Shown: piece by piece, positions 1 through 64,000 of the stretch
How positions within the stretch are numbered: position 1 is the first letter of the stretch
Layout of the letters: the number at the start of each line of letters is the position of its first letter
From: Terriglobales bacterium
GTDB lineage: Bacteria > Acidobacteriota > Terriglobia > Terriglobales > Acidobacteriaceae
Assembly: GCA_049300475.1 (NCBI GenBank)
Contig: JBAQJU010000335.1
Coordinates: forward strand, 10,578-74,577
Reading direction: 5' to 3'
Length of the DNA stretch: 64,000 nt
Program-made: the position numbers and the translations under genes
The notes under the pieces: model-generated
The model's database searches: none
Seen by the model: only the letters and a program-made list of their open reading frames with translations
Told to the model about the DNA's origin: nothing

Positions 1-223
1 CGTTGGTCAGCTTGACGCCGAGCTGAATCTTGATGGCGGCGCGCGACATGCGCAGAGCCTGCAGGTCGGTATTGGCCACGATGAATTCGATGTGCTCCAT
101 GCCGGAGTCGATCATGCGGTTGACCGCGTTGTTGCCGCCGCCGCCGACACCGATGACCTTGATGCGGGCGTCGTTGCGGGCTTCTTCGTTAAAGCAGATG
201 CGGAGTCCGTTGTCTTCGATCAT
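1..223 (-). CDS. ftsZ: Cell division protein FtsZ, 5' part only (gene runs off the left edge of the window)
   Basis: Reverse translation from ATG (complement of 221-223) gives [57 protein letters not shown], the canonical FtsZ N-terminus. It lies directly downstream of ftsA. It is absent from the ORF track because it is truncated. Confidence 0.9.
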
Positions 224-232
224 GAAACACCT

Positions 233-298
233 CGTCGTTCGTCGTTGGCTGTTCGTCGTTCGCTATTCGCGTCAAGCTCCTAGCTGTTAGTTCTTAGC
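233..298. repeat. Heptanucleotide-periodic spacer between ftsA and ftsZ
   Basis: The + strand in 7-nt register reads CGTCGTT CGTCGTT GGCTGTT CGTCGTT CGCTATT CGCGTCA AGCTCCT AGCTGTT AGTTCTT. The sense (-) strand shows TAA, TAA, TAG at 7-nt spacing, so all three frames are covered. The element ends 10 nt before the ftsZ ATG. Confidence 0.8.
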
Positions 299-389
299 AA
301 AATCCTGTGCCGGCTTTCGCCGGCGTTACCTCTCAAAACTCTCGCCCCGCTCTGCTCGCTACGCGGACAGGAGTGTCCGCGCTGCACGA

Positions 390-1610
390 TCATGCGCCCT
401 TTTTCGCGAACAACGCTTTCATCCTCGACCCGAAACCTGGTTCTTGCAGGCCTCTGGCTAATCGTGCCCGGTGTCCGTAATAGACCATGCCGAGCGTGGT
501 TGCGAATTCGGGCTCGGCTAGCAACGACGGCATCTTTGCCATGGGCGTCGGCCACGCCAGACGCGCAGCTTTGCGCAAAATCGATTCCGCGACATCGAGG
601 ATGCCGGGAAGGCGCGATGCGCCTCCGCTGAGGACAAATCCTGCAACGCAGTGGTTAAGAACGCCTGCCTGGCGCAGGTTTTCGCGCATCAACTCGAAGA
701 GTTCGCGGGCGCGCGGGCCCAGAATCTCGCCTGTCATTCGCTGGGACATCATCCGGGACGGACGATCCCCAACCGAAGGGACTTCGACTTCGTTTCCTTC
801 GGGAATCAGCGTGGGCACGGCATTGCCGAAGGTTTTCTTCAGCATTTCCGCGTCGGCGAGGCCGGTGCACATGCCGACCGACAGATCGCTGGTGAAGTGG
901 TCGCCGCCAATCGGGATGACCGCGGTATGCGCGACCGCGCCTTGCTGAAACACAATCAGGTCGCAGGAGCCCGCGCCGAGATCGGCGAGGCAGACTCCAA
1001 GTTCGCGCTCGTCGGAACGCAGCACCGAATCGGCACAAGCCAGCGGCTCAAAGATGGTGTCGTCGACGTGCACAGCAGCCTTGTTTACGGCGGTCACCAG
1101 ATTTTGAGTTGCGCTCGAGGACGCGGTAACGATATGCACGCGAACTTCCAGGCGCGTGGCCATCATCCCATTGGGATCCTGCACGCCGGGTTGATCGTCG
1201 AGAATAAATTCCTGGGGCAGCAGATGGAGGATCTCGCGGTCCGCCGGCAACGGCACGGTGCGCGCCTTGTCGACGGCCTGGCGAATTTCTTCCCGGCCAA
1301 TTTCGCGCGCGCGCGCGCCAAAACTGATGCCACCATGACTGTTCATGCCGCGGATGTGCGCGCCGGCAATGCCGATGATGGCGTGCTCGATTGGAATCCC
1401 GGCGACGTCTTCAGCGAGTTCGACGGCCTTTTGAATGCTGCTGACCGCCTTGTCGAGTTCGGTGATGATTCCCTTGCGCAGGCCGCGCGATTGGCTGATG
1501 CCATGTCCGCGATAGCGCAGGCCGGTGTCACTTAGCTCGGCGACCAGCACGCTGGTCTTGGCGCTGCCTACGTCAATGGCGGTAATGAAATTGGGCTCGC
1601 GGCTGGCCAT
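390..1610 (-). CDS. ftsA: Cell division protein FtsA (actin-like ATPase)
   Basis: 406-aa ORF. ITAIDVGSAKTSVLVAE and CLADLGAGSCDL are actin-fold phosphate motifs. It is flanked by ftsQ and ftsZ. Confidence 0.9.
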   Translation of the reverse strand: MASREPNFITAIDVGSAKTSVLVAELSDTGLRYRGHGISQSRGLRKGIITELDKAVSSIQKAVELAEDVAGIPIEHAIIGIAGAHIRGMNSHGGISFGARAREIGREEIRQAVDKARTVPLPADREILHLLPQEFILDDQPGVQDPNGMMATRLEVRVHIVTASSSATQNLVTAVNKAAVHVDDTIFEPLACADSVLRSDERELGVCLADLGAGSCDLIVFQQGAVAHTAVIPIGGDHFTSDLSVGMCTGLADAEMLKKTFGNAVPTLIPEGNEVEVPSVGDRPSRMMSQRMTGEILGPRARELFELMRENLRQAGVLNHCVAGFVLSGGASRLPGILDVAESILRKAARLAWPTPMAKMPSLLAEPEFATTLGMVYYGHRARLARGLQEPGFGSRMKALFAKKGA

Positions 1611-1621
1611 GATGATGATCG

Positions 1622-3247
1622 CTAGTTCTGCGGAGTCTCCTTTGGAATTGCTGGGCTCGGCTTTTTCAGGCCTGCAGCTGCAGACGAAACGGGCGCTGGT
1701 GTTGGCGTCCTGTTGGCGGTCGAGACAACGGTTGTTGCCGGACCGGACGCTGCCCGCTTCGGACTTGCCGAATCCGGAAAGGGTTTGCCGGGCGCTGTCT
1801 TGCCAGGCGCGGTCTTGCCTGGCATTGTCTTGCGATCTGCAGGAGCCTTGCCGGGCGTATTCGGCGCAATCGCGTGCAATGCCGCTGAGTTTCGGGACGC
1901 CACCGTCTTCACCCTTGCTCGCGCTTTCGGCTTCGGCCGTACATGATGCGCAGCCGCCTTAGAGGCCGTTTTCCCGACTGCCTTCACACCGGCCCTTGCA
2001 TCGGATTTCACACCAGTCTTCGACTCGGCCCTAGTATCTGCCATCGATTCAGCATTCGCGCCGGCCTTCGATTCAGACTTCGCGGATCCAGATTTCGGCG
2101 CGACTTTCGACGTAGCCTCTCCTGGCTTCGTCGCCGGAGCAGGCGGCGCGGAATGATTTATAAACTTCTCGTAATTCACGATGGCGGCGTTTCTGACGCC
2201 CGCGGCCAGTGCCGCTTTGGCGGCCGCGTGCGTGAGCGCGGGCTGTCGAGCCAACCCCTCCAGATCGGGATTCACGATGATTTGTCCGTCGTAGCGCAAA
2301 TCGACCGAGTCAAGTTTTGCGAACTGCTGCCGCCAGGCTTGCACGTGAGTCACGTAAATTCGGTATCGCTGCAGATAATTCGCGGAGCCGAGATGCACGA
2401 GCACTTCGCCCTCGGGATCGGCGGTCAGCACTTTCACGTCCTCGGTATCGGTGAGGTCGACTTCGCTCATCTCCTGCGAGTAACGGGCTCCGCTCGAATC
2501 GAGTTGTTGCATGAGTTCGTTGTAATTCTTCATCCGCGCCGCACGTGCCGAAAGCGCTTCGCCCGCATTCATGCCGGTAATCACGGGGAAGGAATATTTA
2601 TGCTTGCCTCCGGGCGCGAGCTCCATCAGGTTGCCGCCGGCGTCGATCAGTGAGATGTGCGAGCCGATGCGGGCGAAGGCGACGGGTGTGCGTTCATGAA
2701 TCTCGATGCGCAGCCGATTCGGGACAAAGCGCATCACGCTGGCCGATTCCACCCACGGAATCTGCTCGAGCTGCTGTTTGCGCTGGAAAAGCGGGACGAA
2801 AAAGATATTGCGGCCGATGTCGCCACCGAGCACTTCCATAATTTGCGCGTGCGAGACGTGCGCCGAGCCCGAGACCTCAATCTGATCGCTGGAATCGATG
2901 CGAAAACGCCAGGAATGTTTCCCGTAGCGAAAGAGAGCCGCGCCGGACGCGCCGGCAATCGCCAGTACGAAGAGCGCCAGCAAGATCCACTTCAGCTGTT
3001 GCGCAGTCTTTTTCGGGAGCGATCCACGCCGGGCGGAGACGCGCTTTTGCCCCCGCAGGAAGGGAGATTCCTGCTCCGCTTCGAGATCGACCAGGCGCGC
3101 ATCGTCGAATCTCTCGCGATCAGAAGCATCGCGCTCGAATGTCTCACGCGTGGAAGGGTCGTGTTCGGAAGCGTCGTACCGGGACGACCCGCGCGGGAGC
3201 GGATACAATTCTTCCTGCACGGCGGTGGAACTTGATTTCCGCGCCAC
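1622..3247 (-). CDS. ftsQ: Cell division protein FtsQ with a long low-complexity C-terminal tail
   Basis: 541 aa with a GTG start. It has a charged cytoplasmic N-terminus, one TM helix (WILLALFVLAIAGASGAALF) and a POTRA/FtsQ-like core. About 190 aa of A/K/P/S/T-rich tail follows, including GKTAPGKTAPGKP. It sits immediately upstream of ftsA. Confidence 0.8.
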   Translation of the reverse strand: MARKSSSTAVQEELYPLPRGSSRYDASEHDPSTRETFERDASDRERFDDARLVDLEAEQESPFLRGQKRVSARRGSLPKKTAQQLKWILLALFVLAIAGASGAALFRYGKHSWRFRIDSSDQIEVSGSAHVSHAQIMEVLGGDIGRNIFFVPLFQRKQQLEQIPWVESASVMRFVPNRLRIEIHERTPVAFARIGSHISLIDAGGNLMELAPGGKHKYSFPVITGMNAGEALSARAARMKNYNELMQQLDSSGARYSQEMSEVDLTDTEDVKVLTADPEGEVLVHLGSANYLQRYRIYVTHVQAWRQQFAKLDSVDLRYDGQIIVNPDLEGLARQPALTHAAAKAALAAGVRNAAIVNYEKFINHSAPPAPATKPGEATSKVAPKSGSAKSESKAGANAESMADTRAESKTGVKSDARAGVKAVGKTASKAAAHHVRPKPKARARVKTVASRNSAALHAIAPNTPGKAPADRKTMPGKTAPGKTAPGKPFPDSASPKRAASGPATTVVSTANRTPTPAPVSSAAAGLKKPSPAIPKETPQN

Positions 3248-3346
3248 TCGTTCGAGTCAGTTGTCGACAGAAAACCGCTGAGCAAAATTACTATAGCTGT
3301 TTTTTGAGGAACGAGACAGTGCAAAATCGAGTGCGCGCCCCAAGAA

Positions 3347-3925
3347 TCATGGAACGAATCTTAATTTGTTATCGGACAAATCGGCCATGGAGTCCAAGGC
3401 GACGCGAATCCCAGATTGGGCGCAGGTTTCAGGGTCGACCACCATCCCACGGTCACCTGCAAGGTCACGAACTCGGACTTGCACGCGATTGCTGAAACGC
3501 ATTTCTTTTCGGGAGCGTTGCAGTTCGGCCCGCGGTAATTCGATTTGGGCGCGGACCATCTCCTTCTGAGCGCGGATCATCTCTTTTTGACCGAGAACCT
3601 GCTCCCGGATGCGATCACGAAACAGATCGGTTCGCTTGAGAGCCTCTTCCCGCATTCCCTCGGCCTGATCTTCCGCCACTTGTCGCGCATCGGCTAGTTG
3701 CCTTGCATCGGCGAGCAAATCGCCAGCCGGGCCCGCGGGGCGTCCGACGATCAGCCTCGCCATGGCGAAGGTTCTCTGTGCACCGGTGGCAAGCCGGCAA
3801 AACCTGGAACTGCCGCACGAAGCCAGGCGATGGAGGACAGGAAACGCCCCTCGCTGATACTCACTGGTGAATGCGAAGGCTAGAAGTCCGAGGGCGAACC
3901 AGTACGTAGCTTTTTGGCTATTCAT
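3347..3925 (-). CDS. Hypothetical membrane-anchored coiled-coil protein
   Basis: 192-aa ORF. The N-terminus is hydrophobic (YWFALGLLAFAFT). Internal repeats are charged (LADARQLADARQV; KEMIRAQKEMVRAQ). No family was recognised. Confidence 0.45.
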   Translation of the reverse strand: MNSQKATYWFALGLLAFAFTSEYQRGAFPVLHRLASCGSSRFCRLATGAQRTFAMARLIVGRPAGPAGDLLADARQLADARQVAEDQAEGMREEALKRTDLFRDRIREQVLGQKEMIRAQKEMVRAQIELPRAELQRSRKEMRFSNRVQVRVRDLAGDRGMVVDPETCAQSGIRVALDSMADLSDNKLRFVP

Positions 3926-4261
3926 GGAAACTCACCGTCAGAACATTGGACGAGGGGCGGGACAAAAGGTCAACAAGACAAAGTGAAGCGACCAGGCTCT
4001 GATGGCCTTGCCAGGGTACAAGAAAGTTGAGTGCAAAGTTGAATGCGAAGGACGCGGATGCGCCCGGGTGGTGACTTTGTGTCAATTACGAAACGCCTGC
4101 CATCCGAGACTTGGACGCAAAGAGCGCGAGTGGCGTAGAATTGCCGCGCTTTGTGTCCTACACGATTTACCGGATTTTTATGGGGACTGCGATGTAGTAA
4201 CGTGCGTGCCCGCGCTCAGAAGGTAGGCCCTTATTTAAACTAAAAAGGGGAAAGGCACACT

Positions 4262-5620
4262 ATGAAGCTCGTAAACCTCGCTTACTGTAGTGTAGTCGTA
4301 GTCGCGCTGATCCTGGCGACGGGCATTTGGAAACCAATGACAAATGCGCTCGCCAACAACAATAGTGCCGTTAGCACCGGAGTACCGCATTTCCGAGTCG
4401 ATCCGAATTGGCCAAAACCACTTCCGGCTCCAGTTGGCACGGATGGCATCGCACACACCTGGGTGCAGGGAGAAGTAGCGGGAACCTGCATCGATGCGGA
4501 CGATAACGTATTCACAGTAAACCGCGCGTGGGAGGTCGGAGTGAGCATTGCCGGCGTCACGCAAGGAAACGAATCGGGAATGATCGTCGGTCAGGACGCC
4601 TCCGCCTCGGCGATTCCTGCGCCGGTGATTCTGGAATTTAATTCGGCGGGCAAGGTCGTGAACGGCTTTGGCAACGCCGCGCTCACGCAGTCAGGTTCCA
4701 CGTATGGCGGCAGCGTATACATGCCTTACGGCTCCCATGGCTGCTTCGTGGATTACCAAGGCAACATCTGGACGGCCGGCAACGGTGACGGCATCGTTCA
4801 GAAATACGCGCACGATGGCGGCAACGGAGTCGCGCTGATGCAAATCGGGACGAAGGGCGTATGCGACGGACCGGCGAACAACAGCACGGTTGGCGGCACC
4901 GTCGTCTATTCCACTTGTGGCGAAGCTAACGACTTTAACAGCAGTCACACGCTGCTGAACGAGCCGGCGGACGTCACGGTCGATCCCAAGAACGATCCGG
5001 TCACCGGACAGCCGGGCGATATTTATATTGCCGACGGCTACGGAAATCACCGAATCGTGGTCTTCGACGCGAATGGCAACTACCTTCGCCAGTTCGGCAC
5101 GAAGTGCACGTCGACGCCGTGTCCGGGTGGCACATTCGGAGCGACGGGTGGCGGCCATCCGCACTGCGTGGTGCTGGGCAAGGACAATCTGGTGTACACC
5201 TGCGACCGTCCCAACAGCCGTATTGAAGTCTGGGACAAGATGGGCAATTACCTCCATTCGATCTCGGTGGGCGATGCGCCGGGCGCAACCGCGGGCGATC
5301 AGGCCGCGATCCTGAAGGCGGGCACACGGGCTTGTGACATGGACTTCTGGCCCAACATCGATTATCTGGGGGACAAGGGTCCGCAAAGCCAGAAATACAT
5401 CATCGACGTAGACTTGGGGAATGACAACGCCTGGGTTCTGGACAGGGAGAAAGGAGACATCCTGGGCGCGCTCGGCGCCTGCGGGATTGCTCCATGTCCA
5501 GGCCACAATGCCGGTCACTTTGGCTTCTCGCACACCGGCGCGGTGGACTCTCAAGGGAACGTGTACGTTGCGGAAACCATCACGGGCAGGCGCATCCAGA
5601 AATTCGTTCCAGTGAATTGA
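4262..5620 (+). CDS. Secreted NHL-repeat beta-propeller protein
   Basis: 452 aa with a signal-like N-terminus. NHL-type blades recur: IYIADGYGNHRIVVFDANGNYLRQFG, LVYTCDRPNSRIEVWDKMGNYL, VYVAETITGRRIQKF. An AGGGGA ribosome-binding site precedes the ATG. Confidence 0.7.
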   Translation: MKLVNLAYCSVVVVALILATGIWKPMTNALANNNSAVSTGVPHFRVDPNWPKPLPAPVGTDGIAHTWVQGEVAGTCIDADDNVFTVNRAWEVGVSIAGVTQGNESGMIVGQDASASAIPAPVILEFNSAGKVVNGFGNAALTQSGSTYGGSVYMPYGSHGCFVDYQGNIWTAGNGDGIVQKYAHDGGNGVALMQIGTKGVCDGPANNSTVGGTVVYSTCGEANDFNSSHTLLNEPADVTVDPKNDPVTGQPGDIYIADGYGNHRIVVFDANGNYLRQFGTKCTSTPCPGGTFGATGGGHPHCVVLGKDNLVYTCDRPNSRIEVWDKMGNYLHSISVGDAPGATAGDQAAILKAGTRACDMDFWPNIDYLGDKGPQSQKYIIDVDLGNDNAWVLDREKGDILGALGACGIAPCPGHNAGHFGFSHTGAVDSQGNVYVAETITGRRIQKFVPVN

Positions 5621-5677
5621 TGGACAGCGATCCAACACAGAGGTAGCTATCGGATAGCGGCCGGGAAGAAAAACTCT

Positions 5678-5728
5678 TGTGGTGACGGGGCTCCGCCCCG
5701 TTCAGCGGGGCAAAGCCCCGCCACCACA
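5678..5728. repeat. 51-bp palindromic REP-like element, copy A
   Basis: TGTGGTGACGGGGCTCCGCCCCG ttcag CGGGGCAAAGCCCCGCCACCACA. It is about 90 percent identical, in reverse orientation, to 49206-49257. A half copy lies at 26496-26519. Confidence 0.8.
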
Positions 5729-5773
5729 CAAGTGGGCCCCCGACCGCCGTCCGTGGCTAGTGGAGGTTTCCCG

Positions 5774-7117
5774 ATGTCTCGGCGTGTAGTGCTTTTCATT
5801 ATTCCTATTTTTCTTGTTGCATCCTTTTCCTTGCCTGCCGTGGCGCATGATGTGCCACTGAATACGGCGGTGAATGCATTCGTTAAGATGGAGCCGCACG
5901 AGGCGCATCTCGTGATTCGTGTGCCCGTCGACCTGCTGCATTCGGTGCAATTTCCGATGAATGGAAATCTGTATGACCTCGCGGCCTCGGGGCCGGGGAC
6001 CGAAATCGCGCTGCGGGGCATCGCTCAAGGGATCGACATCCGGGAGAATGGCGTGCGGCTTGGGGCTACCAGCGCGATGGGGCGCTTTGATCTGCCTTCG
6101 GACCGCTCGTTTGAGGACTACGATCGGGCGGCGGCGCATGTGGCGGAACCCGTCGACCCGCACACCGGAATTTATTTCGATCAGGGATATCTGGATGCGC
6201 ATTTCATTTATCCGATCCGCTCGGCCAGTTCTGTTTTCACAATCCAGACAACGCTTGCGGGAGATTTGAAAGATCTGGTGAAGCTTACCGTTCGCTTTGA
6301 GCCGATGGAGGGCTCGTCGCGCGCGTTCATCATTACTTCGAATAGCGGGCAGGTTCCGCTGGATCCGACGTGGCTTCAGGCTTCGAGAGGTTTCGTGGTT
6401 CTGGGAGTGGAACATATTCTGAGCGGCATCGATCACCTGCTTTTTCTCTTGTGCCTGATTATTCCGTTTCGGAAGATTCGCGGGCTGATCCCCGTGATTA
6501 CGGCGTTTACGCTGGGACATTCGGTGACGCTGCTTGGGTCGGCTTTTAATCTGGCACCGAGCGGGGCGTGGTTTCCTCCGTTCGTGGAGACGGCGATTGC
6601 GGCTTCGATTCTTTACATGGCGCTGGAAAATATTGTGGGCGCAAATTTGCATCGTCGATGGATCATCGCTGGACTTTTCGGGCTGGTCCACGGATTCGGT
6701 TTCTCCTATGCGCTGAAAGACCAACTGCAATTTGCCGGGTCGCACCTGCTGGTGTCGCTGTTCTCTTTCAACGTGGGGATTGAGATTGGGCAGCTGGCGG
6801 TTCTATGTGTAACGGTTCCCGCGCTTGGGTTGCTGTTTCGCGGCGCGCTTGCGGGACGAATGGGAGTGGTTCTGCTTTCGGCGATTGTGGCGCATACCGC
6901 CTGGCATTGGATGGTCGACCGGTGGAATGTGCTGTGGGCGGCTCCGTGGCCACAGGTAACCGGGGAAGGAATCATGATATTCGCGCGCTGGATCGCGGGC
7001 TTGCTGCTGGCTATTGGCCTGGCGAGGATGGTTGCGCGGTGGATTGAGCGCAAACGTCCGGGTGCCTTGGTGCCTATTCCGGCCGAAGATGAGGCGGAGC
7101 GGTTACAGGAAGTGTGA
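5774..7117 (+). CDS. HupE/UreJ-family membrane protein with an N-terminal periplasmic domain
   Basis: The track start at 5732 (GTG) abuts the REP element. ATG 5774 gives the signal peptide MSRRVVLFIIPIFLVASFSLPAVAHD. The C-terminal half has EHILSGIDHLLFLLCLIIPF plus several TM helices, as in HupE/UreJ_2. Confidence 0.65.
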   Translation: MSRRVVLFIIPIFLVASFSLPAVAHDVPLNTAVNAFVKMEPHEAHLVIRVPVDLLHSVQFPMNGNLYDLAASGPGTEIALRGIAQGIDIRENGVRLGATSAMGRFDLPSDRSFEDYDRAAAHVAEPVDPHTGIYFDQGYLDAHFIYPIRSASSVFTIQTTLAGDLKDLVKLTVRFEPMEGSSRAFIITSNSGQVPLDPTWLQASRGFVVLGVEHILSGIDHLLFLLCLIIPFRKIRGLIPVITAFTLGHSVTLLGSAFNLAPSGAWFPPFVETAIAASILYMALENIVGANLHRRWIIAGLFGLVHGFGFSYALKDQLQFAGSHLLVSLFSFNVGIEIGQLAVLCVTVPALGLLFRGALAGRMGVVLLSAIVAHTAWHWMVDRWNVLWAAPWPQVTGEGIMIFARWIAGLLLAIGLARMVARWIERKRPGALVPIPAEDEAERLQEV

Positions 7118-7192
7118 TCGGCTCGGATGTAGCTTTAAGGACGTCTGCTGCTGTCCGCGTATTGCGGGCTTTCAACGTCGCTGTCGTGGTGA

Positions 7193-8599
7193 TTAACTGC
7201 CGTGCTCCAGCCTCTCCAAAATCATTGGCCCGAGTTGGGAGATGCTGCCGGCCCCCAGAGTTAGAACCATGTCTCCAGGCTGGGCGAGGGTCGCGACTTT
7301 TTCGGCGGCATCGGTGAATGTCGCGGCGTATTCGGGAGTTCTGCCTGCCGCCGCTGCGATGCGGGCGGCTAGAGCTTTGGCGGTTACGCCTTCGATCGGC
7401 TTCTCGCTGGCGGGATAGATGTCGAGCAGGCAGAGCGTGTCGGCGTCGGCGAAGGCGGTGGCGAATTCGTCCATCAAATCATGGGTTCGTGTATAGCGGT
7501 GGGGCTGGAAGATAACGTGGACGCGGCGATATCCGCACTGGCGCGCGGCGGCGAGCGTGGCGCGGATTTCGGTGGGGTGGTGTCCGTAATCGTCGACCAC
7601 GCTCACTCCAGCGGCTTTGCCTTTGAGCTGGAAGCGGCGATCCACGCCACGAAAACCGTCGAGCGCGGAACGGATATGGTCCGCGGGAATGTCGAGCGCA
7701 ACGCCGACCGCGATCGCGGCGGTTGCGTTGAGCACGTTATGCGTTCCCGGCACGCGCAGGATGAATTCGCCGAGGTCTCTGTTCTTAAGATCCTTCTCTT
7801 GGTACGTAACTCGAAAACGGCTGAGGGGCGATTGGTCTCGAGCGGCATGAGATTGCTCAAGCCGTATAAGGAAATCGGATCCTTTGCTGGTTCCATAGCT
7901 GGTCACGCGCCGATGGACGCGCGGCAGCAGGCGTTCGAGAACGGGATCGTCGTGGCATCCGACGACTAGGCCGTAAAACGGCACGCGCTCCATGAATTCA
8001 AGAAAGGTGCGATGCACGTCGCGCATATCGCGATAGCAGTCCATGTGCTCGCGGTCAATGTTGGTGACGACGGAGAGAATGGGCGACAGCTTGAGGAATG
8101 ACCGGTCGCTCTCGTCAGCTTCGGCGACGAGGTATTGCGACTTGCCCAAGCGCGCGTTTGAGCCTAGGGCATCGACGCGGCCTCCGACGACGACGGTGGG
8201 ATCGAGGCCGCCAGCAGCGAGGACTGCGGCGACCATCGACGTGGTAGTCGTTTTGCCGTGCATGCCGGCGATGGCGATTCCATACTTCAGGCGCATCAGT
8301 TCGGCGAGCATCTCGGCGCGTTGAATCACGGGGATGTGAAGGCGGCGCGCTTCGGCGACTTCGGCATTGTCGATCGAGATGGCGGAACTGGTGACGACTA
8401 CATCCGCGCCTGCGATGTTCGACGCGGCGTGGCCTTCGAAAGTCTGAGCTCCTAAGCTCGCCAGGCGCTGCGTGACCGCGGAACTCTTCAGATCGGAGCC
8501 GGAGATTTTGTAGCCGAGGTTCAGCAGGACCTCGGCGATCCCGCTCATGCCGATACCGCCGATGCCTACGAAATGGATGCGCTGGATCTTGGCAAACAT
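7193..8599 (-). CDS. murC: UDP-N-acetylmuramate--L-alanine ligase
   Basis: 468 aa. [18 protein letters not shown] and [11 protein letters not shown] are Mur ligase motifs. It lies next to murG. Confidence 0.92.
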
Positions 8600-8630
8600 G
8601 AATTTCGATGTGGCGCACGCTGATCATAAA

Positions 8631-8755
8631 GCATTCACCGCCGAGACGCAGAGGACGCCGAGAAAACCCTTTAACTACGAAGGACACAGAGGTGCACGGA
8701 GGAAACCAGTTTTTCTTTTTCCCTTCCTCTGCGCCCTCAACGCTTTCTGCGGTTC
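8631..8755. repeat. REP family 2 element (TTKDT-HxG type) in the murG-murC gap
   Basis: The core is AACTACGAAGGACACAGAGGTGCACGGAGG. Long-range complementary arms are GACGCAGAGGA and TCCTCTGCGCC. Related copies lie at about 20757-20848 and 54456-54560. Confidence 0.7.
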
Positions 8756-8760
8756 ATGCT

Positions 8761-9852
8761 TTATTCATGAGGGGCGAGGGCGAGGCTCTTGACCATCTCC
8801 GCGATTTCTTCGACTGCTTTTGGATGAGCGAGGGAACGTGCTGCCTCCGACATGCCTTGCATGCGGTGCGGGTCGAAGAACATCGCGGCAATTGTTTCGA
8901 CCAGGTACGCTGCGCCGAGATTCGATTCTTCGACTACGATCGCGGCTCCGACGCGCTCCAGAGCGCGGGCGTTTACGTTCTGATGATCGTCGGCGGCTTG
9001 TGGAAAGGGGACAAAGATCGCGGGCTTGCCGGCGGCGGTGATTTCTCCGACCGTGCTCGCGCCGGAGCGGCAGACGAGCAGGTCGGCGCGGGCGAAGGTT
9101 GCAGGCATATCGTCAATGAATCTGTGCACTTCGCTCGCGATTCCTGATTGCTGGTAAGCAGCGAGAACGTTGTCGTAGTCGCGCTGGCCGGTCTGATGAA
9201 TGATGTGAATCGCGGGAACCTTTGCGCGCAGGCCGGGCAGCGACTCGATCATCGCCTGATTGATGGCGCGCGCGCCTTGGCTGCCTCCGAAGACGAGGAG
9301 GGTGGGAGCACTCTTGCTTCCCACGTTCGCATCTTTGATTGGGATATTGAAGAACGCTTCGCGCACTGGGACTCCTGTTACTTTGCAATTGTGAAAATAC
9401 TCGCAAGTTTCCTCGAAGTGCACCGCGGCGGCGGAGACGAAGTGGGCGACCAGACGATTCGCAAATCCGGGGACCACGTTCGGCTCGAAGGCCAGGGTGG
9501 GAATGCGGCGGCGAATCGCGGCCAGCATGGCGGGGCCGGAAGCGTATCCGCCGACTCCGATGACTACGTCAGGACGGAAGTCGGAGACCATGCGGCCTGC
9601 GGTCCAGAGCGCTCGCGGGAGATCGAACATGGTTTTGGCGCGCGTCATGAGGCTGACGTTTTTTAGCGCGCCGACTTTGATCAGTTCGAGGGGGAATCCG
9701 GCTTGCGGAACGAGACGCGTTTCAATGCCACGCGCGGTGCCGATGAAGAGCACTTCGGCGGCGAACTGCTTTTTGAGTTGCTGGGCGATGGCGAGGGCGG
9801 GGATGACGTGTCCGCCGGTGCCTCCGCCCGCGATGATGACGCGCATGGTCAA
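8761..9852 (-). CDS. murG: Undecaprenyldiphospho-muramoylpentapeptide beta-N-acetylglucosaminyltransferase
   Basis: 363 aa. [21 protein letters not shown] is the MurG N-terminal motif. Confidence 0.92.
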
Positions 9853-9912
9853 CAGCAGAATCTACACCCTCGATAGTTCATGAGTGATAGGGTAGGCCGC
9901 CCTCTGCGCGAC

Positions 9913-11517
<1,605 letters not shown>

Positions 11518-11651
11518 CTACCGAAACGGTGTATAAGCTGGTTGCCGTCGGGTTCGAAAAGTGAATCGGCGTGGCAACGAGGGAAATCGAAGTTTCAAAG
11601 TTGTTATGACGACAATCTCCGGACCCCTGGTTCCGGCGGGAGAAAACGAGA

Positions 11652-12086
11652 ATGAAGCGACTGTTAGGCACAAGTAACGATGTTGCTCTTACAAGTCTGC
11701 GGCTTGTTCTGGGAGTCGTGTTTTTTGCGCACGGCGCACAAAAGATGCTGGGATGGTTTGGCGGGCATGGGTTTCACGCTACCATAAGTTTCTTTGGGCA
11801 CTTGGGACTGCCCGCGCCAGTTGCGTTCCTGGTCATCTGCACCGAGTTCTTCGGTGGATTGGGCCTGATTGTTGGATTGCTGACCAGGATTGCCGCGCTT
11901 GGGATCGGCGGGGAGATGATCGGCGCCATCTTCCTGGTGCATCTGCCGAACGGTTTCTTCATGAATTGGACGGGCATGCAAAAAGGCGAAGGGATCGAGT
12001 ATCACCTGCTGGTGCTTGCCATCGCGGCGACGTTGCTGTTGCGCGGCGGAGGGAAATTTTCTGTGGATCATGCGCTGTCGGAGTAG
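11652..12086 (+). CDS. DoxX-family membrane protein
   Basis: 144 aa with four hydrophobic helices. LRLVLGVVFFAHGAQKMLGWFGG is typical of DoxX. Confidence 0.8.
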   Translation: MKRLLGTSNDVALTSLRLVLGVVFFAHGAQKMLGWFGGHGFHATISFFGHLGLPAPVAFLVICTEFFGGLGLIVGLLTRIAALGIGGEMIGAIFLVHLPNGFFMNWTGMQKGEGIEYHLLVLAIAATLLLRGGGKFSVDHALSE

Positions 12087-12107
12087 ATCGCGTGCGCTGC
12101 CGCGCGT

Positions 12108-12251
12108 TCACACCTCCGCGGAGGCATCGCCGATGAGGGCTTCGGCCCACTCTTCCGCCTCGCGCTCGCGCGCGGCATCTCTTGCCATCGCGGAGTATCC
12201 CTCGATCAGTTCTTCCTGGGACCAGTTTTCGGATGGGCTGAGATATCTCAT
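12108..12251 (-). CDS. Possible small acidic protein (47 aa), hypothetical
   Basis: MRYLSPSENWSQEELIEGYSAMARDAAREREAEEWAEALIGDASAEV. GAGG lies 7 nt upstream of the ATG. It is co-directional with the fadB-like gene, 41 nt downstream of it. It is below the track size cutoff. Confidence 0.3.
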   Translation of the reverse strand: MRYLSPSENWSQEELIEGYSAMARDAAREREAEEWAEALIGDASAEV

Positions 12252-12292
12252 AAAGACCTCACAATATGTATAGAAGGTATCTCCCTCTCATT

Positions 12293-14710
12293 CTAATTTC
12301 TCAGTGTCTTGCCGGTTTTGAGCGTGTACTGGATTCGCTCCTGTGTCTTCTTCTCGCCGCATAAGGACTTGAACGCCTCGCGCTCCAGATCGAGCACGTA
12401 CTGTTCGCTGACCGGCGTGCCGGGCGTGATATTTCCGCCGCAGAGGACCTCCGCGATCTTTGTGCCCAGCTTCAGCTCGTGATCGCTGATGTAGTCGCCC
12501 TGGCGCATCAGGTAGACGCCCATTTTGAGCGCGGCAAGAATGCTCTCCCCGGGCGCGGGAATGTCGGTGCGCATGACGGGAGGCTCATAGCCGGCGCGGA
12601 AGAGCTCCAGCGCGCGGGTTTTGGCATCGGAGAGCACTCGCTCGCGGTTCATGGTGATGCGATCGGAATTCCTCAGGAAGCCGAGACCGCGGGCTTCGTG
12701 GGCCGAAGTCGCAACTTTGGCAGTGGCGATCGTTTCAAAGGATTTTTTCATCGCCTCCAGGAGTTCGACGGATTCGCCCCGGCCGTCGGGACGAATGGAC
12801 GCTGCGCTATCGACGGCGCGCAACAACATCTCCTTGCAACCGCCGCCGCCCGGCAGCAGTCCGACGCCGACTTCGACGAGTCCCATGTAGAGCTCCGCGT
12901 GGGGCTGGCGTGCAGCGGCGTGCAGTGAGATCTCGCAACCACCGCCGAGAGCCAGTCCAAAGGGTGCGATCACGACCGGCTTGGGTGAGAATTTTACCGC
13001 TTGCGTCATGCCCTGGAACTGGCGGACGGCCATGTCTACGTCGTCCCATTCTTCTTCCTGCACCGACATCAGCAGCAGCATGAGGTTCGCGCCGACTGAG
13101 AAATTCTGGGCGTCGTTGGTGATCACGAAGGCGTCGAAGGCATCGCCCGCGCCGCCGGGTTTCAGAGTTTGCAGAATCAGCGAGATGATGTCGGCGCCGA
13201 GCGCGTTCATCTTGGAGTGAAACTCGATGCAGCCCACGCCATCGCCCAAATCCACGAGCGCGGCGCCGGAATTTTTTTTGACCACGCCGTTCGATTTCTT
13301 GGCGACCTGAACCGACCAGACACCGGCCGGAACAGTTACCGGTTGCCAGTTGCCGGTTGCCAGATCGGCAAACTTGCGGCCCGAGGCGGTCTTCGCATCG
13401 TCTTCATACCAGGATTTCTTGCCGCTACCTAACAACTTCTCGACGTTAGCGGCTACTGGATGGCCCTCCTTCTTCATGCGCGCGACGGTCGCTTCCACGC
13501 CGGCGGCGTCCCAGAGTTCGAAGGGTCCGAGTTCCCAGTTGAAGCCCATGCGCATGGCGCGATCGATCGCGACGACGGAGTCGGAAATCTCGGGAATGCG
13601 ATTTGCAGAATAGGTCCATAGATCAGCGAGGGCGGTCCACAGAAAGGTTGCGGCTTTGTCGGGCTTCTGGGGCGCGCCGTCGAGGCCGAGCAACATGCGG
13701 ACGCGGGCCCCGGTATCCTCGACATTTTTTGCCATATCGAGGGCGGCAAATTTGGGCTTCTGGCGCGGTTGGTATTCCAGGGTTTTCCAGTCCAACGCCA
13801 TGCGCTCGTCTTCTTTGCCTGCGGATTTCAGCTTCTTATAGAAGCCGCCTTTGGTTTTGTCGCCCAGCCATTTGCGTTCGAGCATCTGGCGGAAGAATGC
13901 GGGAATCTGCAATTCGCTGCGCTCATCGTGGACGTTCTGCGTCATGTTGCCGACGACGTGGCCCAGAATGTCGAGCCCCACCAGGTCAATGGTTCGGAAC
14001 GTGGCCGAGCGCGGCCAGCCCACGGTCTGCCCGGTGAGCGCGTCGATCTCTTCGATGCTCAGGTCCATTTCCTGCATCAGCCGCATTACGTTGAGCACCG
14101 AAAATGTTCCAATGCGATTGGCGATGAAGTTGGGCGTGTCCTTGGCGAACGCGACGCCCTTCCCGAGTTGCACATCGCAAAAGTGGGCGACAGCATCGAT
14201 GAGCGCGCGGTCGGCTTCTGGCGTTGGAATCAGTTCCAGCAGCCGCATATATCGGGGAGGATTAAAGAAATGCGTTCCGAACCAGGAGCGCCGGAAATCC
14301 TCGGAAAATCCCTCCGCGATTTTTGCCACGGGAAGGCCGCTGGTGTTGGTTGTGATGATTGTGCCCGGCGTGCGGAAGGCGTCCACCTTTTTCAGTAAAG
14401 CCCGCTTAATTTCGAGGTTCTCGACGACCGCCTCGATGATCCAGTCCACGTCGGCGAGCCGCTTCAGATCGTCGTCGAAATTGCCTACTGTCACCAGGCG
14501 CGCGAGCGACGGTTCGAAGAACGCCGCGGGTTTGGACTTCTTGGTGGCGTCGAGTCCGGCGGCGGAAATCTGGTTACGTGCCGGACCGTCGGCGTCGGGA
14601 GGAACGATATCCAGGAGCAGGGATGGCACTCCAGCGTTGGCGAAATGCGCGGCAATGCGGGCGCCCATGGTGCCGGCGCCAAGAATGGCAACTTTATTGA
14701 TTCGTTTCAT
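12293..14710 (-). CDS. Bifunctional 3-hydroxyacyl-CoA dehydrogenase / enoyl-CoA hydratase (FadN/FadB-like; dehydrogenase domain N-terminal)
   Basis: MKRINKVAILGAGTMGARIA is a Rossmann N-terminus and the C-terminal half is crotonase-like. The start is taken at ATG 14710 (GGAG upstream). The track start at 14737 is the alternative. Confidence 0.85.
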   Translation of the reverse strand: MKRINKVAILGAGTMGARIAAHFANAGVPSLLLDIVPPDADGPARNQISAAGLDATKKSKPAAFFEPSLARLVTVGNFDDDLKRLADVDWIIEAVVENLEIKRALLKKVDAFRTPGTIITTNTSGLPVAKIAEGFSEDFRRSWFGTHFFNPPRYMRLLELIPTPEADRALIDAVAHFCDVQLGKGVAFAKDTPNFIANRIGTFSVLNVMRLMQEMDLSIEEIDALTGQTVGWPRSATFRTIDLVGLDILGHVVGNMTQNVHDERSELQIPAFFRQMLERKWLGDKTKGGFYKKLKSAGKEDERMALDWKTLEYQPRQKPKFAALDMAKNVEDTGARVRMLLGLDGAPQKPDKAATFLWTALADLWTYSANRIPEISDSVVAIDRAMRMGFNWELGPFELWDAAGVEATVARMKKEGHPVAANVEKLLGSGKKSWYEDDAKTASGRKFADLATGNWQPVTVPAGVWSVQVAKKSNGVVKKNSGAALVDLGDGVGCIEFHSKMNALGADIISLILQTLKPGGAGDAFDAFVITNDAQNFSVGANLMLLLMSVQEEEWDDVDMAVRQFQGMTQAVKFSPKPVVIAPFGLALGGGCEISLHAAARQPHAELYMGLVEVGVGLLPGGGGCKEMLLRAVDSAASIRPDGRGESVELLEAMKKSFETIATAKVATSAHEARGLGFLRNSDRITMNRERVLSDAKTRALELFRAGYEPPVMRTDIPAPGESILAALKMGVYLMRQGDYISDHELKLGTKIAEVLCGGNITPGTPVSEQYVLDLEREAFKSLCGEKKTQERIQYTLKTGKTLRN

Positions 14711-14777
14711 AAGGGCTGACTCCGTAATCAGTGACATTAATCAGCGACGTCTACCAGGTTAGAAAATGGAAAATCTT

Positions 14778-15269
14778 CTAGGGCAGTTTATCCACCACCC
14801 AGTCGTTCTTGCCAATCTTGACCACGATTATTTCCGAAGACCGGCGAGCCAGGCGGAGTGCTTGCGGAGTTATGAGCACGACGGGAAAACGGTAGCGCCC
14901 GCGATGTCCATGACCCGAAGCGATCTCGAAGGCCCGCTCGGTCGAGGCCGAGAAGAACTCCTCCAACTTGTCGGCATTTTGCGAATGGCGGACTCCATCG
15001 CTAAGCAGAACCATGCCGTTCTCGAGATCCCCGGCTTGCCAGGCGTGCAGAAAGCGGTTGGCGGTTGCCAGCGCATCGAGGTAAGCCGGGTCGGAGGGGC
15101 TCGCCGGCCAGGTGGGCTGGCTATGAGATCGCGCCCAGACTGGAATCGCGAGCAGCATTGCGAGCAGGAAGAATACGCCTATTGCCCGCGGGATCCTCGC
15201 GCGCGCCTGCCCAACCTTTCCACCGAACCTGCGAATCGGAGGCCACTCGTCCCAAAGAACGCGATGCAT
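14778..15269 (-). CDS. Hypothetical membrane-anchored protein
   Basis: One TM helix (AIGVFFLLAMLLAIPVWA) is followed by a soluble domain. ATG 15269 is preferred over 15344. It lies upstream of, and co-directional with, the fadB-like gene. Confidence 0.45.
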   Translation of the reverse strand: MHRVLWDEWPPIRRFGGKVGQARARIPRAIGVFFLLAMLLAIPVWARSHSQPTWPASPSDPAYLDALATANRFLHAWQAGDLENGMVLLSDGVRHSQNADKLEEFFSASTERAFEIASGHGHRGRYRFPVVLITPQALRLARRSSEIIVVKIGKNDWVVDKLP

Positions 15270-15542
15270 GAGGTACGGTTGAGAAGTAGACGGTTTTCCG
15301 TCGCTGGTCGCTATCGAGCTCGTCGGGTTCTGAAGCAGGACCACGGAGTATTGTGCTCGGCGAAGCGTTTAAGTTCAAGTGGCAGTGCCAGCGGGGAGTG
15401 GGCTATGCACGGATTGACGGCATCCGGCGTGGGGTCGCATTTGCTGACGGCTGGACCCTCCCTTCGGTGTTTCGTCCCCGGCGCTTCGTGCTTTGCCGAT
15501 AAAGACTACAATGCTAGTATCCGCTGGAGGCGCGAAGACTGC

Positions 15543-16259
15543 ATGAATACGCCGTACGGGCTTCAGATCACTGAAAACTGTCTCATCTGCAAGCTGCGAC
15601 AGTCCGGCTTCTTCTGCGATCTCCCCAAGCCTTCGCTGGAACATCTGGAGAAGATTAAGTATGCAAGCGCCTTCCCTCAGGGAGCCGTCCTGTTCGTGGA
15701 GGGGCAGGCGCCGCGCGGGATCTACATCCTGTGCGCGGGCCGTGTGAAGCTGACCACCACCTCGAAGGATGGGAAGACACTGATTTTGCGCATTGCTCAA
15801 GCCGGTGAGGTTCTCGGCCTGCACGGCACGGTTTCCGGCAAGCCTTACGAACTGACGGCGGAAGCTTTGCAGCCCTGCCAGCTCGATTTCATCAAGCGTG
15901 ACGACTTTCTGAAGTTCCTGCAGAACCACGCCGATGCCTGCCTCAATGCCGCACACCACTTGAGCGAAAACTGCCAGACCGCTTATGACATGATCCGCTC
16001 GCTTGGCCTGTCGCATTCCGTATCCGAGAAACTGGCTCGCTTGCTGCTGGAGTGGGCGAGCGATGGCGAGCAGACAAAAGAGGGGATCCGGGTGAAGATT
16101 GCGCTGACTCATGAAGAGATTGCGCAACTCATCGGCACCTCCCGCGAAACAGTGACTCGGGTGCTCGGTGAATTCCGCGATCAGGAGTTCGCGCAACTGC
16201 GCGGATCAACGCTGCTGATTCGCAATCGAGCGGCCCTGGAAAAATTAGTCGGCGCCTGA
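15543..16259 (+). CDS. Crp/Fnr-family transcriptional regulator
   Basis: It has a cNMP-binding-type beta barrel (GAVLFVEGQAPRGIYILCAGRVKL) and a C-terminal HTH (THEEIAQLIGTSRETVTRVL). The N-terminus carries CLICKLRQSGFFC. Only the last 238 codons of the 497-aa track ORF are credible. Confidence 0.85.
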   Translation: MNTPYGLQITENCLICKLRQSGFFCDLPKPSLEHLEKIKYASAFPQGAVLFVEGQAPRGIYILCAGRVKLTTTSKDGKTLILRIAQAGEVLGLHGTVSGKPYELTAEALQPCQLDFIKRDDFLKFLQNHADACLNAAHHLSENCQTAYDMIRSLGLSHSVSEKLARLLLEWASDGEQTKEGIRVKIALTHEEIAQLIGTSRETVTRVLGEFRDQEFAQLRGSTLLIRNRAALEKLVGA

Positions 16260-16292
16260 GCCGGCACTCTCCACGCTGCTATCCTGATTGCC

Positions 16293-17726
16293 TTGCACGC
16301 TCAAGCCCATGACATGACGTCCAGCCCTTTGCCCTCTGCGCGAGAGATTGCCGCCCTTATCCGCGCAAGAACAGTCTCCCCTGTTGAAGTGGCGCGCTCT
16401 CACCTGGATCGCATCGAGCGCCTTAATCCCGTGCTCAATGCGTTTGTGGACTGCCGGCCGGAGGCAGTGCTGGCGCAAGCGCGCAAGGCTGAGCGAGCTG
16501 TTCTCCAGGGAGACACCTTGGGCTCGCTGCATGGCGTACCGCTGTCGATCAAGTCCTCTATCGACGTTGCCGGACACCAGTGTGAAGCGGGCACGCGCTT
16601 GCGCGCCGGATACATCGCTGCTGAAGATGCTCCTTTGGTCGGTCGCCTGCGCGCGGCAGGTGCGGTCATTCTCGGTGTCACCAACGCGCCCGAGTTACTG
16701 ATGGCATGGGAAACCGACAACCTTCTCTATGGTCGTACCAATAACCCCTGGGATCTGACGCGTACCGCGGGCGGTTCAAGCGGAGGCGAAGCGGCGGCCA
16801 TTGCAGCAGGCTTCAGCGCAGGCGGCGTGGGCAGCGACGGCGGAGGCTCCATCCGCGAGCCAGCGCACTTCTGCGGCATCTGCGGATTGAAGCCGACGCC
16901 GGGACGCATTCCATCGACCGGGCATTTTCCGAAGGCGGGCGGCCCATTCGCCCTGCTTGGCGTGGTCGGGCCGATGGCGCGCACCATCGACGATTTGCGA
17001 ATTCTATTTGAAGCGATGGCGGGCGCAGACGACGGCGATCCGTGCTCGGCTCCGGTGCCCGTGCGAATCGCCGAAAGGGAACCGCGAGGCATCGGGCTCG
17101 GTGTCTTTGAGGACGATGGGCGCACGCCGGTAACGAAAGAGACGCGGGCTGCGGTCAGGCGGGCGGCCGCGCTTCTATCGCAGAGCGGCTATCGAGTGGA
17201 GGACTTCCGTCCCGATGGTCTGGAAGAAGCGCGTCAACTTTGGTGGGAATTGTTCGGCACCGCTGGCGGAATGATTCTCGGCCCCCTGGTGCGTGGCCAC
17301 GAGGACGAACTGAGTCCCATCCTGCGCGAGTTTCTCTCGTGGACTTCGGCCAAGCCCGTGCACACGGGCGAGTCGCTGCTCGCAGCCTGGGTGGGCCGCG
17401 ATGAATTGCGCGAAACAATTCTGCGCCAGATGGGGAAGTATCCTGTACTGCTTTGTCCGACTGCGGCGATCCCCGCCTTTTGCCATGGCGAACGCGAATG
17501 GCAGGTGGAGGGGCAGAGCGTGAAGTATCTGGATGCCTGGTCCTATTGTGAGTGGTTTAACCTGCTCGGCTTTCCCGCCGTCGTCGTCCCGATGGGATTC
17601 TCTGAAGAAGGCTTGCCCATCGGAGTTCAGCTCGCCGGACGCCCCTGGGAAGAAGAACTCGTGCTCTCTGTTGCCGCTGCGCTCGAAACGGCGCGCGGGC
17701 CGCTGCCGTCCTCGCCGCAATTTTAG
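16293..17726 (+). CDS. Amidase (amidase-signature family)
   Basis: 477 aa. GGSSGGEAAAIAAG is the amidase signature. The start is TTG 16293 or ATG 16314. Confidence 0.85.
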   Translation: MHAQAHDMTSSPLPSAREIAALIRARTVSPVEVARSHLDRIERLNPVLNAFVDCRPEAVLAQARKAERAVLQGDTLGSLHGVPLSIKSSIDVAGHQCEAGTRLRAGYIAAEDAPLVGRLRAAGAVILGVTNAPELLMAWETDNLLYGRTNNPWDLTRTAGGSSGGEAAAIAAGFSAGGVGSDGGGSIREPAHFCGICGLKPTPGRIPSTGHFPKAGGPFALLGVVGPMARTIDDLRILFEAMAGADDGDPCSAPVPVRIAEREPRGIGLGVFEDDGRTPVTKETRAAVRRAAALLSQSGYRVEDFRPDGLEEARQLWWELFGTAGGMILGPLVRGHEDELSPILREFLSWTSAKPVHTGESLLAAWVGRDELRETILRQMGKYPVLLCPTAAIPAFCHGEREWQVEGQSVKYLDAWSYCEWFNLLGFPAVVVPMGFSEEGLPIGVQLAGRPWEEELVLSVAAALETARGPLPSSPQF

Positions 17727-17907
17727 AGCGTGAAACAGCAGGAATATGCGCCGGCATTCGCGGGCGAGGGCGCCCGCGCCACACTCGACCTGAAGCCTGA
17801 AGCGGCGGCTTCTTAATCCTTTTGTACTATTACCCCGTATCGGCGAGCCGACTACACTCTTTCCTCAAGGCGCATCGATGTGGGCCGGTCGCGAGCCAAG
17901 CTGAACA

Positions 17908-20742
17908 ATGTCAGTCTCCAATCCATCTCCGTCCAGTCCGAAGCTGGTGCGCGCCTTGTTGGTTGTCCTGGTCGCGTCGGCGGCCTATTTGTATCCTTTC
18001 CCGCAAGCCAATCTTATTTATCCCGCAGTGGTCGTGATTCACGCACTTGCTGGAGTTCTGGCCGCCATCGTCGGCGCGGTCCTGCTGTCACGCCTGGTGC
18101 GGCACGGGAGCATGGTTTGGAAGGCGGGATGGCTTCTGCTCGCTGGCGGCGCCGGTCTGGGCCTGCTTCTCCTATACACGGGAACTTCGCGCAGCGAGTT
18201 CAAATGGCTCTATGGGCATATTGTTCTGAGCATGCTCGGCATCGGTTGTCTGCTCGCCGAGATCCTGCGAGGCCGTGGCTGGTTGCGTTCGTACGCCGCC
18301 GTCCGGTTGCTGGTTTGCTTTGCTGCTCTCGGCGCAATTGGGTGGGCCGCGCACTATCAGCGCGAGAATCGCTGGCTGACAAGCTCGGTCATTAAAAATC
18401 CTGCGCTTCCTCCAGGAACTATGAACGGCGAAGGAGACGGACCATCGGGCCCATTTTTTCCGAGCTCGGCGCAGGTCTATGGAGGACAGAAAATTCCCAG
18501 CAAGTTCTTCATGGAGTCGGACTCCTGCAAGCGCTGCCACGAAGATATCTACAACCAGTGGAATAGCTCCGCCCACCATTTTTCGTCGTTTAACAACCAG
18601 TGGTATCGCAAGGCGGTCGAGTACATGCAGGATACGGTCGGCACCAAGCCTTCCAAATGGTGCGGCGGATGCCATGACCCGGCCGTGCTCTACGCCGGCA
18701 AAATGGATACTCCCATCAAGCAAATTGTGCACACGCCTGAGGCGCAAGCCGGTTTGGGGTGCATGATGTGCCACTCCATCGCCGACGTGAAAAGCACGAT
18801 GGGCCAGGGCGATTTCTACCTGGAGTACCCTAAACTACATGAGCTCGCCGCCAGCAAGAATCCGGTGGTTCGAGCGCTCCACGATTTCATCACCAAGCTG
18901 AACCCGGAACCACACCGTCGCGTCTTTCTTAAACCCTTCATGCGCGAGCAGACGGCCGAATTTTGCTCCTCGTGCCACAAGGTTCATCTCGACGTTCCCG
19001 TCAACGGCTATCGCTGGCTGCGCGGCTTCAACGAGTACGACAACTGGCAAGCCAGCGGAGTTTCCGGCGAGGGCGCGCGTTCGTTCTATTACCCTCCCAA
19101 ACCGCAGCAGTGCGCCGATTGCCACATGCCGCTTGAGACTTCCAACGACAGGGGCAACATCAATGGCAAGGTGCACTCGCATCGTTTCCCGGCCGCCAAC
19201 ACGGCGCTGCCCACTGCGAACGAAGATGCTGCCCAGTTGAAGGCCACCGAAGACTTCCTCACCAGCGGAATCGTCAGCGTTGATATTTTTGCGCTCTCTC
19301 CGGCCATCGCACTTAAGAATGAAACGGGAACGGTCGCACAACACGAACTGGCAACTACTTTCGCCGTGGGCGAAGAGGCCGAGGCCCCATCGCCTGCCAC
19401 TATGACTTCCGAAAGCACCAGTGAAGCCACTCCCATCACGGCGCCTGTGGACCGCGTCCACGCAACCGTACGTCGCGGCGACACGGTGCGCGTCGATGTC
19501 GTAGTGCGCACCAAGCGCGTCGGCCACTTCTTCCCCGGGGGCACGGTGGATGCCTTCGATACCTGGCTCGAACTGAAAGGCGTCGACGACCGGGGCCAGA
19601 CAATTTTCTGGAGCGGCATGGTGGAAGATGGCGGCAAGGGTCCGGTGGAAAAGGGCGCGCACTTCTATCGCTCGCTCCAGGTTGATGGGCATGGCAATCC
19701 GATCAACAAGCGCAATGCCTGGGCGACGCGCTCGGTCGTCTACGTGCATCTCATCCCGCCGGGCGCCGCTGATACGGTGCACTTTCGCATGAAAATCCCT
19801 GCGAAGGCTGGCCACAAAATCAATCTCACCGCGCGCCTGTGCTACCGCAAGTTTGCCTGGGGAAACACACAATTTGCGTTTGCCGGACAGCCGGATCCCG
19901 GCGCGCCCAGTTCCCAGGTTGCTCCGGCATATGACGACAGGAAATTCCTGCTGAACGCGTCACTGCATGGAGTATCGGCAAAAGAAGAAAAGATTCCTGA
20001 TCTGCCCATCATGGCGCTCGCTGAAGACCATGTCACGCTCGACGCGCTGCCCTCCAACGCTCCTGTGTCGCAACCTTCCCAGCAACTCAGAAAAGAAGAC
20101 TGGCAGCGATGGAACGACTATGGCATTGGCCTTTTGCTGCAGGGCGATCTGAAAGCGGCGCAGTCGGCATTTGAAAAAATCACTGAGATTGATCCGCAAA
20201 ATCCCGACGGCTGGGTCAACATCGGCCGCGCTGCCCTGCAGGAGGGCGACGTGTCGCGCGCCCGCTTTGTCCTCGAGAAAGCGCTGGCTATCAACCCCAA
20301 GCTGGCGCGGGCCAACTTTTTCTATGCATCGCTGATGAAGACCGCTGGAGACTACGACCAGGCGATCGCGCATCTTGAAGTCGTGCTCGCACAGTATCCG
20401 CGCGACCGCGTGGCACTCAACAATCTCGGGCGCATCTTCTTCCTGCAGAGAAAATATGGCGACGCCGTGAAAGTTCTCGAGCAGGTGCTGGCAGTCGATC
20501 CGGAGGATCTTCAGGCGCACTACAACCTGATGCTCTGCTACAACGGGCTGGGCGACGGAAAAATGGCCAGGGAGCACCAGGCTCGCTATCTGCGCTTCAA
20601 AGCCGACGAAGCTTCGCAAGCCATTACCGGCCCCTATCGCCGGCTACATCCGGAAGACAACAACGAGCGCCAGAACATTCACGAGCATGTGTCGGTGCCG
20701 CTACCGATCCTAGCCGGAGCTTCCGCAGGAGCATCCAAGTGA
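17908..20742 (+). CDS. Membrane-anchored pentaheme c-type cytochrome with C-terminal TPR repeats
   Basis: About five N-terminal TM helices. There are five CxxCH motifs: C207KRCH, C252GGCH, C285MMCH, C353SSCH, C402ADCH. A TPR block spans roughly residues 735-900. Confidence 0.8.
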   Translation: MSVSNPSPSSPKLVRALLVVLVASAAYLYPFPQANLIYPAVVVIHALAGVLAAIVGAVLLSRLVRHGSMVWKAGWLLLAGGAGLGLLLLYTGTSRSEFKWLYGHIVLSMLGIGCLLAEILRGRGWLRSYAAVRLLVCFAALGAIGWAAHYQRENRWLTSSVIKNPALPPGTMNGEGDGPSGPFFPSSAQVYGGQKIPSKFFMESDSCKRCHEDIYNQWNSSAHHFSSFNNQWYRKAVEYMQDTVGTKPSKWCGGCHDPAVLYAGKMDTPIKQIVHTPEAQAGLGCMMCHSIADVKSTMGQGDFYLEYPKLHELAASKNPVVRALHDFITKLNPEPHRRVFLKPFMREQTAEFCSSCHKVHLDVPVNGYRWLRGFNEYDNWQASGVSGEGARSFYYPPKPQQCADCHMPLETSNDRGNINGKVHSHRFPAANTALPTANEDAAQLKATEDFLTSGIVSVDIFALSPAIALKNETGTVAQHELATTFAVGEEAEAPSPATMTSESTSEATPITAPVDRVHATVRRGDTVRVDVVVRTKRVGHFFPGGTVDAFDTWLELKGVDDRGQTIFWSGMVEDGGKGPVEKGAHFYRSLQVDGHGNPINKRNAWATRSVVYVHLIPPGAADTVHFRMKIPAKAGHKINLTARLCYRKFAWGNTQFAFAGQPDPGAPSSQVAPAYDDRKFLLNASLHGVSAKEEKIPDLPIMALAEDHVTLDALPSNAPVSQPSQQLRKEDWQRWNDYGIGLLLQGDLKAAQSAFEKITEIDPQNPDGWVNIGRAALQEGDVSRARFVLEKALAINPKLARANFFYASLMKTAGDYDQAIAHLEVVLAQYPRDRVALNNLGRIFFLQRKYGDAVKVLEQVLAVDPEDLQAHYNLMLCYNGLGDGKMAREHQARYLRFKADEASQAITGPYRRLHPEDNNERQNIHEHVSVPLPILAGASAGASK

Positions 20743-22493
20743 TCCGCAGCCTGAAGTCTGACCTCACCACGAAGGCACGGAGTCACAGAGAAAAACGCGA
20801 CTTGTTCGTGTTTGACTTGCTCCGTGTCGCCGTGTCTCCGTGGTTAATCGCACTGTTGCTCGCAGCAGCGAGTAGCGCGCAAACCATCACCTTCCGCGAC
20901 ATTGCCGCTCAAGCCGGCATTCATTTCACCCATAACAATGGAGCGTTTGGGAAGAAGTGGCTGCCCGAAACAATGGGCCCGGGCTGCGCTTTCATTGATT
21001 ACGATAACGACGGCTGGCCCGACATTCTGCTCGTCAATGGAACAGATTGGCCGGGACATGCAAAAAACGGCGCGACGACTCTGAAGCTCTACCACAACAA
21101 TCGGGATGGCACGTTCAGTGATGTGACTCGCAGATCTGGCCTGGGGATCGCGCTCTTCGGCATGGGCGTCGCCATCGGCGATTACGACAACGACGGGTTC
21201 GACGACATCTTTATTACTGCCGTTGGCCAAAGCCATCTCTTCCACAACAACGGGAATGGAACGTTCACCGACGTCACGAAGCCCGCGGGGCTGTGGGGCC
21301 CGAGCGAGTTCTCGACCAGCGCGGCCTGGGTCGACTACGATCGCGATGGGAAGCTCGATCTCGTCGTTGCCAACTATGTGCAGTGGTCGGAGCAAACCGA
21401 TCTTTACTGCACGCTCGATGGCGCGCATAAGTCTTACTGCACGCCCGAATCGTACAAGGGAACGTCGGTTCGCCTCTGGCATAACTTAGGCAATGGCAAA
21501 TTTGAAGACGCGACGCGGAAGGCAGGACTTTATGATGAAAGCTCGAAAAGTCTGGGCATCGCGATCCTCGACTATAACAATGACGGTTGGCCTGACATCT
21601 TCATTACGAACGACACCCAGCCCAACAAGCTTTACCTGAACAAAAAGAATGGCAGCTTTGAAGAGCGCGCCGTTCCTGCCGGCATCGCCTTCAGCGAAGA
21701 TGGAATTGCCCGAGCCGGCATGGGCGTGGACGCCGCCGACTACGACCGTTCGGGCAGCGCCAGCCTGATCATTACAAATTTTGCCAATCAGATGCTCGCG
21801 CTCTACCACAACGAGGGCAACGGACTTTTCGTGGACGAGGCTCCCACGTCCGAGGTTGGGCGGGCCACCCTTCTTACGCTTGGTTTCGGTTGCTTCTTCT
21901 TCGACTACGATAACGACGGCTGGCCCGACATTTTCGTGGCCGACGGCCACATCGAAAACGAGATTGAGCGCGTGCAGAGGCGCGTTAGTTATGCTGAGCC
22001 CCCACACCTGTTCCGCAACCTGGGTGGGGGAAAGTTCGAGGAAGTTACGGCCAAGGCCGGCGCGAGCTTTGCTGCTGCAAAAGTCGGGCGGGGCGCGGCT
22101 TATGCAGACATCAATAACGATGGCGCGCTCGACATCCTAATGATGACGAACGGCGGCGCGGCGCATCTTTATCGCAACGAAGGCGGCACCAATCAGAGCC
22201 TGCGCGTGAAGCTGGTGGGAACGAAATCGAATCGCGATGGGATCGGCGCGGTGGTGCGGCTGTCTGCCGCCGCCGAAAAGCAGTGGCAGACGATGCGCTC
22301 AGGCTCCAGCTACCTGTCGCAGAGCGAACTGGTGCTGACGTTTGGCTTGGGCTCTAGAACAAAAGCTGACGCGCTGGAAATCCAGTGGCCGAGCGGGCAG
22401 GTGGATAAGCTGTCGAATGTCTCTGCCGGGCAGACGGTGACGGTTCAGGAAGCGAAGGGTGTGATCTGGGCTCGGCAGTATGGGAAGAGATAG
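20739..22493 (+). CDS. CRTAC1-family protein (FG-GAP/VCBS repeats plus ASPIC/UnbV domain)
   Basis: DYDNDGWPDI-type repeats recur. The C-terminal NRDGIGAVVRL...GSSYLSQSELVLTFGLG matches UnbV_ASPIC. The GTG start overlaps the upstream stop (GTGA). The first ~35 codons are a REP element, so the true start may be TTG near 20817. Confidence 0.8.
   Translation: MIRSLKSDLTTKARSHREKRDLFVFDLLRVAVSPWLIALLLAAASSAQTITFRDIAAQAGIHFTHNNGAFGKKWLPETMGPGCAFIDYDNDGWPDILLVNGTDWPGHAKNGATTLKLYHNNRDGTFSDVTRRSGLGIALFGMGVAIGDYDNDGFDDIFITAVGQSHLFHNNGNGTFTDVTKPAGLWGPSEFSTSAAWVDYDRDGKLDLVVANYVQWSEQTDLYCTLDGAHKSYCTPESYKGTSVRLWHNLGNGKFEDATRKAGLYDESSKSLGIAILDYNNDGWPDIFITNDTQPNKLYLNKKNGSFEERAVPAGIAFSEDGIARAGMGVDAADYDRSGSASLIITNFANQMLALYHNEGNGLFVDEAPTSEVGRATLLTLGFGCFFFDYDNDGWPDIFVADGHIENEIERVQRRVSYAEPPHLFRNLGGGKFEEVTAKAGASFAAAKVGRGAAYADINNDGALDILMMTNGGAAHLYRNEGGTNQSLRVKLVGTKSNRDGIGAVVRLSAAAEKQWQTMRSGSSYLSQSELVLTFGLGSRTKADALEIQWPSGQVDKLSNVSAGQTVTVQEAKGVIWARQYGKR
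20757..20848. repeat. REP family 2 element inside the annotated 5' end of the CRTAC1 gene
   Basis: CACCACGAAGGCACGGAGTCACAGAG...CTCCGTGTCGCCGTGTCTCCGTGG. It has the same core as 8631-8755 and 54456-54560. Confidence 0.65.
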
Positions 22494-22544
22494 AGGCGTC
22501 ACTTTCGAATAACTGGGCGTGTGTCTTCCTGAGCGGAGCAGTTC

Positions 22545-22572
22545 ATCCGCGAAGCGGATGAACCGCGGAGTC
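22545..22572. repeat. GC-rich hairpin (REP-like) in an intergenic region
   Basis: GTTCATCCGC gaa GCGGATGAAC is a perfect 10-bp stem. A second hairpin follows nearby: GGAGTTGCGC ttat GCGCAACCCC. Confidence 0.6.
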
Positions 22573-22740
22573 GAAGGATCCCTATCCCCCGGTTCGAATG
22601 TTCAGGATGCTCTTGATGTCTCTCGCGCTTTCAATTTGCCGGGTGTAGGGGTGCTTCGGCTGCGCCGGAGTTGCGCTTATGCGCAACCCCAGCTTGACAT
22701 TGCTTTATCTTGAGACCGCTATAATTCGACCAGTTTTCTC

Positions 22741-25700
22741 ATGGGAGCGATGAAACGAACTTACCTCTTGCTCGCGGTGGTCACCACCCTTGCTCTTGCG
22801 CTACTGAGCGCATCTTCATCCTCCGATCCCGCAGAAGCCGCTCGCCTCAACAATCTCGGGGTCGCCTACATGGACCAGCAGCTCTTCGAAAAGGCGCTGA
22901 AGGCCTTCGAAGAAGCGGCCGCCAAAGATCCGGCGCTGAAAGTCACAACCCTTAATCGCGGCGTGGCATTGCTCAATCTGCAGAAGGTTGAAGACGCAAA
23001 GGTGCTGCTTGAGAAAGCCGCCAAAGACGATCCCACCGACGCGCGTGCCTGGTTCAACCTCGGCCTCTACTACAAGAATTCGGCGAACTCCGAGGCCGCG
23101 TTGGGCGCGTTTCGCCGCGTCATCGACATCGATCCCAATGACGCCGACACCTGGTATTTTTTCGGCTCAACTTATGCGCAACTGAAACAATTTCCCGAAG
23201 CGATTGCCGCCTTTGAGCACGCGTTGAAGATCGATCCGCTGCACGCCTCCGCCCAGTTCGGGCTGGCACGAGCCTACCAGCAATCGGGGCAGACCGATCC
23301 CGCGCATGAGGCGATGAAGAGATTCCAATACGTTACGCAGAAGAAGCTGGGCGCGCCGATCAGCTTGATCTATGGCGAGCAAGGGAAATACTCGCGAGCG
23401 GAAGAATCGCCGCTGGCAGTGCAGAAAGTCCTGCCCCAGATTGACGTGAAGTTTGTGGATGTGTCCCTGCCGTCGAAACCCGGCCCGTATTTTGGAGCTC
23501 CAAGTCCTCCGACGAGTCTGGGACCCGGCTATTTGGGGCCGGGGGCGTGTTTTCTCGACTACGACAATGATGGTCGCATCGATCTTTTCCTTGCCAACAA
23601 CGGTGCACAAGGCGGCATGACGCTGTATCACAACGTAGGCAATGGAAAGTTCGAAGATGTTACGGCTGAGGCGGGATTTGATCCGAAGAACAGCGTAGTT
23701 GGCTGTACGGCAGGCGACTATGACAATGACGGCTTCGAGGACCTAGCGCTAGGCTTCTTAAACGCAATCAAGCTGTACCACAACGAGAAAAACGGGAAAT
23801 TCAAGGATGTGAACGAGGTATCCGGTGCGACTCGCCCCAGGTTCCCAAGTGCTCTCCCGTCGGAATTCTGGGGGTATGTGTATGGCCTCACCTTCGTGGA
23901 CTACGATCACGACGGGGACCTAGATCTGTATTCGGCCGGTACGGACAACGAGTGTGGGCGAACCCGAATGGCGTCGCCCCAGGTACCCACGATCCAGGAG
24001 ATGGAGGAAGCAGAGAAACAAGAAAAGGTAAAGCCGAAGCCAGAGGTGCCTTCGGAAGATGTCCCACTCGGCTCCTGCGGGCCCGGCAATATGATGTTTC
24101 GCAACAACGGGGATGGATCCTTCACGAGGGTGGAACACCAAACTGGGTTGACGGGTGAAGATCGGGGCGGTTCCCAAGGGAAGGGCGGCCTCAATGCGAT
24201 CGGCAGCGACATTAACAATGATCGCGCCGTCGATCTGGTAACCGCCCAGGTGACCCTCAACCCCATCGTCTACTTAAATCCCCGCGAAGGGAAGTTTATT
24301 CCCCTAAAGACCCCACGTGACGCCAAGACCGGTGGTGCGCACGGTTTAGCTGTACTCGACTTTGATCACGACGGTTGGATGGACATTGCGTTTACGCAGT
24401 CGGGCGAGCCAGGGCTGGTGCTTTGGCGCAATATTCTCGGGAAAGAATTTGCGCCGGTGAAGCTTCCGCAAACGGACTGGGTGCGTGCCTTCGGCATCGT
24501 CGCCTTCGACTACGACAACGACGGCTGGGTCGACCTCGCCGCCGTTGGCGAAACGAAAGACGGGCGCGGAGAGGTTCGGCTCTTTCGCAATCTCGGACCG
24601 GACGGATGGAAAGATGTCACCGCCGATGTTGGTCTCGACAAGATTCAACTCAAAGAGCCACGCGCCATCATCGCGGGCGATTACGATAACGACGGAGCTG
24701 TCGATCTCCTGATCACACAAAACCACGGGCCGGCTGTTTTGCTCCGCAATGAGGGCGGCAACAAGAACAATTCGCTGCGGCTTGCGCTCAAGGGGCTGAA
24801 CGACAACAAGTCGGCCATTGGCGCGAAAGTTGAAGTCTTCTCGGATGGCATTCGACAGAAGTTTGAGGTTTATGGGTCATCCGGATATCTTGGGCAGAAC
24901 TCGCCTTATCTCACGATCGGTCTTGGGCAGGCGAAGCAGGCTGATGTCGTCCGATTGCTTTGGCCCACGGGCGTTCTGCAGGACGAGGTTGAAGTCGCTG
25001 CCAACAAGTTGCAGCACATTCAGGAACTGGACCGGCGCGGCAGTTCCTGTCCTACGCTCTTTGCGTGGGATGGCACGCATTATGCGCTGGTCGGCGATAT
25101 GTTGGGCGCGGGGGTAATCGGACACTGGATTGCGGCTGGCGACCCTCAGGGGCTAAAGCCCCAATCCGTGAAGGCTCGGAGCGGCACGGCTGAAGCCGTG
25201 CCCTACCCAAAGCCGTCGGCTGAAGACGCGTCTCACACAACGACAATTGCGGAATCGCACTCGGGTGTTGTGCGCAACATTCCACGTCCAACGGAGGCCA
25301 TCAAACTCGACCGCGATGCTCTGCGTGAAAAGGATGGGGAGCTCAGCTTCCGCTTCATGGAGCCGCTGGAAGAGTCCGTCTATCTCGACCAGGTTCAGTT
25401 GCTGGCTGTCGATCATCCCGCGGACCTTGATGTTTATCCCAACGAATATTTCGCGAGCAATCCGCCGTACCCGCCCTTCAAGGTTGTGTTCAGCAACAAG
25501 AAAGATGCGCGGCCGCCGGCCGGAGCCTGGGACGATCACGGCCACAATGTTCTTCCCGACCTGCTGGCACATCGCTACTTTGGCGACTTCAAGGTGCTGC
25601 CGTTTCTGGGTTTCGCCGAGCCGCACTCGCTCGAACTCGATCTCGGCGCGCCCTACGACGGAGGGCCGCTGTGGCTGCTCATGCATGGCGAGATCGAATA

Positions 25701-26475
25701 CTACAGCGCGACCAGCATGTATGCGGCTGATCAAGCCGGGTTGCGCCCGATTGCTCCCTACGTCGAAGCGCAGAGCGAAAAAGGAAACTGGGTGCGGGTT
25801 GTCGATGATCTTGGATTTCCGGCGGGCGGCGCGCGCACCATGACTGCCGATCTTACTGGCAAGCTTCCGCTGGGCACACGCCGGATTCGACTCACTACCA
25901 ATTTGCAAATTTATTGGGACAACATTCTTATCAGCCGGACTCGGCAGGAGGAAACGCACGGACGAGGTGCCCGCGCCTCCATCACGCCCGTTCCGCTGGT
26001 GCGCGCCAATCTTGGTTTCCACGGTTTCCCACTCAAGATCGAAGGCCAACCGCCTGGCAACGTGAAATACATTTATGAGAAGACGAGCGCCACCGGCCCT
26101 TACACGCGCCCCGCCGGAGCCTACACGCGCTATGGCGACGTGCTCCCGCTGTTGACCGCGGTTGACGATAAGTTTGCCGTCTTCGGTTCCGGCGATGAAG
26201 TCGCGCTCGATTTCGATCCCACAAGCCTTCCCGCGCTCCCTTCGGGTTGGGCGCGCGACTATTTCTTCATCGCCAACGGCTACGAAAAAGATATGGATTT
26301 CTATGCTTACCGCGGCGGCACGGTCGAGCCAATGCCGTTCCGCGATATGACCGCTTACCCATATCACGGGCAGTCTTTTCCAAACGATGCCGATCACCTC
26401 AACTATTTGCTCGAATACAACACCCGATTCATGTCCAGCAACGAGGCTCGCGGGTATTCATTTAGATATCACTGA
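22741..26475 (+). CDS. Large TPR plus FG-GAP/VCBS plus ASPIC/UnbV protein with a ~470-aa uncharacterised C-terminal region
   Basis: 1244 aa with a signal peptide. It has N-terminal TPRs, many DYDNDG/DYDHDG repeats and an UnbV-like segment (NKSAIGAKVEVF...SGYLGQNSPYLTIGLG). A long C-terminal region was not recognised. Confidence 0.8.
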   Translation: MGAMKRTYLLLAVVTTLALALLSASSSSDPAEAARLNNLGVAYMDQQLFEKALKAFEEAAAKDPALKVTTLNRGVALLNLQKVEDAKVLLEKAAKDDPTDARAWFNLGLYYKNSANSEAALGAFRRVIDIDPNDADTWYFFGSTYAQLKQFPEAIAAFEHALKIDPLHASAQFGLARAYQQSGQTDPAHEAMKRFQYVTQKKLGAPISLIYGEQGKYSRAEESPLAVQKVLPQIDVKFVDVSLPSKPGPYFGAPSPPTSLGPGYLGPGACFLDYDNDGRIDLFLANNGAQGGMTLYHNVGNGKFEDVTAEAGFDPKNSVVGCTAGDYDNDGFEDLALGFLNAIKLYHNEKNGKFKDVNEVSGATRPRFPSALPSEFWGYVYGLTFVDYDHDGDLDLYSAGTDNECGRTRMASPQVPTIQEMEEAEKQEKVKPKPEVPSEDVPLGSCGPGNMMFRNNGDGSFTRVEHQTGLTGEDRGGSQGKGGLNAIGSDINNDRAVDLVTAQVTLNPIVYLNPREGKFIPLKTPRDAKTGGAHGLAVLDFDHDGWMDIAFTQSGEPGLVLWRNILGKEFAPVKLPQTDWVRAFGIVAFDYDNDGWVDLAAVGETKDGRGEVRLFRNLGPDGWKDVTADVGLDKIQLKEPRAIIAGDYDNDGAVDLLITQNHGPAVLLRNEGGNKNNSLRLALKGLNDNKSAIGAKVEVFSDGIRQKFEVYGSSGYLGQNSPYLTIGLGQAKQADVVRLLWPTGVLQDEVEVAANKLQHIQELDRRGSSCPTLFAWDGTHYALVGDMLGAGVIGHWIAAGDPQGLKPQSVKARSGTAEAVPYPKPSAEDASHTTTIAESHSGVVRNIPRPTEAIKLDRDALREKDGELSFRFMEPLEESVYLDQVQLLAVDHPADLDVYPNEYFASNPPYPPFKVVFSNKKDARPPAGAWDDHGHNVLPDLLAHRYFGDFKVLPFLGFAEPHSLELDLGAPYDGGPLWLLMHGEIEYYSATSMYAADQAGLRPIAPYVEAQSEKGNWVRVVDDLGFPAGGARTMTADLTGKLPLGTRRIRLTTNLQIYWDNILISRTRQEETHGRGARASITPVPLVRANLGFHGFPLKIEGQPPGNVKYIYEKTSATGPYTRPAGAYTRYGDVLPLLTAVDDKFAVFGSGDEVALDFDPTSLPALPSGWARDYFFIANGYEKDMDFYAYRGGTVEPMPFRDMTAYPYHGQSFPNDADHLNYLLEYNTRFMSSNEARGYSFRYH
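25146..25225. repeat. REP-like hairpin cluster lying in-frame inside the 1244-aa CDS
   Basis: GGGGCT aa AGCCCC (25149-25162) and GGCACGG ctgaag CCGTGCC (25183-25202). The same motif occurs in the intergenic copies at 54961-54981 and 55015-55028. The translation is GLKPQSVKARSGTAEAVPYPKP. Confidence 0.6.
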
Positions 26476-26588
26476 TTCAATCGCTACGCCCGGACGAGGC
26501 AAAGCCCCGTCAGGACACCGCGCGCTCCCCATGCCGTCGCAACGGCTGGTTTATAATTAAGAAATTCCAGCTTCCGGCATGGAGTATT

Positions 26589-26637
26589 TCTGACGGAATA
26601 AGTCTGTAGCCTGACGTAATCAGTCTGACGGAGCAAT
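26589..26637. repeat. Heptad-periodic stop-rich spacer upstream of ppiD
   Basis: TCTGACG GAATAAG TCTGTAG CCTGACG TAATCAG TCTGACG GAGCAAT. It ends 6 nt before ATG 26644. Confidence 0.7.
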
Positions 26638-26643
26638 CTAACT

Positions 26644-28632
26644 ATGATTCGACAGCTTCAAAATGCAGGGCCAACGCTGAAGTTCATTCTGGGCGCGCTC
26701 CTGGTCATCATTTGCGGCGGCATGGTGATCACCCTCATCCCCGGCGGCTTCGGCTCCAACTTCGGTTTGGGCGGCGCGCCTGCGGCCGGAGTTCTCGCCA
26801 CCATCGGTGATCAGAACGTTACTGTGCTCGAAGTGCAGCGTGCGGCAAGACAGATGATCCAGCAGCAGTTTCCGCGCGGCGGACCACAAGCCGCCATGCT
26901 GATACCCTATTTCACCCGCCAGGCTGCCCAGCAGCTCATTGATGAGAAGGCGATGGTAGCAGAGGCGCACCGCCTGGGCCTGCGCACCAATGACGACGAA
27001 CTGCGCGATGAACTTCAGCACGGGCAGCTCGGGGCAACTTTGTTTCCCGATGGCAAGTTTGTTGGCCAGGAACAGTACGCAGACTTCGTTCAGCGGAACG
27101 ACATGACGGTTCCGGAGTTTGAGGCGCGCGTGGGGGACTTCATTCTCAGGAACAAGCTGCAAGCGCTGGTTTCCAGCACGGCCTTTGTGACGGACTCCGA
27201 AGTGCGCGATGAGTTCGAGCGCCGCAACACGAAAATCAAGTTTGAATACGCCGTGATCACGCAGGGCGACATACTGAAAGGGTTGCACCCCACGGACGAA
27301 GAACTGAAGGCGTTTTACGATCGCAGCAAGGCGAGCTATGCCAATTCCGTTCCAGAGAAGCGAAAGATTCAATACGTTGTAATCGATTCCGCCAAGATGG
27401 CGGCCGCTCAGAACGTTACCGAGCAAGAGTTACAGTCCTATTACGATCAGCACCGCGACGAATACCGCGTGCCCGAGCAGGTGAAGGTTCGCCACATTCT
27501 GATCAAGATCCCCCTGCCGGCTTCCGGCGCCAAGGAAGATGAGAAAGCTGTCACCGCGGCGCGCGCCAAAGCCGAAGATGTTCTAAAGCAACTCAAGGCT
27601 GGTGGAGACTTCGCCAAGCTGGCGGAAAAGTATTCCGAGGATCCGGGCAGCGCCAAGAACGGCGGCGAGTTGGGCTGGATCGGGCGGGGACGTACCGTTC
27701 CGGAGTTCGAAAAGGCTGCCTTCTCGCTTCCCAAGGGGCAGATCAGCGATCTGGTCAAGTCGAGCTACGGCTTCCACATTATCCAGGTAGAAGATAAGCA
27801 GGATGCTCATCTCAAGACGTTCGCCGACGCGAAAAGTGAGATTCAGGAGAAGGTGAAGCAGGAGAAAGCCCAGCGCGCCACTGAAGTCGCGGCCAACAGC
27901 TTGCTGAGTGCGGCGCGCACCGATGGCTTGGACAAGGCAGCCGCCGCCAAAAGCGAGCCTGTGGTGACAACCGACTTCTTTAGCCACACCGATAGCTTGC
28001 CTGGCCTGGGCGCAAATTCGCAATTCATGGATGCCGTCTTTAATGAGCCCGACAAGGCTCCGGCCGATGTCGTACAGTTGCCGCAGGGGTACGTGGTTTT
28101 CCAGTTGGTAGCAATCAAGCCGCCGGCGACACCCACATTTGAAGAGATTCGTGGGCGCGTCGAGACGGAATTCAAGAACCAGCGGGCCAGCTTTCTCCTG
28201 CAGCAAAAAACGCAGGAGCTTGCGGACCGCGCCAAGGCTGGCCATGACTTGAAAAAGGTAGCCAAGGATCTGGGAGCGGATTTCAAGACCAGTGATTTCG
28301 TCGCGCCCGACGGCCAGGTTCCCGGCATCGGCTCTCTGGCCGGTCCGGCGAGCGCCATTTTTTCGCTGAAGCCCGGCGAGATGAGCAGCCCCATCGTTGC
28401 CGGTGCAGATGGCATTGTCGCGCAGTTGCTGGAAAAGCAGCAGCCGACGGATCAGGAGTTTGCGGCGAAAAAGGATGAGATCCGCGAATCGCTTCTGGAG
28501 GCCAAACAGGGCGAAATGTTCCAGCTTTTCGTGGCGAATCTGCGCAAAGACATGGAAAAGTCGAAGCTTATCAAGATCAATGAGGAAGAGATGAAGAACC
28601 TGACCCGTCAGAACGCGGAAGAAGGTTCCTAG
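26644..28632 (+). CDS. ppiD: Periplasmic chaperone / peptidyl-prolyl isomerase PpiD-like (SurA-N plus parvulin domain)
   Basis: 662 aa with an N-terminal TM anchor. It has a parvulin rotamase motif (VKVRHILIK...GGELGWIGRGRTVPEFEKAAFSL...SSYGFHIIQVEDK). Confidence 0.8.
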   Translation: MIRQLQNAGPTLKFILGALLVIICGGMVITLIPGGFGSNFGLGGAPAAGVLATIGDQNVTVLEVQRAARQMIQQQFPRGGPQAAMLIPYFTRQAAQQLIDEKAMVAEAHRLGLRTNDDELRDELQHGQLGATLFPDGKFVGQEQYADFVQRNDMTVPEFEARVGDFILRNKLQALVSSTAFVTDSEVRDEFERRNTKIKFEYAVITQGDILKGLHPTDEELKAFYDRSKASYANSVPEKRKIQYVVIDSAKMAAAQNVTEQELQSYYDQHRDEYRVPEQVKVRHILIKIPLPASGAKEDEKAVTAARAKAEDVLKQLKAGGDFAKLAEKYSEDPGSAKNGGELGWIGRGRTVPEFEKAAFSLPKGQISDLVKSSYGFHIIQVEDKQDAHLKTFADAKSEIQEKVKQEKAQRATEVAANSLLSAARTDGLDKAAAAKSEPVVTTDFFSHTDSLPGLGANSQFMDAVFNEPDKAPADVVQLPQGYVVFQLVAIKPPATPTFEEIRGRVETEFKNQRASFLLQQKTQELADRAKAGHDLKKVAKDLGADFKTSDFVAPDGQVPGIGSLAGPASAIFSLKPGEMSSPIVAGADGIVAQLLEKQQPTDQEFAAKKDEIRESLLEAKQGEMFQLFVANLRKDMEKSKLIKINEEEMKNLTRQNAEEGS

Positions 28633-28638
28633 GGCCTA

Positions 28639-28673
28639 GAGCCGACAACTGATAGCCGACAACTGAGAGCTGA
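28639..28673. repeat. 14-nt tandem, stop-rich spacer between ppiD and malQ
   Basis: AGCCGACAACTGAT AGCCGACAACTGAG AGCTGAG. It shares the word CAACTGAGA with the nuoL-nuoM spacer in sense orientation. Confidence 0.75.
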
Positions 28674-28685
28674 GAATTTTCTTTG

Positions 28686-30215
28686 ATGTCTTTCGCGCGT
28701 GCCAGCGGAATCCTGCTCCATCCCACCTCGCTGCCTTCGCGCGGCGGGATCGGCGACTTTGGCCCGGCAGCATATGCGTTCGCGGATTTTCTCGCGTCCG
28801 CGCGCCAGGGCATCTGGCAGGTGTTGCCGCTGGGCCCGCTCGGTTTCGGAAATTCACCCTACTCTTCGACCTCGGCATTTGCCGGGAATCCGCTCTTGAT
28901 CAGCCTGGAAAGGCTCGCGGATCGCGGCTGGATTGACCGGTCACAACTCGAAGTCCTTCCCACCCAAACCGAAGCTGTCGATTACGATACGGTGTTTCAT
29001 CAAAAGTTGCCGCTCCTTTTCGAGGCGGCGCGGAGCTTTCTGCACTCGGCCGCGGCGAGCGTCCGTTCCCGCTACGAAAATTTCTGCCTTCAGAATCAAT
29101 GGTGGCTCGCCGACTTCGTTCTCTTCGATGCATTACGTGCGCGTTTTAAGCTGAAGAGCTGGAACAACTGGCCCTACGAATTGACTCATCGCAACTCGGA
29201 GGCGCTGGCGGAGGCGCGCACAGAAATGCATGACGATCTCAACGTCCGCAGCGCCGTCCAGTTCTTCTTCTATGAACAATGGAAGGCGCTGCGCTCCTAT
29301 TGCGCGGAACGGTCGATCCGGGTTGCGGGAGATATTGCGATCTTCGTCAACTTCGATAGCGCCGACGTCTGGACGCATCCCGATCTGTTTCGCCTCAATG
29401 CCGAGCTCGATCCTGAAGTGGTTGCCGGCGTGCCCCCGGATTTTTTCAGCAAGGACGGCCAGCGCTGGGGCCATCCGCTTTACCGGTGGGAAGTGATGAA
29501 GGCGCGAGGCTACCGCTGGTGGATAGATCGGCTGCGCTGGGCGACCCACTGCTTTGACTACCTCCGGCTCGATCATTTTCGCGGCTTTTCCCAGTTCTGG
29601 GAGATTCCCGCCAACGAGCCGACCGCAATCCACGGGCGCTGGGTTGATGGCCCGAAAGACGATTTGTTCGACAAGGTGCGCGAAGCCCTTGGCGGCCTCC
29701 CGTTTTTTGCGGAGGATCTCGGCTACATCACTCCCGACGTCCATGCTCTCCGCGACCGCCTGAAAATTCCCGGCATGGCGGTTCTGCAATTTGGGTTTGG
29801 CGATCCGGGCGCCCACATTCATCTACCCCACAGCTTCACCCATGAGAAGGTCGTCTACACCGGCACGCACGATAACGACACGATGGCTGGCTGGTGGGCA
29901 ACGGGCGCAACCGAGTCGGAGCGCCAGCATGTGCAGGCATACCTCGGGTGCTGTGAAGACGGCGTCCCTTGGGCCATGATTCGCGCGGCCTTTCGTTCGG
30001 TAGCGAATCTCTGCATCGTTCCGCTGCAGGATGTGCTTGGCCTGGGAAGCGCGGCCCGCATGAATGTTCCGAGCCTCGAAGACGGCAACTGGCGCTGGCG
30101 TTGTGGCGGCGATCTCCTGCGCCCGGAAGTAGCAAAAAGCCTCGCCGCCCTCACCGAAATCTGCGACCGCCTGCCAGCGCCTTTGCCCACGACACAGGAA
30201 GATTGGGCTGCCTGA
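28686..30215 (+). CDS. malQ: 4-alpha-glucanotransferase (amylomaltase, GH77)
   Basis: MSFARASGILLHPTSLPSRGGIGDFG is a typical MalQ N-terminus. Also present are RLDHFRGF and YTGTHDNDT. Confidence 0.9.
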   Translation: MSFARASGILLHPTSLPSRGGIGDFGPAAYAFADFLASARQGIWQVLPLGPLGFGNSPYSSTSAFAGNPLLISLERLADRGWIDRSQLEVLPTQTEAVDYDTVFHQKLPLLFEAARSFLHSAAASVRSRYENFCLQNQWWLADFVLFDALRARFKLKSWNNWPYELTHRNSEALAEARTEMHDDLNVRSAVQFFFYEQWKALRSYCAERSIRVAGDIAIFVNFDSADVWTHPDLFRLNAELDPEVVAGVPPDFFSKDGQRWGHPLYRWEVMKARGYRWWIDRLRWATHCFDYLRLDHFRGFSQFWEIPANEPTAIHGRWVDGPKDDLFDKVREALGGLPFFAEDLGYITPDVHALRDRLKIPGMAVLQFGFGDPGAHIHLPHSFTHEKVVYTGTHDNDTMAGWWATGATESERQHVQAYLGCCEDGVPWAMIRAAFRSVANLCIVPLQDVLGLGSAARMNVPSLEDGNWRWRCGGDLLRPEVAKSLAALTEICDRLPAPLPTTQEDWAA

Positions 30216-30251
30216 GTGGTGTATCCTCGCTGTCAAACAAACTGATCTTTC

Positions 30252-31604
30252 TTGGAGCACACCCTAGTGAGCGACCCTATTATTCGGGCCCAGGCTGTCG
30301 AAAAATTCTACACGCAGCCCGATGGCAGCCGCATTGAAGTCATCGCGCCCATCGATCTCGACGTCGAGCCCGGCAAGATCATCACGCTGCTGGGTCCCTC
30401 CGGCTGCGGCAAGTCCACGCTGCTCCGAATTCTGACCGGACTCAGCCAGCCTTCCTCGGGAAAGGTGCTGTGGCATGGCCAGCCGATCACTTCTCAAAAC
30501 GCCGGTGTGGCCATTGTCTTCCAGAGCTTCGCGCTGTTCCCGTGGCTCACGGTGCTCGATAACGTGGAAGCTCCGCTCGAAGCGCGGGGTGTGCCCGCGA
30601 TGGAACGCCACAAACGCGCCTTGCGCATTCTGGATACCGTAGGGCTTGATGGCTTCGAGAGCGCATATCCTAAGGAGCTTTCCGGAGGCATGAAGCAGCG
30701 CGTCGGCTTCGCGCGCGCTCTGGTGGTAGAGCCCGAAGTGCTTTTTATGGATGAGCCTTTCTCCGCGCTCGATGTGCTTACCGCGGAAAATCTGCGCAAT
30801 GAACTGCTCGAACTCTGGCTCAGCAAGAAGATGCCGACCAGCGCCATCTTCATCGTTACGCACAATATCGAAGAAGCGATTCTGCTCGCCGATCGCGTGC
30901 TCGTGCTGGGCAGAAATCCTGCACGCGTACGCGCTGATTTTCCGGTCGAATTGCCCCAACCACGCGACCGAAAATCGCCGCGCTTTGTCGAACTCGTGGA
31001 CTATGTTTACAAAGTTATGACCCAGCCCGATCTCGCGCTCGGTGTCCCCGGAGCCCAGGCCTCCTCGCAAAAGCCTGCCCGTCAGAAATACCAGATGTTG
31101 CCTCACGCCCGCGTCGGCGGCATTGCCGGTCTGCTCGAACTTCTGCAGGACCGCGGCGGCAGGGAAGACGTATATCGCCTGGCGGAAGTCCTGATCATGG
31201 ACGCCGAAGATTTGCTGCCGATCGTCGAAGCGTCCGTGCTGCTTGGTTTTGCCACGCTCAAGGAAGGCGATGTTGAAATTACTCCCGAGGGAACTCGCTT
31301 TGCGGAAGCCGACATCCTCACCCGCAAAATTCTGTTCCGGCACGCGGCGCTCAAGCACGTCATGATCCTGCAGCAGATCGACAGCATTCTCCACGCCAAG
31401 ACCGATCGCTCCATCTCGGAAGAATTTTTCTACGACATTCTGGACGAGCATTTCAGCCAGGATGAAGTCGAACGTCAATTTGAAACCGCCATGAACTGGG
31501 GACGGTACGCAGAAATTTTTGACTTCGACCGCGAATCGCACCGCCTGGTGCTCGCCGAGCCGCTCTCTGAGCCGCATCCGCCCACCAGGCCGGTGCAGCC
31601 TTGA
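30252..31604 (+). CDS. ABC transporter ATP-binding protein (NitT/TauT-like) with a C-terminal accessory domain
   Basis: Walker A is GPSGCGKST, the signature is LSGGMKQR and Walker B is LFMDEPFSALD. About 190 aa of extra C-terminal domain follows. Confidence 0.85.
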   Translation: MEHTLVSDPIIRAQAVEKFYTQPDGSRIEVIAPIDLDVEPGKIITLLGPSGCGKSTLLRILTGLSQPSSGKVLWHGQPITSQNAGVAIVFQSFALFPWLTVLDNVEAPLEARGVPAMERHKRALRILDTVGLDGFESAYPKELSGGMKQRVGFARALVVEPEVLFMDEPFSALDVLTAENLRNELLELWLSKKMPTSAIFIVTHNIEEAILLADRVLVLGRNPARVRADFPVELPQPRDRKSPRFVELVDYVYKVMTQPDLALGVPGAQASSQKPARQKYQMLPHARVGGIAGLLELLQDRGGREDVYRLAEVLIMDAEDLLPIVEASVLLGFATLKEGDVEITPEGTRFAEADILTRKILFRHAALKHVMILQQIDSILHAKTDRSISEEFFYDILDEHFSQDEVERQFETAMNWGRYAEIFDFDRESHRLVLAEPLSEPHPPTRPVQP

Positions 31605-33349
31605 AACGCCCCGAGAGAATTCGTTTTCGGACCCCGCTCCGCATCTGGTCCATGCTGCCGCGTCCCAGCGCGGCCAGCCTGCCCGACGTCCTCATGTTTT
31701 CCGGGGGCCTTGCCCTGTTCTATGGGGTGCTGCAGATCGGCCGTCACTGGCTCGGCCCCTTTCATCCTCAAGTCGAAATCAGCCGCAGCCCCGCCGCGCT
31801 GCCCATCTATGCGGGGTACTCGCTCCTGCGCATCGCGCTCGCCTATATCCTCAGCCTGATCTTCGCCCTCGTTTATGGATATGTAGCCGCCTATCGTCCG
31901 CGCGCCGAACGTTTCATGATTCCGCTGCTGGATGTTCTGCAATCGATTCCCGTTCTGAGCTTTCTTCCCGGTGTCATGCTGGCGATGGCGGCGCTTTTTC
32001 CTGGACGCCAACTCGGGGTTGAACTGGGTGCAGTCCTGCTCATCTTTACCGGCCAGGTCTGGAATATAGCCTTCAGCTTTTACGCCTCCCTGAAGAGCAT
32101 TCCGCGCGAGATGCGCGAAGCGGCCTCCATTTATCGTTTTAACTGGTGGCAGCGTTTCATCCAGATCGAACTGCCTTTCGCAACCATCGGTCTGGTTTGG
32201 AATTCGATGATGTCGGTGGCGGGAGCCTGGTTTTTCCTGATGGCCTGCGAGCAGTTTGGAGACTTCCGCCTGCCGGGCCTGGGTTCTTATCTGCAGTCCG
32301 CCGCCGACAACGGGGACACACGGTCGATTCTGCTGGGCATTTTCACGATGGTGGCCGTCATCGTGCTTCTCGATCAGCTTGTATGGCGTCCAGTGATTGC
32401 CTGGGCTGAAAAATTCAAGTTCGAGCAGGTCGAAAGCACCAGCGCCCCCACATCATGGGTACTAGATTTTCTCCGCCGCTCCCGTGGGGTGGCGTTCTTC
32501 CGTAAGCGCGCCGTCCGGCCCTTGCGGGAGCAGATGATCCATTATTTCGCGGGCCAGAATAACAAGGAGGACAAAGCGCAATCACCCCGCGAGAGCGAAA
32601 CGATTTTATGGGTCTGGCGAATTGTGGGAATCGCGATTATGGGCGCGATCGGCTATTCGGTCGTCCGCGTAGTCATTATCCTGACCGGCTTGCACAGCGG
32701 AGAGTTCCACGAACTCGGACTCGGCCTGGGCGCGACCTTCCTGCGCGTCAATGCCGCGCTCATTCTCGGCGCTCTCTGGACCATCCCGGTGGGCGTCGCC
32801 ATCGGATTCAACCCGCGCACGGCGCGCATCGCGCAGCCGCTCGCGCAGATTGCCGCATCGGTCCCGGCCACCGCGTTATTCCCGGTTGTGCTGTTGATTC
32901 TCATCCGCGTGGGCGGAGGCTTGGGATTCGGCTCGATTGTCCTGCTACTGCTCGGCACGCAGTGGTACATCCTGTTCAACGTGATTGCTGGAGCGATGGC
33001 GATCCCTACCGACCTGAAAGAGGCAGCGAGTGTCTTCGGCCTGCGCGGTTGGGAGCGCTGGCGCAAACTGATCCTGCCCGGGATCTTCCCATTCCTTGTC
33101 ACTGGGCTGGTTACAGCCTCCGGAGGGGCATGGAACGCCAGCATCGTTGCTGAGTACTTCCACTTCAAGGGCCAGACTTATTCGACTCTTGGTGTCGGCG
33201 CCATGATTTCGGCCGCCACCGATGCCAAGAACTTCAATCTTCTGCTGGCTGGAACGATCGCGCTGGCCGCGGTCGTCGTGACCACGAATCGCCTGGTCTG
33301 GCGCCGCCTCTACCGCCTCGCCGAGACTCGCTACAAGCTCGAAAGCTGA
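31601..33349 (+). CDS. ABC transporter permease, duplicated (two fused permease modules)
   Basis: 582 aa and polytopic. The TTG start overlaps the ATPase stop (TTGA). No substrate-binding protein gene is adjacent. Confidence 0.8.
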   Translation: MKRPERIRFRTPLRIWSMLPRPSAASLPDVLMFSGGLALFYGVLQIGRHWLGPFHPQVEISRSPAALPIYAGYSLLRIALAYILSLIFALVYGYVAAYRPRAERFMIPLLDVLQSIPVLSFLPGVMLAMAALFPGRQLGVELGAVLLIFTGQVWNIAFSFYASLKSIPREMREAASIYRFNWWQRFIQIELPFATIGLVWNSMMSVAGAWFFLMACEQFGDFRLPGLGSYLQSAADNGDTRSILLGIFTMVAVIVLLDQLVWRPVIAWAEKFKFEQVESTSAPTSWVLDFLRRSRGVAFFRKRAVRPLREQMIHYFAGQNNKEDKAQSPRESETILWVWRIVGIAIMGAIGYSVVRVVIILTGLHSGEFHELGLGLGATFLRVNAALILGALWTIPVGVAIGFNPRTARIAQPLAQIAASVPATALFPVVLLILIRVGGGLGFGSIVLLLLGTQWYILFNVIAGAMAIPTDLKEAASVFGLRGWERWRKLILPGIFPFLVTGLVTASGGAWNASIVAEYFHFKGQTYSTLGVGAMISAATDAKNFNLLLAGTIALAAVVVTTNRLVWRRLYRLAETRYKLES

Positions 33350-33432
33350 ACGGAGTGGGTCAGTCCGCCCCACTCTCTAATTGACCCCATCTCATTTGTT
33401 CCCGCTTGTTTGGGCTGATACTATGTTCCGCC

Positions 33433-33915
33433 ATGGCGGAAGAACAGTATCGCTACCACTTCGATAACTATACGCGAAAGGCCGAAGTCGGCATCTACGG
33501 AATTCTCGCCGTTCTCCTGACCATTACCGCCCTGGCGGCCATCGCCGACGGCGGCGTGTTGTTGTGGACCGGCATTCGCACCTGGACGATCTCTTCACAG
33601 ACCTTGCAGGTTCTCGACCGCCTGCTGATCGTGCTGATGCTGGTCGAAATCCTTCACACGGTGAGCATTTCCATTCGGTCGCATGTCCTGGTCACAGAAC
33701 CATTTCTGGTGGTCGGTCTCATCGCCTCCATCCGGCGCATTCTGGTCATCACGCTCGCGGCTTCCACTCTCACCTCGGGCAATTCCTGGTCCGCCGAAGG
33801 CGCAAGTATCTTCCGCGCCTCCATGATGGAGTTGGGTCTGCTCGGCCTTCTTATTCTGATTTTGGTGTTCTCCATTACTCTTTTGCGGCGCTATGCACCT
33901 GGCCCCAAAGAATAA
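33433..33915 (+). CDS. PsiE-like (phosphate-starvation-inducible E family) membrane protein
   Basis: Four TM helices. LLIVLMLVEILHTV and IASIRRILVI resemble PsiE family motifs. ATG 33433 is preferred. Confidence 0.5.
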   Translation: MAEEQYRYHFDNYTRKAEVGIYGILAVLLTITALAAIADGGVLLWTGIRTWTISSQTLQVLDRLLIVLMLVEILHTVSISIRSHVLVTEPFLVVGLIASIRRILVITLAASTLTSGNSWSAEGASIFRASMMELGLLGLLILILVFSITLLRRYAPGPKE

Positions 33916-34030
33916 ATGGAGCGAGTATCGGGGACCACGTTCGCCAATCCGTGGCACAGGTCATGACCAATGCCCGCGAAGAGAAGTGCGCGATCCCTTC
34001 CGATCCCCAGTGTCGAATATAAAACGCAGC

Positions 34031-34636
34031 CTATGTTTTCGACCGCTTCCGCCGAAACATACCCGCCAATGCTACCAGCCCGGTCCCGAGCAATCCCAAG
34101 GTGCCTGGTTCAGGGGTTAAGTGGGTCAGCCCCAATTTGATGCTGCCCTTGTGATCTACCGTTTCCTGGTTCCAGTAGGTGTAGATGGTTTGGGTCGTGT
34201 TTCCCGACACGGTGCGGCCGGTGTACGCCTGTCCTGAGATTTCGCCGGTCAGTTGGTATTCGTGGAATTGCTTGTTCGATGCAACCAGTGTCCAGTCAAT
34301 CGGTCCGACAAAAGCGCCGTCGAAGATCGTCCCCTTGGGCTGACCATAGCTGCCAACGCCCGTCACGATAAAGCTCGATCCCACGTCGGAAAAGGTGCCG
34401 CCGGTCCAGACGCTGCCGCTGCTGAGAGCGCCAGTCGCGAAGTTGACCGATCCCAGGGAATGGTTTTTCGGCGCCTGAATGCCGTTGAAATTTATAAGCT
34501 CGGATCCCTTGGAGACAACTCCCGAAGCGGTGATCGTAACCGTGCCGAACTGGTTGATGAGGTTGATTCCGTCTGCGCTAGCCGTAATGGGCAATACCAG
34601 CGCCAACAGCGCCAAGCCGAACAATAGCCGTTTCAT
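34031..34636 (-). CDS. PEP-CTERM sorting-domain secreted protein
   Basis: Signal peptide MKRLLFGLALLALVLPITASA. The C-terminus is PEPGTLGLLGTGLVALAGMFRRKRSKT (PEP motif, TM helix, basic tail). GGAGGG precedes ATG 34636. Confidence 0.75.
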   Translation of the reverse strand: MKRLLFGLALLALVLPITASADGINLINQFGTVTITASGVVSKGSELINFNGIQAPKNHSLGSVNFATGALSSGSVWTGGTFSDVGSSFIVTGVGSYGQPKGTIFDGAFVGPIDWTLVASNKQFHEYQLTGEISGQAYTGRTVSGNTTQTIYTYWNQETVDHKGSIKLGLTHLTPEPGTLGLLGTGLVALAGMFRRKRSKT

Positions 34637-35108
34637 TATTCCCTCCACAGAAAGCGATCCTGGGGTGGCCGCAGGGGGATAGGGTCGCCACGGATCACGA
34701 AGGTTGAATCGTTACTTGCTGTCCCTTAGCAATAATTTGCCTGGGTATCTAGGAGCAAACAGTCCGGGGAGGACGTTGACATAGTCTTGCACTAAAGTAA
34801 TGGAATTGAAGTGACACTCATCACGGTCGTAGGTGACTATTTTGGGGAGAATTCCACACCACTTCGCGGTCCTCCATGTAGCATTCCGGTCGAATGAATG
34901 CGGCAGGGGCTGCCATGCTCAACGAGAAAACGGCGAAACCATTTGCTGTAATTCAAGTCTTGAAGATTGCCCGGCCTCCCGCAGGCTTCCAGATAACACC
35001 CGCAAGGCGAACGTCCGAAGCCGAAAAAGCAGAAGATCAGGGTCCAGAGCCTGCTTTACTAAAACCCATTCCTGCATTGACAATGGTAGTTCAACGCAAG
35101 GAGCAATC

Positions 35109-35309
35109 ATGCCTGCTACTGGAGAACTCATTCGTATGATGAACTACGTCGATGACATCGCCGCAATCCTGCGGCGCGTCAACGCCTCACTTCCCACCAT
35201 GACCGACGAAGAAAAAATCCGCCTCGCGGAATACATTCGCAAATCCGATCCCAGCCTGGATAGCGTTCTCAAAACGCTCGACAAGCATCTCGACAAGGTG
35301 ACGGAATAG
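35109..35309 (+). CDS. Small hypothetical protein (66 aa), translationally coupled to hbd
   Basis: AAGGAG lies 5 nt upstream of the ATG. The stop TAG overlaps the GTG start of the next gene by 1 nt. The product is MPATGELIRMMNYVDDIAAILRRVNASLPTMTDEEKIRLAEYIRKSDPSLDSVLKTLDKHLDKVTE. Confidence 0.45.
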   Translation: MPATGELIRMMNYVDDIAAILRRVNASLPTMTDEEKIRLAEYIRKSDPSLDSVLKTLDKHLDKVTE

Positions 35310-36214
35310 TGCCAGAGGTGCCAGGAACGATCAAGACCGTAGCCGTCATTGGCGCCGGCATCATGGGACGGGGTATCGCCCATGCGGCCGCCATCGGTGG
35401 CTACCGCACCATCCTTGAAGATCTGCTGCCGAATGCGCTGCGCAAGGCGGAAAGCGAAATTCGCGCCAACCTCGATAAAGCTGTCGAACTTGGCAAGGTG
35501 AATGCATCGGACGCGCGGGCCGCCCTCGCCCGGATCGAGTACGCAAGTTCGGTGGACGAAGCGGCGCGCCAGGCCGATCTGGTCATCGAGGCGGTGCCCG
35601 AGGAACTGGAATCGAAGATCGAGATTTTCACGCTCCTCGATAAGATCTGTCGACCTGCGACGATTCTTGCTTCGAATACCTCTTCGCTCAGCGTTACAGA
35701 GATTTCGAGCGTGACCTATCGCGCGAAAAAATGTGTGGGGATGCACTTCTTCAATCCCGTCCACAAAATGAAGCTGCTCGAAGTGGTGCGCGCGCTCGAG
35801 ACCGATGCTGAAACGCTCGCCGCCGCAGTCGAAGTCGGAAAGCGCATGGGCAAGGAAGTTGTCGTGGTCAAGGAAGCGCCAGGCTTCATCACCAGCCGCA
35901 TCAACGCCCTGATCGGCAACGAAGCGTTTTACATGCTGCAGGAAGGGATCGCCACTCCTGAAGATATCGACAAGGCGCTGAAGCTTGGCCTTAACCATCC
36001 CATGGGCCCGTTTGAGTTGGTGGATTTGGTTGGCCTCGACACGCGCTTGCACATTCTCGAATACCTCCACAAAAGCCTGGGGGAGAAATTTCGTCCCTGC
36101 CCGCTGCTTGCGCAGTACGTAAAGGCCGGAAGACTCGGGCGCAAGTCGGGTCGTGGAGTCTTCGAATATCCTGAGCAAGCCAAGCCAGAGCAAGCCAGGC
36201 AGCAGGCGACTTAG
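35309..36214 (+). CDS. hbd: 3-hydroxybutyryl-CoA dehydrogenase
   Basis: IKTVAVIGAGIMGRGIAHAAA is a Rossmann fold. The 3HCDH N- and C-domain pattern is present (NTSSLSVTEIS, GFITSRI, MGPFELVDLVGLD). Confidence 0.88.
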   Translation: MPEVPGTIKTVAVIGAGIMGRGIAHAAAIGGYRTILEDLLPNALRKAESEIRANLDKAVELGKVNASDARAALARIEYASSVDEAARQADLVIEAVPEELESKIEIFTLLDKICRPATILASNTSSLSVTEISSVTYRAKKCVGMHFFNPVHKMKLLEVVRALETDAETLAAAVEVGKRMGKEVVVVKEAPGFITSRINALIGNEAFYMLQEGIATPEDIDKALKLGLNHPMGPFELVDLVGLDTRLHILEYLHKSLGEKFRPCPLLAQYVKAGRLGRKSGRGVFEYPEQAKPEQARQQAT

Positions 36215-36351
36215 AGCGGTTTCGGAATTAGCGTCCGCCATTCGCATCACTCCGCAAACCCAAACGTAAAATATTGTAAATTTCTCGCAAAGATCGCCCT
36301 TTCGGCTCCCTTCGAAGCAGCAGCGCCCCCTAAACATGCATCTGACGTTTC

Positions 36352-36807
36352 ATGAAAGCTTTCCTGGCCAGCCTTGCCGTCGTCGCACTGATATGTCCAT
36401 TGGCAGCCTACGCAGCTCTTGGCGGTGACGTTGCTTCCATCGAAGCCGACCGGGCCCAAATGAAGGGAAGTGTCCAACAACGCCAGACCTCGGCATACAC
36501 CGTGCATGAGATCAAGGGAAGCAGCGGCACAGTGGTCCGAGAATATGCCTCGCCCTCGGGCCAGGTTTTCGCGGTGGCTTGGCAAGGCCAGTTCGCCCCC
36601 GGCCTGCAGCAGCTTCTGGGCACGTATTTCGACCAGTATTCTGCCGCTGTGAAAACCAACAAAGCGACTTATGTCGGCCGCAGACCGCTCAATCTGCAGC
36701 TTCCCGGATTGGTCGTTCAGGTGAATGGTTACATGCGCGCCTATCACTTCCGGGCGTATCTTCCGCAACAGATTCCCGCTGGAGTGAAACCGGAGGAGTT
36801 GTGGTAA
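36352..36807 (+). CDS. Secreted DUF2844-like protein
   Basis: Signal peptide MKAFLASLAVVALICPLAAYA. YTVHEIKGSSGTVVREYASPSGQVFAVAWQGQFAPGLQQLLG resembles DUF2844 as I recall it, so an HMM check is needed. Confidence 0.6.
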   Translation: MKAFLASLAVVALICPLAAYAALGGDVASIEADRAQMKGSVQQRQTSAYTVHEIKGSSGTVVREYASPSGQVFAVAWQGQFAPGLQQLLGTYFDQYSAAVKTNKATYVGRRPLNLQLPGLVVQVNGYMRAYHFRAYLPQQIPAGVKPEELW

Positions 36808-38144
36808 CGACGACGCCAGGTGGATTAGCGTTACGCGGGTCAACGGGGCACGGGTCAACGGGGCAGGGGTCATCGGGGCAAAGATCGATTTTACGGCGAT
36901 CAACTTTGCGTGGATTTTTGAGTTTGGTTGTCGCAAGCGGACTCGGATTGCTCGCCGCATGTGGCGGAGGTGGAAGCAGCAGCAAGAGCACCACCCCACC
37001 TCCTTCCGGAAATAACGTGCAAGCGATCGAAGTCAATGGAGGGCCGGTCGCGGGGCAACTCTACGCTAATGCCGCCTTTACCAGCGTGACCGTGTGCGTT
37101 CCGGGCTCCACGACCTGTCAGACGGTGGATGGAATCCTGGTGGACACGGGTTCGGTCGGACTAAGGCTCCTCGGTTCCGCAATCCCTAATCTTGCTCTGC
37201 CCAAGCTCTCTGGGTCGGGCAGCACGAACTACTACAACTGCGTCAGCTTTGTGGATGGCTCCTACCTTTGGGGACCTGTTGCGCAAGCGGATGTGGAGAT
37301 GGCCGGAGAAAAGGCAAGCAGCGCCAGCATTCAGGTGATCGAGGATCCCACTGGCTTCATGGTGCCGACCGCTTGCTCGAATGGCGGCATGGACGAAGAT
37401 AACCTCCAGGCGCTCGGAGCCAATGGCATTGTCGGCGTGGGCGGATACCCTCTGGATTGTGGCCCTGCCTGCGTGAGCGACACTTCTCCGGACATCTACT
37501 TTACCTGCGAGCAAAGCGGCAATTGTCAGTCATCGACGATCGCGGTAGCAAAGCAGGTGGTCAATCCGATCGTCGATTTTACGACCGACAATAATGGCGT
37601 ACTCATCGAAATGCAGTCGGTGGATGGCGAGTCGGCGACGGCCACCGGGTCCATGATCTTCGGCATCGGCACCGAATCCAACAACGCGCTGGGTTCAGCC
37701 AATGTCTATCCAATCAATAACGATGGGTTCTTCACAACGACGTTTAATTCGCAGGCGTTGACCGAGAGCTTTATTGACAGCGGCTCGAACGGATATTTTT
37801 TCCCGGATGCGTCGATTACGCAATGCAGCCAGAACAGCGGCGTCTTTGGGTTCTACTGTCCGGCCAACACCGCGAACCTGTCGGCACAAAATGTTACGCA
37901 AAGCGGGTCGCAAAATACGTTGAGTTTCAGCGTCGACAATGCGGTAAATGATTTTAATAACTTCGGCAGCGACTCAGCATTCGCGAATCTTGCAGGACCG
38001 AACGGCACCACTAACTGCGGAACGGGGACGCCTTGCGGCTTCGATTGGGGCCTTCCGTTCTTCTACGGCCGCAACGTGTTCACTTCGATCTACGGACAAT
38101 CGGCTCCGAGCGGAACTCCCGCCGCACCCTGGTGGGCCTATTAA
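36801..38144 (+). CDS. DUF3443-like lipoprotein with pepsin-like twin D[TS]GS motifs
   Basis: The lipobox is LGLLAAC|GGGGSSS. DTGS is at 37143-37154 and DSGS at 37776-37787, 211 aa apart. The start is either GTG 36801 (GGAGG upstream, 7-nt overlap with the previous gene) or TTG 36906, which gives a classical MRGFLSLVVASGLGLLAAC signal. Confidence 0.7.
   Translation: MVTTTPGGLALRGSTGHGSTGQGSSGQRSILRRSTLRGFLSLVVASGLGLLAACGGGGSSSKSTTPPPSGNNVQAIEVNGGPVAGQLYANAAFTSVTVCVPGSTTCQTVDGILVDTGSVGLRLLGSAIPNLALPKLSGSGSTNYYNCVSFVDGSYLWGPVAQADVEMAGEKASSASIQVIEDPTGFMVPTACSNGGMDEDNLQALGANGIVGVGGYPLDCGPACVSDTSPDIYFTCEQSGNCQSSTIAVAKQVVNPIVDFTTDNNGVLIEMQSVDGESATATGSMIFGIGTESNNALGSANVYPINNDGFFTTTFNSQALTESFIDSGSNGYFFPDASITQCSQNSGVFGFYCPANTANLSAQNVTQSGSQNTLSFSVDNAVNDFNNFGSDSAFANLAGPNGTTNCGTGTPCGFDWGLPFFYGRNVFTSIYGQSAPSGTPAAPWWAY
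36837..36881. repeat. 3 x 15-bp tandem repeat
   Basis: GGGTCAACGGGGCAC GGGTCAACGGGGCAG GGGTCATCGGGGCAA. It encodes GSTGH/GSTGQ/GSSGQ if the gene starts at 36801. Otherwise it is intergenic. Confidence 0.85.
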
Positions 38145-38168
38145 TGGCTCTTTGACGCACCGCAGCAA

Positions 38169-39902
38169 GTGATGGGAGTCACCGCGACGGGAAGGCCCGC
38201 CGGACTAGGCTTACCTTGGTTAGCCAATCCCATGCTGGATCCGTCAGCCATCGAAGCTGGACTTCGCCACCTCGCGCCGGAACAGCTCCGCAATGCTCTC
38301 GGAAATTTCTTGCCCAAACATGGCACCGCGGCAGAGAAAATCGCTGCCATCGAAAGCGGGCTCCGCAGTCCCATGGGCCAAGCCTTGCGGGACGCAATGG
38401 CGAGGTGGATTGTTGACGAGATTGTCCCGGTGGAACGCCTGGTTCCCGAGGCCTACCTGAAGTGGCGTCCTCCGGTACGGGACGCCATGATGTTCGTGGT
38501 GGCCAGGCTCTCCGCGGCGCGCCTTGCGCCCAAGCTGCTTGAGCAAATCGAACTCCCCGAAAGCACGTCGCCTGAAGCACGCTTGCTGCGGCTGATCGCA
38601 AAAGTGCCGGGGCTGCAAAAACTGGGACAAGTCATCGCCCGAAACCAGAACCTGCGTCCCGCTCTGCGCCGTGCGTTGGGGCGCCTGGAAAATGGAATTC
38701 GCGACGTCGCACCCGCGGAGATAGGCGCCATCATCCGGCGGGCTCTGGGATCGCGCGTCGCGAAGTACCAGGTCAGGATCGCGCCGGCTATTCTCTCCGA
38801 GGCCAGCGTCAGCGCGGTCATGCGTTTCACATGGCACAACCCGGAAAGCGGCCGGCGTGAACGTGGCGTTTTCAAAGTTCTGAAGCCGCACATTCCGGAA
38901 TACTTTGCCGAGGACATGGATTACTTGCAGGGACTCGCTCAGTACTTCGGAGACCGGCACCACAGCTACGGATTTCCGGCGGACCTTCTACCCGATACTT
39001 TCAAGAAAGTCCGGCGCTTGCTTCGCCACGAGGTGAACTTTGCCCGGGAACAGAAGACGCTGATCGAAGCGGCGGCCCTCTATCAACACATCTCCGGTGT
39101 GCGCGTGCCGCGTTTGATTCCGCCGCTCTGTACCCCCAGCATCACAGCGCTCACAGAAGAGCGCGGGATCAAGGTAACGAGCGCAGCCGCCCGTCTTCCC
39201 GCCTCGGGGCGGACGAAAGTCGCGGAGCAAATTATCGAAGCGCTGGTTGCCATCCCGCTTTTTTCGGCCCATGAGAATGCGATTTTCCACGGCGATCCCC
39301 ACGCCGGCAATTTGCTCTATGACAACCGTACGGGCGAGTTGGTCATCCTGGATTGGGCGCTGCGCGAGCGCCTGACGCGCGAGCAGCGGCGCCACCTGGC
39401 GCTCCTGATCCTGATGGTGAGCCTGCGCGATCCGGTGGGCGCCAGCACCGAGATCCGGGCGCTCAGCCAGCATCAAATCCACAGCAACTCGCCGCGAGGT
39501 CACATGATTCGCGAGACCGTCGCAGCCTATCTCGATGAACTGCCCGTGACGAGTCTGCCCAGCGGCACGGACGCCATGCGCTTGCTGGAACGCATCGCGC
39601 TGAAGGACGTGAAGTTCCCCGGCCCGCTGATTATGCTGTCGAAGGTGATCTTTACGCTGGATGGGATTTTGCGCGACATTGGCGGCTCCAGCAAAGGGAT
39701 GGGTCTTACGATCGCACGCCACGTCGCCGAGGATTGGATCGGCAATCAAAGCGCATTCCGCTCGCCTCTTAAAATCCGGGACTGGGCCACGCTGCAATGC
39801 AGCGCATTACTGTGCTCGAGCCGCTGGGCGCTGCGCGCCGAACAGGCCATAGTCAATCGCCTGCTGCCCGCCCGATCACAGGCGTCCCAGGCCTCCGCGT
39901 GA
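38169..39902 (+). CDS. ABC1/UbiB-family atypical kinase
   Basis: 577 aa. GVFKVLKPHIPEYFAEDMDYL and IFHGDPHAGNLLYD are ABC1 kinase-like motifs. Confidence 0.8.
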   Translation: MMGVTATGRPAGLGLPWLANPMLDPSAIEAGLRHLAPEQLRNALGNFLPKHGTAAEKIAAIESGLRSPMGQALRDAMARWIVDEIVPVERLVPEAYLKWRPPVRDAMMFVVARLSAARLAPKLLEQIELPESTSPEARLLRLIAKVPGLQKLGQVIARNQNLRPALRRALGRLENGIRDVAPAEIGAIIRRALGSRVAKYQVRIAPAILSEASVSAVMRFTWHNPESGRRERGVFKVLKPHIPEYFAEDMDYLQGLAQYFGDRHHSYGFPADLLPDTFKKVRRLLRHEVNFAREQKTLIEAAALYQHISGVRVPRLIPPLCTPSITALTEERGIKVTSAAARLPASGRTKVAEQIIEALVAIPLFSAHENAIFHGDPHAGNLLYDNRTGELVILDWALRERLTREQRRHLALLILMVSLRDPVGASTEIRALSQHQIHSNSPRGHMIRETVAAYLDELPVTSLPSGTDAMRLLERIALKDVKFPGPLIMLSKVIFTLDGILRDIGGSSKGMGLTIARHVAEDWIGNQSAFRSPLKIRDWATLQCSALLCSSRWALRAEQAIVNRLLPARSQASQASA

Positions 39903-39906
39903 AAAT

Positions 39907-39947
39907 GGCGTCTTCGAGCGAAAATACGTCTTTCGCTCGAAGACGCC
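39907..39947. terminator. Perfect 17-bp inverted repeat between convergent genes (likely bidirectional terminator)
   Basis: GGCGTCTTCGAGCGAAA atacgtc TTTCGCTCGAAGACGCC. It starts 5 nt after the kinase stop and lies 88 nt after the phasin-like stop. Only a short U run (AUUUUC) follows, on the minus strand. Confidence 0.55.
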
Positions 39948-40034
39948 TCGGCGGGAGCGCCGATTTCGCAGGGCCGGGCAATTCGCCGCGTACCAAACGC
40001 GAGGCGAACTAATCAGTGATCATCGCGGCACGTG

Positions 40035-40955
40035 TCAGGCAGTTGCCGCAACCGCAGCCCGCTTTGCTCGAACCGAACGCTTCCCATGATGCTCAGTCTT
40101 GGCCGCGTGCCGGCCGTTCGTCGGCTTTGTGATAACGTCCATCAAAGCCCTCTGGGCATCCACGTAGCTTTTCACGCCTTCGCGAGTCAGTTCGGCCAGC
40201 GGGAGTAAGGGAAATGGCCGCAGGAGTTCCAGCGTCTTGCCCGCCGTTTTCACGTTGGCGTTCATCTGCTGTCCAGCCACGTCAACGAGTTTCTTCTGGG
40301 CCTCGATGAGCGAGTCTGTGGTCTGGCGTGCCACCACAGCCAACTCCGTCTTCTTCGTGGTCTTCTTGCCGCCCTCGGCATGTTTGGCGCCGGTCGCCTT
40401 GGCGGTCTCGTCGGCCACTACGTCCAGGAACTGCTTCTGCGCTTTCACGAACGTGTCCATACCCTCGCGGGCCAACTGCACGATGTGCTCAGGCTGGTAT
40501 GGCTTGCCGGACTTGGCAGCTTGCACCCAGGTGTGGGTCTGCTTTTCGGCAATCTTCAAGAACTCCTGTTGCATGTGGATGAAAGTCTCCACGCTGCGCC
40601 GCAGGAGATCGATGGCGGCAAGGCGCCGGGGGCAATCGCCCACCCGCTCTCTTACGCCGTTCAGGAGGATTTCGTTCTGCTGCTTGCCCAGTTCAAGAAG
40701 AATTTTTTGTCCTTCGATAAAGTTTGTCATGCCTTCCCCAGCGACTTCACTGAGAATGGCGGAGGGAGAATGATGAGGATCGGACAACTGCTCCCGGACA
40801 GCATGCATTACATTTGCATTCTGCCGCATCGCAAGGTCCAGCATGATCCTCTGCGTGGCAAAGAAAGTCTGGACGCCCTGTTGAGCCCAACCCGATAGAA
40901 TAGAGACAAAGGAAGATTCCCGAGGATGAGTCTCGGTCCTGTTGGCAACTGGCAT
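40035..40955 (-). CDS. Six-repeat amphipathic-helix protein, phasin-like by context
   Basis: 306 aa. Six ~33-aa repeats share the pattern G-[VM]-x-[TS]-[FY]-[IV]-x-x-Q-[KR]-x-[LF]-[LVM]-[DE]-[LV]. It is divergent from phaR. GGAGGT is the ribosome-binding site. Confidence 0.5.
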   Translation of the reverse strand: MPVANRTETHPRESSFVSILSGWAQQGVQTFFATQRIMLDLAMRQNANVMHAVREQLSDPHHSPSAILSEVAGEGMTNFIEGQKILLELGKQQNEILLNGVRERVGDCPRRLAAIDLLRRSVETFIHMQQEFLKIAEKQTHTWVQAAKSGKPYQPEHIVQLAREGMDTFVKAQKQFLDVVADETAKATGAKHAEGGKKTTKKTELAVVARQTTDSLIEAQKKLVDVAGQQMNANVKTAGKTLELLRPFPLLPLAELTREGVKSYVDAQRALMDVITKPTNGRHAAKTEHHGKRSVRAKRAAVAATA

Positions 40956-40970
40956 ATGGTACCTCCGAAT

Positions 40971-40985
40971 TGCTGCACTGCAGCA
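40971..40985. promoter_or_regulatory. TGC-rich palindrome, candidate PhaR operator
   Basis: TGCTGCA c TGCAGCA is a perfect inverted repeat. It lies 16 nt upstream of the phasin-like ATG, in the 138-bp divergent region shared with phaR. Confidence 0.4.
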
Positions 40986-41093
40986 TCAACTAAAATATAC
41001 GATTCATGGAGAATTGTGTCAAGATGTACTTGTTGATATATGCGGAGCAGCATCGGCAATGGAAGAAAGCGCGGGAAACAGTATGAGGGCACG

Positions 41094-41627
41094 ATGAAAC
41101 CCGCTGTCGTCCAGATCAAGAAATATGGGAATCGCCGGTTGTACGATACGGCCGGCAGCCGCTATGTGAATCTGGAAGCAATTGCCGCCCTCATTCGCGA
41201 GGGGAAGCAGGTTCAGATCGTCGACGCGAAAACCGGGCAGGACCTGACACGGGTTACGCTGACCCAAATCATCACCGAAGACGCCAAGGACAAGCCCACC
41301 GGCTTGCCTCTGGAGTTGCTCCGCCAGCTCATCATCGCTTCCGACGAGGTACGGCAGGAGTTCGTGATGTGGTATCTCAAATCCGCCTTCGACTCCTACC
41401 AGAAAGTGCAGGACGCAGTGCAAAACCGGCTGGGTGAAGTGCAATCTGCAATTCTGTCGCCGGTGGAAACCATGCAGCGATTCCTGGGCAAGCCGGCGCC
41501 AGCGCAGCCGCGAGTTGAGGCCGAGCCGGAATTGGACACTCTGCGGAAACGCGTGGCTGAGTTGGAAGCGAAGCTGCGCAAGCCCGCGCGAAAACGGCGC
41601 ACCAAAGCGAAGGCGAAGCGAGGTTAA
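41094..41627 (+). CDS. phaR: Polyhydroxyalkanoate synthesis repressor PhaR
   Basis: IKKYGNRRLYDTAGSRYVNLEAIAALIREGKQVQIVDAKTGQDLTRVTLTQII is the PHB_acc_N/PhaR signature. ATG 41094 has GAGGG upstream. Confidence 0.85.
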   Translation: MKPAVVQIKKYGNRRLYDTAGSRYVNLEAIAALIREGKQVQIVDAKTGQDLTRVTLTQIITEDAKDKPTGLPLELLRQLIIASDEVRQEFVMWYLKSAFDSYQKVQDAVQNRLGEVQSAILSPVETMQRFLGKPAPAQPRVEAEPELDTLRKRVAELEAKLRKPARKRRTKAKAKRG

Positions 41628-41750
41628 TGCGCTTGATTCCGCGCTGGTAAGGCTCGGGTACCCGAATATGCTATGGAGCGGGCCCCGGCGCAAAGGATAT
41701 AATCCGGCGGGACAAAACTCGGACGCCAGTGCGCATTCAGTCCAGAATAC

Positions 41751-41780
41751 AGTCAGGGTTTAAATAGTCAGGGTTTAAAT
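41751..41780. repeat. Perfect 15-bp tandem duplication
   Basis: AGTCAGGGTTTAAAT x 2. It abuts the TTG start of the hydrolase ORF. Confidence 0.9.
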
Positions 41781-42583
41781 TGGTCAAACGGCAAAAAGCC
41801 AGCGGTCGATCAAAGCGCTCGATCCGGGACTCTAAGGTAATCTCTCACTCAAACCACAGCACCTCCATTTGGACCGAGGCTTTGTTCGGCGCCGAGGTTC
41901 TTCTGCTGCACGCGACCCCGGTTTATTACGGCTTCGGCGTGCCCCGTGGCGATGGGTCAGCGGTGGTCATCATTCCTGGGTTCCTGGGCACCGATCTTTA
42001 CCTTACGGAGCTCCACGGCTGGCTTGAGCGGATCGGATATCGCCCCTATTTCTCGGGCATCGGGATCAACGCCGAATGCCCAAACCTCCTGGTTCAGCGT
42101 CATCTGAACGAGACGGTCAAAAGGGCCCTGCGCGAGACTGGCCGCAAAATTCACCTGATCGGTCACAGCCTTGGGGGCGTGATTGCACGCTCGATCGCCG
42201 GGGAGAGGCCGAAAGACATCGCTTCCGTGATCACGCTGGCTTCGCCGATTCGCGGCACCGTAGCGAGCCGGGCGGTTCTGCACGCCGCGGAGGTGGTTCG
42301 TTTGCGGATCCTGAGTGAGCATGGAAGCCGCGTGCTTCCCGGTTGCTACACCGGGCGTTGCACCTGCAATTTCGTCGATTCCCTGAGGCGCGACATTCCG
42401 GATGCGGTGGTCGAAACCGCGATTTACACGCGCCACGACGGCATCGTGGACTGGCGCTATTGCATGACCAAGAGGCCGGAAGTCGACTTTGAAGTGCCGG
42501 GCACGCACATTGGCATGGCGTTCAATCCGGCCGCCTACTCGATCATCGCGGAGCGCCTGGCGATGACTCATTCTTCCGACTAA
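41780..42583 (+). CDS. Alpha/beta hydrolase (lipase/esterase-like)
   Basis: HLIGHSLGGVIARS is a nucleophile elbow (GxSxG). The start codon is uncertain. Confidence 0.7.
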   Translation: MVKRQKASGRSKRSIRDSKVISHSNHSTSIWTEALFGAEVLLLHATPVYYGFGVPRGDGSAVVIIPGFLGTDLYLTELHGWLERIGYRPYFSGIGINAECPNLLVQRHLNETVKRALRETGRKIHLIGHSLGGVIARSIAGERPKDIASVITLASPIRGTVASRAVLHAAEVVRLRILSEHGSRVLPGCYTGRCTCNFVDSLRRDIPDAVVETAIYTRHDGIVDWRYCMTKRPEVDFEVPGTHIGMAFNPAAYSIIAERLAMTHSSD

Positions 42584-42908
42584 GTCAGCTCCAGCCATCG
42601 TGATTCTTGGGGAACCTCAAGAAGGACTTCCTTCGCTCTGCGTGGCGCGCAGCCTGCCTCTCCCGCTCCTGAAGTGTGCAAATTAGTGCTTCTCTGTTGT
42701 CCAAGATGATGAAACTAGATGCGCACAAGGGCACATTTCCGGGGAATCATCATTTTCTCCATTGACATGCCCGCCGACCTGAGCCATGATGGCCTCACGC
42801 TCAGGAAGAAGTACCCCCGCTCCGGCCAAGCGCTTAGCCGACACATCCCCAAGAGACAATTCCCCCTTACTTCAGCTGGATCGCTACAAACCCCAGGAGT
42901 AAGCTGCC

Positions 42909-43379
42909 ATGAAAAAGACCCTGTTCGTACTTAGTCTGATAACTCTGACCAGCCTGAGCGCGAACGCCACTCCCAAGCCCAAGTTCTACAGTTTTGGCCT
43001 TAGCGGCTACTGCGATACCTTTAGTTTTTACACCTATCCTGCCTATGTAGGCGCACCCGCAATTGCGATTAGCGGACAGCACCATTGCGGTCACTTTCCC
43101 ATCGAGAATGTGGGTGGATTCGTTCATGCTCTGTCTTCTTACTATCAGGTTGGCACGGGAACGGTCTTTGATTTTCACGACGCCGAATATTCGGATTGGT
43201 ACGGCGAGACCGGATACGACACTAACTGGATCGTCGACTGGAAAGCCGGTACCTGGGTCATGTACGTGAACAACGGCGGCATGAGCTATTACTTTGTTAA
43301 CTCAGGCACAATCACCGTCGGCTATACCGGTCAGGCTAAAACTCAGGCTGCTGAAGACAAGCCGGCCTCTCGGCGATAG
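42909..43379 (+). CDS. Small secreted hypothetical protein
   Basis: Signal peptide MKKTLFVLSLITLTSLSANA. GGAG lies upstream of the ATG. No family was recognised. Confidence 0.5.
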   Translation: MKKTLFVLSLITLTSLSANATPKPKFYSFGLSGYCDTFSFYTYPAYVGAPAIAISGQHHCGHFPIENVGGFVHALSSYYQVGTGTVFDFHDAEYSDWYGETGYDTNWIVDWKAGTWVMYVNNGGMSYYFVNSGTITVGYTGQAKTQAAEDKPASRR

Positions 43380-43403
43380 TGCGGCGGTAGGTGCAAGCAT
43401 AAC

Positions 43404-46400
43404 TTAGAACGTAACACGTACTCCAAACTCGATTTGCCTGGGAGCCCCGTTCGCGTATGTTCCCGAACCCGGCAGAACCCGGTCCAGACGGGACGTGCAG
43501 AACGACGTGCTGTTGCCGCACACGCCGGGGGAAGTGGAATTATTCAGCGAAGTGCCTGGAGCGCCGTCCAGCACTCCACTCAATTGGCCTCCCGGCCCTC
43601 CGAAGTTGGCGAGGTTGAACACGTTGAAGACAGCGAAGTTGGGCTCAATCTTCATGCGCTCGCCGAAGGCGAACGGCCAACTAAAGCGCATGTCTATGGT
43701 CTTCAGCCAGGTTTCTTGGGCGGCGCGGCCCGGCAAACCGCAACTGGGAGTGGGCGGGGTGCACGACGAAATCAACGGAGCATAAGCGCCCAGCGTCTGC
43801 ATTTGAAGTGCGCTGAACAGCCCCGCGCCGACCAGATCCTGGCCTGCGGGCGTCAATCGCCCGGCGAAATTCCGGTTGTAATTGGTAATCACGCCGTCCA
43901 ACTTGTTGTTCGCGTATTTTCCGGGGCTGCCAATATTGGTGTCCGGCAGAAGGTCGCCTACGGTTCCGTCGCCGGTGATGTCGCTGCGGAAAATTTCTCC
44001 GGCCACTCCGCCGCCATTCATCTGTGGAATATACACACTCAACGGAAGCGGGGATGCCAGCAGCGTGATGAGGGAAAGCTGCGGTCCGTGCGGCATTTCG
44101 AAGGTTGGCGTAAAGACAATCTGGTGGGTGCGGTCTAACCCTGACGAGCCGAAATGGGAGAAATGCGGGCGGTTGTAGTCCTCGGCGACCGAGAGCGTCG
44201 AATAATCGCCGCCGCTGCCGTCAGGCGAGGCGATATTGGTGCGATAGCGCGAGAGCGTGTAGGAAAGCGCCAGGTCAACCTTGCGCACGCGGCGCAGCGC
44301 CATGGGTCCGCTCGAAGTGTGATAAATGAAATGAATGGCTTGATACTGCGAACGTCCGGAGGGGAAGTACATGATGTTCGATCCCACCGCCGGATTGATA
44401 CCGCCGAATGAGGCCTGCAATGGCAGACCCGTCGAATGGTCGACCTTGCCTAGCACGGAGCAGGGAAATGGCCCGCAGAACGCATTCGAGGAATCCAGAC
44501 CATTGCGCGCGAAATCCACGATGCTCGCGCCCGGGACCGTCGAGATATAGCATTGCACCGCGGCCTGCGAACTGCCTCCCGCCGAGATTGCTGTCGGGCA
44601 CAAGCCATTCGTCAGCGGATTCGATGCGATCGTGCTATTGATCGCCCCAAGTTCAGCCCCATAAGTGTTCTGCGCAGGGTTCGGGAGGCTGCCATCGGTC
44701 AGGTACACCGCGTCGCCCACATGATTGGAGTCGATCCCGAGCGGAAACTGGGTTCCGAGTTCGCGCACATAGTCCACGGAGAACATGCTTCTCAGTCCCA
44801 ATTGACGCTCAATTCCTGCGCTCATGTGGACCACGCGCGGAGTCTTGTAGCCAGGCGCCAGCATGCCCCCGAAATTCGCCAGGCTGTTCGCCAATGAATA
44901 CACATTCGGCCCGCTGGTCACACTGGCTTGATTGGCCTGAAACTGCGATTGCAAATCCTGAATCGCCTGCGCAACCTGCACAGCTCCTTGCGAACCTGTC
45001 AGCGTGGCGCCCAGCGGTTGTCCGCAGATTTGTGTGGCAATATCGAGCCCACCCGCGGAAGTGACGATATCTGCGTGCCCCACCGCAGCGCTATCCGGAA
45101 ACAGCACCGACCCCGTCGGACAAAGCGTCAGGCTGCGGTTGTATTGTCCATTGGACAAGCGGTTGATGCGATCCTGATACGTGTTCTGGAGCAGGAAATT
45201 GTCAAAGAACATGCCGCCGCTCGCTCGCACCACCGTTCGGCCGTTGTGTCCCGGATCCCAAGCCACTCCGAGTTGGGGCGCAACGTCGTGGTACGGGCGG
45301 GTAATAGCCACGCCGAGCAATTGCTGATAGCCGATGCCGAACTGGGGGGGCTCGCCAAATTGATTAAGGATCAGATCGGTACCCGTGCATGGCGGAGAGG
45401 TCACGATGCTGGTATTGATCGCCGAACACGGAACCGGCGCCAGATCGCTGTCGGTGCGCCCCGTGTCGAGCACGTAGTTCACACCCACGGTGACATTGAG
45501 GTTGGGTAGCACATTGTACTTGTCGGACACGTGGCCCTCGAGCCGGGTGTCGACGTGGGCGCCGGTCGGGCGGTTGAACCCCGAGTTCTCACTGAAATTT
45601 CCCAAGCCGTTATAAATCGTGAACGTGCCCACCGGGTAGTTCAGAGGGTTGTCGGCGGCTCCGCGCGGGTCGCCCGCATACAACGGCAACAGATTGGGGT
45701 TTCCATTGATCGCCTGAATAGTCGCCAGCCCATTGGAACTCGTCACCGATGGCCCGTAATTTCCGGGCGCGAAATAGTCTCCCTGCCCGATGCGATGAGC
45801 AGCCGCCCCAAAACTCACTGTGTGCAACACCCTGACAGTCGTGCTGCTGTCGTAGCGCGCAAAAAGATCGCGCTGAACCGTCTGTCGTGGACCGGCGGTC
45901 GATGGTCCCAGCGAATACGAGCCGAGCTGCATATGGAAGGGCGCCAGCGGATCGACCACGGAAGCGGCCAGATCCGGAGTGATGGCGTTCACCATCTTCT
46001 GATAGCCGAAGCGCACGCTGTTGACGAACCGTCCGTGGTTCCAGTCCAGTCCGAAGGCGGCGGAGGGCACGTTGATCTGGTTGTGGAACGCCGAATTGCT
46101 GGTTCCGTAATTCGGCCCGATCTGGCCAGAGTTGTCATAGCCAAGCCGGACAAAAAACTTCATGTTCTCGTTGACGTTGTAATCCAGCCTGGCCAGCAGC
46201 AAATTTTCGCGGAAAAATGCGCTTCGCCGGGCCGTCGTGTTGAACAGTGGAGATCCATTGGATGACGGCAAAATCAAATCCTGCGACGGCATCGGCTGGC
46301 TGCCATCCTGCTTGGTGCGCTCTCCACTCACATACAGAAATGCCTTGTCCCTGATGACCGCACCACCAGCTCCAAATCCATATTGCTGCTGGCTGTAGTC

Positions 46401-47222
46401 CGAACTGCCCGAGGGGAATCCCGCCAGTCCTAGAAACTGCTCGCGCAAATTTCCAAACAGGTTACCGTGCCACTCGTCGCCAGTACCGGAGCGCGTCGTC
46501 GCGCGGACCGAGCCCATCGCGTTCAGCGACTGAAACGGCTGCGGCGTGACTCGCGAAACGACCACCTCGCGCACTCCCTCGGCCGGCAGATTCATCGTCG
46601 CCGCGCCCTTGGTCTCATCCATGATTTCAATTTCATCGGCGTCGAAGTGCGTCGTCCGTCCCTTGCTGCTGTCGATCGAAAGCGACTGAGTTCCGCTTTT
46701 GCCAGGCCCATAGATGGCGCCGTCCACCGCTTGCACCCCCGGAAAAATCTCCCCGGCGGTCAGATAGTTGCGTCCATTAATGGGCAGGTTTTCGGGAGCA
46801 TCGCCAGAGAACTGGCTCTCCAGCCGGGGCGGACCGGGATTGATCCAGTCCAGTTTGAAGTTGGCGGTTGCCGGCGCGCCTGCCACCACGGTGATATCGG
46901 TATCCGCCGGCACCATGTCGAGCCCATCCACGTGCACCGAATAAACGCCGGGAGAAAGCCGCTCAGTGACGTAGGATCCGTCCTTGCCCGCGCGGGTCAC
47001 ACCCCTGGTTTCGCCGGACTGCGAGCTGTAGGAAATTCGCGCGCCGTCAACCGGAATCCCATCTTCATCCAGCACCTTGCCCTGGATGGTGCCGGTGTTC
47101 GGATTTTCCCCCGTGGTTTCCTGCGCCCTCATTGCAGCCGCGGGAGCGAACGTGAACCAGATAAGAAAGATCAGGCCAAGGGGCAGAGAACGCCGAAAGC
47201 ACAAAGCAGACCATTGCAACAA
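43404..47222 (-). CDS. Giant outer-membrane beta-barrel protein with an N-terminal carboxypeptidase-regulatory-like domain (TonB-dependent-receptor-like)
   Basis: 1272 aa with a signal peptide. GTIQGKVLDEDGIPVDGARISY is CarboxypepD_reg-like. The C-terminus ends in an aromatic residue (...FGVRVTF), as in outer-membrane barrels. Confidence 0.8.
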   Translation of the reverse strand: MLQWSALCFRRSLPLGLIFLIWFTFAPAAAMRAQETTGENPNTGTIQGKVLDEDGIPVDGARISYSSQSGETRGVTRAGKDGSYVTERLSPGVYSVHVDGLDMVPADTDITVVAGAPATANFKLDWINPGPPRLESQFSGDAPENLPINGRNYLTAGEIFPGVQAVDGAIYGPGKSGTQSLSIDSSKGRTTHFDADEIEIMDETKGAATMNLPAEGVREVVVSRVTPQPFQSLNAMGSVRATTRSGTGDEWHGNLFGNLREQFLGLAGFPSGSSDYSQQQYGFGAGGAVIRDKAFLYVSGERTKQDGSQPMPSQDLILPSSNGSPLFNTTARRSAFFRENLLLARLDYNVNENMKFFVRLGYDNSGQIGPNYGTSNSAFHNQINVPSAAFGLDWNHGRFVNSVRFGYQKMVNAITPDLAASVVDPLAPFHMQLGSYSLGPSTAGPRQTVQRDLFARYDSSTTVRVLHTVSFGAAAHRIGQGDYFAPGNYGPSVTSSNGLATIQAINGNPNLLPLYAGDPRGAADNPLNYPVGTFTIYNGLGNFSENSGFNRPTGAHVDTRLEGHVSDKYNVLPNLNVTVGVNYVLDTGRTDSDLAPVPCSAINTSIVTSPPCTGTDLILNQFGEPPQFGIGYQQLLGVAITRPYHDVAPQLGVAWDPGHNGRTVVRASGGMFFDNFLLQNTYQDRINRLSNGQYNRSLTLCPTGSVLFPDSAAVGHADIVTSAGGLDIATQICGQPLGATLTGSQGAVQVAQAIQDLQSQFQANQASVTSGPNVYSLANSLANFGGMLAPGYKTPRVVHMSAGIERQLGLRSMFSVDYVRELGTQFPLGIDSNHVGDAVYLTDGSLPNPAQNTYGAELGAINSTIASNPLTNGLCPTAISAGGSSQAAVQCYISTVPGASIVDFARNGLDSSNAFCGPFPCSVLGKVDHSTGLPLQASFGGINPAVGSNIMYFPSGRSQYQAIHFIYHTSSGPMALRRVRKVDLALSYTLSRYRTNIASPDGSGGDYSTLSVAEDYNRPHFSHFGSSGLDRTHQIVFTPTFEMPHGPQLSLITLLASPLPLSVYIPQMNGGGVAGEIFRSDITGDGTVGDLLPDTNIGSPGKYANNKLDGVITNYNRNFAGRLTPAGQDLVGAGLFSALQMQTLGAYAPLISSCTPPTPSCGLPGRAAQETWLKTIDMRFSWPFAFGERMKIEPNFAVFNVFNLANFGGPGGQLSGVLDGAPGTSLNNSTSPGVCGNSTSFCTSRLDRVLPGSGTYANGAPRQIEFGVRVTF

Positions 47223-47374
47223 AGCGCCACTCTCCTGGGAGCAGAATCACCAAACAGCACGGGAACGATTCCGCGTCTAAAGGTCTTTAATTTCCACTGA
47301 AATGGAATAGAACATCTTACTAGATGCGGCCCCGCAACCGGCGCGATGCATGCGATTTTTGACAGGGGATTTCA

Positions 47375-48406
47375 CTACCACGATCCCTTCTTGGTGTAGT
47401 ATCCCGCCCGGTTGTGGACCTGGTAAGAACCGCCAGCCGGTGGATTCGTCAGATTGACCTGAATCCGGCGAAACGGATAATCGGAGAAGCGCTGCGAGGG
47501 ATAATACGCCAACAGGTATTGGGTACGAAGTTCGTCGCTGATCTGGCGGAACGCGTCATCCAACTGGGGCAGCGAGGTGGCGTAGTAGTATTTGCCGCCG
47601 GTGTCTTCCGAAATCTGGATCAGGGCATGCTCGCCGCCCGTGTCGCGGCCCGCGCTCGCTTCAATCGGCACGATGATGATGCTGTAGATAATCGCTTCCG
47701 CTTCCTGGGCCGCGCGCAGCGCTTCTTTGTAGTTCACCTGGCTCACCGTGTCGCCGCCGTCGGTGATGATCACCATGACTTTTCTCCCCTGGCGGCGGCT
47801 CAACGCCTGCGATCCCAGGAAAATCGCATCGTAAAGTGCGGTTGCTGACCCGTTCCTGACACGGTCGATTCCGGCATCGATCTTCTTCAGGTCGGATGTG
47901 AACGGCACCACTTCGTTCACCTCCTCACTGAACTTGTAGAGCGACAACCCATCCTGTGGCCGCAAAATCGTGTGCGCGAACTTGCGCGCCGACTGTAACT
48001 CCAGCGGCAGGTCTTTGCGTGTGCTCAGGCTGGTATCCACCGAAAGCACAATCGAGAGCGGAAGCGCCGACTCCCGGCTGAAGAGGGCGATCTTCTGTGG
48101 TTTGCCGTCCTCCTTGAGCAGAAAATTTTCTTTTTCCAGATTGGAGATCGGCGCACCCCGCGCATCCGTCACCGTCACAAACACATTGACCAGCTTGACT
48201 TCGACCTTGAATGTGGTGTCCGGCTCTTGTGCGGACAATGATGCGCTTGGGCAGATCAGGAATACGCACACCAGCCAGAAAGCGAGCCGCGAGCCACGAG
48301 CCCCGAGTCGCGAGCAGACCGTATCAGATTTCGCTCGCCGCTCGTGGCTCGCGGCGCGAGGCTCTCTTGGGATGCGCTTCATTCGAACGACAATTTTCCG
48401 GGACAT
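47375..48406 (-). CDS. VWA-domain protein of the VWFA-related acidobacterial type
   Basis: FKVEVKLVNVFVTVTDARGAPISNLEKENFLLKEDGKPQKIALF, followed by VWA motifs (LSIVLSVDTSLS). The start is uncertain because a heptad hairpin occupies codons 14-42. GTG 48271 is the alternative. Confidence 0.75.
   Translation of the reverse strand: MSRKIVVRMKRIPREPRAASHERRAKSDTVCSRLGARGSRLAFWLVCVFLICPSASLSAQEPDTTFKVEVKLVNVFVTVTDARGAPISNLEKENFLLKEDGKPQKIALFSRESALPLSIVLSVDTSLSTRKDLPLELQSARKFAHTILRPQDGLSLYKFSEEVNEVVPFTSDLKKIDAGIDRVRNGSATALYDAIFLGSQALSRRQGRKVMVIITDGGDTVSQVNYKEALRAAQEAEAIIYSIIIVPIEASAGRDTGGEHALIQISEDTGGKYYYATSLPQLDDAFRQISDELRTQYLLAYYPSQRFSDYPFRRIQVNLTNPPAGGSYQVHNRAGYYTKKGSW
48282..48366. repeat. Heptad-periodic palindromic element within the annotated 5' end of the VWA ORF
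   Basis: GCGAGCC GCGAGCC ACGAGCC CCGAGTC GCGAGCA (15-nt loop) CGCTCGC CGCTCGT GGCTCGC GGCGCGA GGCTCTC. Confidence 0.8.
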
Positions 48407-49156
48407 TTATTTGGATGCGGCCTCTGACCCCGCTGTGCCGCCCGGCCGCCGAATTTCTTCCGGAAACGCCTCTCCGTCCGCCCATACTGCCCCGTCTTCG
48501 AAGTACTCTTTCTTCCAGATCGGCACCGTCTTCTTCAACGTGTCGATAATCCAGCGGCAGGCTTCAAAGGCCGCGCCGCGATGGGCGGACGCCACGATGA
48601 TCAGCACGCTGGTCTCCCCAATCTCCAATCGCCCCAGCCGGTGAACAATGGAAACTCCGCCCACGCCATACCTCTCGCGAGCCGTCTGGGCCAGCCCTTC
48701 CATTTGCTTTAACGCCATCGCTTCGTAGGCTTCATAGTCCAGGTAGAGTGTCCGCCGTCCGCGCGTGTTGTCGCGCACCACGCCTTCAAATACCACCGCC
48801 GCGCCATCTTCTGGCCGCTTCACGCTGCGAAGCACGGATTCGGCGATGATCGGCTCGCGCACCATCCGGATCTCGCCTCGCGTGGCCTTCACTTCGCTGT
48901 TCGCTTCGGGCGCACCACCGCTCACCGGAGGCAGTAATCCCACCTCATCTCCCGCGGCCAGAGCGCGATCCGCATGCGCATATTCCTGGTTCACGGAAAG
49001 GGCAAGCGCCGGCCGCATCGCCTCCAGTCGCGGAGCCTGGCACGCATAGTGTGCCAGCACATCCTCGACCCGCGCCCCTTCCGGCAGGTCGACATAGTCG
49101 CTGGACCGTCCGACGAAATCTTTGAGCATGCCAAAAAAAAGTACGCGGATCTTCAT
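48407..49156 (-). CDS. moaDE: Fused molybdopterin synthase MoaD-MoaE
   Basis: The N-terminal 81 aa are MoaD/ThiS-like and end in PPVSGG (G80-G81). The rest is MoaE-like. The stop codon directly abuts the VWA ORF start. Confidence 0.85.
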   Translation of the reverse strand: MKIRVLFFGMLKDFVGRSSDYVDLPEGARVEDVLAHYACQAPRLEAMRPALALSVNQEYAHADRALAAGDEVGLLPPVSGGAPEANSEVKATRGEIRMVREPIIAESVLRSVKRPEDGAAVVFEGVVRDNTRGRRTLYLDYEAYEAMALKQMEGLAQTARERYGVGGVSIVHRLGRLEIGETSVLIIVASAHRGAAFEACRWIIDTLKKTVPIWKKEYFEDGAVWADGEAFPEEIRRPGGTAGSEAASK

Positions 49157-49205
49157 GGCGAAAAATCTATAGAAAACAGATCTGCAAGCAAAGCCCAGAT
49201 GCTCG

Positions 49206-49257
49206 TGTGGTGGCGAGGCTTTGCCCCGCCCAGACGGGGCGAAGCCCCGTCACCACA
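49206..49257. repeat. 52-bp palindromic REP-like element, copy B
   Basis: TGTGGTGGCGAGGCTTTGCCCCG cccaga CGGGGCGAAGCCCCGTCACCACA. It is an inverted copy of 5678-5728. Confidence 0.8.
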
Positions 49258-49404
49258 CCGACGAATTCCTGGACTCTGCCCACTTAGTGTAGCGCGCCGC
49301 CATCCGACCGGGCATGTCCCGCCGGTGTCACGGCCCGCGACTTCAGCCATTTAGTTCAATTACCACCGTAATCGTGCATTAGGTCACGTTCCAGCATAGG
49401 CTGG

Positions 49405-52137
49405 TTGCTGTGTTCCATTGTTGAGGAGGATGCTATTTCGAACGCCGTTCAAACCGATGCAGGACGTAGCGCATCCGCGCGGTCGTTCCTTCACAGTCTC
49501 AACATCCTCGTCAAGTACACGCGGCTGTATGGAACCAACCACAAGCGCACCGACAGCCAATTTGAGACTGCCTGGCAGGAACTGCAGGATTCCCTGCCCA
49601 AGAGCGGAGATACTGGTTTCGTGCTCGGCGTCTCCGACAATAAACTTCTTCTCGATGGCATTCCGCTCGAAGCCGGTCAGGCCGAGCGCAGTTTCGCGCA
49701 GTTACTGAATGCTGCCGGACTCTCCAGCATCCTGTTCTCGAACAAGGTGACGCTCGAGGACTTCCGGCGCCTGGTGAATGCTTTTGCCATGGGCGGATCA
49801 AAAGCGCAGGACTTCGCGAAGCAGGTCAAAGAGACGTTGGGGGATAACAATTCCTCGATCCGCATCAATGAAGTCAAGTTTATCGCCGCCGATCCCACCA
49901 CTGGAGAGCTTTCCATCGCGGCTCAACTCGCCGCGCAATCCATCGGTCCGGAATTCAAGCAGTGGCTCAATGATCCGCAAAAGCTCTTGCAATTGATCGC
50001 GGCCGCTCAGGGGGCCAGCGAAGGCTCCGGACAGCCCGGCGCGCCCATGGGCAGTGTCCCCAGCCTTTCTGGCGGCACCGGGCCCGCCAATGGTTCCCCA
50101 ACCGGTTCCTCAGTTTGGAACGGTGGCGTCGTTCCTCTACAGGAAGAGGAAGTGATCCAGACCATTCGCCTGCTCACGCACTTCGGTCAGGCCATGCAGG
50201 ATCCCAACTCTTCCGACGAGAATCTCAAGGTTGAACTTGCCAAAGTCGGCGAGGGCACGAAAATCAATCTGGCCCAATTGCTCGAAGGCTTGGCCTCGCA
50301 GACGATCAAGAATGATGAGGACGCCGGCAACAACACGCCTCTCCTGATGAAGGCGGCCGAGAGCATGGCCATCAAGTTTGCCCTCGACCGTTATCAGAAG
50401 GGCGACATCAAGGTAAATGCCGTCCACGAGATGATGGAGCATTTGAGCCGTCAGATGGACACCTTGTGCCAGATTCTGCGCGTGCAGGAAGACAAGATGT
50501 CGAAGGCCGGCATCCTGGTCGAGTCCCACGCCGACATTCTGGATCGCATGTTCTGGGCAGAGATTCCTGAAAGCGGCAAGAAAAGCGTTCTGCTCTCCAG
50601 CGAAGCCGCCTGTGTGCCGCCCCGCAACATCCGCCAGTTCGTCGAAGTTCTGCTCGAGCGCGAGGACGATGAACTCGCCGGCAAGATTCTCTCCAATTAC
50701 TGCGGTTGCCTGGATGCTAAAGAACCCGATCCGCGCCGCAAAGCAGCTGCGGGTCTGGCCCAACTCGCCGACCTCTATGCCAACGCGCCCGTGGACATCA
50801 TGCCCAGGGCCATCACATTGATGAGCGAGAAAATTGCGAGCGAGAGCGACTCTGAAATCCAGAGCCTGCTGAGCGCCTCATTTGCGCGCTTCGGGCAGGA
50901 AGCAGCCTCCCGCAAGAAGTACAAAGCGATTGCCGAACTGTGTTCCGCGTTCGAGAGGGTCGCGCAGGATCGGCCAAACCTGGCCCAGGACCTGCGTTCG
51001 CGCGTCGGCGTTGAAAATCGCCTGCCTGAGATGATCGAGGAGGCCATCAACTCCGACCTGATACCTCAGGATCTCGTCCAGGTTCTGCAGCAGCTTCCCA
51101 AGAATGCGGTGGAACATCTTGCCGACCGCTTTTTCCGGTCCCAGAAGCGCGAAGAATGCGATCGCATTATTGATCTGGTCGGGGAACTGGGCCAACCGGG
51201 GGTCACTGACCTGCGTGAGATTTTGCGTCTCGGCCAGCCGCGCCAGGCGGCCGCGACCGTCGGCCTGTTGAGCCGTCTGGATCCGTCCATTCTGCTCGAA
51301 CTGCTGCCCGGCCGCATGAGCGAATTCAATCGCTTCTATCAGGATATCCTGGTGCGCCAGATCGCCTACGCGGCCGCACCCGATCGCGGACGCACGCTCC
51401 TCGAGTTGCTCGAATTGCTGGATCCGCTGGTTCTGCCCGAGACCATCGACGAAATCGGCATGAGCCAGGATCATAGCGCCAGTGCCAGCCTCATCGCGCT
51501 GGCTGCCAGTGGCGAGGCACAGTCCCGCTCGCCGTTCGTCCAACTCAAGGCCATCGAGTCGCTCGGCCGGTTGCGCGAAGCCGAGGCGGTCGGCGTTTTG
51601 CGCGATCTGGTCGAAGAGAAGAAGTTTTTTGGATACACCCAGCACCGCGAACTGCGCATCGCCGCCATCCAGTCGCTCTCCAAGATCGATCAGACTTATG
51701 GCACGCATGCGCTTGCCGAAAGCGGTCTTGAGACCGCGGAAATCGCCATCGCACCGCTCGATTCCGCGCCCGGTTGTCCCTGGGTCCGGCAGCGCCGCTA
51801 CGAACGAATTATTCTCCCGCGACCGCTGTCGGCGACTCTCTCCAGTTCCTGGGGAAGGTCGAACATCGTTATGCGCGAGATGAGCCTGGGCGGCGGCATG
51901 GGCACGCGCAACGATAATCTGCGTGTCGGCTCCGAAGCGAACGTCGAGATTGCTGTCGGTGTAAAGAAAATCCGCGGGCAAGTCCTTCTGCGCCGTGCCC
52001 GCGTCAACGAACTCGGCTTCGAGTTCGTCAAAATGGATCTCGACAGCCGGTATCGCCTGCGCCGCGTGCTGGTCGAGGCCCTCGAAAAAGCTCCCGAAAA
52101 CCGCGCTCCCGATTGGGACGGGGGACGCAAGACCTAG
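49405..52137 (+). CDS. HEAT/armadillo-repeat protein with a C-terminal PilZ domain
   Basis: 910 aa. The central and C-terminal regions are helical repeats. The C-terminus has RRYER (RxxxR) followed by EMSLGG (D/NxSxxG-like). Confidence 0.65.
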   Translation: MLCSIVEEDAISNAVQTDAGRSASARSFLHSLNILVKYTRLYGTNHKRTDSQFETAWQELQDSLPKSGDTGFVLGVSDNKLLLDGIPLEAGQAERSFAQLLNAAGLSSILFSNKVTLEDFRRLVNAFAMGGSKAQDFAKQVKETLGDNNSSIRINEVKFIAADPTTGELSIAAQLAAQSIGPEFKQWLNDPQKLLQLIAAAQGASEGSGQPGAPMGSVPSLSGGTGPANGSPTGSSVWNGGVVPLQEEEVIQTIRLLTHFGQAMQDPNSSDENLKVELAKVGEGTKINLAQLLEGLASQTIKNDEDAGNNTPLLMKAAESMAIKFALDRYQKGDIKVNAVHEMMEHLSRQMDTLCQILRVQEDKMSKAGILVESHADILDRMFWAEIPESGKKSVLLSSEAACVPPRNIRQFVEVLLEREDDELAGKILSNYCGCLDAKEPDPRRKAAAGLAQLADLYANAPVDIMPRAITLMSEKIASESDSEIQSLLSASFARFGQEAASRKKYKAIAELCSAFERVAQDRPNLAQDLRSRVGVENRLPEMIEEAINSDLIPQDLVQVLQQLPKNAVEHLADRFFRSQKREECDRIIDLVGELGQPGVTDLREILRLGQPRQAAATVGLLSRLDPSILLELLPGRMSEFNRFYQDILVRQIAYAAAPDRGRTLLELLELLDPLVLPETIDEIGMSQDHSASASLIALAASGEAQSRSPFVQLKAIESLGRLREAEAVGVLRDLVEEKKFFGYTQHRELRIAAIQSLSKIDQTYGTHALAESGLETAEIAIAPLDSAPGCPWVRQRRYERIILPRPLSATLSSSWGRSNIVMREMSLGGGMGTRNDNLRVGSEANVEIAVGVKKIRGQVLLRRARVNELGFEFVKMDLDSRYRLRRVLVEALEKAPENRAPDWDGGRKT

Positions 52138-52235
52138 CAGGCTGCTGAAAAACTACTTTGTGGGGTCGAAAGTGTGACCGCAGCGGCTGAAGCCGCATTG
52201 AAAAGAGGAATATTGAGTTTTTCCGCAGCCTGCTA
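52135..52235. mobile_element. 101-bp MITE/REP-like element with 20-bp terminal inverted repeats
   Basis: The terminal repeats are TAGCAGGCTGCTGAAAAACT and AGTTTTTCCGCAGCCTGCTA (19/20 complementary). The central hairpin is GCGGC tgaa GCCGC. The first three nt (TAG) are the stop codon of the HEAT-PilZ ORF. Confidence 0.5.
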
Positions 52236-52291
52236 GGAACGGATCTTAAACTCAGGAAGCACAAGTCCCCCGCAAACTCGATCCTATTCCA

Positions 52292-52322
52292 GAGAAAAAG
52301 CCCCTGCGCAAGCAGAGGCTTT
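52292..52322 (-). terminator. Intrinsic terminator after atpE
   Basis: The minus strand reads AAGCCUCUGC uugc GCAGGGGCUU UUUCUCU. This is a 10-bp stem with one G-U pair plus a U tract. It begins about 20 nt after the atpE stop. Confidence 0.7.
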
Positions 52323-52341
52323 GTCCTTACTACCATCTCCG

Positions 52342-52653
52342 CTAAGCAACCTTCACGAAGATAATCACGAGCGTGAACAACACCAGCGACTCGATGAACG
52401 CCAATCCAAGAATCAGCGCCACCTGAATGCCGGCCCGCGCGGCTGGATTGCGTCCCAGCGCTTCGCACGCCGAGGAGGCAGCGCGTCCCTGGCCCTGGGC
52501 GGCCAATCCGGCCGCGATGGCAATGGCGAAGCCGGAGGTAATGGCGACCCAGTTCGTGGAACCGGCCGCTCCCGCGCCCGTTTGCGCGAACGCCGGCACC
52601 GCAAAAATCGAACAGAACAGCAGCAACAATACCAACATCATCATCTTCCGCAT
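52342..52653 (-). CDS. atpE: F0F1 ATP synthase subunit c with an N-terminal signal-like extension
   Basis: It forms a helical hairpin with AAGLAAQGQG, an RNP loop and the carboxylate in LAFIESLV. AAAGGAG is the ribosome-binding site. About 25 extra N-terminal residues are present (MRKMMMLVLLLLFCSIFAVPAFAQ). Confidence 0.85.
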   Translation of the reverse strand: MRKMMMLVLLLLFCSIFAVPAFAQTGAGAAGSTNWVAITSGFAIAIAAGLAAQGQGRAASSACEALGRNPAARAGIQVALILGLAFIESLVLFTLVIIFVKVA

Positions 52654-52740
52654 TTGCTTTCTCCTTTATGAATTGCCGCCAGTGGGTGGTTGACGCCGTG
52701 CCGTTACAGGCCGGCGCCCTCACGCTGAGGGCAGTTGTCA

Positions 52741-52818
52741 GCTTTCAGCTTTCAGTTCTCCGCGATTCACGCCACGTTAAAAACTGAGAGCTGACGGCTG
52801 AGAGCTGATAGCTCTGAT
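52741..52818. repeat. Heptad-periodic spacer between atpB and atpE
   Basis: GCTTTCA GCTTTCA ... CTGAGAG CTGACGG CTGAGAG CTGATAG CTCTGAT. The words are the same as in the nuoK-nuoL spacer. Confidence 0.8.
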
Positions 52819-52820
52819 CT

Positions 52821-53579
52821 TTAGTGTTCGTGCGCGACCGCCTCACCCAGGTACACGGCCGGCAACAGCACGAAGATATACGTCTGAATAAACGACACGC
52901 CGATGTGCAGGCCCTCAAACACGACCGGAAGGCCGATGGGCACCAGCGAGAAAAACACCAGCGTTACCATCTCACCCGCGAACATGTTCGCAAAAAGACG
53001 AACGCTGAGCGATAACACGCGCGCCAGGTGGCTGAAGACTTCAATGGGAAAAACCAGAATCGGCAACAAGATTCGCACCGCCAGCGGCATGCCCTCCTGC
53101 GGTCCGATGAAGTGCTTCAGGTACCCAATGGGCCCGTTCTCACGCAGTCCGGCATAGTTGTAGTAGAACCAGGTCAGCAGCGCGGCCCCGAGCGGCACGG
53201 TTTCCACCGCGGTTGGCGATTCCAGCCCCGGAACCAGCCCAATCAGATTGCACGTCAAGATGAACAGTCCGAGCGTGGTCAGATAGGGGACAAACTTTGC
53301 GCCCGAATGATGGCCGATGATCTCATCGGCCAGATTCGCGATGAAGCCATGAATACCTTCCATGGTGTGCTGGAGGGCGCCGGGGTTCTCCACCGAAAGG
53401 CGCAGGCGAACCGCCACAAAGAAGGCCGTCAGCAGCAGAACGACCAGAATCTCCATTGCCACCGTGTTGGGAATGGGAGCCGCAGGATGCCGGGGATGAA
53501 TCCCAAGCCGCAGCAGCAGCGCGGTCACCGGCGAGCCGAAGAGATGGTTCAGAAATTTAGTAAAGGTAAGTTGTTCCAT
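52821..53579 (-). CDS. atpB: F0F1 ATP synthase subunit a
   Basis: 252 aa and polytopic. The conserved Arg lies in LSLSVRLFANMFAGE. Confidence 0.9.
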   Translation of the reverse strand: MEQLTFTKFLNHLFGSPVTALLLRLGIHPRHPAAPIPNTVAMEILVVLLLTAFFVAVRLRLSVENPGALQHTMEGIHGFIANLADEIIGHHSGAKFVPYLTTLGLFILTCNLIGLVPGLESPTAVETVPLGAALLTWFYYNYAGLRENGPIGYLKHFIGPQEGMPLAVRILLPILVFPIEVFSHLARVLSLSVRLFANMFAGEMVTLVFFSLVPIGLPVVFEGLHIGVSFIQTYIFVLLPAVYLGEAVAHEH

Positions 53580-53586
53580 AGAAGAA

Positions 53587-53676
53587 GCTGCGAGCTACGA
53601 GCCGCGAGCCGCGAGCAAATCGATCTCCGAGTTACGAGCAATGCCGATTCGAGCCCGCAGCTCGAAACTCGCGGCC
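53587..53676. repeat. Heptad-periodic spacer between atpI and atpB
   Basis: GCTGCGA GCTACGA GCCGCGA GCCGCGA ... TCGAGCC CGCAGCT CGAAACT CGCGGCC (complementary words). Confidence 0.8.
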
Positions 53677-53682
53677 CCCAAC

Positions 53683-54120
53683 TCAGTTTCGAAACGCCGC
53701 GTACACCTCGAACCCCGCCTCGATCATCATGGCTGCCACCGGCAGGCATAAGCCCCACAGGAAGCCACGGAAGGCCAAAGCGGAACTTTTGAATATAGCA
53801 TAGGCAACGGCTCCAACCAACGCGTATCGCACCAGGAAGCGCAGCACAATGCGACCACCTTTTTCCCGGCTATGCCGGTTCACAATGCGCTCGGCAAGCG
53901 CTTCCACGCTGCGCTCGAGCGCGCGAAAATTGATGCAGGAGACCGCCGCGCCCGCCGCAAATCCGATTGCACCCGCCCATCCATACCACCAGAATGCCGG
54001 GGCCAGCAGAAGGATACTCACGGCCAGCATGGTTCGAAACATGCGTGGAAGCGCCCGCCCGTTAAACGACTCCAGGCGCAGGTCGCCGGGAGAAAGCTCC
54101 GAATTCACCGGCTCATTCAT
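53683..54120 (-). CDS. atpI: ATP synthase protein I (AtpI-like)
   Basis: 145 aa, a small four-helix membrane protein immediately upstream of atpB. Confidence 0.6.
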   Translation of the reverse strand: MNEPVNSELSPGDLRLESFNGRALPRMFRTMLAVSILLLAPAFWWYGWAGAIGFAAGAAVSCINFRALERSVEALAERIVNRHSREKGGRIVLRFLVRYALVGAVAYAIFKSSALAFRGFLWGLCLPVAAMMIEAGFEVYAAFRN

Positions 54121-54126
54121 GGTTTG

Positions 54127-54411
54127 TCATTTCTCATGCGAGCGCGGGGTGGAATCAGATCTCGAATTCGAGGTGGAATCGGCCTCTCGGGAGGCGCTAA
54201 GCGCCATGCGGATCATCTGTGCGAATCCCACCACCGCTCCAAAAAGCAGCCCCACCAGGTAAAGCCACTTGGTATGCAACCAGTAGTCAAGCAGCTTGCC
54301 CAGAAAGAATCCCAGCAGCACGGCGGCAGGAATAATGAATCCCATCTCGGAATAGCGTGCCAGGGAAACGGCGGGATCGTTTTTCTTGTGAGGATCGGGC
54401 AACTCTGCCAT
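54127..54411 (-). CDS. atpZ: AtpZ/AtpI-family small membrane protein
   Basis: From ATG 54411: MAELPDPHKKNDPAVSLARYSEMGFIIPAAVLLGFFLGKLLDYWL..., a two-TM protein typical of AtpZ. The track start at 54528 runs into a REP element. Confidence 0.6.
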   Translation of the reverse strand: MAELPDPHKKNDPAVSLARYSEMGFIIPAAVLLGFFLGKLLDYWLHTKWLYLVGLLFGAVVGFAQMIRMALSASREADSTSNSRSDSTPRSHEK

Positions 54412-54455
54412 GCGAGGGATTCTAAACCAGCGGAGAGTTTGCGAGGGCGCGACCT

Positions 54456-54560
54456 CCGTTAAACACACGGCGACAACGGTTAACCACAGGGGGCACGGGG
54501 GTGCACGGAGGCCGCTCGGTGTACTCAATGAGCTTCCCCCAAGGGTTTCCTCCCCGAGCC
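54456..54560. repeat. REP family 2 element in the atp operon leader
   Basis: The core is AACCACAGGGGGCACGGGGGTGCACGGAGG. Compare 8631-8755 and 20757-20848. Confidence 0.6.
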
Positions 54561-54614
54561 AGAGTGGCAGGGATGCGCCCGGTCTGTGCCACCCTTCTGG
54601 GGTATCCCCCTCCC

Positions 54615-54636
54615 TCTTGATCTATTAGAATCAAGA
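54615..54636. promoter_or_regulatory. AT-rich palindrome upstream of the atp operon (candidate operator)
   Basis: TCTTGAT ctattaga ATCAAGA. On the minus strand it lies directly downstream of TAAAAT, about 205 nt upstream of the atpZ ATG. Confidence 0.3.
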
Positions 54637-54924
54637 TTTTAGCGCGAAATCCCCTGCAAAATATTCCGGATAAAGGACTTATATGCAAAATATTGAGCGC
54701 GTGAGACTTAGCTTGCTTCTATTGTCAAATAGCCGCCCGGTGGAAGGGCACTTTGTGTGCCTATTTCTATGTTGAAGCTTCAGCGTCTTAAGTCAAGATG
54801 TTTTGTTTTGGTCTCGGATTCGGATTAGGGGCATAGGATCGAACACGCGTATCCTTGGCGGCCCAAAAGCGCGGTTGAAGAGTCTGCGGAAAAGGTCTTT
54901 GCGCACGCGAATTTGCGACCCACA

Positions 54925-55212
54925 GGCGCTGAAGCGCGAATCGATTTTCAGCGACTTTGCGGCACGAGTGGAACTCGTGCCCCTCCCTTTCGCTCCTCAA
55001 GCTTTTCCGCAACCGGTGAAGCCGTGCCCTTTGAAAGGCGTTAGTCTGGAACCGCTCTGGTTATCGCTGCGGTGAACCGCTGCGCCAGTTTAAGGGCAAG
55101 TGTCGAGTGTTTTGAGCTTGTGCCGCTGAGCAACCTAAAATCAAGGACAACATCGAGTGATTCCGCTTGCGCCACGGGCCACCCAAAATCAAGGGCCAGA
55201 TCGAGTTTCGGG
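54925..55212. repeat. Cluster of REP hairpins plus three ~47-bp-spaced repeat units
   Basis: The hairpins are GCGC tgaa GCGC, GGCACGAGT gga ACTCGTGCC (54961-54981) and GGTGAAGCCGTGCC. The repeat units share the core AAGG(G/A)C(A/C)A..TCGAGT at about 55090, 55135 and 55183. Confidence 0.7.
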
Positions 55213-55242
55213 ATTAGACGTACCGGAACTCCCGGGGCGCGG

Positions 55243-56763
55243 CTACCTCACCATCGCCGACACGTGCGGCGAGGCGATTCCCAGCGACCAGTTTACGGTA
55301 CGGATGAAGGGCTCCGGGAAGACTCCGATCACAATCGTCATTAGTCCGGTCAGGCCGAGAGCGAAGCGCATTGCGATACTGACCGGCATGCGCGCGGGTT
55401 CGCCCTCGGGCGCTGGGCGGATCAGCATGGCGTTGGCGATCCGCAGATAGTAATAGAGCCCAAACAAGGCGTAGAGCACAGCCGCCGAAGCGAGCCAGTA
55501 GTGCCCGCTTTCAATCAGGCTGAGGAAGATGTAGTACTTGCCCAGAAAGCCTGCCGTGGGCGGAATGCCGGCCAGCGACAGCAGAAACATCAGCATAAGC
55601 ACGGCTTCGACAGGCGCGCGCGAATAGAGTCCAGCCATGTCGTCGAGTTCGTCGCCGATCACGTTGCGGTGCCGCAGCGACGTGATCACGGCAAACGCAC
55701 CCAGGTTCATGAAGGTGTAAACCATGAGGTAGATCAGGATGCCCTTGAAGCCGTCGGCAAACGCTGGACTACCAAATGGCGATGTTCCCATGGCGACGAA
55801 GGCGAGCAGCATGTAGCCCACGTGCGCAATCGAAGAATAGGCCAGCAGTCGCTTCGTATTGGTCTGGGTGAGGGCCGCGAGATTGCCGCCGGTCATGGTG
55901 GCGATCGCAACGAATACCATGATGGGGGTGTAAAGGGAGCGCAGCGGGATCAGTCCATAAATCAGAATGCGCAGCAATAAGGCCCACGCGGCCGCCTTCA
56001 CCGCGACCGACATGAAGCCGGTTACGCAGGTGGGCGCGCCTTCATAGGCGTCGGGCGCCCACTGATGGAAGGGAACCGCGGCGATCTTGAAGAGCAGTCC
56101 AACCGTGACCGTGAGCAGCGCAATCACCATAATCGGATTATGGGGATCCTGTGCCGACACGCGCGCCACGGCACGCTGAATATCTCCCAGGTTCGTGCTT
56201 CCCGAGATCCCGTACAGAAGTGAAAGACCATAGGCGAAGATGCCGGACGAAAACGCTCCCAGCAGCAGATACTTCAAGGCGGCTTCGTTGGAGCGGCGGT
56301 CGCGGCGCAGGAAGCCGACCAGCACATAAATCGAGATCGCCATCAGTTCCAGGCCGATGAAAAGCAGCACGATGTCGATGCCCGCGGCCATGCACATCAT
56401 GCCCACCACCGACATCAGCAGCAGCGCATAGTACTCGCCATGGTGTTCGTTTTCGATTTCCAGATAGCGCACGGAGGCGAGAATCGTGATTGCCGCCGAC
56501 GCCAGAAACAGGTACCAGAAGTACATTGCAAAGCGGTCGACGAGCAGGGAGTGATAGAACCCAATGTTCCCGCGCGGCATTGTGTACTGGATTCGCCAAA
56601 CACAAAAAGTCGCCAGCAGGACGCCGAGAAACGCGCCGACTGCATTCAGCCACTTCCACTGGCGCGGGATCATCAGGTCAATCAGCAGAATGCCGAGCGC
56701 AAAAATGGTCAGCTCCACCATCGGCAGCATCAACTGGTATTCGATGGGAGTGATCGCTGTCAC
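55243..56763 (-). CDS. nuoN: NADH-quinone oxidoreductase subunit N
   Basis: 506 aa, a polytopic antiporter-like subunit. The GTG start abuts the nuoM stop. Confidence 0.9.
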   Translation of the reverse strand: MTAITPIEYQLMLPMVELTIFALGILLIDLMIPRQWKWLNAVGAFLGVLLATFCVWRIQYTMPRGNIGFYHSLLVDRFAMYFWYLFLASAAITILASVRYLEIENEHHGEYYALLLMSVVGMMCMAAGIDIVLLFIGLELMAISIYVLVGFLRRDRRSNEAALKYLLLGAFSSGIFAYGLSLLYGISGSTNLGDIQRAVARVSAQDPHNPIMVIALLTVTVGLLFKIAAVPFHQWAPDAYEGAPTCVTGFMSVAVKAAAWALLLRILIYGLIPLRSLYTPIMVFVAIATMTGGNLAALTQTNTKRLLAYSSIAHVGYMLLAFVAMGTSPFGSPAFADGFKGILIYLMVYTFMNLGAFAVITSLRHRNVIGDELDDMAGLYSRAPVEAVLMLMFLLSLAGIPPTAGFLGKYYIFLSLIESGHYWLASAAVLYALFGLYYYLRIANAMLIRPAPEGEPARMPVSIAMRFALGLTGLMTIVIGVFPEPFIRTVNWSLGIASPHVSAMVR

Positions 56764-58380
56764 TTAGTCGCTCGCTTTCGCTGGCGCGACCGCTGGCGTA
56801 ACGGGCGCGCCCGCCGGCATCGCTTGCGCGTTTACAGGCGTGTTCGGATTGTTGGCCTGGATGTTCTGGACAATCTGTTTCACCGGCGTTTCGAGGATCT
56901 GAAAAAATGGCTTCGGATAGAGACCGATCCAGAACGCCATGATGATGAGCGGGGCAAAAGTAAGCATTTCGCGCGGCGTCAAATCGTGCAGCTTTTCATT
57001 CTTCGGATTCGTAACCGTGCCGAAGAAAACGCGCTGGTAGAGCCATAGCAGGTAGGCCGCAGCCAGGATTACTCCGGGCGCCGCCCAGGCCGCCCACTTC
57101 CAGTTCGCGGTGAAGGCTCCCTGCAGGATGGTGAACTCGCCGACGAAACCGTTCAGCAGCGGGAGGCCCATTGACGAGAGGAACATGATCATCGTAATGG
57201 TTGCGTACACCGGCATCACGTTCGAAATGCCGCCATATTCCGAGATTTCGCGCGTGTGCCGCCGCTCGTAGAGGATGCCGACGATCAAGAAGAGCGCGCC
57301 CGTCGAGATGCCGTGGTTGATCTGCTGCAGTACCGAGCCGCTGAGGCCGGCCTGGTTGAGCGCGAAAATGCCGAGCGTGCAAAAGCCGAGGTGGCTCACC
57401 GAGGAATACGCCACCAGCTTCTTCATATCTTTCTGCATCAGCGAAACGAGCGCCCCGTAGACGATGCCGACGATGGAGAGGCCGATCATCCAGCCGCGCA
57501 CGGTCGCGCCCAGGAAGGTCGAGGTCGTGTTGGTGATGACCTGCGGGAAAAACGGCAGTGAGAAGCGCACGAAGCCGTACGTCCCCATCTTCAGCAGAAC
57601 GCCCGCCAGAATCACGGAGCCGGCGGTGGGAGCTTCGACGTGCGCATCCGGCAGCCAGGTGTGGAACGGGAACATTGGAACTTTTATGGCGAAGCCAAGG
57701 AAGAACGCCAGGAACAGCCAGATGGCGGCGTGGAATGGAATGAGTGGCGCCGTCTTGTAAAGTTCGGGAATGCTGAAGGTGAAGACGTTCGTCAGCGTGT
57801 GATGATGGAAATAGAGAAACAGGATGCCGAGGAGCATCAGCACGGAGCCGAGCAGCGTGTACAGGAAGAACTTGATGGCGGCGTAAAGTTTGCGCGGGCC
57901 GCCCCAGATGCCGATCAGCAGGTACATGGGAACGAGCATCGCTTCCCAGAAGACGAAGAACAGGAAGAAGTCGAGCGCCATGAAGACGCCGAGCATGCCG
58001 GTCTGCAGCAGGAGGAACCAGACGTAGTATTCCTTGACGCGGTTCTCGATGGCGGTCCAGGAGGAGAGGATGGAGATCCAACCGAGCAGCGTGGTGAGCA
58101 TGATCAGCAGGAATGAAATGCCGTCGATGCCGAGGTTGTAACCTGCGCCGATCGAGGGAATCCAGTTGTTGGCCGTGCCTTCGAGAAACTTGAACTGCTG
58201 CGGGTCGAAGCGCTGCGCCCAGAACATCGGCACGAGCGGTATCGAAATCAGGAATCCGCCCAGCGAGAAGATGTTCGCAATCCAACGGATCGCGTCCTTG
58301 TTGTCCTTGGGAACGAACAGGAGAACAAGCGCGCCGATCAGCGGCGTGAAGAGGATGATGGATAAGATGTGATTCTGCAT
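56764..58380 (-). CDS. nuoM: NADH-quinone oxidoreductase subunit M
   Basis: 538 aa. NuoM-type motifs are present (GIDGISFLLIMLT, WLPDAHVEAPTAGSVILAGVLLKMG). Confidence 0.9.
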   Translation of the reverse strand: MQNHILSIILFTPLIGALVLLFVPKDNKDAIRWIANIFSLGGFLISIPLVPMFWAQRFDPQQFKFLEGTANNWIPSIGAGYNLGIDGISFLLIMLTTLLGWISILSSWTAIENRVKEYYVWFLLLQTGMLGVFMALDFFLFFVFWEAMLVPMYLLIGIWGGPRKLYAAIKFFLYTLLGSVLMLLGILFLYFHHHTLTNVFTFSIPELYKTAPLIPFHAAIWLFLAFFLGFAIKVPMFPFHTWLPDAHVEAPTAGSVILAGVLLKMGTYGFVRFSLPFFPQVITNTTSTFLGATVRGWMIGLSIVGIVYGALVSLMQKDMKKLVAYSSVSHLGFCTLGIFALNQAGLSGSVLQQINHGISTGALFLIVGILYERRHTREISEYGGISNVMPVYATITMIMFLSSMGLPLLNGFVGEFTILQGAFTANWKWAAWAAPGVILAAAYLLWLYQRVFFGTVTNPKNEKLHDLTPREMLTFAPLIIMAFWIGLYPKPFFQILETPVKQIVQNIQANNPNTPVNAQAMPAGAPVTPAVAPAKASD

Positions 58381-58387
58381 AAGAACA

Positions 58388-58415
58388 GTTCTCAGTTGCC
58401 GGTTCTCAGTTGCCA
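58388..58415. repeat. 2 x 14-nt tandem spacer between nuoL and nuoM
   Basis: GTTCTCAGTTGCCG GTTCTCAGTTGCCA. The sense strand reads GGCAACTGAGAAC x 2. It ends 8 nt before the nuoM start. Confidence 0.8.
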
Positions 58416-58443
58416 GTGGCTACGAGCCGGAAGCATTCCGGAC

Positions 58444-60645
58444 TCACGCCACTACAAAGCGCCTGACCAATAGGTAAACAAGGGCTCCCGCTGCTAAAAC
58501 TCCAAGCGAGATCCACAACCAAAGCATGAATCCGAACAAATAACACAAGACTCCTACCAGACCCGCCATCATCACCAGGGCATACCACTGTACCAAGCCC
58601 CATTCAAATAGCCGCGTGGGATATGACAACATTCGGGCGAGGATCGCCGGGCCATTTACGCCGACGCCGTCGATGATCCACTTATCCCACCACGATGAGA
58701 CCGTGGCGACCGCGCGCGTGACCCAGCCAGCGTCGTTCACGACGCCGTCGATGACCTTCGAATCGAACCATGACGATGCTTCGCCCAAGCCCAGCACGCC
58801 GAGACGCACGTCGCCTAGTTTGCGGCGTCCGGTGAAAATATAGTCGTAGCCCTCATCCACGAACCACTTGTTGTAGAGAGCCTTGTAGAGCGGCGGAGCA
58901 CTGACGGCGATCGGTTCTGGATAATCCTTGCCGGCACGCGCATAGGCGCGCCAGGAGAGGCCGAGGCCCACGACCGCGGCGCCGACGGATAAAGTCATCA
59001 GGAGGTACTCCATCGGGTCGGTGTGTTCTTCTTCTTTCTTGCCGGCCGCCAATTGCCCAGGTTCTTCCGCTCGCATCATGTGGGCTTCGCGCGCGAATAC
59101 GGGACTCAGAAATGCCTCGAACCGGTCCGAACCTCCCAGGCTGCGCGGAAGGCCCAGCCATCCGGCTACCACCGAGCAAATCGCCAGGATGACGAGCGGC
59201 ACGGTCATCGACTTGGGCGACTCGTGCACGTGATGCTCAACCTCATGGCTCATGCGCGGCTTGCCGAAGAAGGTAAGGAAGATCAGACGGCCCATGTAAA
59301 ACGCCGTCATCAGCGCGGTTGCGAAGCCGATAAACCACAGGATGTGATAGGCGTCGGGTTCGGAGGTCCACGTCTGCCAGAGGATTTCGTCCTTGGAGAA
59401 AAATCCCGCGAATCCCGGAATGCCGGCGATGGCCAGCGTCGCGACGAGCATCGTTTTATAGGTGGTGGGAATGCGGCTGCGCAGATCGCCCATGTTGCGC
59501 ATGTCCTGCTCGCCGGACATGGCGTGGATCACCGAGCCGGAGCCGAGGAAGAGGAGAGCCTTGAAGAACGCGTGCGTGAACACGTGGAAGACGCCCGCCG
59601 CGAATGCGCCGACACCGAGCGCTAGGAACATGTATCCGAGTTGAGAAACGGTCGAATAAGCGAGCACTCGCTTGATATCGTTCTGCACCAGTCCGATTGA
59701 GGCAGCGAATATGGCCGTCAGCGCGCCCACAATCGCTACCGTCTTCATCGCCGTCGGAGCCAAGACAAAAACCGCGTTCGAGCGAGCCACCATGTAGACG
59801 CCCGCGGTCACCATGGTTGCGGCGTGGATCAAGGCGGAAACCGGCGTCGGACCTTCCATCGCATCGGGAAGCCAGACATAGAGTGGAAGCTGCGCCGACT
59901 TGCCGCAGGCTCCGACGAATAAGAGAAGAGCTGCGGCGGTCAGGATCGGGTCGCCGATCTCGAAGCGCCCGCTGCGCGCCAGAGTGTTGATGTCGATGAA
60001 GCGGAACGATCCCAGATACCACACCAGGGTGAGTGCGCCCAGAATGAAGCCGGCGTCGCCGATGCGGTTCACAATAAACGCCTTGTTCGCGGCGTCACTC
60101 GCCGACTTGCGGTGGAAATAGAAACCGATCAGCAAGTACGAGCACAGGCCCACGCCCTCCCAGCCGACGAACATGAGGATGTAATTGTTCGCGAGGATGA
60201 GCGTGAGCATGGCGAACATGAACAGATTCAGGTATCCGAAGAATCTGTAATAGCCCCCCTCGTGCGCCATGTAGCCGACGGAGTAAATGTGAATCAGCAT
60301 GCCCACGCCAGTGACGAAGAGCAGCCAGATGCAGGAGAGCGGGTCGAGGAGGAAGCCGGCGTCGACGTTGAAGGCGGCGGGCGTGCCGTCTTTCTTGACG
60401 AATGTGAGGCCGCCATCGCCGGATCCCAGCCAGGTGTAGACAATCTTTTCGAAAGGATGGCCGGAGCCGTGCGAGAGATGTGTGTAATCGAGAACGGTGA
60501 AGCAGGCAAACAGGAATGCAATGACGACCGCTCCAACGCAGACCGCGCTTACGGTCGATTTCTGGAGCTTTCGGCCAAAGAAGAACATCATCGCGGCGCC
60601 GAAGGCCGGGAAGAGCGGGATTAGGTAGATGTGGTTAAGGAACAT
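58444..60645 (-). CDS. nuoL: NADH-quinone oxidoreductase subunit L, enlarged (733 aa)
   Basis: The NuoL core is present (WLPDAMEGPTPVSALIHAATMVTAGVY). The C-terminal third is long, with a charged insert, an extended amphipathic segment and an extra terminal TM helix. Confidence 0.9.
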   Translation of the reverse strand: MFLNHIYLIPLFPAFGAAMMFFFGRKLQKSTVSAVCVGAVVIAFLFACFTVLDYTHLSHGSGHPFEKIVYTWLGSGDGGLTFVKKDGTPAAFNVDAGFLLDPLSCIWLLFVTGVGMLIHIYSVGYMAHEGGYYRFFGYLNLFMFAMLTLILANNYILMFVGWEGVGLCSYLLIGFYFHRKSASDAANKAFIVNRIGDAGFILGALTLVWYLGSFRFIDINTLARSGRFEIGDPILTAAALLLFVGACGKSAQLPLYVWLPDAMEGPTPVSALIHAATMVTAGVYMVARSNAVFVLAPTAMKTVAIVGALTAIFAASIGLVQNDIKRVLAYSTVSQLGYMFLALGVGAFAAGVFHVFTHAFFKALLFLGSGSVIHAMSGEQDMRNMGDLRSRIPTTYKTMLVATLAIAGIPGFAGFFSKDEILWQTWTSEPDAYHILWFIGFATALMTAFYMGRLIFLTFFGKPRMSHEVEHHVHESPKSMTVPLVILAICSVVAGWLGLPRSLGGSDRFEAFLSPVFAREAHMMRAEEPGQLAAGKKEEEHTDPMEYLLMTLSVGAAVVGLGLSWRAYARAGKDYPEPIAVSAPPLYKALYNKWFVDEGYDYIFTGRRKLGDVRLGVLGLGEASSWFDSKVIDGVVNDAGWVTRAVATVSSWWDKWIIDGVGVNGPAILARMLSYPTRLFEWGLVQWYALVMMAGLVGVLCYLFGFMLWLWISLGVLAAGALVYLLVRRFVVA

Positions 60646-60730
60646 TCAGCTATCAGCTCTCAGTCATCAGCTTTCAGTTGCGTGCTCTCAGCTCTTACTG
60701 ACGGCTGAGAGCTGAGGGCTGAAAGCTGCC
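60646..60730. repeat. Heptad-periodic palindromic spacer between nuoK and nuoL (best example)
   Basis: TCAGCTA TCAGCTC TCAGTCA TCAGCTT TCAGTTG CGTGCTC TCAGCTC tta CTGACGG CTGAGAG CTGAGGG CTGAAAG CTGCC. Confidence 0.85.
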
Positions 60731-60733
60731 TTT

Positions 60734-61042
60734 CTACCACTTCAACAAATCAATCTCGTCCACATTGATCGTCTCCCGGTTACGGAAGAAGGCGATCAGG
60801 ATGCCCAGGCCGACCGCGGCTTCGGCGGCGGCATCGACCACGATGAAGATCGCAAAGAGCTGCCCATGCAGGTTTCCCCACATGCGCGAGAACGCGACCA
60901 GGTTCAGGTTCACGGCGTTCAATATCAGCTCGATCGACATCAATACGATTACCACGTTGCGACGCGTGAGTACGCCGATCGTACCCAGCACGAAAAGTGC
61001 GGCCGCGACAACCAGATAATGCAATGTAGTGATCGGAACCAT
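60734..61042 (-). CDS. nuoK: NADH-quinone oxidoreductase subunit K
   Basis: From ATG 61042 the product is 102 aa with three TM helices: [46 protein letters not shown]... The longer track ORF runs through the spacer. Confidence 0.9.
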
Positions 61043-61058
61043 AAAAATCGTCAAAAAC

Positions 61059-61134
61059 CGTCGTTCGTCCTTCGTTATTCGCCAATCTGCTCCCGTTACG
61101 GTTTTGCGAACAGCGAACGACAAATAGCGAACGA
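61059..61134. repeat. Heptad-periodic palindromic spacer between nuoJ and nuoK
   Basis: CGTCGTT CGTCCTT CGTTATT CGCC ... CGAACAG CGAACGA CAAATAG CGAACGA. The same words occur in the ftsA-ftsZ spacer. Confidence 0.8.
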
Positions 61135-61686
61135 CTAGATTTTCCTCTTCGTCATAATTACCGCCCCCAAGATCGCCACCAGCAACAGCAAGGAGGCGAT
61201 TTCGAAGGTAAATGTGTACTGGCCCATCCTGCCCGCTTCTCCGTAAAGCATGGCGGCGACCTGCTGCGTGTTGGTTGCTTCCGGCAACTGCACCATGCGA
61301 TCCGGAAGCAGCGCTCTGCCCTTGGAGAACGCACCTAGGAACAAAGCCAGCAAGGCGCACGATGCCACCAGCCCTACCGGCCAGATGCGGTTAAACTGGC
61401 GCTCTTTCGAGGAGCGCTCGATATTCACCAGCATGATCACAAACAGAAACAGCACCATGATGCCGCCGGCGTACACGATGATCTGCACGCCAGCGACAAA
61501 CGGGGCATAGAGCATGAGGTACAGTCCCGCCACCGAGAGCAGCGTAACGATCAGCGCCAGCGCGGAATGTACTGCGTTGCGGCGCGTGATCACCAGCAAG
61601 CCGCTGATAATCGCAGCTGCCGCGAGGCCGTAAAAGAAATATGGCGTTCCGACCGGGGCCGCGCCCACGTTCATTGCCGGGTTCAT
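61135..61686 (-). CDS. nuoJ: NADH-quinone oxidoreductase subunit J
   Basis: ATG 61686 overlaps the nuoH stop (ATGA). The 183-aa membrane protein contains [15 protein letters not shown]. Confidence 0.85.
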
Positions 61687-62975
61687 GAGACCAGCACCCC
61701 CACGATGGCGGTCAGAATCAGCACGCCCAGCGAGATTGGCAGCATGACCTTCCATCCCACCTTCATCAGCTGGTCAAAGCGATAACGCGGCCAGGTCGCG
61801 CGGTACCAGATGAACAGGTACATGAAAATGGCCACCTTCAGCATGAACCAGTAAACGTAATCGATGCCCTCACGGGTATGCGCGGCGAGGCTGGTATCGG
61901 CATTGCGCCCGGCAATCGCGATCACAAACAAAACCAGCGCGATGAAGGCCAGCAGCAGCGCGAAGACGCCGAGGCCGATGCGCTGAATCTTGAAGAACGA
62001 ATGCGACGGCATGCGCGCGGTGCCGATGAAGGCAAACATCGCCAGGGCGGCAAACGTCAGGCCGGGGAAGAGCGAGAAGATAAACTCCCACACCGGGGCA
62101 TTGAGCAGGTTTGGGAAGGGACGCATCCATCCCCCCAGCCACAGCGTGACGGCAATCGCCGAGACCGCAATCATGGCTGCATATTCGGCAAGCATGAAGA
62201 GCGACCAGCGCAGGCCGCTGTACTCGGTATGAAATCCAGCGGTCAGTTCGGATTCGGCTTCCGCGAGATCGAACGGCGAGCGATTCGTTTCGGCGACCAT
62301 GGCGATGGCGAAGATTACGAAGGCGATGAAGCCCAGCGGAAAGAACTTGAAGAGGAACCAGATGCCCTGCTGCTGCTGCGCCTCGACAATTCCGATCATG
62401 CTCAGCGTACCTGTGCCGGTGGAGTTCAGGCTGGTCATCAAGATTGCCGACACGACCGCGAGGCCCATGGCTACCTCGTAGGAGACCATCTGCGCACTCG
62501 AGCGCAGCGCGCCAATCAGCGGATAGTGCGAGTTGGAGGCCCAGCCCGCGGTGACGATACCCAGCACTCCGAGCGACGACACTCCCAGCATAAAGAGGAT
62601 GCCGATGTTCATGTCGCTGACCGCCTGCGACGGGCCGAACGGAATTACGGTGTAAACGGTGAAGGACGCGAGCAGGCCGATAAGCGGCGCTACCCAGAAG
62701 ACCGTCTTGTCCGATTCCGCCGGAATGATGTCTTCTTTCAGCATCAGCTTGAGCGCGTCAGCGAAGGGCTGCAGCAGGCCGTGCGGGCCGACACGCATCG
62801 GGCCCAGGCGAATCTGGAAGTGGGCGAGCGCCTTGCGCTCCAGCCAGTTCATGGCCATCACCGTGATCGACACGCCCGCAAAAATAATCAGCACATAGAT
62901 CAGCGCCCAGAGCTGATTGCCCGCCTGCCCGGGCGTTACCGGGCTGCCCAGATACGACGTGAGGGAGTGCAGCAT
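61683..62975 (-). CDS. nuoH: NADH-quinone oxidoreductase subunit H, enlarged (430 aa)
   Basis: ATG 62975 overlaps the nuoD stop (ATGA). NuoH motifs are present (RKALAHFQIRLGPMRVGPHGLLQPFADALKL; ETNRSPFDLAEAESEL; WPRYRFDQLM). An insert with two extra hydrophobic helices lies before the last conserved block. Confidence 0.9.
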   Translation of the reverse strand: MLHSLTSYLGSPVTPGQAGNQLWALIYVLIIFAGVSITVMAMNWLERKALAHFQIRLGPMRVGPHGLLQPFADALKLMLKEDIIPAESDKTVFWVAPLIGLLASFTVYTVIPFGPSQAVSDMNIGILFMLGVSSLGVLGIVTAGWASNSHYPLIGALRSSAQMVSYEVAMGLAVVSAILMTSLNSTGTGTLSMIGIVEAQQQQGIWFLFKFFPLGFIAFVIFAIAMVAETNRSPFDLAEAESELTAGFHTEYSGLRWSLFMLAEYAAMIAVSAIAVTLWLGGWMRPFPNLLNAPVWEFIFSLFPGLTFAALAMFAFIGTARMPSHSFFKIQRIGLGVFALLLAFIALVLFVIAIAGRNADTSLAAHTREGIDYVYWFMLKVAIFMYLFIWYRATWPRYRFDQLMKVGWKVMLPISLGVLILTAIVGVLVS

Positions 62976-64000
62976 CAGCGGTCCACCTCGCCGAGCACGA
63001 TGTCGAGCGTGCCGATTACAGCGACCACATCGGCGACCAGCATCCCACGCACCATTACATCGAGAGCTTGCAGATTCACAAACGAGGGGGGACGCACGCG
63101 CAACCGGTAGGGCTGGGTCGAGCCGTCGCTGACGATGAAGTATCCCAACTCGCCCTTGGGAGCTTCGATTGAGTGATAGATTTCGCCCACCGCAGGCTTG
63201 ATCACCTTGGGCACCTTGGCCATGATCGGGCCCTCGGGAATGCCGTTTACGGCTTGCTCGATGATGCGTAGCGACTGCCGCATCTCCACCATGCGCACCA
63301 AATACCGGTCGTAGGTGTCGCCATTCTCTCCGATCGGGATTTCGAAGTCGAAGTCGGCATAGTTGGCGTAGGGGATTGCTTTGCGAATGTCCCACTTCAC
63401 GCCACTGGCACGCAGGACCGGACCGGTGACGCCGAGCGCAATCGCGTCCGCGGCTGAAATCGTGCCGACGTTCTTGGTGCGCTCCAGCCAGATGCGATTG
63501 GTGGTCAGCAGAGCTTCATACTCGTCGATCTTGGGCGCGACAAACTTCAGGAAATTCTTTACTTCTTTTTCGAAGCCAGCATAGGTCTCGTAAAGGCAGC
63601 CGCCGATGCGGAAAGCGTGAGTTGTGAGACGCGCTCCGCAATACTTTTCGAAAATCTTAAGAATCTCTTCCCGGTCGCGAAAGGTGTAGAAGAGCGGCGT
63701 CATGGCTCCGATATCGAGCGCGTGCGTTCCCAGCCAGAGCTGGTGGCTGGCAATGCGGTTCAACTCGGTGAGGATGACGCGAATGTAATTGGCGCGCGGC
63801 GGGGCTTCGACGTTCAACAGCTTTTCTACTGCCTGGCAATAGCCGAGGCCGTTCGAGACCGCGGCGACGTAATCCATGCGATCGACGTAGGGATTGAACA
63901 TCGTGTAGGTGCGGTTCTCGGCGATCTTTTCGACTCCGCGATGCAGGTAGCCGATTACGCACTCGGTGCCTAAAACCTTTTCGCCATCAAGCTTCAGGAT
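62975..64000 (-). CDS. nuoD: NADH-quinone oxidoreductase subunit D (C-terminal ~340 codons; gene continues past the window end)
   Basis: The frame stays open upstream of the track Met and reads ...[34 protein letters not shown]... The C-terminus is ...[14 protein letters not shown]. Confidence 0.9.

Follow-up and report, generated by a model that had tools for sequence, protein, structure and literature searches.

What might a membrane-anchored five-haem protein be doing immediately 5' of two calcium-propeller relatives of CRTAC1, a human cartilage protein? The locus that raises this question belongs to a soil acidobacterium and lies within the window analyzed here, a stretch of 64,000 nucleotides, where three forward-strand reading frames are open at 17908-20742, 20739-22493, and 22741-26475 (genes 1 to 3). 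A first-pass annotation had described a three-gene cytochrome/CRTAC1 cluster, and this observation is confirmed; its interpretation, a complex held by tetratricopeptide repeats (TPRs) within an uncharacterized redox system, is partly supported. We found no publication on the cytochrome-CRTAC1 pairing in the literature. New here are the histidine pattern of the transmembrane (TM) domain, the placement of the haem domain in the c554/T. tepidum c552 (PHC) group, the resemblance of the gene 3 tail to carbohydrate-binding modules (CBMs), and the contexts of other CRTAC1 paralogues. As the pairing is phylum wide, it offers the CRTAC1 family, functionless so far, a testable link to redox chemistry.

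Architecture of the cytochrome

Gene 1 encodes a 944-amino-acid, membrane-anchored pentahaem c-type cytochrome with orthologues of 52 to 92% identity, and the features previously claimed for it are all recovered: five TM helices in the AlphaFold2 model, five CxxCH haem motifs, and C-terminal TPRs identified with Pfam. The five-TM domain occupies residues 1 to 160 (17908-18387), with confident helices at 12-28, 37-65, 69-91, 95-122, and 130-159 (pLDDT 80 to 90) and a topology, with the N terminus in the cytoplasm, that is consistent with the positive-inside rule. Near the periplasmic face, His45 in TM2 and His104 in TM4 are invariant in alignments of 21 and of 35 sequences. All distant five-TM classes carry four histidines (H-x17-20-H and H-x13-H), the H45/H104 pair being retained among them, in a pattern that looks dihaem-b-like. 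The domain is a candidate b-haem or quinol-interacting module. Against this assignment, it matches no family in Pfam and no known b-cytochrome family, and a short paralogue class is without the five-TM domain, so that quinol coupling cannot be universal.

The pentahaem domain follows at residues 161 to 470 (18388-19317). Its motifs, CKRCH, CGGCH, CMMCH, CSSCH, and CADCH, are invariant in family alignments, with haem 1 being either CxxCH or Cx4CH depending on lineage, and across three paralogue classes (30 to 81% identical) the five motifs are invariant together with H223, H336, H425, and H540. Residues 206 to 290 match Cytochrome_C554 (PF13435) with 32.2 bits against a cutoff of 20.8, and the family profile finds Thermochromatium tepidum c552 (5ZE8; E 2.3e-9) and Nitrosomonas europaea c554 (1BVB; E 5e-5) in the PDB, as well as, weakly, MccA and MccSep. 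Like gene 1, c552 has five c-haems, of which the profile aligns haems 1 to 3, and the last haem has a CxxCHMP motif in both proteins; the c554 match extends over the first haems and takes in the conserved histidine after haem 1. The c552 structure has been grouped with Geobacter ExtKL and Gsu2801 in the PHC family (PMC11976967), in which a beta-rich, Ig-like domain follows the haem domain, as a predicted beta-rich domain does in gene 1. Unlike c552, which is soluble and 435 amino acids long, gene 1 adds a histidine-bearing membrane domain and a TPR array and is tied to a CRTAC1 gene. Cytochrome c554 is soluble, carries four haems, and partners hydroxylamine oxidoreductase, whereas gene 1 has five haems as well as a membrane anchor and TPRs. 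The AlphaFold2 model of the haem domain is poor (pLDDT below 50) and so gives no structural support for how the haems are ligated or where the middle domain sits, which counts against the mechanism proposed below.

The middle domain itself (residues 471 to 720; 19318-20067) is strongly conserved, with motifs GHFFPGGTVDA, KRNAW, IPPGAADT.H, and YRKF.W and a family-wide invariant His540. Its beta strands are predicted with moderate confidence, and it has no match among Pfam families or PDB sequences, another difference from c552. The periplasmic TPR array at residues 721 to 944 (20068-20739; Pfam TPR families at 730 to 900) is modeled confidently, and Foldseek matches it to MamA and consensus TPR proteins. 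This array is presumed to be a docking surface, for which indirect support comes by analogy from three further CRTAC1 paralogues of this genome that adjoin, or are fused with, haem-free TPR proteins.

The two propeller proteins

Gene 2 (20739-22493) encodes an exported protein of 584 amino acids, with LLRVAVSPWLIALLLAAASSAQ as a signal-peptide-like segment, and is, as previously suggested, a CRTAC1-type FG-GAP/UnbV protein: a seven-bladed calcium propeller with FG-GAP_3 in eight stretches (E 1e-56) and UnbV_ASPIC (E 1.8e-20) that matches human CRTAC1 (9ETN) with E 4.7e-20. Propeller and UnbV_ASPIC domain are shared with animal CRTAC1/ASPIC by gene 2 and by the core of gene 3. In contrast to the animal protein, gene 2 has only FG-GAP_3, FG-GAP, and UnbV_ASPIC as Pfam content, the bacterial proteins are periplasmic, and gene 3 carries TPR and CBM-like domains in addition. 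Among 46 cytochrome-adjacent homologues of gene 2, the DxDxDG loops are conserved, but no cofactor-type residues are, with no invariant cysteine and H404 as the only invariant histidine, so that nothing marks the propeller as a redox enzyme, a further point against a redox role.

The GTGA overlap between genes 1 and 2, from which the first-pass annotation had concluded translational coupling, is real in the DNA, and the GTG start at 20739 has AGGAG 7 nt upstream. Coupling is nevertheless only plausible from the sequence, because translation could also begin at in-frame TTG and GTG codons at 20802-20817; whichever start is used, the gap between the two genes is at most 75 nt.

Gene 3 (22741-26475) encodes an exported protein of 1,244 amino acids with the domain order expected from the earlier reading: TPRs (about residues 30 to 200), a CRTAC1-type propeller (FG-GAP_3), UnbV (692 to 756), and a tail of 470 amino acids. 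This tail (residues 776 to 1244; 25066-26472) has no match among Pfam families or PDB sequences. Its AlphaFold2 model reaches pLDDT 70 to 95 over model residues 85 to 350, and Foldseek matches to APC10/Doc1, CBM32 (4a42), CBM22, and the lectinolysin lectin (E 4e-4 to 1e-2) predict galactose-binding-like or CBM-like beta-sandwiches of the jelly-roll type; the tail also has conserved motifs. A loop of the tail carries an in-frame insert of about 47 amino acids (25144-25284), shared by only one (L063) of 30 aligned relatives.

Conserved linkage and co-divergence

Adjacency of the two families far exceeds chance. A CRTAC1 gene lies on the same strand within 1 kb of the cytochrome at 47 of 60 phylum-wide loci, downstream in 43 of these 47, with a median of 108 nt from the gene 1 stop to the start of the CRTAC1 match. 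Of 69 close relatives, 66 have gene 2 after gene 1, and gene 3 comes after gene 2 in 47 of the 54 with enough contig left for gene 3. About 80% or more of examined loci are linked, against a background of about 0.2% of genes (approximately nine CRTAC1 genes in a genome of 5.28 Mb). The first-pass annotation had named a lack of conserved linkage as grounds for abandoning its reading; that outcome clearly fails to appear across Acidobacteriota. The pair is kept even in paralogue classes that are 28 to 47% identical in the haem core, and CRTAC1 partners cluster by cytochrome class, the two families having co-diverged with a Mantel r of 0.81 that 0 of 2,000 permutations reach. No cytochrome-propeller fusion was found among the top representatives examined, which counts against the reading that we prefer.

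Proposed mechanism

That reading, to which we assign roughly even probability, is an inner-membrane/periplasmic, quinol-linked electron-transfer module docked to calcium propellers. Gene 1 would be anchored through its five TM helices, and H45 and H104, some 8 to 9 residues below the periplasmic surface, would most likely ligate one b-type haem that could exchange electrons with the menaquinone pool; in distant relatives, the second histidine pair would lie on the cytoplasmic side and give the dihaem-b pattern. Electrons might next pass through the five c-haems beside the conserved beta domain, while the TPR array could dock the exported propellers of genes 2 and 3, and these in turn would capture or display the actual substrate. 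A glycan or another polymeric ligand is suggested by the CBM-like tail modeled for gene 3. Of the "periplasmic or outer-surface" system envisaged earlier, the first part agrees with the inner-membrane and periplasmic character of the components; an outer-surface location is unsupported, as the cluster is without a porin or outer-membrane cytochrome.

Alternative explanations

The same parts could instead form a TPR-CRTAC1 complex of the cell envelope that has no redox function and serves, for instance, in adhesion, in the binding of matrix or polymers, or in uptake linked to TonB-dependent barrels. The cytochrome would then be just one of several TPR partners, positioned or scaffolded in the periplasm by the propeller without delivering electrons to it. 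We consider this unlikely, although several observations favor it. Haem-free TPR-CRTAC1 pairs or fusions on contigs C353, C259, and C109 of this genome show that the propeller can do without a cytochrome, two of its CRTAC1 genes precede TonB-type barrels (CarboxypepD_reg, OMP_b-brl_4), propeller conservation is solely structural and calcium binding, and the gene 3 tail resembles CBMs. Persistence and co-divergence of the pair through deep paralogue divergence are, however, more than an interchangeable scaffold predicts, and a second, unrelated haem family is also tied to CRTAC1: a protein resembling hydrazine synthase alpha (HZS-alpha) adjoins CRTAC1 on contigs C31 and C274 of this genome, and hydrazine-synthase-like clusters flank a CRTAC1-family gene in published genomes (PMC12758564). 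These clusters resemble the present locus in setting c-haem protein genes beside a CRTAC1-type FG-GAP gene. Their haem proteins are unrelated to gene 1 (HZS-alpha middle domain versus PHC pentahaem domain), and the clusters are without a TPR-cytochrome fusion. They represent a second, independent pairing of a c-haem protein with CRTAC1, which also speaks for the reading that we prefer.

It is also conceivable, with a distinctly low probability, that the locus serves extracellular electron transfer, with metals or humics as acceptors, at its inner-membrane/periplasmic stage, gene 1 working as a quinol dehydrogenase in the manner of ImcH, CbcL, or CymA. The combination of membrane anchor and multihaem domain fits this, a role in extracellular electron transfer has been proposed for ExtKL of the PHC family (PMC11976967), and 21 reading frames of the genome contain at least three CxxCH motifs, with a maximum of 19 haems in one. 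The likeness to CbcL, ImcH, and CymA/NapC/NirT of Geobacter and Shewanella is nonetheless one of concept only, in that a periplasmic multihaem domain is attached to a membrane module; Pfam and NCBIfam reveal no sequence relation, and no NapC/NirT-type family is among the Pfam matches of gene 1. CbcL has a b-type dihaem membrane domain fused to a multihaem c domain. Domain order and haem number in gene 1 differ from CbcL, ImcH, and CymA, for none of which a TPR tail or propeller partner is described, and the obligatory CRTAC1 gene would be left unexplained. Neither an outer-membrane porin nor an outer cytochrome lies in or beside the cluster, and the module occurs in 143 of 401 sampled Acidobacteriota (about one third), many of them presumably aerobes.

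Transformation of a small nitrogen or sulfur compound at a catalytic haem beside the middle domain appears less probable still. It could draw on the profile matches to c554 and, weakly, to MccA and MccSep, on the extreme conservation of the middle domain with His540, on the clustering of HZS-alpha-like, CRTAC1, and propeller genes here and in published genomes, and on close relatives that are peat metagenome-assembled genomes labeled Candidatus Sulfotelmatobacter. The five motifs are, however, ordinary CxxCH, with invariant histidines enough for mostly bis-His ligation. No catalytic signature emerged, and the best structural relative, 5ZE8, is called a low-potential electron carrier in a cited title.

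Flanking and intergenic features

An amidase-signature enzyme (16293-17726, forward strand; Pfam Amidase, E 2.5e-106), cytoplasmic and without a signal peptide, lies upstream of gene 1 here and in most close relatives. Its synteny holds within the order only, upstream neighbors being heterogeneous phylum wide, and it probably does not belong to the module. Chance adjacency, or independence of the genes, for which one could cite the hairpin-bearing gap separating gene 2 from gene 3 and promoter and terminator evidence of which none was decisive, is refuted by the linkage counts and sits badly with co-divergence. This gap spans 247 nt, whereas that of relatives is mostly below 100 nt, and holds a perfect 10-bp hairpin (gttcatccgc-gaa-gcggatgaac; 22541-22563, forward strand) that, because a T-run is absent after the stem, is REP-like rather than an intrinsic terminator.

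Architecture of the three-gene locus

The three reading frames of the cluster are all open as the first-pass annotation had described them, with gene 1 at positions 17908 to 20742, gene 2 at 20739 to 22493, and gene 3 at 22741 to 26475, all on the forward strand. Its account of gene 1 as a protein with about five transmembrane (TM) helices, five CxxCH motifs, and a C-terminal TPR array is borne out by translation, Pfam, and AlphaFold2. The proposed overlap between the start of gene 2 and the stop of gene 1 is seen for the GTG codon at 20739, with AGGAG 7 nt upstream; internal TTG and GTG codons at 20802 to 20817 are other possible starts, and the spacing between the two genes is at most 75 nt either way.

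Gene 2 was confirmed as a CRTAC1-type FG-GAP/UnbV protein by Pfam, with FG-GAP_3 in eight stretches (E value, 1e-56) and UnbV_ASPIC (PF07593; E value, 1.8e-20) C-terminal to the propeller, and by its match to human CRTAC1 (PDB 9etn; E value, 4.7e-20). Pfam also sees the suggested layout of gene 3, in which an N-terminal TPR array is followed by FG-GAP_3 (E value, 3.4e-41), an UnbV domain at residues 692 to 756 (E value, 1.2e-15), and an unrecognized tail of about 470 amino acids. In the source record, gene 3 apparently encodes only 865 amino acids (P0239), with the TPR region left out; as the TPR part is kept in orthologues, the long form is probably correct.

A pentaheme cytochrome with a membrane domain

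Judged from its sequence, gene 1 is a new architecture built upon a known electron-transfer heme domain, as follows from its matches to family profiles and the domains added to them. Within its 944 amino acids, Pfam places a Cytochrome_C554-type domain at residues 206 to 290, above the curated cut-off (PF13435; 32.2 bits versus 20.8), and a TPR array at about 730 to 900. The spacing of the CxxCH motifs is typical of the c554/c552 (PHC) family of pentaheme cytochromes, and a profile of the heme-plus-middle region matches the pentaheme c552 of Thermochromatium tepidum (PDB 5ze8) over hemes 1 to 3 (E value, 2.3e-9), with CxxCHMP at the last heme common to both, and Nitrosomonas europaea c554 (1bvb; E value, 5e-5); its matches to MccA are weak. 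The 5ze8 protein has been grouped with Geobacter ExtKL and Gsu2801 as the PHC family, whose members have an Ig-like domain after the pentaheme domain (PMC11976967). In the AlphaFold2 model of gene 1, built on a 35-sequence alignment, the TPR solenoid is confident, the middle domain is modeled as beta-rich with moderate confidence, and the heme domain has a pLDDT below 50; Foldseek with the full model returned TPR proteins only, the heme-domain confidence being low in that model.

Two established families were considered for gene 1 and rejected. The NrfA nitrite reductase family (PF02335) is absent from the best 25 of 26 matched Pfam families, and all five heme motifs end in His with no CxxCK, unlike the NrfA criterion. 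The listed Pfam and NCBIfam matches do not include the NapC/NirT/CymA/NrfH family (PF03264) for gene 1, which has five TM helices and a 300-amino-acid pentaheme domain rather than one TM helix and a compact tetraheme domain.

The five heme c motifs are invariant across 21 to 35 orthologues and three paralogue classes, and the family-wide invariants beyond these motifs are H223, H336, H425, and H540, with K358 and M407 near invariant. The middle domain carries the remarkably conserved motifs GHFFPGGTVDA, KRNAW, IPPGAADT.H, and YRKF.W. By heme-core identity to the window protein, the family falls into an orthologue class (60 to 86%; about 950 amino acids) with five N-terminal TM helices, a distant class (37 to 47%; about 870 to 1140 amino acids) with mostly five, and a short class (28 to 36%; 750 to 830 amino acids) with a single TM helix or signal sequence, except at locus L172. 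All three classes retain the five heme motifs and the middle domain, and a TPR tail is detectable in all but L172. At nine of the loci compared (L052 to L055, L059, L146, L148, L150, and L172), heme 1 is bound by Cx4CH rather than CxxCH, and the other four motifs stay CxxCH.

The five helices of gene 1 (residues 12 to 28, 37 to 65, 69 to 91, 95 to 122, and 130 to 159) are predicted by AlphaFold2 with a pLDDT of 80 to 90. His45 in TM2 and His104 in TM4 are invariant among orthologues and lie at matching depth, the pairing of His that characterizes membrane b-type (di)heme cytochromes of the FdnI/HydC, NarI, and cytochrome b561 kinds. From the positive-inside rule and the odd number of helices, this pair would sit at a depth of 8 to 9 residues from the periplasmic face, with the heme domain in the periplasm. 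All distant five-TM classes have four conserved His residues, H-x17-20-H in TM2 and H-x13-H in TM4, the classical pattern for transmembrane diheme b modules, and the window's clade retains only the periplasmic-side pair. We infer that the five-TM domain may act as a b-heme, quinone-facing anchor. A Pfam scan of the five-TM domains of eight lineages, at E values up to 10, gave noise only, and membership in a described b-cytochrome family was accordingly rejected for these eight N-terminal domains; if confirmed, the domain with its His residues would constitute a membrane b-cytochrome module of a new kind.

The heme-plus-middle region finds 765 clusters (50% identity) at E values of 1e-30 or below and 1833 at 1e-10 or below. 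As the public names are only "tetratricopeptide repeat protein," PilF, or TadD, the cytochrome nature of these proteins is concealed in annotation. A large cytochrome family, named publicly only as TPR protein, is brought to light here, and surveys of Acidobacteria genomes for respiratory or extracellular electron transfer capacity probably overlook it.

Conserved linkage and co-divergence with CRTAC1-type propellers

With the N-terminal 720 amino acids of gene 1 as the query, a match was found in 143 of 401 sampled phylum genomes, about one-third of the sampled Acidobacteriota. Sixty regions from differing genera and families were retrieved, and the window proteins were mapped onto each. A CRTAC1-type gene lies within 1 kb of the cytochrome gene and on the same strand in 47 of these loci (43 downstream and 4 upstream), is adjacent but convergent in 1, and lies farther off inside the fetched locus in 5; none was found in the remaining 7, of which 3 end with the contig. 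Where a CRTAC1 match lies downstream, a median of 108 nt separates its start from the gene 1 stop. In a second set, the best 80 loci from a scan of the genome collection and confined to close relatives, gene 2 comes after gene 1 in 66 of the 69 with room on the contig, and gene 3 follows in turn in 47 of 54.

Pairwise distances of the cytochromes track those of the propellers encoded beside them, with a Mantel r of 0.81 that none of 2000 permutations reached; correlations of this kind are inflated by shared ancestry. The adjacent propellers cluster by cytochrome class and not by host alone, and a single family is the source of both class C paralogues and the window's class A, so that the co-divergence signal is not species phylogeny alone. 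The first-pass annotation had held that a lack of conserved linkage would refute its reading of the cluster; linkage is present in both sets, and the counts together with the co-divergence set that objection aside. A Rosetta-stone fusion of the pentaheme domain with FG-GAP/UnbV was sought and rejected, as the top 150 representatives are all at most 1219 amino acids long; the FG-GAP domain is absent from the seven longest-type pentaheme representatives scanned.

Propeller conservation and the gene 3 tail

Among 46 cytochrome-adjacent propeller homologues, conservation covers the DxDxDG calcium-binding loops, the structural residues of the FG-GAP repeats, and few further positions (H404, R451, Y525, and S527), and no Cys is invariant. 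With conservation so limited, no redox cofactor site is marked in the propeller.

For the 470-amino-acid tail of gene 3, neither Pfam nor the PDB gives a sequence match. Its AlphaFold2 model folds, with moderate confidence, into beta-sandwiches (mean pLDDT, 64; core, 70 to 95), for which Foldseek returns APC10/Doc1, CBM32, CBM22, the lectinolysin lectin, and ephrin-receptor ligand-binding domains at E values of 4e-4 to 1e-2 and TM(target) scores of 0.4 to 0.5, without a sequence-level match. The galactose-binding-like or CBM-like beta-sandwich, the candidate fold of the tail, is one that binds ligands, often glycans. Three loop sites in the tail carry variable in-frame inserts at loci L063 to L115 (e.g., ...CHPERSEGP... 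and ...ESAGLRDDA...) that resemble translated repeat elements; a 47-amino-acid in-frame insert in a tail loop of the window's gene 3, at 25144 to 25284, is common only to L063 among relatives.

CRTAC1 neighborhoods elsewhere in the genome

Other contigs of the host genome place CRTAC1 genes in further arrangements. On contig C353 (2773 to 9980; L180), a TPR protein gene precedes a CRTAC1 gene, overlapping it by 4 nt, and a TonB-type barrel follows; on C89 (15919 to 20889; L186), a CRTAC1 gene precedes such a barrel, and on C259 it precedes a TPR protein gene. Both barrels are of the TonB-dependent type (CarboxypepD_reg and OMP_b-brl_4). ASPIC/UnbV genes are SusC linked in Bacteroidota, and the C353 and C89 pairs resemble them. 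Contig C109 (35 to 2932; L184) encodes a 966-amino-acid fusion of CRTAC1 propeller, UnbV, an AhpC/TSA-like thioredoxin-fold domain, and TPR. This domain was considered as a third redox link and rejected; it contains no Cys at all and is probably not a peroxiredoxin.

Contigs C31 (1 to 2433; L183) and C274 (1 to 1865; L182) present the order hydrazine synthase (HZS)-alpha-like monoheme protein, CRTAC1, beta-propeller. The first protein has an HZS_alpha middle domain (PF18582; E value, 3.5e-13) and one CVGCH motif and is encoded directly upstream of the CRTAC1 gene, which runs off the contig; on C274, the CRTAC1 C terminus is followed by a Cytochrom_D1/YNCE-type beta-propeller. The arrangement is like that of the hydrazine synthase-like clusters, with their CRTAC1 neighborhood, described around hydrazine synthase homologues in Planctomycetota, Syntrophobacter, and Paludibaculum (PMC12758564). 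The genome also has 21 open reading frames with at least three CxxCH motifs, including frames with 19, 16, and 13 hemes on C210 and C361, and is that of an unusually cytochrome-rich acidobacterium.

Proposed function and alternatives

Soil and marine bacteria have abundant CRTAC1/ASPIC-UnbV proteins, whose animal homologue is of medical interest and which are not known to have an established biochemical function. No description of the pentaheme-TPR/CRTAC1 pairing was found in the literature, the sole related report found being that of the HZS-like/CRTAC1 neighborhood. The deeply conserved, co-diverging partnership with a membrane multiheme cytochrome puts the family for the first time in a concrete setting that can be tested.

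The best-supported reading, to which we give about even weight, is that the locus encodes a quinol-linked electron transfer module of the inner membrane and periplasm. Gene 1 would carry electrons from quinol, its TPR tail would dock the calcium-binding propellers, and the propellers would hold the substrate. It could more tentatively be speculated that CRTAC1 propellers are substrate-binding or terminal subunits of undescribed, widespread periplasmic oxidoreductases, fed with electrons by dedicated heme modules (here a b/c-heme fusion of a new type drawing on the quinone pool, elsewhere an HZS-alpha-like heme protein), with TPR as a universal docking adaptor. Were this true, the CRTAC1 family, including animal CRTAC1, would derive from a redox-linked ligand-processing machine.

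Somewhat doubtful by comparison is an envelope complex of TPR and CRTAC1 proteins without a redox role, for which the cytochrome would be no more than scaffolded cargo. From the arrangements on C353, C259, and C109, TPR is a recurrent companion of CRTAC1 in this genome; at the same time, two unrelated c-heme families are each wired to CRTAC1. A stage of extracellular electron transfer is unlikely, as a porin and an outer membrane cytochrome are absent nearby. Less probable still is a small-molecule nitrogen or sulfur enzyme. As the genome carries CRTAC1 about nine times and gene 1 only once, adjacency would arise by chance at about 0.2%, and coincidence is very improbable.

Flanking genes and minor observations

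The host assembly comprises 5.28 Mb in 378 contigs, with the window on contig C335, and those nearest to it among public records are Terriglobales, "Candidatus Sulfotelmatobacter," and Acidoferrum metagenome-assembled genomes. Upstream of the locus lie a FadB-like gene, a Crp/Fnr-type regulator, and an amidase, and downstream a PpiD-like peptidyl-prolyl isomerase, MalQ, and an ABC transporter. An amide or C-N hydrolase was rejected as a core component, as upstream neighbors are mixed in 25 phylum-wide loci (among them one CN_hydrolase and two TPR proteins); the amidase is without a signal peptide, and its position is read as order-level synteny only. PpiD and MalQ are likewise placed outside the module, as no more than 9 of 53 close relatives retain them downstream. 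Locus L097 (DATKQB010000008.1), labeled Verrucomicrobiia, carries a copy of gene 1 that shares 72% identity with that of the window and nests in Terriglobales sequences, and is probably a mis-binned contig.

In a scan for promoters and terminators, sites were no commoner than in shuffled controls. A perfect 10-bp hairpin at 22541 to 22563 lies within the spacer of 247 nt that separates gene 3 from gene 2; the corresponding spacers of relatives are mostly below 100 nt, and this unusual length suggests a REP-type insertion.

What the first reader, a model, noticed from the sequence alone, without database searches (positions are those of the whole stretch)
36352..38144. Secreted DUF2844/DUF3443 pair: the lipoprotein shows a pepsin-like bilobal aspartic-protease signature
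The DUF3443-like lipoprotein has two hydrophobic-hydrophobic-D-[TS]-G-S motifs 211 residues apart: ILVDTGSVGLRLL and SFIDSGSNGYFF. In pepsin the two catalytic Asp residues are about 183 residues apart.

The surrounding context also matches the A1 family:
- VTVCVPGSTTCQTVDGILVDTGS resembles x-I-G-T-P-x-Q-x-F-x-V-x-F-D-T-G-S.
- hhGhG psi-loop-like motifs are present (GIVGVGG, MIFGIGT).
- The C-terminal WGLPFFYGRNVFTSI resembles ILGDVFLRxxYxVFD.

Bacterial pepsin homologs are rare. Here the candidate is lipid-anchored and overlaps by 7 nt with (or sits just after) a small secreted DUF2844-like protein. That partner could act as an inhibitor, prosegment surrogate or chaperone. An ABC1 kinase gene follows 24 nt downstream.
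Basis: partly seen in the sequence, partly recalled or inferred. Interest (0 to 1): 0.65.

Follow-up and report, generated by a model that had tools for sequence, protein, structure and literature searches.

The report
Lipid-anchored bacterial pepsin-like protease with partner
A soil acidobacterium carries a membrane-tethered protein of an unannotated family (DUF3443) that is predicted to fold like stomach pepsin and keeps both catalytic aspartates, which points to a large, overlooked bacterial group of pepsin-type proteases, each encoded next to a small secreted partner protein.

Summary

**The genes**
- Window 36352-36807 encodes a Sec-secreted DUF2844 protein.
- Window 36801 or 36906 to 38144 encodes a DUF3443 lipoprotein.

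**The motifs**
- LVDTGS (D80) and FIDSGS (D291) lie 211 residues apart.
- They are near-invariant in 150 representatives that are under 50% identical to one another.

**Fold evidence**
- An AlphaFold2 model built on 115 diverse homologues has pLDDT 92.7 and pTM 0.89.
- In a Foldseek search of the PDB, all 50 top matches are family-A1 pepsins (E down to 1.4e-11, TM up to 0.62).
- A collinear profile alignment puts D80 on pepsin D32, F115 on the flap residue Y75, G177 on G122 and D291 on D215.

**Limits on family membership**
- Sequence methods do not reach pepsin: there are no Pfam Asp/TAXi hits and no PDB hits, and hhalign gives E 0.006.
- I therefore read this as a new clan-AA family with pepsin architecture, not a member of A1.
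- It has no propeptide.

**The partner gene**
- DUF2844 sits directly upstream in 78 of 78 informative genomes, usually with overlapping stop and start codons.
- A natural DUF2844-linker-DUF3443 fusion exists.
- This supports, but does not prove, a prosegment-like inhibitor or chaperone role.

No literature on either family was found. Protease activity is untested.

The parts
36352..36807 (+). DUF2844 gene (151 aa). It has a Sec signal peptide, MKAFLASLAVVALICPLAAYA, followed by a conserved mature N-terminus, ALGGD.
   Evidence: ORF. Pfam PF11005, E 8.6e-40. L23, G24, D33, E64, W77 and R129 are invariant in 21 homologues. The gene lies directly upstream of DUF3443 in 78 of 80 genome loci; the other 2 lack upstream DNA.
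36836..36880 (+). A 15-nt tandem repeat (CGGGTCAACGGGGCA, 3 copies). It lies either in the spacer between the genes or in a long signal-peptide n-region.
   Evidence: Tandem Repeats Finder. L001 has four copies.
36801..38144 (+). DUF3443 lipoprotein gene at its maximal extent. The start is either GTG 36801 (7-nt overlap with the DUF2844 stop) or TTG 36906 (412 aa).
   Evidence: ORF. Pfam PF11925, E 1.5e-120. Comparison of start codons across relatives.
36906..36962 (+). Lipoprotein signal peptide MRGFLSLVVASGLGLLAA plus the lipobox Cys19 (codon 36960-36962). A Gly/Ser/Pro-rich tether follows, up to residue 37.
   Evidence: C19 and G20 are invariant in alignment A1. Cys is present in 133 of 150 representatives. 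The tether has low pLDDT.
37137..37154 (+). N-lobe catalytic motif L-V-D80-T-G-S.
   Evidence: Position. Conservation: D 145/146, T 146/146, G 141, S 145. Aligns with pepsin D32-T-G-S. The strand E71-80 ends at D80 in the model.
37248..37262 (+). Predicted flap tip F115-V-D-G-S. F115 sits at the position of pepsin Tyr75.
   Evidence: hhalign column mapping. The beta-hairpin loop at 115-119 lies between strands E108-114 and E120-132. Position 115 is F in 136 and Y in 7 of 150 representatives.
37428..37436 (+). N-lobe psi-loop motif I175-V176-G177 (hydrophobic-hydrophobic-Gly).
   Evidence: G177 is present in 149/149. Aligns with pepsin I120-L121-G122.
37647..37673 (+). G248-S-M-I-F-G-I-G-T256, the counterpart of pepsin's GSVVLLGGI at the start of the C-terminal half.
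   Evidence: hhalign. G248 is present in 150/150 and G253 in 149/150.
37770..37787 (+). C-lobe catalytic motif F-I-D291-S-G-S.
   Evidence: Position. Conservation: D 147/149, S/T292 148, G 149, S/T294 144. Aligns with pepsin D215-T-G-T. The strand E283-290 ends just before D291.
38040..38072 (+). C-terminal motif F379-D-W-G-L-P-F-F-Y-G-R389. It probably contains the C-lobe psi-loop Gly (G382).
   Evidence: G382 is present in 149/149 and F385 in 145. Aligns with pepsin WILGDVFIRQYY in a profile-versus-sequence comparison.

Best explanation
**The enzyme.**
- The downstream gene encodes an extracytoplasmic, lipid-anchored aspartic endopeptidase with the two-lobed pepsin architecture.
- After lipoprotein processing at Cys19, a Gly/Ser/Pro tether of about 18 residues holds a roughly 375-residue catalytic domain.
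- In that domain D80 (N-lobe, DTGS) and D291 (C-lobe, DSGS) would jointly activate a water molecule, as in pepsin.
- S83 and S294 sit at the positions of pepsin's Ser35 and Thr218. A beta-hairpin flap tipped by F115 sits over the cleft. Ten conserved cysteines probably form disulfides.
- There is no N-terminal prosegment.

**The partner.** The upstream, translationally coupled gene encodes a small Sec-secreted protein, DUF2844. It most likely acts in trans as the missing prosegment: a stoichiometric folding helper and/or inhibitor that keeps the enzyme silent until it reaches its destination.

**Shown here:** gene structure, family assignments, motif conservation, predicted fold, gene pairing, and the existence of a fusion.

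**Inferred, not shown:**
- catalytic activity and an acid pH optimum. The acid optimum is plausible because relatives come from peat and bog Acidobacteriota and from Burkholderia-group bacteria;
- the role of DUF2844.

My confidence in 'pepsin-fold active aspartic peptidase' is about 0.75. My confidence in the prosegment-like role of DUF2844 is about 0.35.
For: **Family and motifs.** Pfam assigns DUF3443 and DUF2844. The two hh-D-[TS]-G-S motifs are 211 residues apart and unique within the window. They are near-invariant across 150 representatives of 2,769 clusters at 50% identity.

**Fold.** The AlphaFold2 model has pLDDT 92.7 and pTM 0.89. All top 50 Foldseek PDB matches are A1 pepsins: rhizopuspepsin, penicillopepsin, endothiapepsin, BACE1, renin and porcine pepsin. 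E-values run from 1.4e-11, and TM normalised to the target reaches 0.62. An earlier poor model already gave only A1 hits.

**Residue mapping.** A collinear 199-column hhalign alignment puts D80 on D32, F115 on Y75, IVG177 on ILG122, GSMIFGIGT on GSVVLLGGI, and D291 on D215. Lobe by lobe, N-to-N scores best (E 9e-4), while cross-lobe comparisons give 0.11-0.15.

**Anchor.** The lipobox Cys is conserved.

**Partner.**
- DUF2844 is adjacent in 78/78 informative loci and in B. thailandensis.
- A start codon lies within -12 to +15 nt of the DUF2844 stop in 68/79 loci, mostly as a 4-nt overlap.
- A natural secreted fusion, DUF2844-linker-DUF3443 without a lipobox, occurs on at least 6 contigs, from at least three separate samples.
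Against: - No sequence method links the family to pepsin at accepted thresholds. phmmer and profile searches of the PDB find nothing. No Pfam Asp/TAXi hit appears in 115 members even at E<=10. hhalign probability is only 6%.
- The fold evidence rests on a prediction, not an experiment. TM scores of 0.5-0.6 and rmsd of 6-7 A indicate a distant relative with large insertions.
- Phe replaces the near-universal flap Tyr.
- Four close relatives have DLGS rather than DSGS in the second motif.
- Model coordinates could not be inspected, so the Asp-Asp distance was not measured.
- For the partner role:
  - DUF2844 has no detectable similarity to pepsinogen prosegments or to any solved structure.
  - It shows only a faint PepSY_2 hint (4/21 members, best E 0.061).
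  - A divergent DUF3443 subfamily lacks DUF2844 altogether.
Confidence: 0.7

Rival explanations
1. The protein has the pepsin fold but is a non-catalytic binding protein. It would resemble the A1-family members that lost protease activity (xylanase inhibitor TAXI-I, pregnancy-associated glycoproteins). DUF2844 would be its ligand or co-receptor.
For: Family A1 is known to contain non-peptidase homologues (PMC2761423). The flap residue is Phe rather than Tyr. A few members have DLGS in the second motif.
Against: The known non-peptidase homologues have lost the catalytic aspartates. Here both Asp residues, the following T/S-G-S/T, and the psi-loop glycines are kept in 94-100% of 150 divergent representatives and in a 33%-identical subfamily. 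That pattern points to selection on catalysis.
Confidence: 0.1
2. The lipoprotein is an active pepsin-like protease, but DUF2844 is not an inhibitor or prosegment. It would instead be a dedicated substrate or precursor that the protease processes, or an adaptor that delivers substrates or helps export or localise the enzyme.
For: The mature N-terminus of DUF2844 (A-L-G-G-D...S-V-x-A-D) is unusually conserved right after the signal-peptide cleavage site. That could mark a processing or recognition site. Pairing, coupling and fusion fit any tight functional partnership. DUF2844 shows no similarity to known prosegments or inhibitors.
Against: In the fusion, DUF2844 sits at the N-terminus of the protease domain, where zymogen prosegments sit. 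The enzyme has no prosegment of its own. A faint PepSY_2 signal points towards a propeptide or inhibitor domain. None of these is decisive.
Confidence: 0.3
3. The two-lobed architecture arose independently, by duplication and fusion of a bacterial single-lobe retropepsin-like gene. The resemblance to pepsin would then be parallel evolution within clan AA, not descent from the bilobed A1 ancestor.
For: The only Pfam aspartic-protease models touched by family members are single-lobe ones: Asp_protease_2 in 5/115 (best E 0.0016) and gag-asp_proteas in 1. There are no hits to the A1 models. Sequence similarity to pepsin is marginal.
Against: The hhalign alignment with pepsin is collinear through both lobes. 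It includes the inter-lobe GSxxxxGGI motif, which has no counterpart in single-lobe enzymes. N-lobe to N-lobe similarity (E 9e-4) exceeds cross-lobe similarity (0.11-0.15). Foldseek aligns 400 or more columns to whole A1 chains.
Confidence: 0.2
4. The motif resemblance is coincidental and the protein has an unrelated fold.
For: D-[TS]-G is a short motif. Sequence searches against the PDB find nothing.
Against: The high-confidence model matches only A1 structures. The motif is unique within the window and conserved family-wide.
Confidence: 0.02

Closest known systems
Eukaryotic pepsin family (MEROPS A1; Pfam PF00026 Asp): pepsin, rhizopuspepsin, endothiapepsin, BACE1
   Same: - Predicted bilobal fold (Foldseek E 1e-11).
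- Two hh-D-T/S-G-S/T motifs, one per lobe, with similar spacings: Asp to psi-loop Gly is 97 residues versus 90; the second Asp to the C-lobe Gly is 91 versus 87.
- An inter-lobe GSxxxxGGx motif and a beta-hairpin flap.
- Disulfide-rich and extracytoplasmic.
   Different: - No significant sequence similarity.
- Phe instead of Tyr at the flap position.
- An extra stretch of about 30 residues, containing four conserved cysteines (185-207), between the N-lobe psi-loop Gly (G177) and the inter-lobe GSxxxxGxG motif.
- No propeptide or zymogen.
- An N-terminal lipid anchor.
- Bacterial.
- A dedicated partner gene.
Bacterial pepsin homologues (shewasin A/D and relatives; Rawlings & Bateman 2009, PMC2761423; PMC4814920)
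   Same: Bacterial, bilobed, two catalytic Asp residues, no prosegment.
   Different: - Those proteins are recognisable A1 members by sequence.
- They occur in only a few species.
- They lack signal peptides and are described as intracellular.
- DUF3443 is not recognisable as A1 by sequence, is exported and lipidated, comprises thousands of sequence clusters, and has a conserved partner gene.
Single-lobe bacterial retropepsin-like proteases (Rickettsia APRc, PMC4140852; Pseudomonas secreted retropepsin-like enzymes, PMC12239564)
   Same: Clan AA catalytic motif, bacterial, and in some cases membrane-associated or secreted. Five DUF3443 members give weak Pfam Asp_protease_2 hits.
   Different: Those enzymes have one lobe and must dimerise. 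DUF3443 carries both lobes in one chain, with non-identical DTGS and DSGS motifs.
Protease prosegments and proteinaceous aspartic-protease inhibitors (pepsinogen propeptide; PepSY propeptide domains; Ascaris PI-3 in PDB 1f34 — the PI-3 comparison is from memory only)
   Same: DUF2844 is small and co-exported, is encoded immediately upstream with translational coupling, and in one lineage is fused N-terminally to the protease. This is the position and logic of a prosegment.
   Different: There is no detectable similarity to the pepsinogen prosegment or to any solved structure. The PepSY_2 signal is below significance. No binding or inhibition has been shown.

Membership tests
Pfam PF11925 (DUF3443) | Score above the gathering threshold against the family HMM | tested here: met
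   403 bits against a cut-off of 25, E 1.5e-120, covering profile positions 3-367 of 367.
Pfam PF11005 (DUF2844) | Score above the gathering threshold against the family HMM | tested here: met
   136 bits against a cut-off of 22.4, E 8.6e-40.
Peptidase family A1 (pepsin) | Statistically significant sequence similarity to pepsin or the A1 profile | tested here: not met
   No PDB hit by phmmer or by two profiles at E<=10. No PF00026, TAXi_N or TAXi_C hit in 115 members at E<=10. hhalign against a 20-sequence A1 profile gives E 0.0058 and probability 6%.
Peptidase family A1 (pepsin) | Bilobed fold with one catalytic Asp per lobe | tested here: met
   On a predicted structure only. pLDDT 92.7. All top 50 Foldseek PDB hits are A1 chains aligned over 400 or more columns.
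Peptidase family A1 (pepsin) | [quoted passage not shown] | tested here: met
   LVDTGS and FIDSGS, conserved in 94-100% of 150 representatives.
Peptidase family A1 (pepsin) | A hydrophobic-hydrophobic-Gly psi-loop motif in each lobe | tested here: inconclusive
   N-lobe: I175-V176-G177 aligns with pepsin ILG122, and the Gly is invariant. C-lobe: D380-W381-G382 has an invariant Gly, but the register against pepsin ILG302 is uncertain.
Peptidase family A1 (pepsin) | Flap tyrosine (Tyr75) | tested here: not met
   The aligned position is F115: Phe in 136 and Tyr in only 7 of 150 representatives. The alignment itself has low confidence.
Peptidase family A1 (pepsin) | Synthesis as a zymogen with an N-terminal prosegment | tested here: not met
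   The first strand of the domain starts at residue 38, 19 residues after the lipidated Cys. Only a low-complexity tether lies between them.
Peptidase family A1 (pepsin) | Pepstatin-sensitive endopeptidase activity | not testable with these tools
   Requires recombinant protein.
Peptidase clan AA | Acid-protease double-psi-type lobe with the D-T/S-G catalytic loop | tested here: met
   Predicted fold and conserved motifs. Weak Asp_protease_2 hits in 5 members.
Bacterial lipoprotein | Signal peptide ending in a lipobox [LVI][ASTVI][GAS]C | tested here: met
   MRGFLSLVVASGLGLLAA-C19. C19 and G20 are invariant in 35 relatives. Cys is present in 133 of 150 representatives. A lipobox-like pattern is found in 220 of 269 family proteins.
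Protease plus dedicated prosegment or inhibitor pair | Conserved adjacency and co-translation of the two genes | tested here: met
   78/78 informative loci. A start codon lies within -12 to +15 nt of the stop in 68/79 loci. A fusion protein is found on at least 6 contigs. A divergent subfamily lacks the partner.
Protease plus dedicated prosegment or inhibitor pair | Physical binding to the protease and inhibition of it | not testable with these tools
No complex was modelled.

The most novel reading that the evidence does not exclude
DUF3443 is an ancient, widespread bacterial lineage of bilobed pepsin-type proteases. Its prosegment function is supplied in trans by a separate gene (DUF2844), and in some lineages by fusion. 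If so, the lobe duplication that created pepsin architecture took place in bacteria. Eukaryotic A1 zymogens could then descend from, or be sisters to, such a two-gene system, with the fusion P0121 as a living intermediate of how a prosegment becomes attached.
Probability: 0.2. Interest if true: 0.85.

Novelty: new variant of a known kind. Interest (0 to 1): 0.62.

Why it matters
**Background.** Pepsin-type (A1) proteases were long thought to be eukaryotic. The 2009 report of bacterial homologues found them in only seven species, all apparently intracellular. It left open whether the two-lobed architecture predates eukaryotes or reached bacteria by horizontal transfer (PMC2761423).

**What this family adds.**
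- It has at least 2,769 clusters at 50% identity, spread over Acidobacteriota, Burkholderiales, Gammaproteobacteria and Desulfomonilia.
- It shows the same architecture and catalytic apparatus as pepsin.
- It would greatly enlarge the bacterial side of clan AA, and it makes the origin question testable with lobe-wise structural phylogenies.

**Functional annotation.**
- It gives two DUF families a testable function.
- It points to an acid-adapted, surface- or periplasm-tethered protease in peat and soil Acidobacteria, organisms whose protein turnover in acidic soils is poorly understood.
- It offers a candidate new type of trans-acting partner for an aspartic protease.

Tried and rejected
1. 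**Direct sequence links to solved structures.** phmmer and two profile searches of DUF3443 against the PDB found nothing relevant.
2. **First AlphaFold2 run.** With 35 close homologues it gave a poor model (pLDDT 60, C-lobe unresolved). It was replaced by a run with 115 diverse sequences.
3. **Profile against a single pepsin sequence.** It aligned only the C-terminal motif (probability 1.8%), so a pepsin-family profile was built from database sequences.
4. **DUF2844 similarity searches.**
   - Against the PDB and Pfam at relaxed thresholds, only chance-level hits and a faint PepSY_2 signal appeared.
   - Against the pepsinogen prosegment, pepsin and DUF3443 by hhalign, there was no similarity.
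5. **Neighbouring genes as part of the system.** The ABC1 kinase and 3-hydroxyacyl-CoA dehydrogenase neighbours are syntenic only in the three closest relatives, so this was rejected.
6. **Large gaps between the two genes in some loci.** These turned out to be Ig-like N-terminal extensions of the lipoprotein, not extra genes.
7. **Literature.** Searches for DUF3443, DUF2844, PF11925, PF11005, the InterPro ids IPR021847 and IPR021267 (quoted from memory, not verified), and for pepsin-like proteases in Acidobacteria found nothing pertinent. The supplement of PMC2761423 holds no alignment.
8. **Promoter and terminator scan of the locus.** Nothing above background.
Full report
**What is in the window**

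The + strand carries two co-directional ORFs.
- ORF 36352-36807 (151 aa) matches Pfam DUF2844 (E 8.6e-40).
- The ORF ending at 38144 matches DUF3443 over the whole profile (E 1.5e-120).
- The next gene, 24 nt downstream (38169-39902), is an ABC1-type kinase. The upstream gene (35309-36214) is a 3-hydroxyacyl-CoA dehydrogenase.
- Those two neighbours are syntenic only in the three closest relatives, so they are not part of the system.
- The closest genomes are uncultured Acidobacteriaceae/Terriglobales from bogs and soils.

**Checking the observation**

- The DUF3443 product contains ILVDTGSVGLRLL and SFIDSGSNGYFF.
- Among 126 open frames of at least 150 aa in all six frames of the window, this is the only one with any [hydrophobic]2-D-[TS]-G-[ST] motif, and it has two.
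- The start codon is ambiguous.
  - GTG 36801 overlaps the DUF2844 stop by 7 nt and is conserved at that position in four relatives.
  - In the closest relative it is out of frame, and only the TTG equivalent to 36906 remains.
  - Either way the mature protein starts at the lipobox cysteine (LLAA-C19, numbered from 36906).
- That cysteine is invariant in 35 relatives and present in 133 of 150 divergent representatives.
- A 15-nt x3 tandem repeat occupies 36836-36880, between the two genes.

**Family size and conservation**

- An exhaustive profile search finds 2,769 clusters at 50% identity with E<=0.001.
- The table gives conservation in 150 representatives that are mutually under 50% identical.

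| Position | Conservation |
|---|---|
| D80 | 145/146 |
| T81 | 146/146 |
| G82 | 141 |
| S83 | 145 |
| D291 | 147/149 |
| S/T292 | 148 |
| G293 | 149 |
| S/T294 | 144 |
| G177 (in I-L/V-G) | 149/149 |
| G253 | 149/150 |
| G382 | 149/149 |
| Position 115 | Phe in 136, Tyr in 7 |

- Ten cysteines are also conserved, which suggests disulfides and an oxidising, extracytoplasmic location.
- A 33%-identical subfamily on Burkholderia vietnamiensis and Caballeronia plasmids keeps DTGS plus DTGT.

**Fold**

- A first AlphaFold2 model from 35 close homologues was poor (pLDDT 60). Even so, it retrieved only pepsin-family structures.
- With 115 diverse homologues the model reached mean pLDDT 92.7 and pTM 0.89. 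It is almost all beta, with strands ending exactly at D80 (E71-80) and just before D291 (E283-290).
- Foldseek against 350,542 PDB chains returned 172 hits at E<=0.001.
- All top 50 are family-A1 aspartic proteinases: rhizopuspepsin 1uh7/2apr, penicillopepsin 3app, endothiapepsin, BACE1, renin, Candida Saps, plasmepsin and porcine and human pepsin.
- They align over 400-460 columns, with E 1.4e-11 to 2.6e-9 and TM 0.41-0.62 normalised to the target.

**Residue-level correspondence**

- I confirmed that my recalled porcine pepsin sequence is identical to PDB 1f34_A.
- I then retrieved database A1 sequences with a seed alignment and built a 20-sequence A1 profile.
- hhalign of the DUF3443 profile against it gives one collinear 199-column alignment (E 0.0058, probability 6%). 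The mapping is below.

| DUF3443 | Pepsin |
|---|---|
| D80-T-G-S | D32-T-G-S |
| F115-V-D-G-S | Y75-G-T-G-S (flap) |
| G-I-V-G177 | G-I-L-G122 |
| GSMIFGIGT | GSVVLLG-GI |
| D291-S-G-S | D215-T-G-T |

- Lobe-wise hhalign E-values were:

| Comparison | E-value |
|---|---|
| DUF3443 N-lobe vs pepsin N-lobe | 9e-4 |
| DUF3443 C-lobe vs pepsin C-lobe | 0.066 |
| Cross-lobe, DUF3443 vs pepsin | 0.11-0.15 |
| DUF3443 N-lobe vs its own C-lobe | 0.012 |

- The sequence signal is therefore weak. It is nonetheless collinear, lobe-specific and consistent with the fold match.

**Why this is not simply a member of A1**

- No accepted-threshold sequence similarity exists.
  - phmmer and profile searches of the PDB found nothing.
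  - No Pfam Asp, TAXi_N or TAXi_C hit appears in any of 115 members even at E<=10.
  - Only sub-threshold Asp_protease_2 hits appear, in five members.
- The flap aromatic residue is Phe, not Tyr.
- There is no prosegment.
- An extra stretch of about 30 residues with four conserved cysteines lies between G177 and the GSMIFGIGT motif.
- The protein is lipidated.
- The best description is a new clan-AA family with pepsin architecture.

**The partner gene**

- DUF2844 lies immediately upstream in 78 of 80 genome loci. The other two lack upstream DNA.
- These loci include Betaproteobacteria, Gammaproteobacteria and Desulfomonilia bins. The annotated B. thailandensis plasmid also has the pair.
- In 68 of 79 loci a start codon of the lipoprotein lies within -12 to +15 nt of the DUF2844 stop, most often as a 4-nt overlap. 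This indicates translational coupling.
- Apparent larger gaps are Ig-like N-terminal extensions of the lipoprotein, not extra genes.
- DUF2844 has a Sec signal peptide and an unusually conserved mature N-terminus (A-L-G-G-D...). Its invariant residues include D33, E64, W77 and R129.
- It has no detectable relative in the PDB or in Pfam beyond its own family, apart from a faint PepSY_2 signal (4/21 members, best E 0.061). It shows no similarity to the pepsinogen prosegment.
- One lineage encodes a natural fusion, P0121 (588 aa): signal peptide, DUF2844, a Ser/Ala/Pro linker, then the DUF3443 domain, with no lipobox.
  - The identical protein is called on at least six contigs, from at least three separate samples.
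  - Its 90% cluster has nine members.
  - No separate DUF2844 gene lies upstream.
  - This places DUF2844 exactly where a zymogen prosegment would sit.
- Against an obligatory role: the divergent Burkholderia/Caballeronia subfamily lacks DUF2844 and instead follows a TAXI-family TRAP solute-binding gene.

**Mechanism proposed**

- Shown: a lipoprotein precursor with a tether and a pepsin-fold domain that bears a conserved Asp dyad.
- Inferred:
  - general acid-base hydrolysis of peptide bonds by D80 and D291;
  - an extracytoplasmic location (periplasmic face or cell surface);
  - activity suited to the acidic habitats from which most relatives come, judging by record titles (peat, palsa, bog);
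  - DUF2844 as a stoichiometric, co-exported prosegment-like inhibitor or folding helper.
- I put about 0.75 on the first claim (active pepsin-fold peptidase) and about 0.35 on the DUF2844 role.

**Novelty**

- Full-text searches found no paper that mentions DUF3443, DUF2844 or their Pfam accessions, and none on pepsin-like proteases in Acidobacteria.
- The 2025 Pfam copy and RefSeq still label both genes as DUFs.
- NCBIfam has no model for either.
- Known bacterial pepsin homologues are few, lack signal peptides, and are recognisable as A1 by sequence (PMC2761423; PMC4814920).
- I could not check whether Pfam's clan assignment or structure-based superfamily databases already link PF11925 to acid proteases. 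That tempers the novelty claim.

Noticed in passing
window 36836-36880: A 15-nt tandem repeat (CGGGTCAACGGGGCA, 3 copies) lies between the DUF2844 stop and the lipoprotein signal peptide. The closest relative, L001, has 4 copies. If translation starts at GTG 36801 it encodes GSTGH/GSTGQ/GSSGQ in a long signal-peptide n-region.
   Followed up: partly
L084 3001-4767 (also L085, L086); protein P0121: A natural fusion protein: Sec signal peptide, DUF2844, a Ser/Ala/Pro linker, then the DUF3443 domain, with no lipobox. It is found on at least 6 contigs, from at least three separate samples, and no separate DUF2844 gene lies upstream.
   Followed up: yes
L082 3534-4610 and L083 3477-4547 (Burkholderia vietnamiensis and Caballeronia plasmids): A divergent DUF3443 subfamily (about 33% identity; motifs DTGS and DTGT; lipobox LVSC) has no DUF2844 gene nearby. 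In both records it follows a TAXI-family TRAP solute-binding protein gene.
   Followed up: partly
L021, L028, L050, L061, L079 (about 3250-5200); also proteins P0089, P0107, P0115: Some DUF3443 lipoproteins carry 150-250 extra residues of Thr/Ser-rich Ig-like repeats between the lipobox and the protease domain (precomputed Pfam hits include PF22073, PF15780 and PF07610). One representative, P0217, is 1,793 aa long.
   Followed up: partly
L028 1617-2723, 2872-3306, 4001-5200: Two DUF3443 genes flank a single DUF2844 gene in one Acidobacteriaceae genome.
   Followed up: no
alignment A1: P0092, P0098, P0102, P0119: Four close relatives have D-L-G-S instead of D-S-G-S in the second catalytic motif. 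This changes the residue at the position of pepsin Thr216. The effect on activity is unknown.
   Followed up: no
window 34031-34648 (-): A 205-aa secreted protein with a C-terminal PEP-CTERM sorting motif (Pfam E 2.6e-5) lies 1.7 kb upstream on the opposite strand.
   Followed up: no
window 40035-40955 (-): A 306-aa helical, Lys/Gln-rich ORF gives only a weak, sub-threshold match to PHA_synth_III_E (E 0.0055). It may be a phasin-like protein.
   Followed up: no

Follow-up and report, generated by a model that had tools for sequence, protein, structure and literature searches.

Heptad arrays at gene junctions of the window

The window, by which we mean the whole 64-kb stretch of DNA analysed, derives from an uncultured soil acidobacterium of the Terriglobales (Acidobacteriota). 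Spacers between its nuo, atp, fts and VWA genes contain tandem 7-nt units, and because these genes lie on the minus strand, the plus-strand words given in the initial annotation are antisense to the mRNA. We called tandem repeats with Tandem Repeats Finder (TRF), assessed each site at lags of 7 and 14 nt by shuffle tests, and identified flanking genes by Pfam. Period-7 arrays were present at eight of the ten sites that had been named, and the window holds 9-10 heptad loci (Table 1). TRF reported a period of 7 or 14 at 232-269, 28638-28670, 48282-48315, 48333-48364, 52738-52755, 52784-52813, 53586-53616, 58388-58414, 60646-60695 and 60698-60728. In the shuffle tests, every nuo, atp, VWA, ftsZ and malQ arm gave p<0.001 for at least one of the two lags, with two exceptions. 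The second atpI-atpB arm (53640-53676) had p ~0.008 for lag 7 and 0.016 for lag 14, and the degenerate nuoJ-nuoK arms reached significance at one lag but were marginal at the second. Across the whole window, five runs matching at 17 or more of 21 positions were found at lag 7, compared to 0.0 in shuffles and none at any other lag not divisible by 3.

Table 1. Heptad elements and related repeats in the 64-kb window
Element	Position	Strand	Form or units	Support
ftsA-ftsZ direct array	232..269	-	ACGACGA/ACGAACA units (mRNA sense)	TRF period 7 and 14
Array inside fadB-like ORF	13333..13363	-	CAGTTGC/CGGTTGC words	TRF period 7 and 14; lag-7 p<0.0005
ppiD leader	26589..26637	+	CUGACGN every 14 nt	lag 14 p = 0.0005; lag 7 p = 0.28
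ppiD-malQ direct array	28638..28673	+	GCCGACAACUGAKA x 2.4	TRF period 14
VWA-gap hairpin	48282..48366	-	GCGAGCC/GGCUCGC words	TRF period 7 and 14; Pfam
atpB-atpE hairpin	52738..52813	-	UCAGCU/AGCUGA words	TRF period 7, both arms; fold z = -2.6
atpI-atpB spacer hairpin	53586..53676	-	CGAGC-type words	TRF period 7; fold; Pfam
nuoL-nuoM spacer	58381..58443	-	direct array only	TRF period 14, 100% match
nuoK-nuoL spacer, 88 nt	60646..60733	-	stop-to-start hairpin	TRF period 7; lag-7 and lag-14 p<0.0005
nuoJ-nuoK spacer, 92 nt	61043..61134	-	degenerate heptad/14-mer hairpin	lag tests; fold

Two of the named sites did not hold up as heptads. The ppiD leader was periodic at 14 nt only and was not reported by TRF; it is a weak relative of the heptad family. 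Period 7 was unsupported at the fadB site 14717-14744 (p = 0.09), where the best lag was 13. The array inside the fadB-like ORF had been overlooked, and it encodes LATGNWQPVT, a linker between 3HCDH and ECH domains (Pfam). A scan of the whole window against Rfam 15 gave no match at the gathering score.

The elements had been described as palindromic at the level of their arms, and this was borne out for the nuoK-nuoL, nuoJ-nuoK, atpI-atpB, atpB-atpE and VWA elements. In the nuoK-nuoL mRNA the 5' arm (60698-60728) reads CUUUCAG, CCCUCAG, CUCUCAG, CCGUCAG, and the 3' arm (60646-60695) consists of GCUGAGA-type units reaching the nuoL AUG; the predicted fold (-40.9 kcal/mol, z = -4.0) is a series of ~5-bp helices with single mismatches between them. 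The nuoJ-nuoK spacer pairs UCGUUCG-type units in its 5' arm with ACGAACG/GCGAAUA units in its 3' arm (predicted fold -32.3 kcal/mol, z = -2.9) and has a U-rich tail upstream of the nuoK AUG. U-rich tails also end some J-K and L-M spacers. Between atpI and atpB (Pfam ATP-synt_I and ATP-synt_A), the 3' arm GCUCGCG, GCUCGCG, GCUCGUA, GCUCGCA is followed 9 nt beyond by the atpB AUG, and the predicted fold is -57 kcal/mol (z = -4.6). The VWA-gap hairpin lies between a MoaD-MoaE fusion gene and the VWA gene (predicted -65.1 kcal/mol, z = -3.7). The atpB-atpE hairpin begins directly past the atpB stop codon, and atpE has its own Shine-Dalgarno sequence, AAAGGAG, ~84 nt downstream of the hairpin.

Arm palindromy did not extend to the remaining spacers, which hold direct arrays and no hairpin of arms. 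The nuoL-nuoM array (58388-58414; mRNA-sense GGCAACUGAGAACC) is made of 2 x 14 nt as annotated and ends 7 nt upstream of the nuoM AUG; a complementary arm is absent from this spacer, and its fold is an unrelated small stem (z = -2.1). The ftsA-ftsZ array (Pfam FtsA, FtsZ) and the ppiD-malQ array (Pfam Rotamase/SurA_N, Glyco_hydro_77) are unstructured (z = +0.6 and +1.5, respectively) and likewise have no complementary arm. A GAGGUG Shine-Dalgarno motif sits between the ftsA-ftsZ array and the ftsZ AUG.

We rejected the possibility that the hairpins are intrinsic terminators. None of the full heptad hairpins was flagged in a terminator scan. Its two matches within the atpB-atpE hairpin region, 52724-52749 and 52801-52815, cover short pieces of stem and read from the plus strand, which is antisense for the atp genes; the genes downstream of this element continue in the same operon.

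Period-7 arrays in related loci

We surveyed the window together with 80 related loci of 20 kb each (1.5 Mb in all), counting arrays of at least three units. Lag 7 yielded 253 such arrays, and lag 8 yielded 6. Non-coding sequence held 228 of the 253 (~90%), at a density of 1.18 arrays/kb compared to 0.019/kb in coding sequence, in agreement with the enrichment of period 7 in operon gaps that the initial annotation had set beforehand as a check. Densities in the Terriglobales group were 1.43/kb at lag 7, 0.09 at lag 6 and 0.04 at lag 8. By gap type, nuo-operon gaps carried 2.65 arrays/kb and divergent gaps 0.25/kb. The elements are not confined to the intercistronic location that had been proposed: leaders and convergent gaps also carry arrays, and one array lies within coding sequence. 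In one related locus, L007, a heptad hairpin in a convergent gap encloses an intrinsic terminator. The elements are head-to-tail 7-nt units in at least three copies, above chance and above neighbouring periods, mostly intergenic and dispersed over many loci, as is typical of heptanucleotide SSRs.

The arrays comprise 83 distinct cyclic words that have only a loose core, A-R-C-U-R-N-N, in common; AACUGAS units are frequent in the related loci. Word content is non-random, at 4.0 bits of information compared to 3.0 +/- 0.1 in letter-permuted words, and the positions that vary least within arrays are those of the core.

Direct arrays and stop-to-start hairpins

The nuoJ-K, K-L and L-M gaps have median lengths of 88, 99.5 and 94 nt and carry heptad arrays in 48 related loci, whereas in 28 Bryobacterales-like loci the same gaps are 2, 7 and 4 nt long and have a Shine-Dalgarno motif. 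With such a motif scored as GGAG, GAGG or AAGGA at -20 to -4, it was found in only 1 of 78 array-bearing gaps, compared to 22/27 and 9/16 compact gaps.

Array-bearing spacers took two forms. In the first, an A-rich direct array ends ~5 nt upstream of a start codon that has no Shine-Dalgarno sequence; in the second, a complementary array is added just past the stop codon of the upstream gene, so that a hairpin runs from stop to start. Taking pairing at -20 kcal/mol or better inside the same gap as the criterion, 111 of 174 arrays had a partner arm and 29 had none. The sense strand was richer in A than in T in 25 partnerless arrays and poorer in 4; for those within 15 nt of a start codon the figures were 20 and 1, with a median distance to the start of 5 nt. 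The proximity of the elements to the next start codon, noted for the window, recurred in relatives (median 5-7 nt). Initiation regions of partnerless arrays had less predicted structure than their shuffled counterparts (z = +0.77, p = 0.008).

A helix spanning the gap, from ~0.5 nt past the stop to ~6 nt before the start, was predicted for 87% of array-bearing gaps and 46% of shuffles. The predicted stems of 25-35 bp and -30 to -65 kcal/mol would be compatible with RNase III intercistronic processing hairpins. The folding advantage of the sense over the antisense strand was weak (73 vs 51 gaps, p = 0.018) and absent from the K-L gaps, and the stems would therefore form just as well from the opposite strand or within single-stranded DNA. 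Variable heptad positions remained as mismatches in the folds, without covariation, and the heptad register had no fixed phase or spacing relative to the AUG.

Turnover and constraint among relatives

Words change between genomes, and yet the arms within one gap match. Arrays paired at -27.3 kcal/mol with their own gap and at -17.8 kcal/mol with the gaps of other genomes, the own gap being better in 48 of 60 cases (p = 7e-8), which confirms the arm-to-arm covariation anticipated by the initial annotation. Its proposal of a hairpin or RNA-level role is reasonable, given this covariation and the enrichment of period 7 in transcribed gaps.

Copy number varies by whole units between close strains, as expected of slippage: strains ~99% identical differ by indels of 7, 14 or 28 nt. 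L099 and L100 (nuoL 98.95% identical) differ by one unit in each arm, L084 and L090 (99%) by spacer changes of -28 nt and +14 nt, and the window and L081 by -14 nt and +6 nt. Spacers that are retained are conserved beyond synonymous sites. In K-L, the window and L081 have no substitution in 74 aligned nt, with third-codon positions 75% identical; in J-K, the window and L001 share 87 of 92 nt (third-codon positions 75-83%); and L100 and L103 share 98 of 99 nt in K-L, compared to 87% at third positions. Wholesale replacement of a spacer was sometimes seen between genomes 90% identical, which fits a weak or easily substituted function, and the distribution of arrays over clades is patchy.

Possible function of the arrays

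Our leading, though tentative, interpretation is that heptad arrays made by slippage are kept as Shine-Dalgarno-less leaders, and that a masking arm gates downstream translation. Strand slippage would create arrays and resize them in 7-nt steps. In Terriglobales, arrays may have spread into transcribed spacers between genes and exert their effect at the mRNA level; we infer both transcription through the spacers and each functional step that follows. The basic module would be an A-rich, T-poor, self-non-complementary array with the core A-R-C-U-R-N-N, placed a few nt before a start without a Shine-Dalgarno sequence, where it could give Shine-Dalgarno-independent initiation an unstructured place to land. 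Most operon-internal gaps hold a second array, made of the reverse-complement word and set directly past the upstream stop codon, which would pair with the first to form a hairpin of 25-35 bp with periodic mismatches, its base joining the stop and the next start. The hairpin would mask the leader. For the downstream cistron to be translated, a ribosome that terminates on the upstream cistron would have to open the stem base (structure-mediated translational coupling), and/or a double-strand RNase would have to cleave the stem.

The near-absence of Shine-Dalgarno motifs from array gaps, the 20 vs 1 orientation and the own-gap pairing of arms argue for this interpretation, as do the specificity for period 7, clade-wide positional conservation, unit indels, sequence constraint and non-random words. 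There are precedents in start-proximal heptamers without Shine-Dalgarno sequences (PMC4679880) and in a leader hairpin with a heptamer arm that governs expression by way of RNase III (PMC12721329). Against it stand the weak sense/antisense asymmetry, the lack of an AUG phase, the mismatched variable positions, hairpins of the atpB-atpE type that are far from a next start with its own Shine-Dalgarno sequence, and the arrays in convergent gaps and, once, in coding sequence. The compact ancestral arrangement, moreover, already couples, so that the gain from expansion is not evident.

Alternatively, 7-nt replication slippage specific to the lineage may have left the arrays as functionally neutral or selfish by-products, and template switching may have made the palindromes. 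Arrays would then build up wherever a frameshifting repeat does no harm, and would be adjacent to stops and starts only because they fill gaps. We consider this unlikely, although it accommodates the unit-sized indels between near-identical strains, the swapping of whole spacers at 90% identity, the patchy clade distribution, the almost nil sense/antisense asymmetry and lack of AUG phase, and the arrays in convergent gaps and one ORF. Polymerase slippage has also been proposed for the dominance of heptamers among long SSRs (Mrazek 2007, as cited in PMC4679880 and PMC4692102). Unpaired arrays beside starts are in sense orientation by 20:1, and retained spacers are better conserved than third-codon positions; both results disfavour slippage without function, which had been the null hypothesis. 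Further points against it are the non-random word content, a density tenfold lower in divergent than in nuo gaps, the loss of Shine-Dalgarno motifs exactly at array sites, arm complementarity that survives word turnover, and the balanced one-unit change in both arms of one strain pair.

It is less probable still that the hairpins are intercistronic elements of mRNA processing or stability, similar to REP stem-loops or phage T7 RNase III sites, that set segmental half-lives in long operons through RNase III cleavage or a block to 3' exonucleases, the repeats being merely how stems evolve. The length and energy of the predicted stems would suit such a role, as would their presence in co-oriented and convergent transcribed gaps and rarity in divergent gaps, as for REPs. 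The atpB-atpE hairpin, at the 3' end of atpB and distant from the atpE start, the L007 hairpin around a terminator, and a heptamer-arm hairpin of H. influenzae that is a proven RNase III substrate (PMC12721329) point the same way. However, processing leaves partnerless arrays, strict orientation, start adjacency and Shine-Dalgarno loss unexplained, and since Complex I subunits are needed in equal amounts, differential stability in nuoJ-K-L-M would have no obvious purpose.

We think it improbable that the arrays are periodic sites for an RNA-binding (or single-strand-binding) protein, with one core per 7 nt and the complementary arm as a competitor; candidates would be an OB-fold protein of the cold-shock-domain or S1 type, or an unknown oligomer. 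Consistent with binding, the core A-R-C-U-R is common to the 83 words above the permutation control and is the least variable part of the arrays, spacer sequence is conserved beyond pairing alone, and ACUGA-type words are also known from Beggiatoaceae, cyanobacteria, Bacteroidetes and Geobacter (PMC4679880, PMC2408588, PMC2700814), with S1, Csp or CsrA suggested as binders by MacGregor (PMC4679880). However, the words are highly diverse (GCUAAUU, CGACGAA, GCUCACA, UUCAUCC), their information content is low (~4 bits), AUG spacing is not fixed, and no candidate protein was found.

Least probable is frame-independent translational insulation, proposed by the initial annotation, in which the stop triplet of a word, displayed in all three frames since 7 is coprime with 3, would halt read-through or out-of-frame ribosomes before the next cistron. 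TAACTGA repeats have been noted to have the same property (PMC4679880), and among 196 arrays stop triplets in the sense strand are indeed enriched (59% of words vs 35-40% expected; 68% in start-proximal arrays). The stop-triplet saturation claimed for the elements applies to CTGA/CTAG-type words and not to CGAGCC, CGTTCG/CGAACGA and CAGTTGC words. Insulation cannot be the general function because ~40% of words (41%) are free of stop triplets; all three frames are closed in only 34% of arrays, the stop-free families CGAGCC, CGACGAA and GCUCGNA keep the same architecture at atpI-B, VWA, nuoJ-K and ftsZ, and public gene callers run through such spacers (NuoK called at 123-135 aa).

Comparison with known systems

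In structure-mediated translational coupling, as in E. coli atpHA and phage MS2 coat-replicase, a stem hides the initiation region of the downstream gene until a ribosome translating or terminating upstream opens it. In the window family the stem base lies 0-3 nt past the stop and 5-6 nt short of the start, a geometry that fits this mechanism. The atpHA and MS2 stems are unique sequences, partly inside coding regions, whereas those described here are repeat arrays restricted to an expanded spacer.

REP/BIME elements (REPINs) of proteobacteria can stabilise upstream mRNA. They are, like the window family, dispersed intergenic palindromes of transcribed co-oriented and convergent gaps that are rare at promoters. 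A REP unit, however, is itself a palindrome of 20-40 nt with one conserved sequence, and RAYT transposases mobilise it. We rejected REP/BIME/REPIN identity, as the unit here is a 7-mer that is not palindromic, only one array is palindromic to another, and words vary by locus and genome.

One heptamer-arm leader hairpin has been dissected experimentally, the RNase III-processed (ATCTTTC)n hairpin in the 5'-UTR of H. influenzae hmw1A (PMC12721329). There, one arm of a long leader hairpin consists of a transcribed heptad SSR; the hairpin controls expression of the downstream gene, and its copy number shifts by slippage, as is also seen in the window family. The hmw1A partner arm is a non-repeat G-rich segment at a single contingency locus for an adhesin (PMC12721329), unlike the window family, which has heptad arrays in both arms at many housekeeping operon junctions.

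The initial annotation knew of no described element class with these properties. Intergenic heptanucleotide repeats that abut start codons without Shine-Dalgarno sequences, carry stops in all frames and sometimes form inverted pairs are, however, already documented (PMC4679880, PMC4692102, PMC2700814, PMC2408588), as is the hmw1A hairpin (PMC12721329). Heptameric long SSRs include the STRRs (Mazel 1990) and those of Mrazek 2007, in both cases as cited in PMC4679880 and PMC4692102; further examples come from Nostoc (PMC2408588), Xanthomonas/Nostoc (GGGAATC and GGGGAYT; PMC4692102) and Geobacter (MTYCTGA, GGACCGG; PMC2700814). These share with the window family an over-represented period 7, intergenic dispersal at tens to hundreds of loci, a conserved core with variable positions, length and sequence variation at the same locus in close relatives, and occasional inverted pairs able to form stem-loops; the Nostoc words TTGTCAG (reverse complement of CTGACAA) and ATTGCGA recur in it. 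In contrast, systematic stop-to-start hairpins, Shine-Dalgarno replacement and order-wide conservation of position with word turnover are not described in the long-SSR surveys, and G-rich long-SSR families are quadruplex-prone, unlike words of the window family. Strict STRR identity (STRR1-3 words, heterocystous cyanobacteria) was rejected in view of the acidobacterial host and different words, even though TTGTCAG/CTGACAA and GCGAATT occur in Nostoc (PMC2408588).

The window family also resembles the TAACTGA direct repeats of marine Beggiatoaceae, some Cyanobacteria and Bacteroidetes (MacGregor 2015, PMC4679880). These are tandem 7-nt units, chiefly intergenic and in forward orientation, that end a few nt before start codons; the orientation puts stops in three frames, and related heptamers sometimes split sets. 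TAACTGA fits the A-R-C-U-R-N-N core, and the window family likewise has forward orientation near starts (20 vs 1 among partnerless arrays) and lacks a canonical Shine-Dalgarno sequence (1/78). One word dominates the TAACTGA repeats, with 1 indirect repeat in 170 sets, whereas the window family, in Acidobacteriota, has dozens of words turning over and a reverse-complement partner for about two-thirds of arrays, forming a predicted stop-to-start hairpin. With 83 distinct cyclic words and 111 of 174 arrays partnered, we rejected strict TAACTGA-type membership. The arrays are heptanucleotide SSRs of the broad class that takes in cyanobacterial STRRs, Beggiatoaceae TAACTGA repeats and other "long SSRs"; to this known class of heptad repeats, the present family adds stop-to-start hairpins and the replacement of Shine-Dalgarno sequences.

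Gene context of the window

The source of the window is an uncultured acidobacterium of the order Terriglobales, and the window has a G+C content of 58.7%. Two public contigs (L082, ENA ERZ25039528, and L083, Logan SRR28041769) matched it with 100% identity. The nearest GTDB species representatives, L001 ('uncultured Acidobacteriaceae bacterium MFD00008.bin.2.117') and L081, showed ~90% DNA identity to the window and ~75% at third-codon positions. A NuoK homologue search for cultured relatives returned metagenome sequences only. The nuo genes are encoded on the minus strand, so that the plus-strand words quoted in the initial annotation are antisense to the mRNA. The cluster (window 61683-64000; L081 400-8309) encodes, in order, NuoC, NuoD, NuoH, NuoJ, NuoK, NuoL, NuoM and NuoN; nuoJ follows nuoH with no intervening nuoI, its start overlapping the nuoH stop, and nuoE, nuoF and nuoG are absent as well, making this an atypical complex I-like operon. 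At the other sites, Pfam supported the flanking genes as named, namely FtsA and FtsZ, a fadB-like protein (3HCDH and ECH), a PpiD-like rotamase, MalQ, a MoaD-MoaE fusion adjoining the VWA protein, and AtpI, AtpB and AtpE.

Genes, heptad arrays and other repeats of the window, with predicted folding of the heptad sites
Feature	Position	Strand	Description	Fold z-score
nuoJ	61135-61755	minus		
nuoK	60734-61042	minus		
nuoL	58444-60645	minus		
nuoM	56764-58380	minus		
nuoN	55243-56763	minus		
nuoK-L			hairpin	-4.0
nuoJ-K			hairpin	-2.9
atpI-B			hairpin	-4.6
atpB-E			hairpin	-2.6
VWA			hairpin	-3.7
nuoL-M			direct array without partner arm	-2.1 (unrelated small stem)
ftsA-ftsZ			direct array without partner arm	+0.6
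ppiD-malQ			direct array without partner arm	+1.5
atpI-atpB array	53584-53609		26/26 nt identical to L001 10311-10336	
atpI-atpB, second arm	53640-53676			
Array in fadB-like ORF	13333-13363	minus	CAGTTGC/CGGTTGC words, 4.4 units	
U-rich tract, nuoM start	58381-58388			
U-rich tract, nuoK start	61043-61060			
15-nt-period repeat	1785-1833		3.3 copies	
15-nt-period repeat	36836-36880		3.0 copies, intergenic	
15-nt-period repeat	41751-41780		2.0 copies, intergenic	
REP-like palindrome	5660-5731		GC-rich	
REP-like palindrome	49220-49290		GC-rich	

Period-7 arrays in the window

The initial annotation had described palindromic spacers built from 7-nt words at the nuo gaps and seven other sites. 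Tandem Repeats Finder gave a period of 7 or 14 at ten arms. Five runs of at least 17 matches in 21 were found in the window at lag 7 (lag being the repeat offset tested) and none at any other lag not divisible by three, while dinucleotide shuffles of the window yielded 0.0 such lag-7 runs. Shuffle tests performed site by site supported all nuo, atp, VWA, ftsZ and malQ arms, the weakest being the second atpI-atpB arm and the degenerate nuoJ-K arms. The ppiD site retained a 14-nt period but not a 7-nt period, and the fadB site was not supported as a heptad array. Arm-level palindromy was recovered in minimum-free-energy predictions at five hairpin sites, but three sites proved to be direct arrays only. 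No match to Rfam at gathering threshold was obtained across the whole window. Scans of 47-64 kb of the window called no full heptad hairpin a terminator, with two short plus-strand partial stems matched in the atpB-atpE element, and detected promoter-like sites at chance level.

Other repeats were also present. An array overlooked earlier lies within the fadB-like ORF and codes for LATGNWQPVT, part of the linker that joins the 3HCDH domain to the enoyl-CoA hydratase domain, which shows that coding sequence can take up heptad arrays. Repeats with a 15-nt period form a separate class and are the source of the lag-15 signal. The GC-rich REP-like palindromes belong to one family (GGTGACGGGGCTCCGCCCCGTTCAGCGGGGCAAAGCCCCGCCACCAC and a related copy) and are unrelated to the heptad arrays.

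Distribution among related loci

We surveyed 80 loci around nuoK homologues, scanning 1.5 Mb for arrays of at least 3 units with at most 2 mismatches. Lag 7 gave 253 arrays as against 6 at lag 8, and 228 of the 253 were non-coding, corresponding to densities of 1.18/kb in non-coding and 0.019/kb in coding DNA. Only 18 arrays were found in non-coding DNA at lag 6, despite a laxer criterion. The expected enrichment in operon-internal gaps was observed, with 2.65 arrays/kb in nuo-operon gaps compared to 1.21 in convergent, 0.73 in other co-oriented and 0.25 in divergent gaps. Every relative is a metagenome assembly centred on a single operon, so the basis of any 'genome-wide' statement is 1.5 Mb with a bias towards nuo. 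The period-7 signal is lineage-specific. Non-coding DNA carried 1.43 lag-7 arrays/kb in group A (Terriglobales-type, 48 loci) and 2.2 in group C (other Terriglobia, with different words, 5 loci), and a background level of 0.12 in group B (Bryobacterales/Solibacter/Acidiferrales-like, 28 loci). Gene calls were crude, with nuoJ missed and some nuoL starts wrong. For the nuo gaps, all distances to starts and stops therefore come from gene ends anchored by tblastn; elsewhere the calls are still crude. In one relative (L085, ~2960-3000) an assembly gap, seen as a run of N, falls exactly inside the nuoJ-nuoK heptad spacer, and heptad arrays appear to break short-read assemblies.

Two forms of array and the absence of Shine-Dalgarno motifs

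The elements are heptanucleotide simple-sequence repeat arrays in transcribed-type gaps, oriented to the downstream gene and replacing Shine-Dalgarno motifs. Median gaps in group A were 88 (J-K), 99.5 (K-L) and 94 nt (L-M), nearly all with heptad arrays, compared to 2, 7 and 4 nt in group B. A Shine-Dalgarno-like motif at -20 to -4 was found in only 1 of 78 array-bearing gaps, as against 22/27 (J-K) and 9/16 (K-L) compact gaps; overall Shine-Dalgarno usage by clade (25% versus 33%) was uninformative at the level of these crude start calls.

Direct arrays with no complementary partner made up 29 of 174. These were A-rich in the mRNA sense (25 versus 4; within 15 nt of the start, 20 versus 1) and ended a median of 5 nt upstream of the start codon, in initiation regions that were less structured than composition-matched shuffles (z = +0.77, p = 0.008). 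Paired arrays accounted for 111 of the 174, and here a U-rich reverse-complement array directly follows the upstream stop while the A-rich array runs to the next start. When folded with 40-nt coding flanks, 87% of array-bearing nuo gaps formed a gap-spanning helix, compared to 46% of shuffled ones, starting ~0.5 nt past the stop and ending ~6 nt short of the start codon. The predicted stems consist of ~5-bp runs split by single mismatches at variable heptad positions. Comparison of sense and antisense folding, a G-U test for the functional strand, revealed a weak and indecisive sense bias (73 versus 51), with none for K-L, and neither a correlation of arm lengths nor a longer 3' arm was significant.

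Further features of the spacers were noted. A short U-rich tract separates the last heptad from the AUG at the nuoM and nuoK starts of the window and in many relatives (CUGUUCUU-AUG, CUGCUUUU-AUG, GAUUUUU-AUG); it is conserved across genomes with differing heptad words, and in nuoJ-K it trails the stem like a terminator tail. In eight relatives (L014, L019, L026, L027, L033, L035, L038 and L046), MITE/REP-like inserts (for example GTCATCCTGAGCGAAGCGAAGGACC... and GATAGGGGTCCTTCGACTCCGG...CGCTCAGGATGACA) occupy the loop between the nuoK-nuoL arms and stretch the gap to 150-717 nt, with the heptad arms persisting. Public gene calls at loci L091-L105 give NuoK as 123-135 aa (P0001, P0002, P0008 and others) instead of 102 aa, because the caller extends the ORF upstream through a stop-free nuoJ-K spacer. 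The heptad elements thus give rise to a systematic artefact of annotation, of practical concern wherever gene callers run ORFs through such spacers.

Covariation and constraint

In most operon gaps the arrays form a hairpin from stop to start, with co-evolving arms and a constrained sequence. The compensatory change between arms that was to be looked for in relatives is seen at the level of words. Of the 22 gaps in which two arrays were detected, 13 had reverse-complement words (at least 6 of 7 positions), compared to 10% of between-genome pairings. Each array was also paired with the remainder of its own gap, at -27.3 kcal/mol, and with other genomes' gaps, at -17.8 (own better in 48/60, p = 7e-8).

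Across the three genomes that are ~90% identical, every spacer was either nearly unchanged or replaced outright. Between the window and L081, K-L showed 0 substitutions in 74 aligned nt, with indels of -14 and +6 nt. J-K was identical to that of L001 at 87/92 positions, two substitutions falling at unpaired positions, two keeping pairing and one breaking a pair. Replaced outright were K-L in L001, J-K in L081 and L-M in the window. Among closer pairs, L099 and L100 (nuoL 98.95% identical) differed by one heptad in each K-L hairpin arm; between L084 and L090 (99%), the length of one arm differed by 28 nt and that of another by 14 nt. L100 and L103, 87% identical at third positions, shared 98/99 nt of K-L, and their L-M arms were conserved while the loop had diverged. 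One strain sampled eight times had identical spacers. These comparisons, which rest on few close genome pairs, indicate length change by whole-unit slippage, substitutions rarer than synonymous ones, and occasional wholesale replacement.

The 26/26 nt identity (AAGCTGCGAGCTACGAGCCGCGAGC...) between the atpI-atpB array of the window and the nuoK-nuoL 5' arm of L001 links non-orthologous junctions; it could be due to copying from locus to locus, or be a fortuitous match among words of one family. Suggestive as it is, such a match can arise by chance between arrays of a single word family, and neither terminal repeats nor target duplications were seen. A mobile-element interpretation was therefore not adopted.

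Possible function

The A-rich array may provide an unstructured leader for Shine-Dalgarno-independent initiation, which the complementary arm would mask. A ribosome terminating on the upstream cistron could then melt the stem base and free the downstream start, in a structure-mediated coupling; with the base of the stem placed at the two codons, stop and start, exactly the start-freeing part would be melted. Double-strand RNase cleavage might do the same job, by analogy with the Haemophilus influenzae hmw leader, a heptamer-arm hairpin for which such cleavage was shown (PMC12721329). Drawing on sequence, predicted folds and analogy, we tentatively favour this combination of Shine-Dalgarno-less leader, masking arm, and coupling and/or cleavage, though we stop just short of calling it probable. 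Against it, the sense-versus-antisense folding bias is weak and mismatches are tolerated at variable positions, hairpins can lie a long way from the following start codon (atpB-atpE), convergent gaps hold arrays too, and the ancestral compact junction already couples translation. Constructive neutral evolution is one possibility, in which slippage-prone inserts would be best tolerated when self-complementary, looping themselves out.

Alternatively, the arrays may be neutral or selfish products of slippage. This is credible but unlikely, being disfavoured by their orientation, constraint, non-random words and the loss of Shine-Dalgarno motifs. A role as REP-like or RNase III processing and stability elements would suit the hairpins but leaves the unpaired, oriented arrays unexplained, and seems improbable.

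The words themselves vary by genome and locus (GCUAGAA, GCUAAUU, CUGACAA, CUGAGAA, CGACGAA, GCUAAGA, GCUCGNA, GCUCACA, UCGAAAC). A loose core, A-R-C-U-R-N-N, is common to 83 distinct cyclic words, with an information content of 4.0 bits versus 3.0 +/- 0.1 in letter-permuted words, and core positions are the least variable within arrays; no fixed phase of the heptad register relative to the AUG was found. Periodic binding of a putative RNA-binding protein to the arrays is, in our estimate, decidedly improbable. Stop triplets, said in the initial annotation to saturate the spacers, are enriched (59% of sense-strand words versus 35-40% expected) but not universal, being present in 68% of start-proximal arrays and closing all three frames in 34% of arrays. 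Frame-independent stop insulation, a role proposed on that basis, is contradicted by stop-free word families with the same architecture, and we give it almost no credence.

Comparison with known heptamer repeats

Known since 1990, heptanucleotide repeats dominate among the long simple-sequence repeats of many bacterial genomes. To our knowledge, a function has been assigned to them only at single contingency loci, the H. influenzae hmw leader among them. The elements had initially been taken for an undescribed class, but heptamer repeats are already documented (PMC4679880, PMC4692102, PMC2700814, PMC2408588). Mrazek (2007), as cited in PMC4679880 and PMC4692102, reported heptamers as over-represented long repeats in many bacteria and proposed polymerase slippage as the cause. 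In Beggiatoaceae, TAACTGA repeats are found in forward orientation immediately 5' of start codons, as a rule with no ribosome-binding site, and place stops in all three frames (PMC4679880). At a given locus, heptamers of Xanthomonas and Nostoc differ in length from one relative to the next, and in some cases they occur as inverted pairs (PMC4692102). Elements of MTYCTGA x 5 and GGACCGG x 4 are present in Geobacter metallireducens (PMC2700814), and TTGTCAG and ATTGCGA repeats are dispersed in Nostoc (PMC2408588). Within literature short of most subscription journals, we found no description of heptanucleotide repeats in Acidobacteria/Acidobacteriota, of a systematic two-array hairpin bridging stop and start, of order-wide positional conservation with free word turnover, or of purifying selection on heptad arrays.

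It is conceivable, though quite unlikely, that the arrays are the cis-element of a sequence-flexible system of Shine-Dalgarno-independent initiation and coupling, in which a dedicated factor, or a feature of the ribosome, would read the A-R-C-U-R core every 7 nt and the complementary arm would act as a gate, and that the same system lies behind the cyanobacterial STRR, TAACTGA, Bacteroidetes and Geobacter heptamers. If so, the heptad system would be a widespread, slippage-evolving alternative to the Shine-Dalgarno interaction. Throughout the order, the elements occupy the same three junctions between housekeeping genes (nuoJ-K, K-L and L-M), and sister lineages provide a control in their compact, Shine-Dalgarno-bearing ancestral state. 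Together with word turnover that keeps arms complementary, strict orientation of unpaired arrays, whole-unit strain differences and above-synonymous constraint, this makes the purpose of heptamer repeats directly testable, and the lineage an unusually clean comparative system for those of bacteria.
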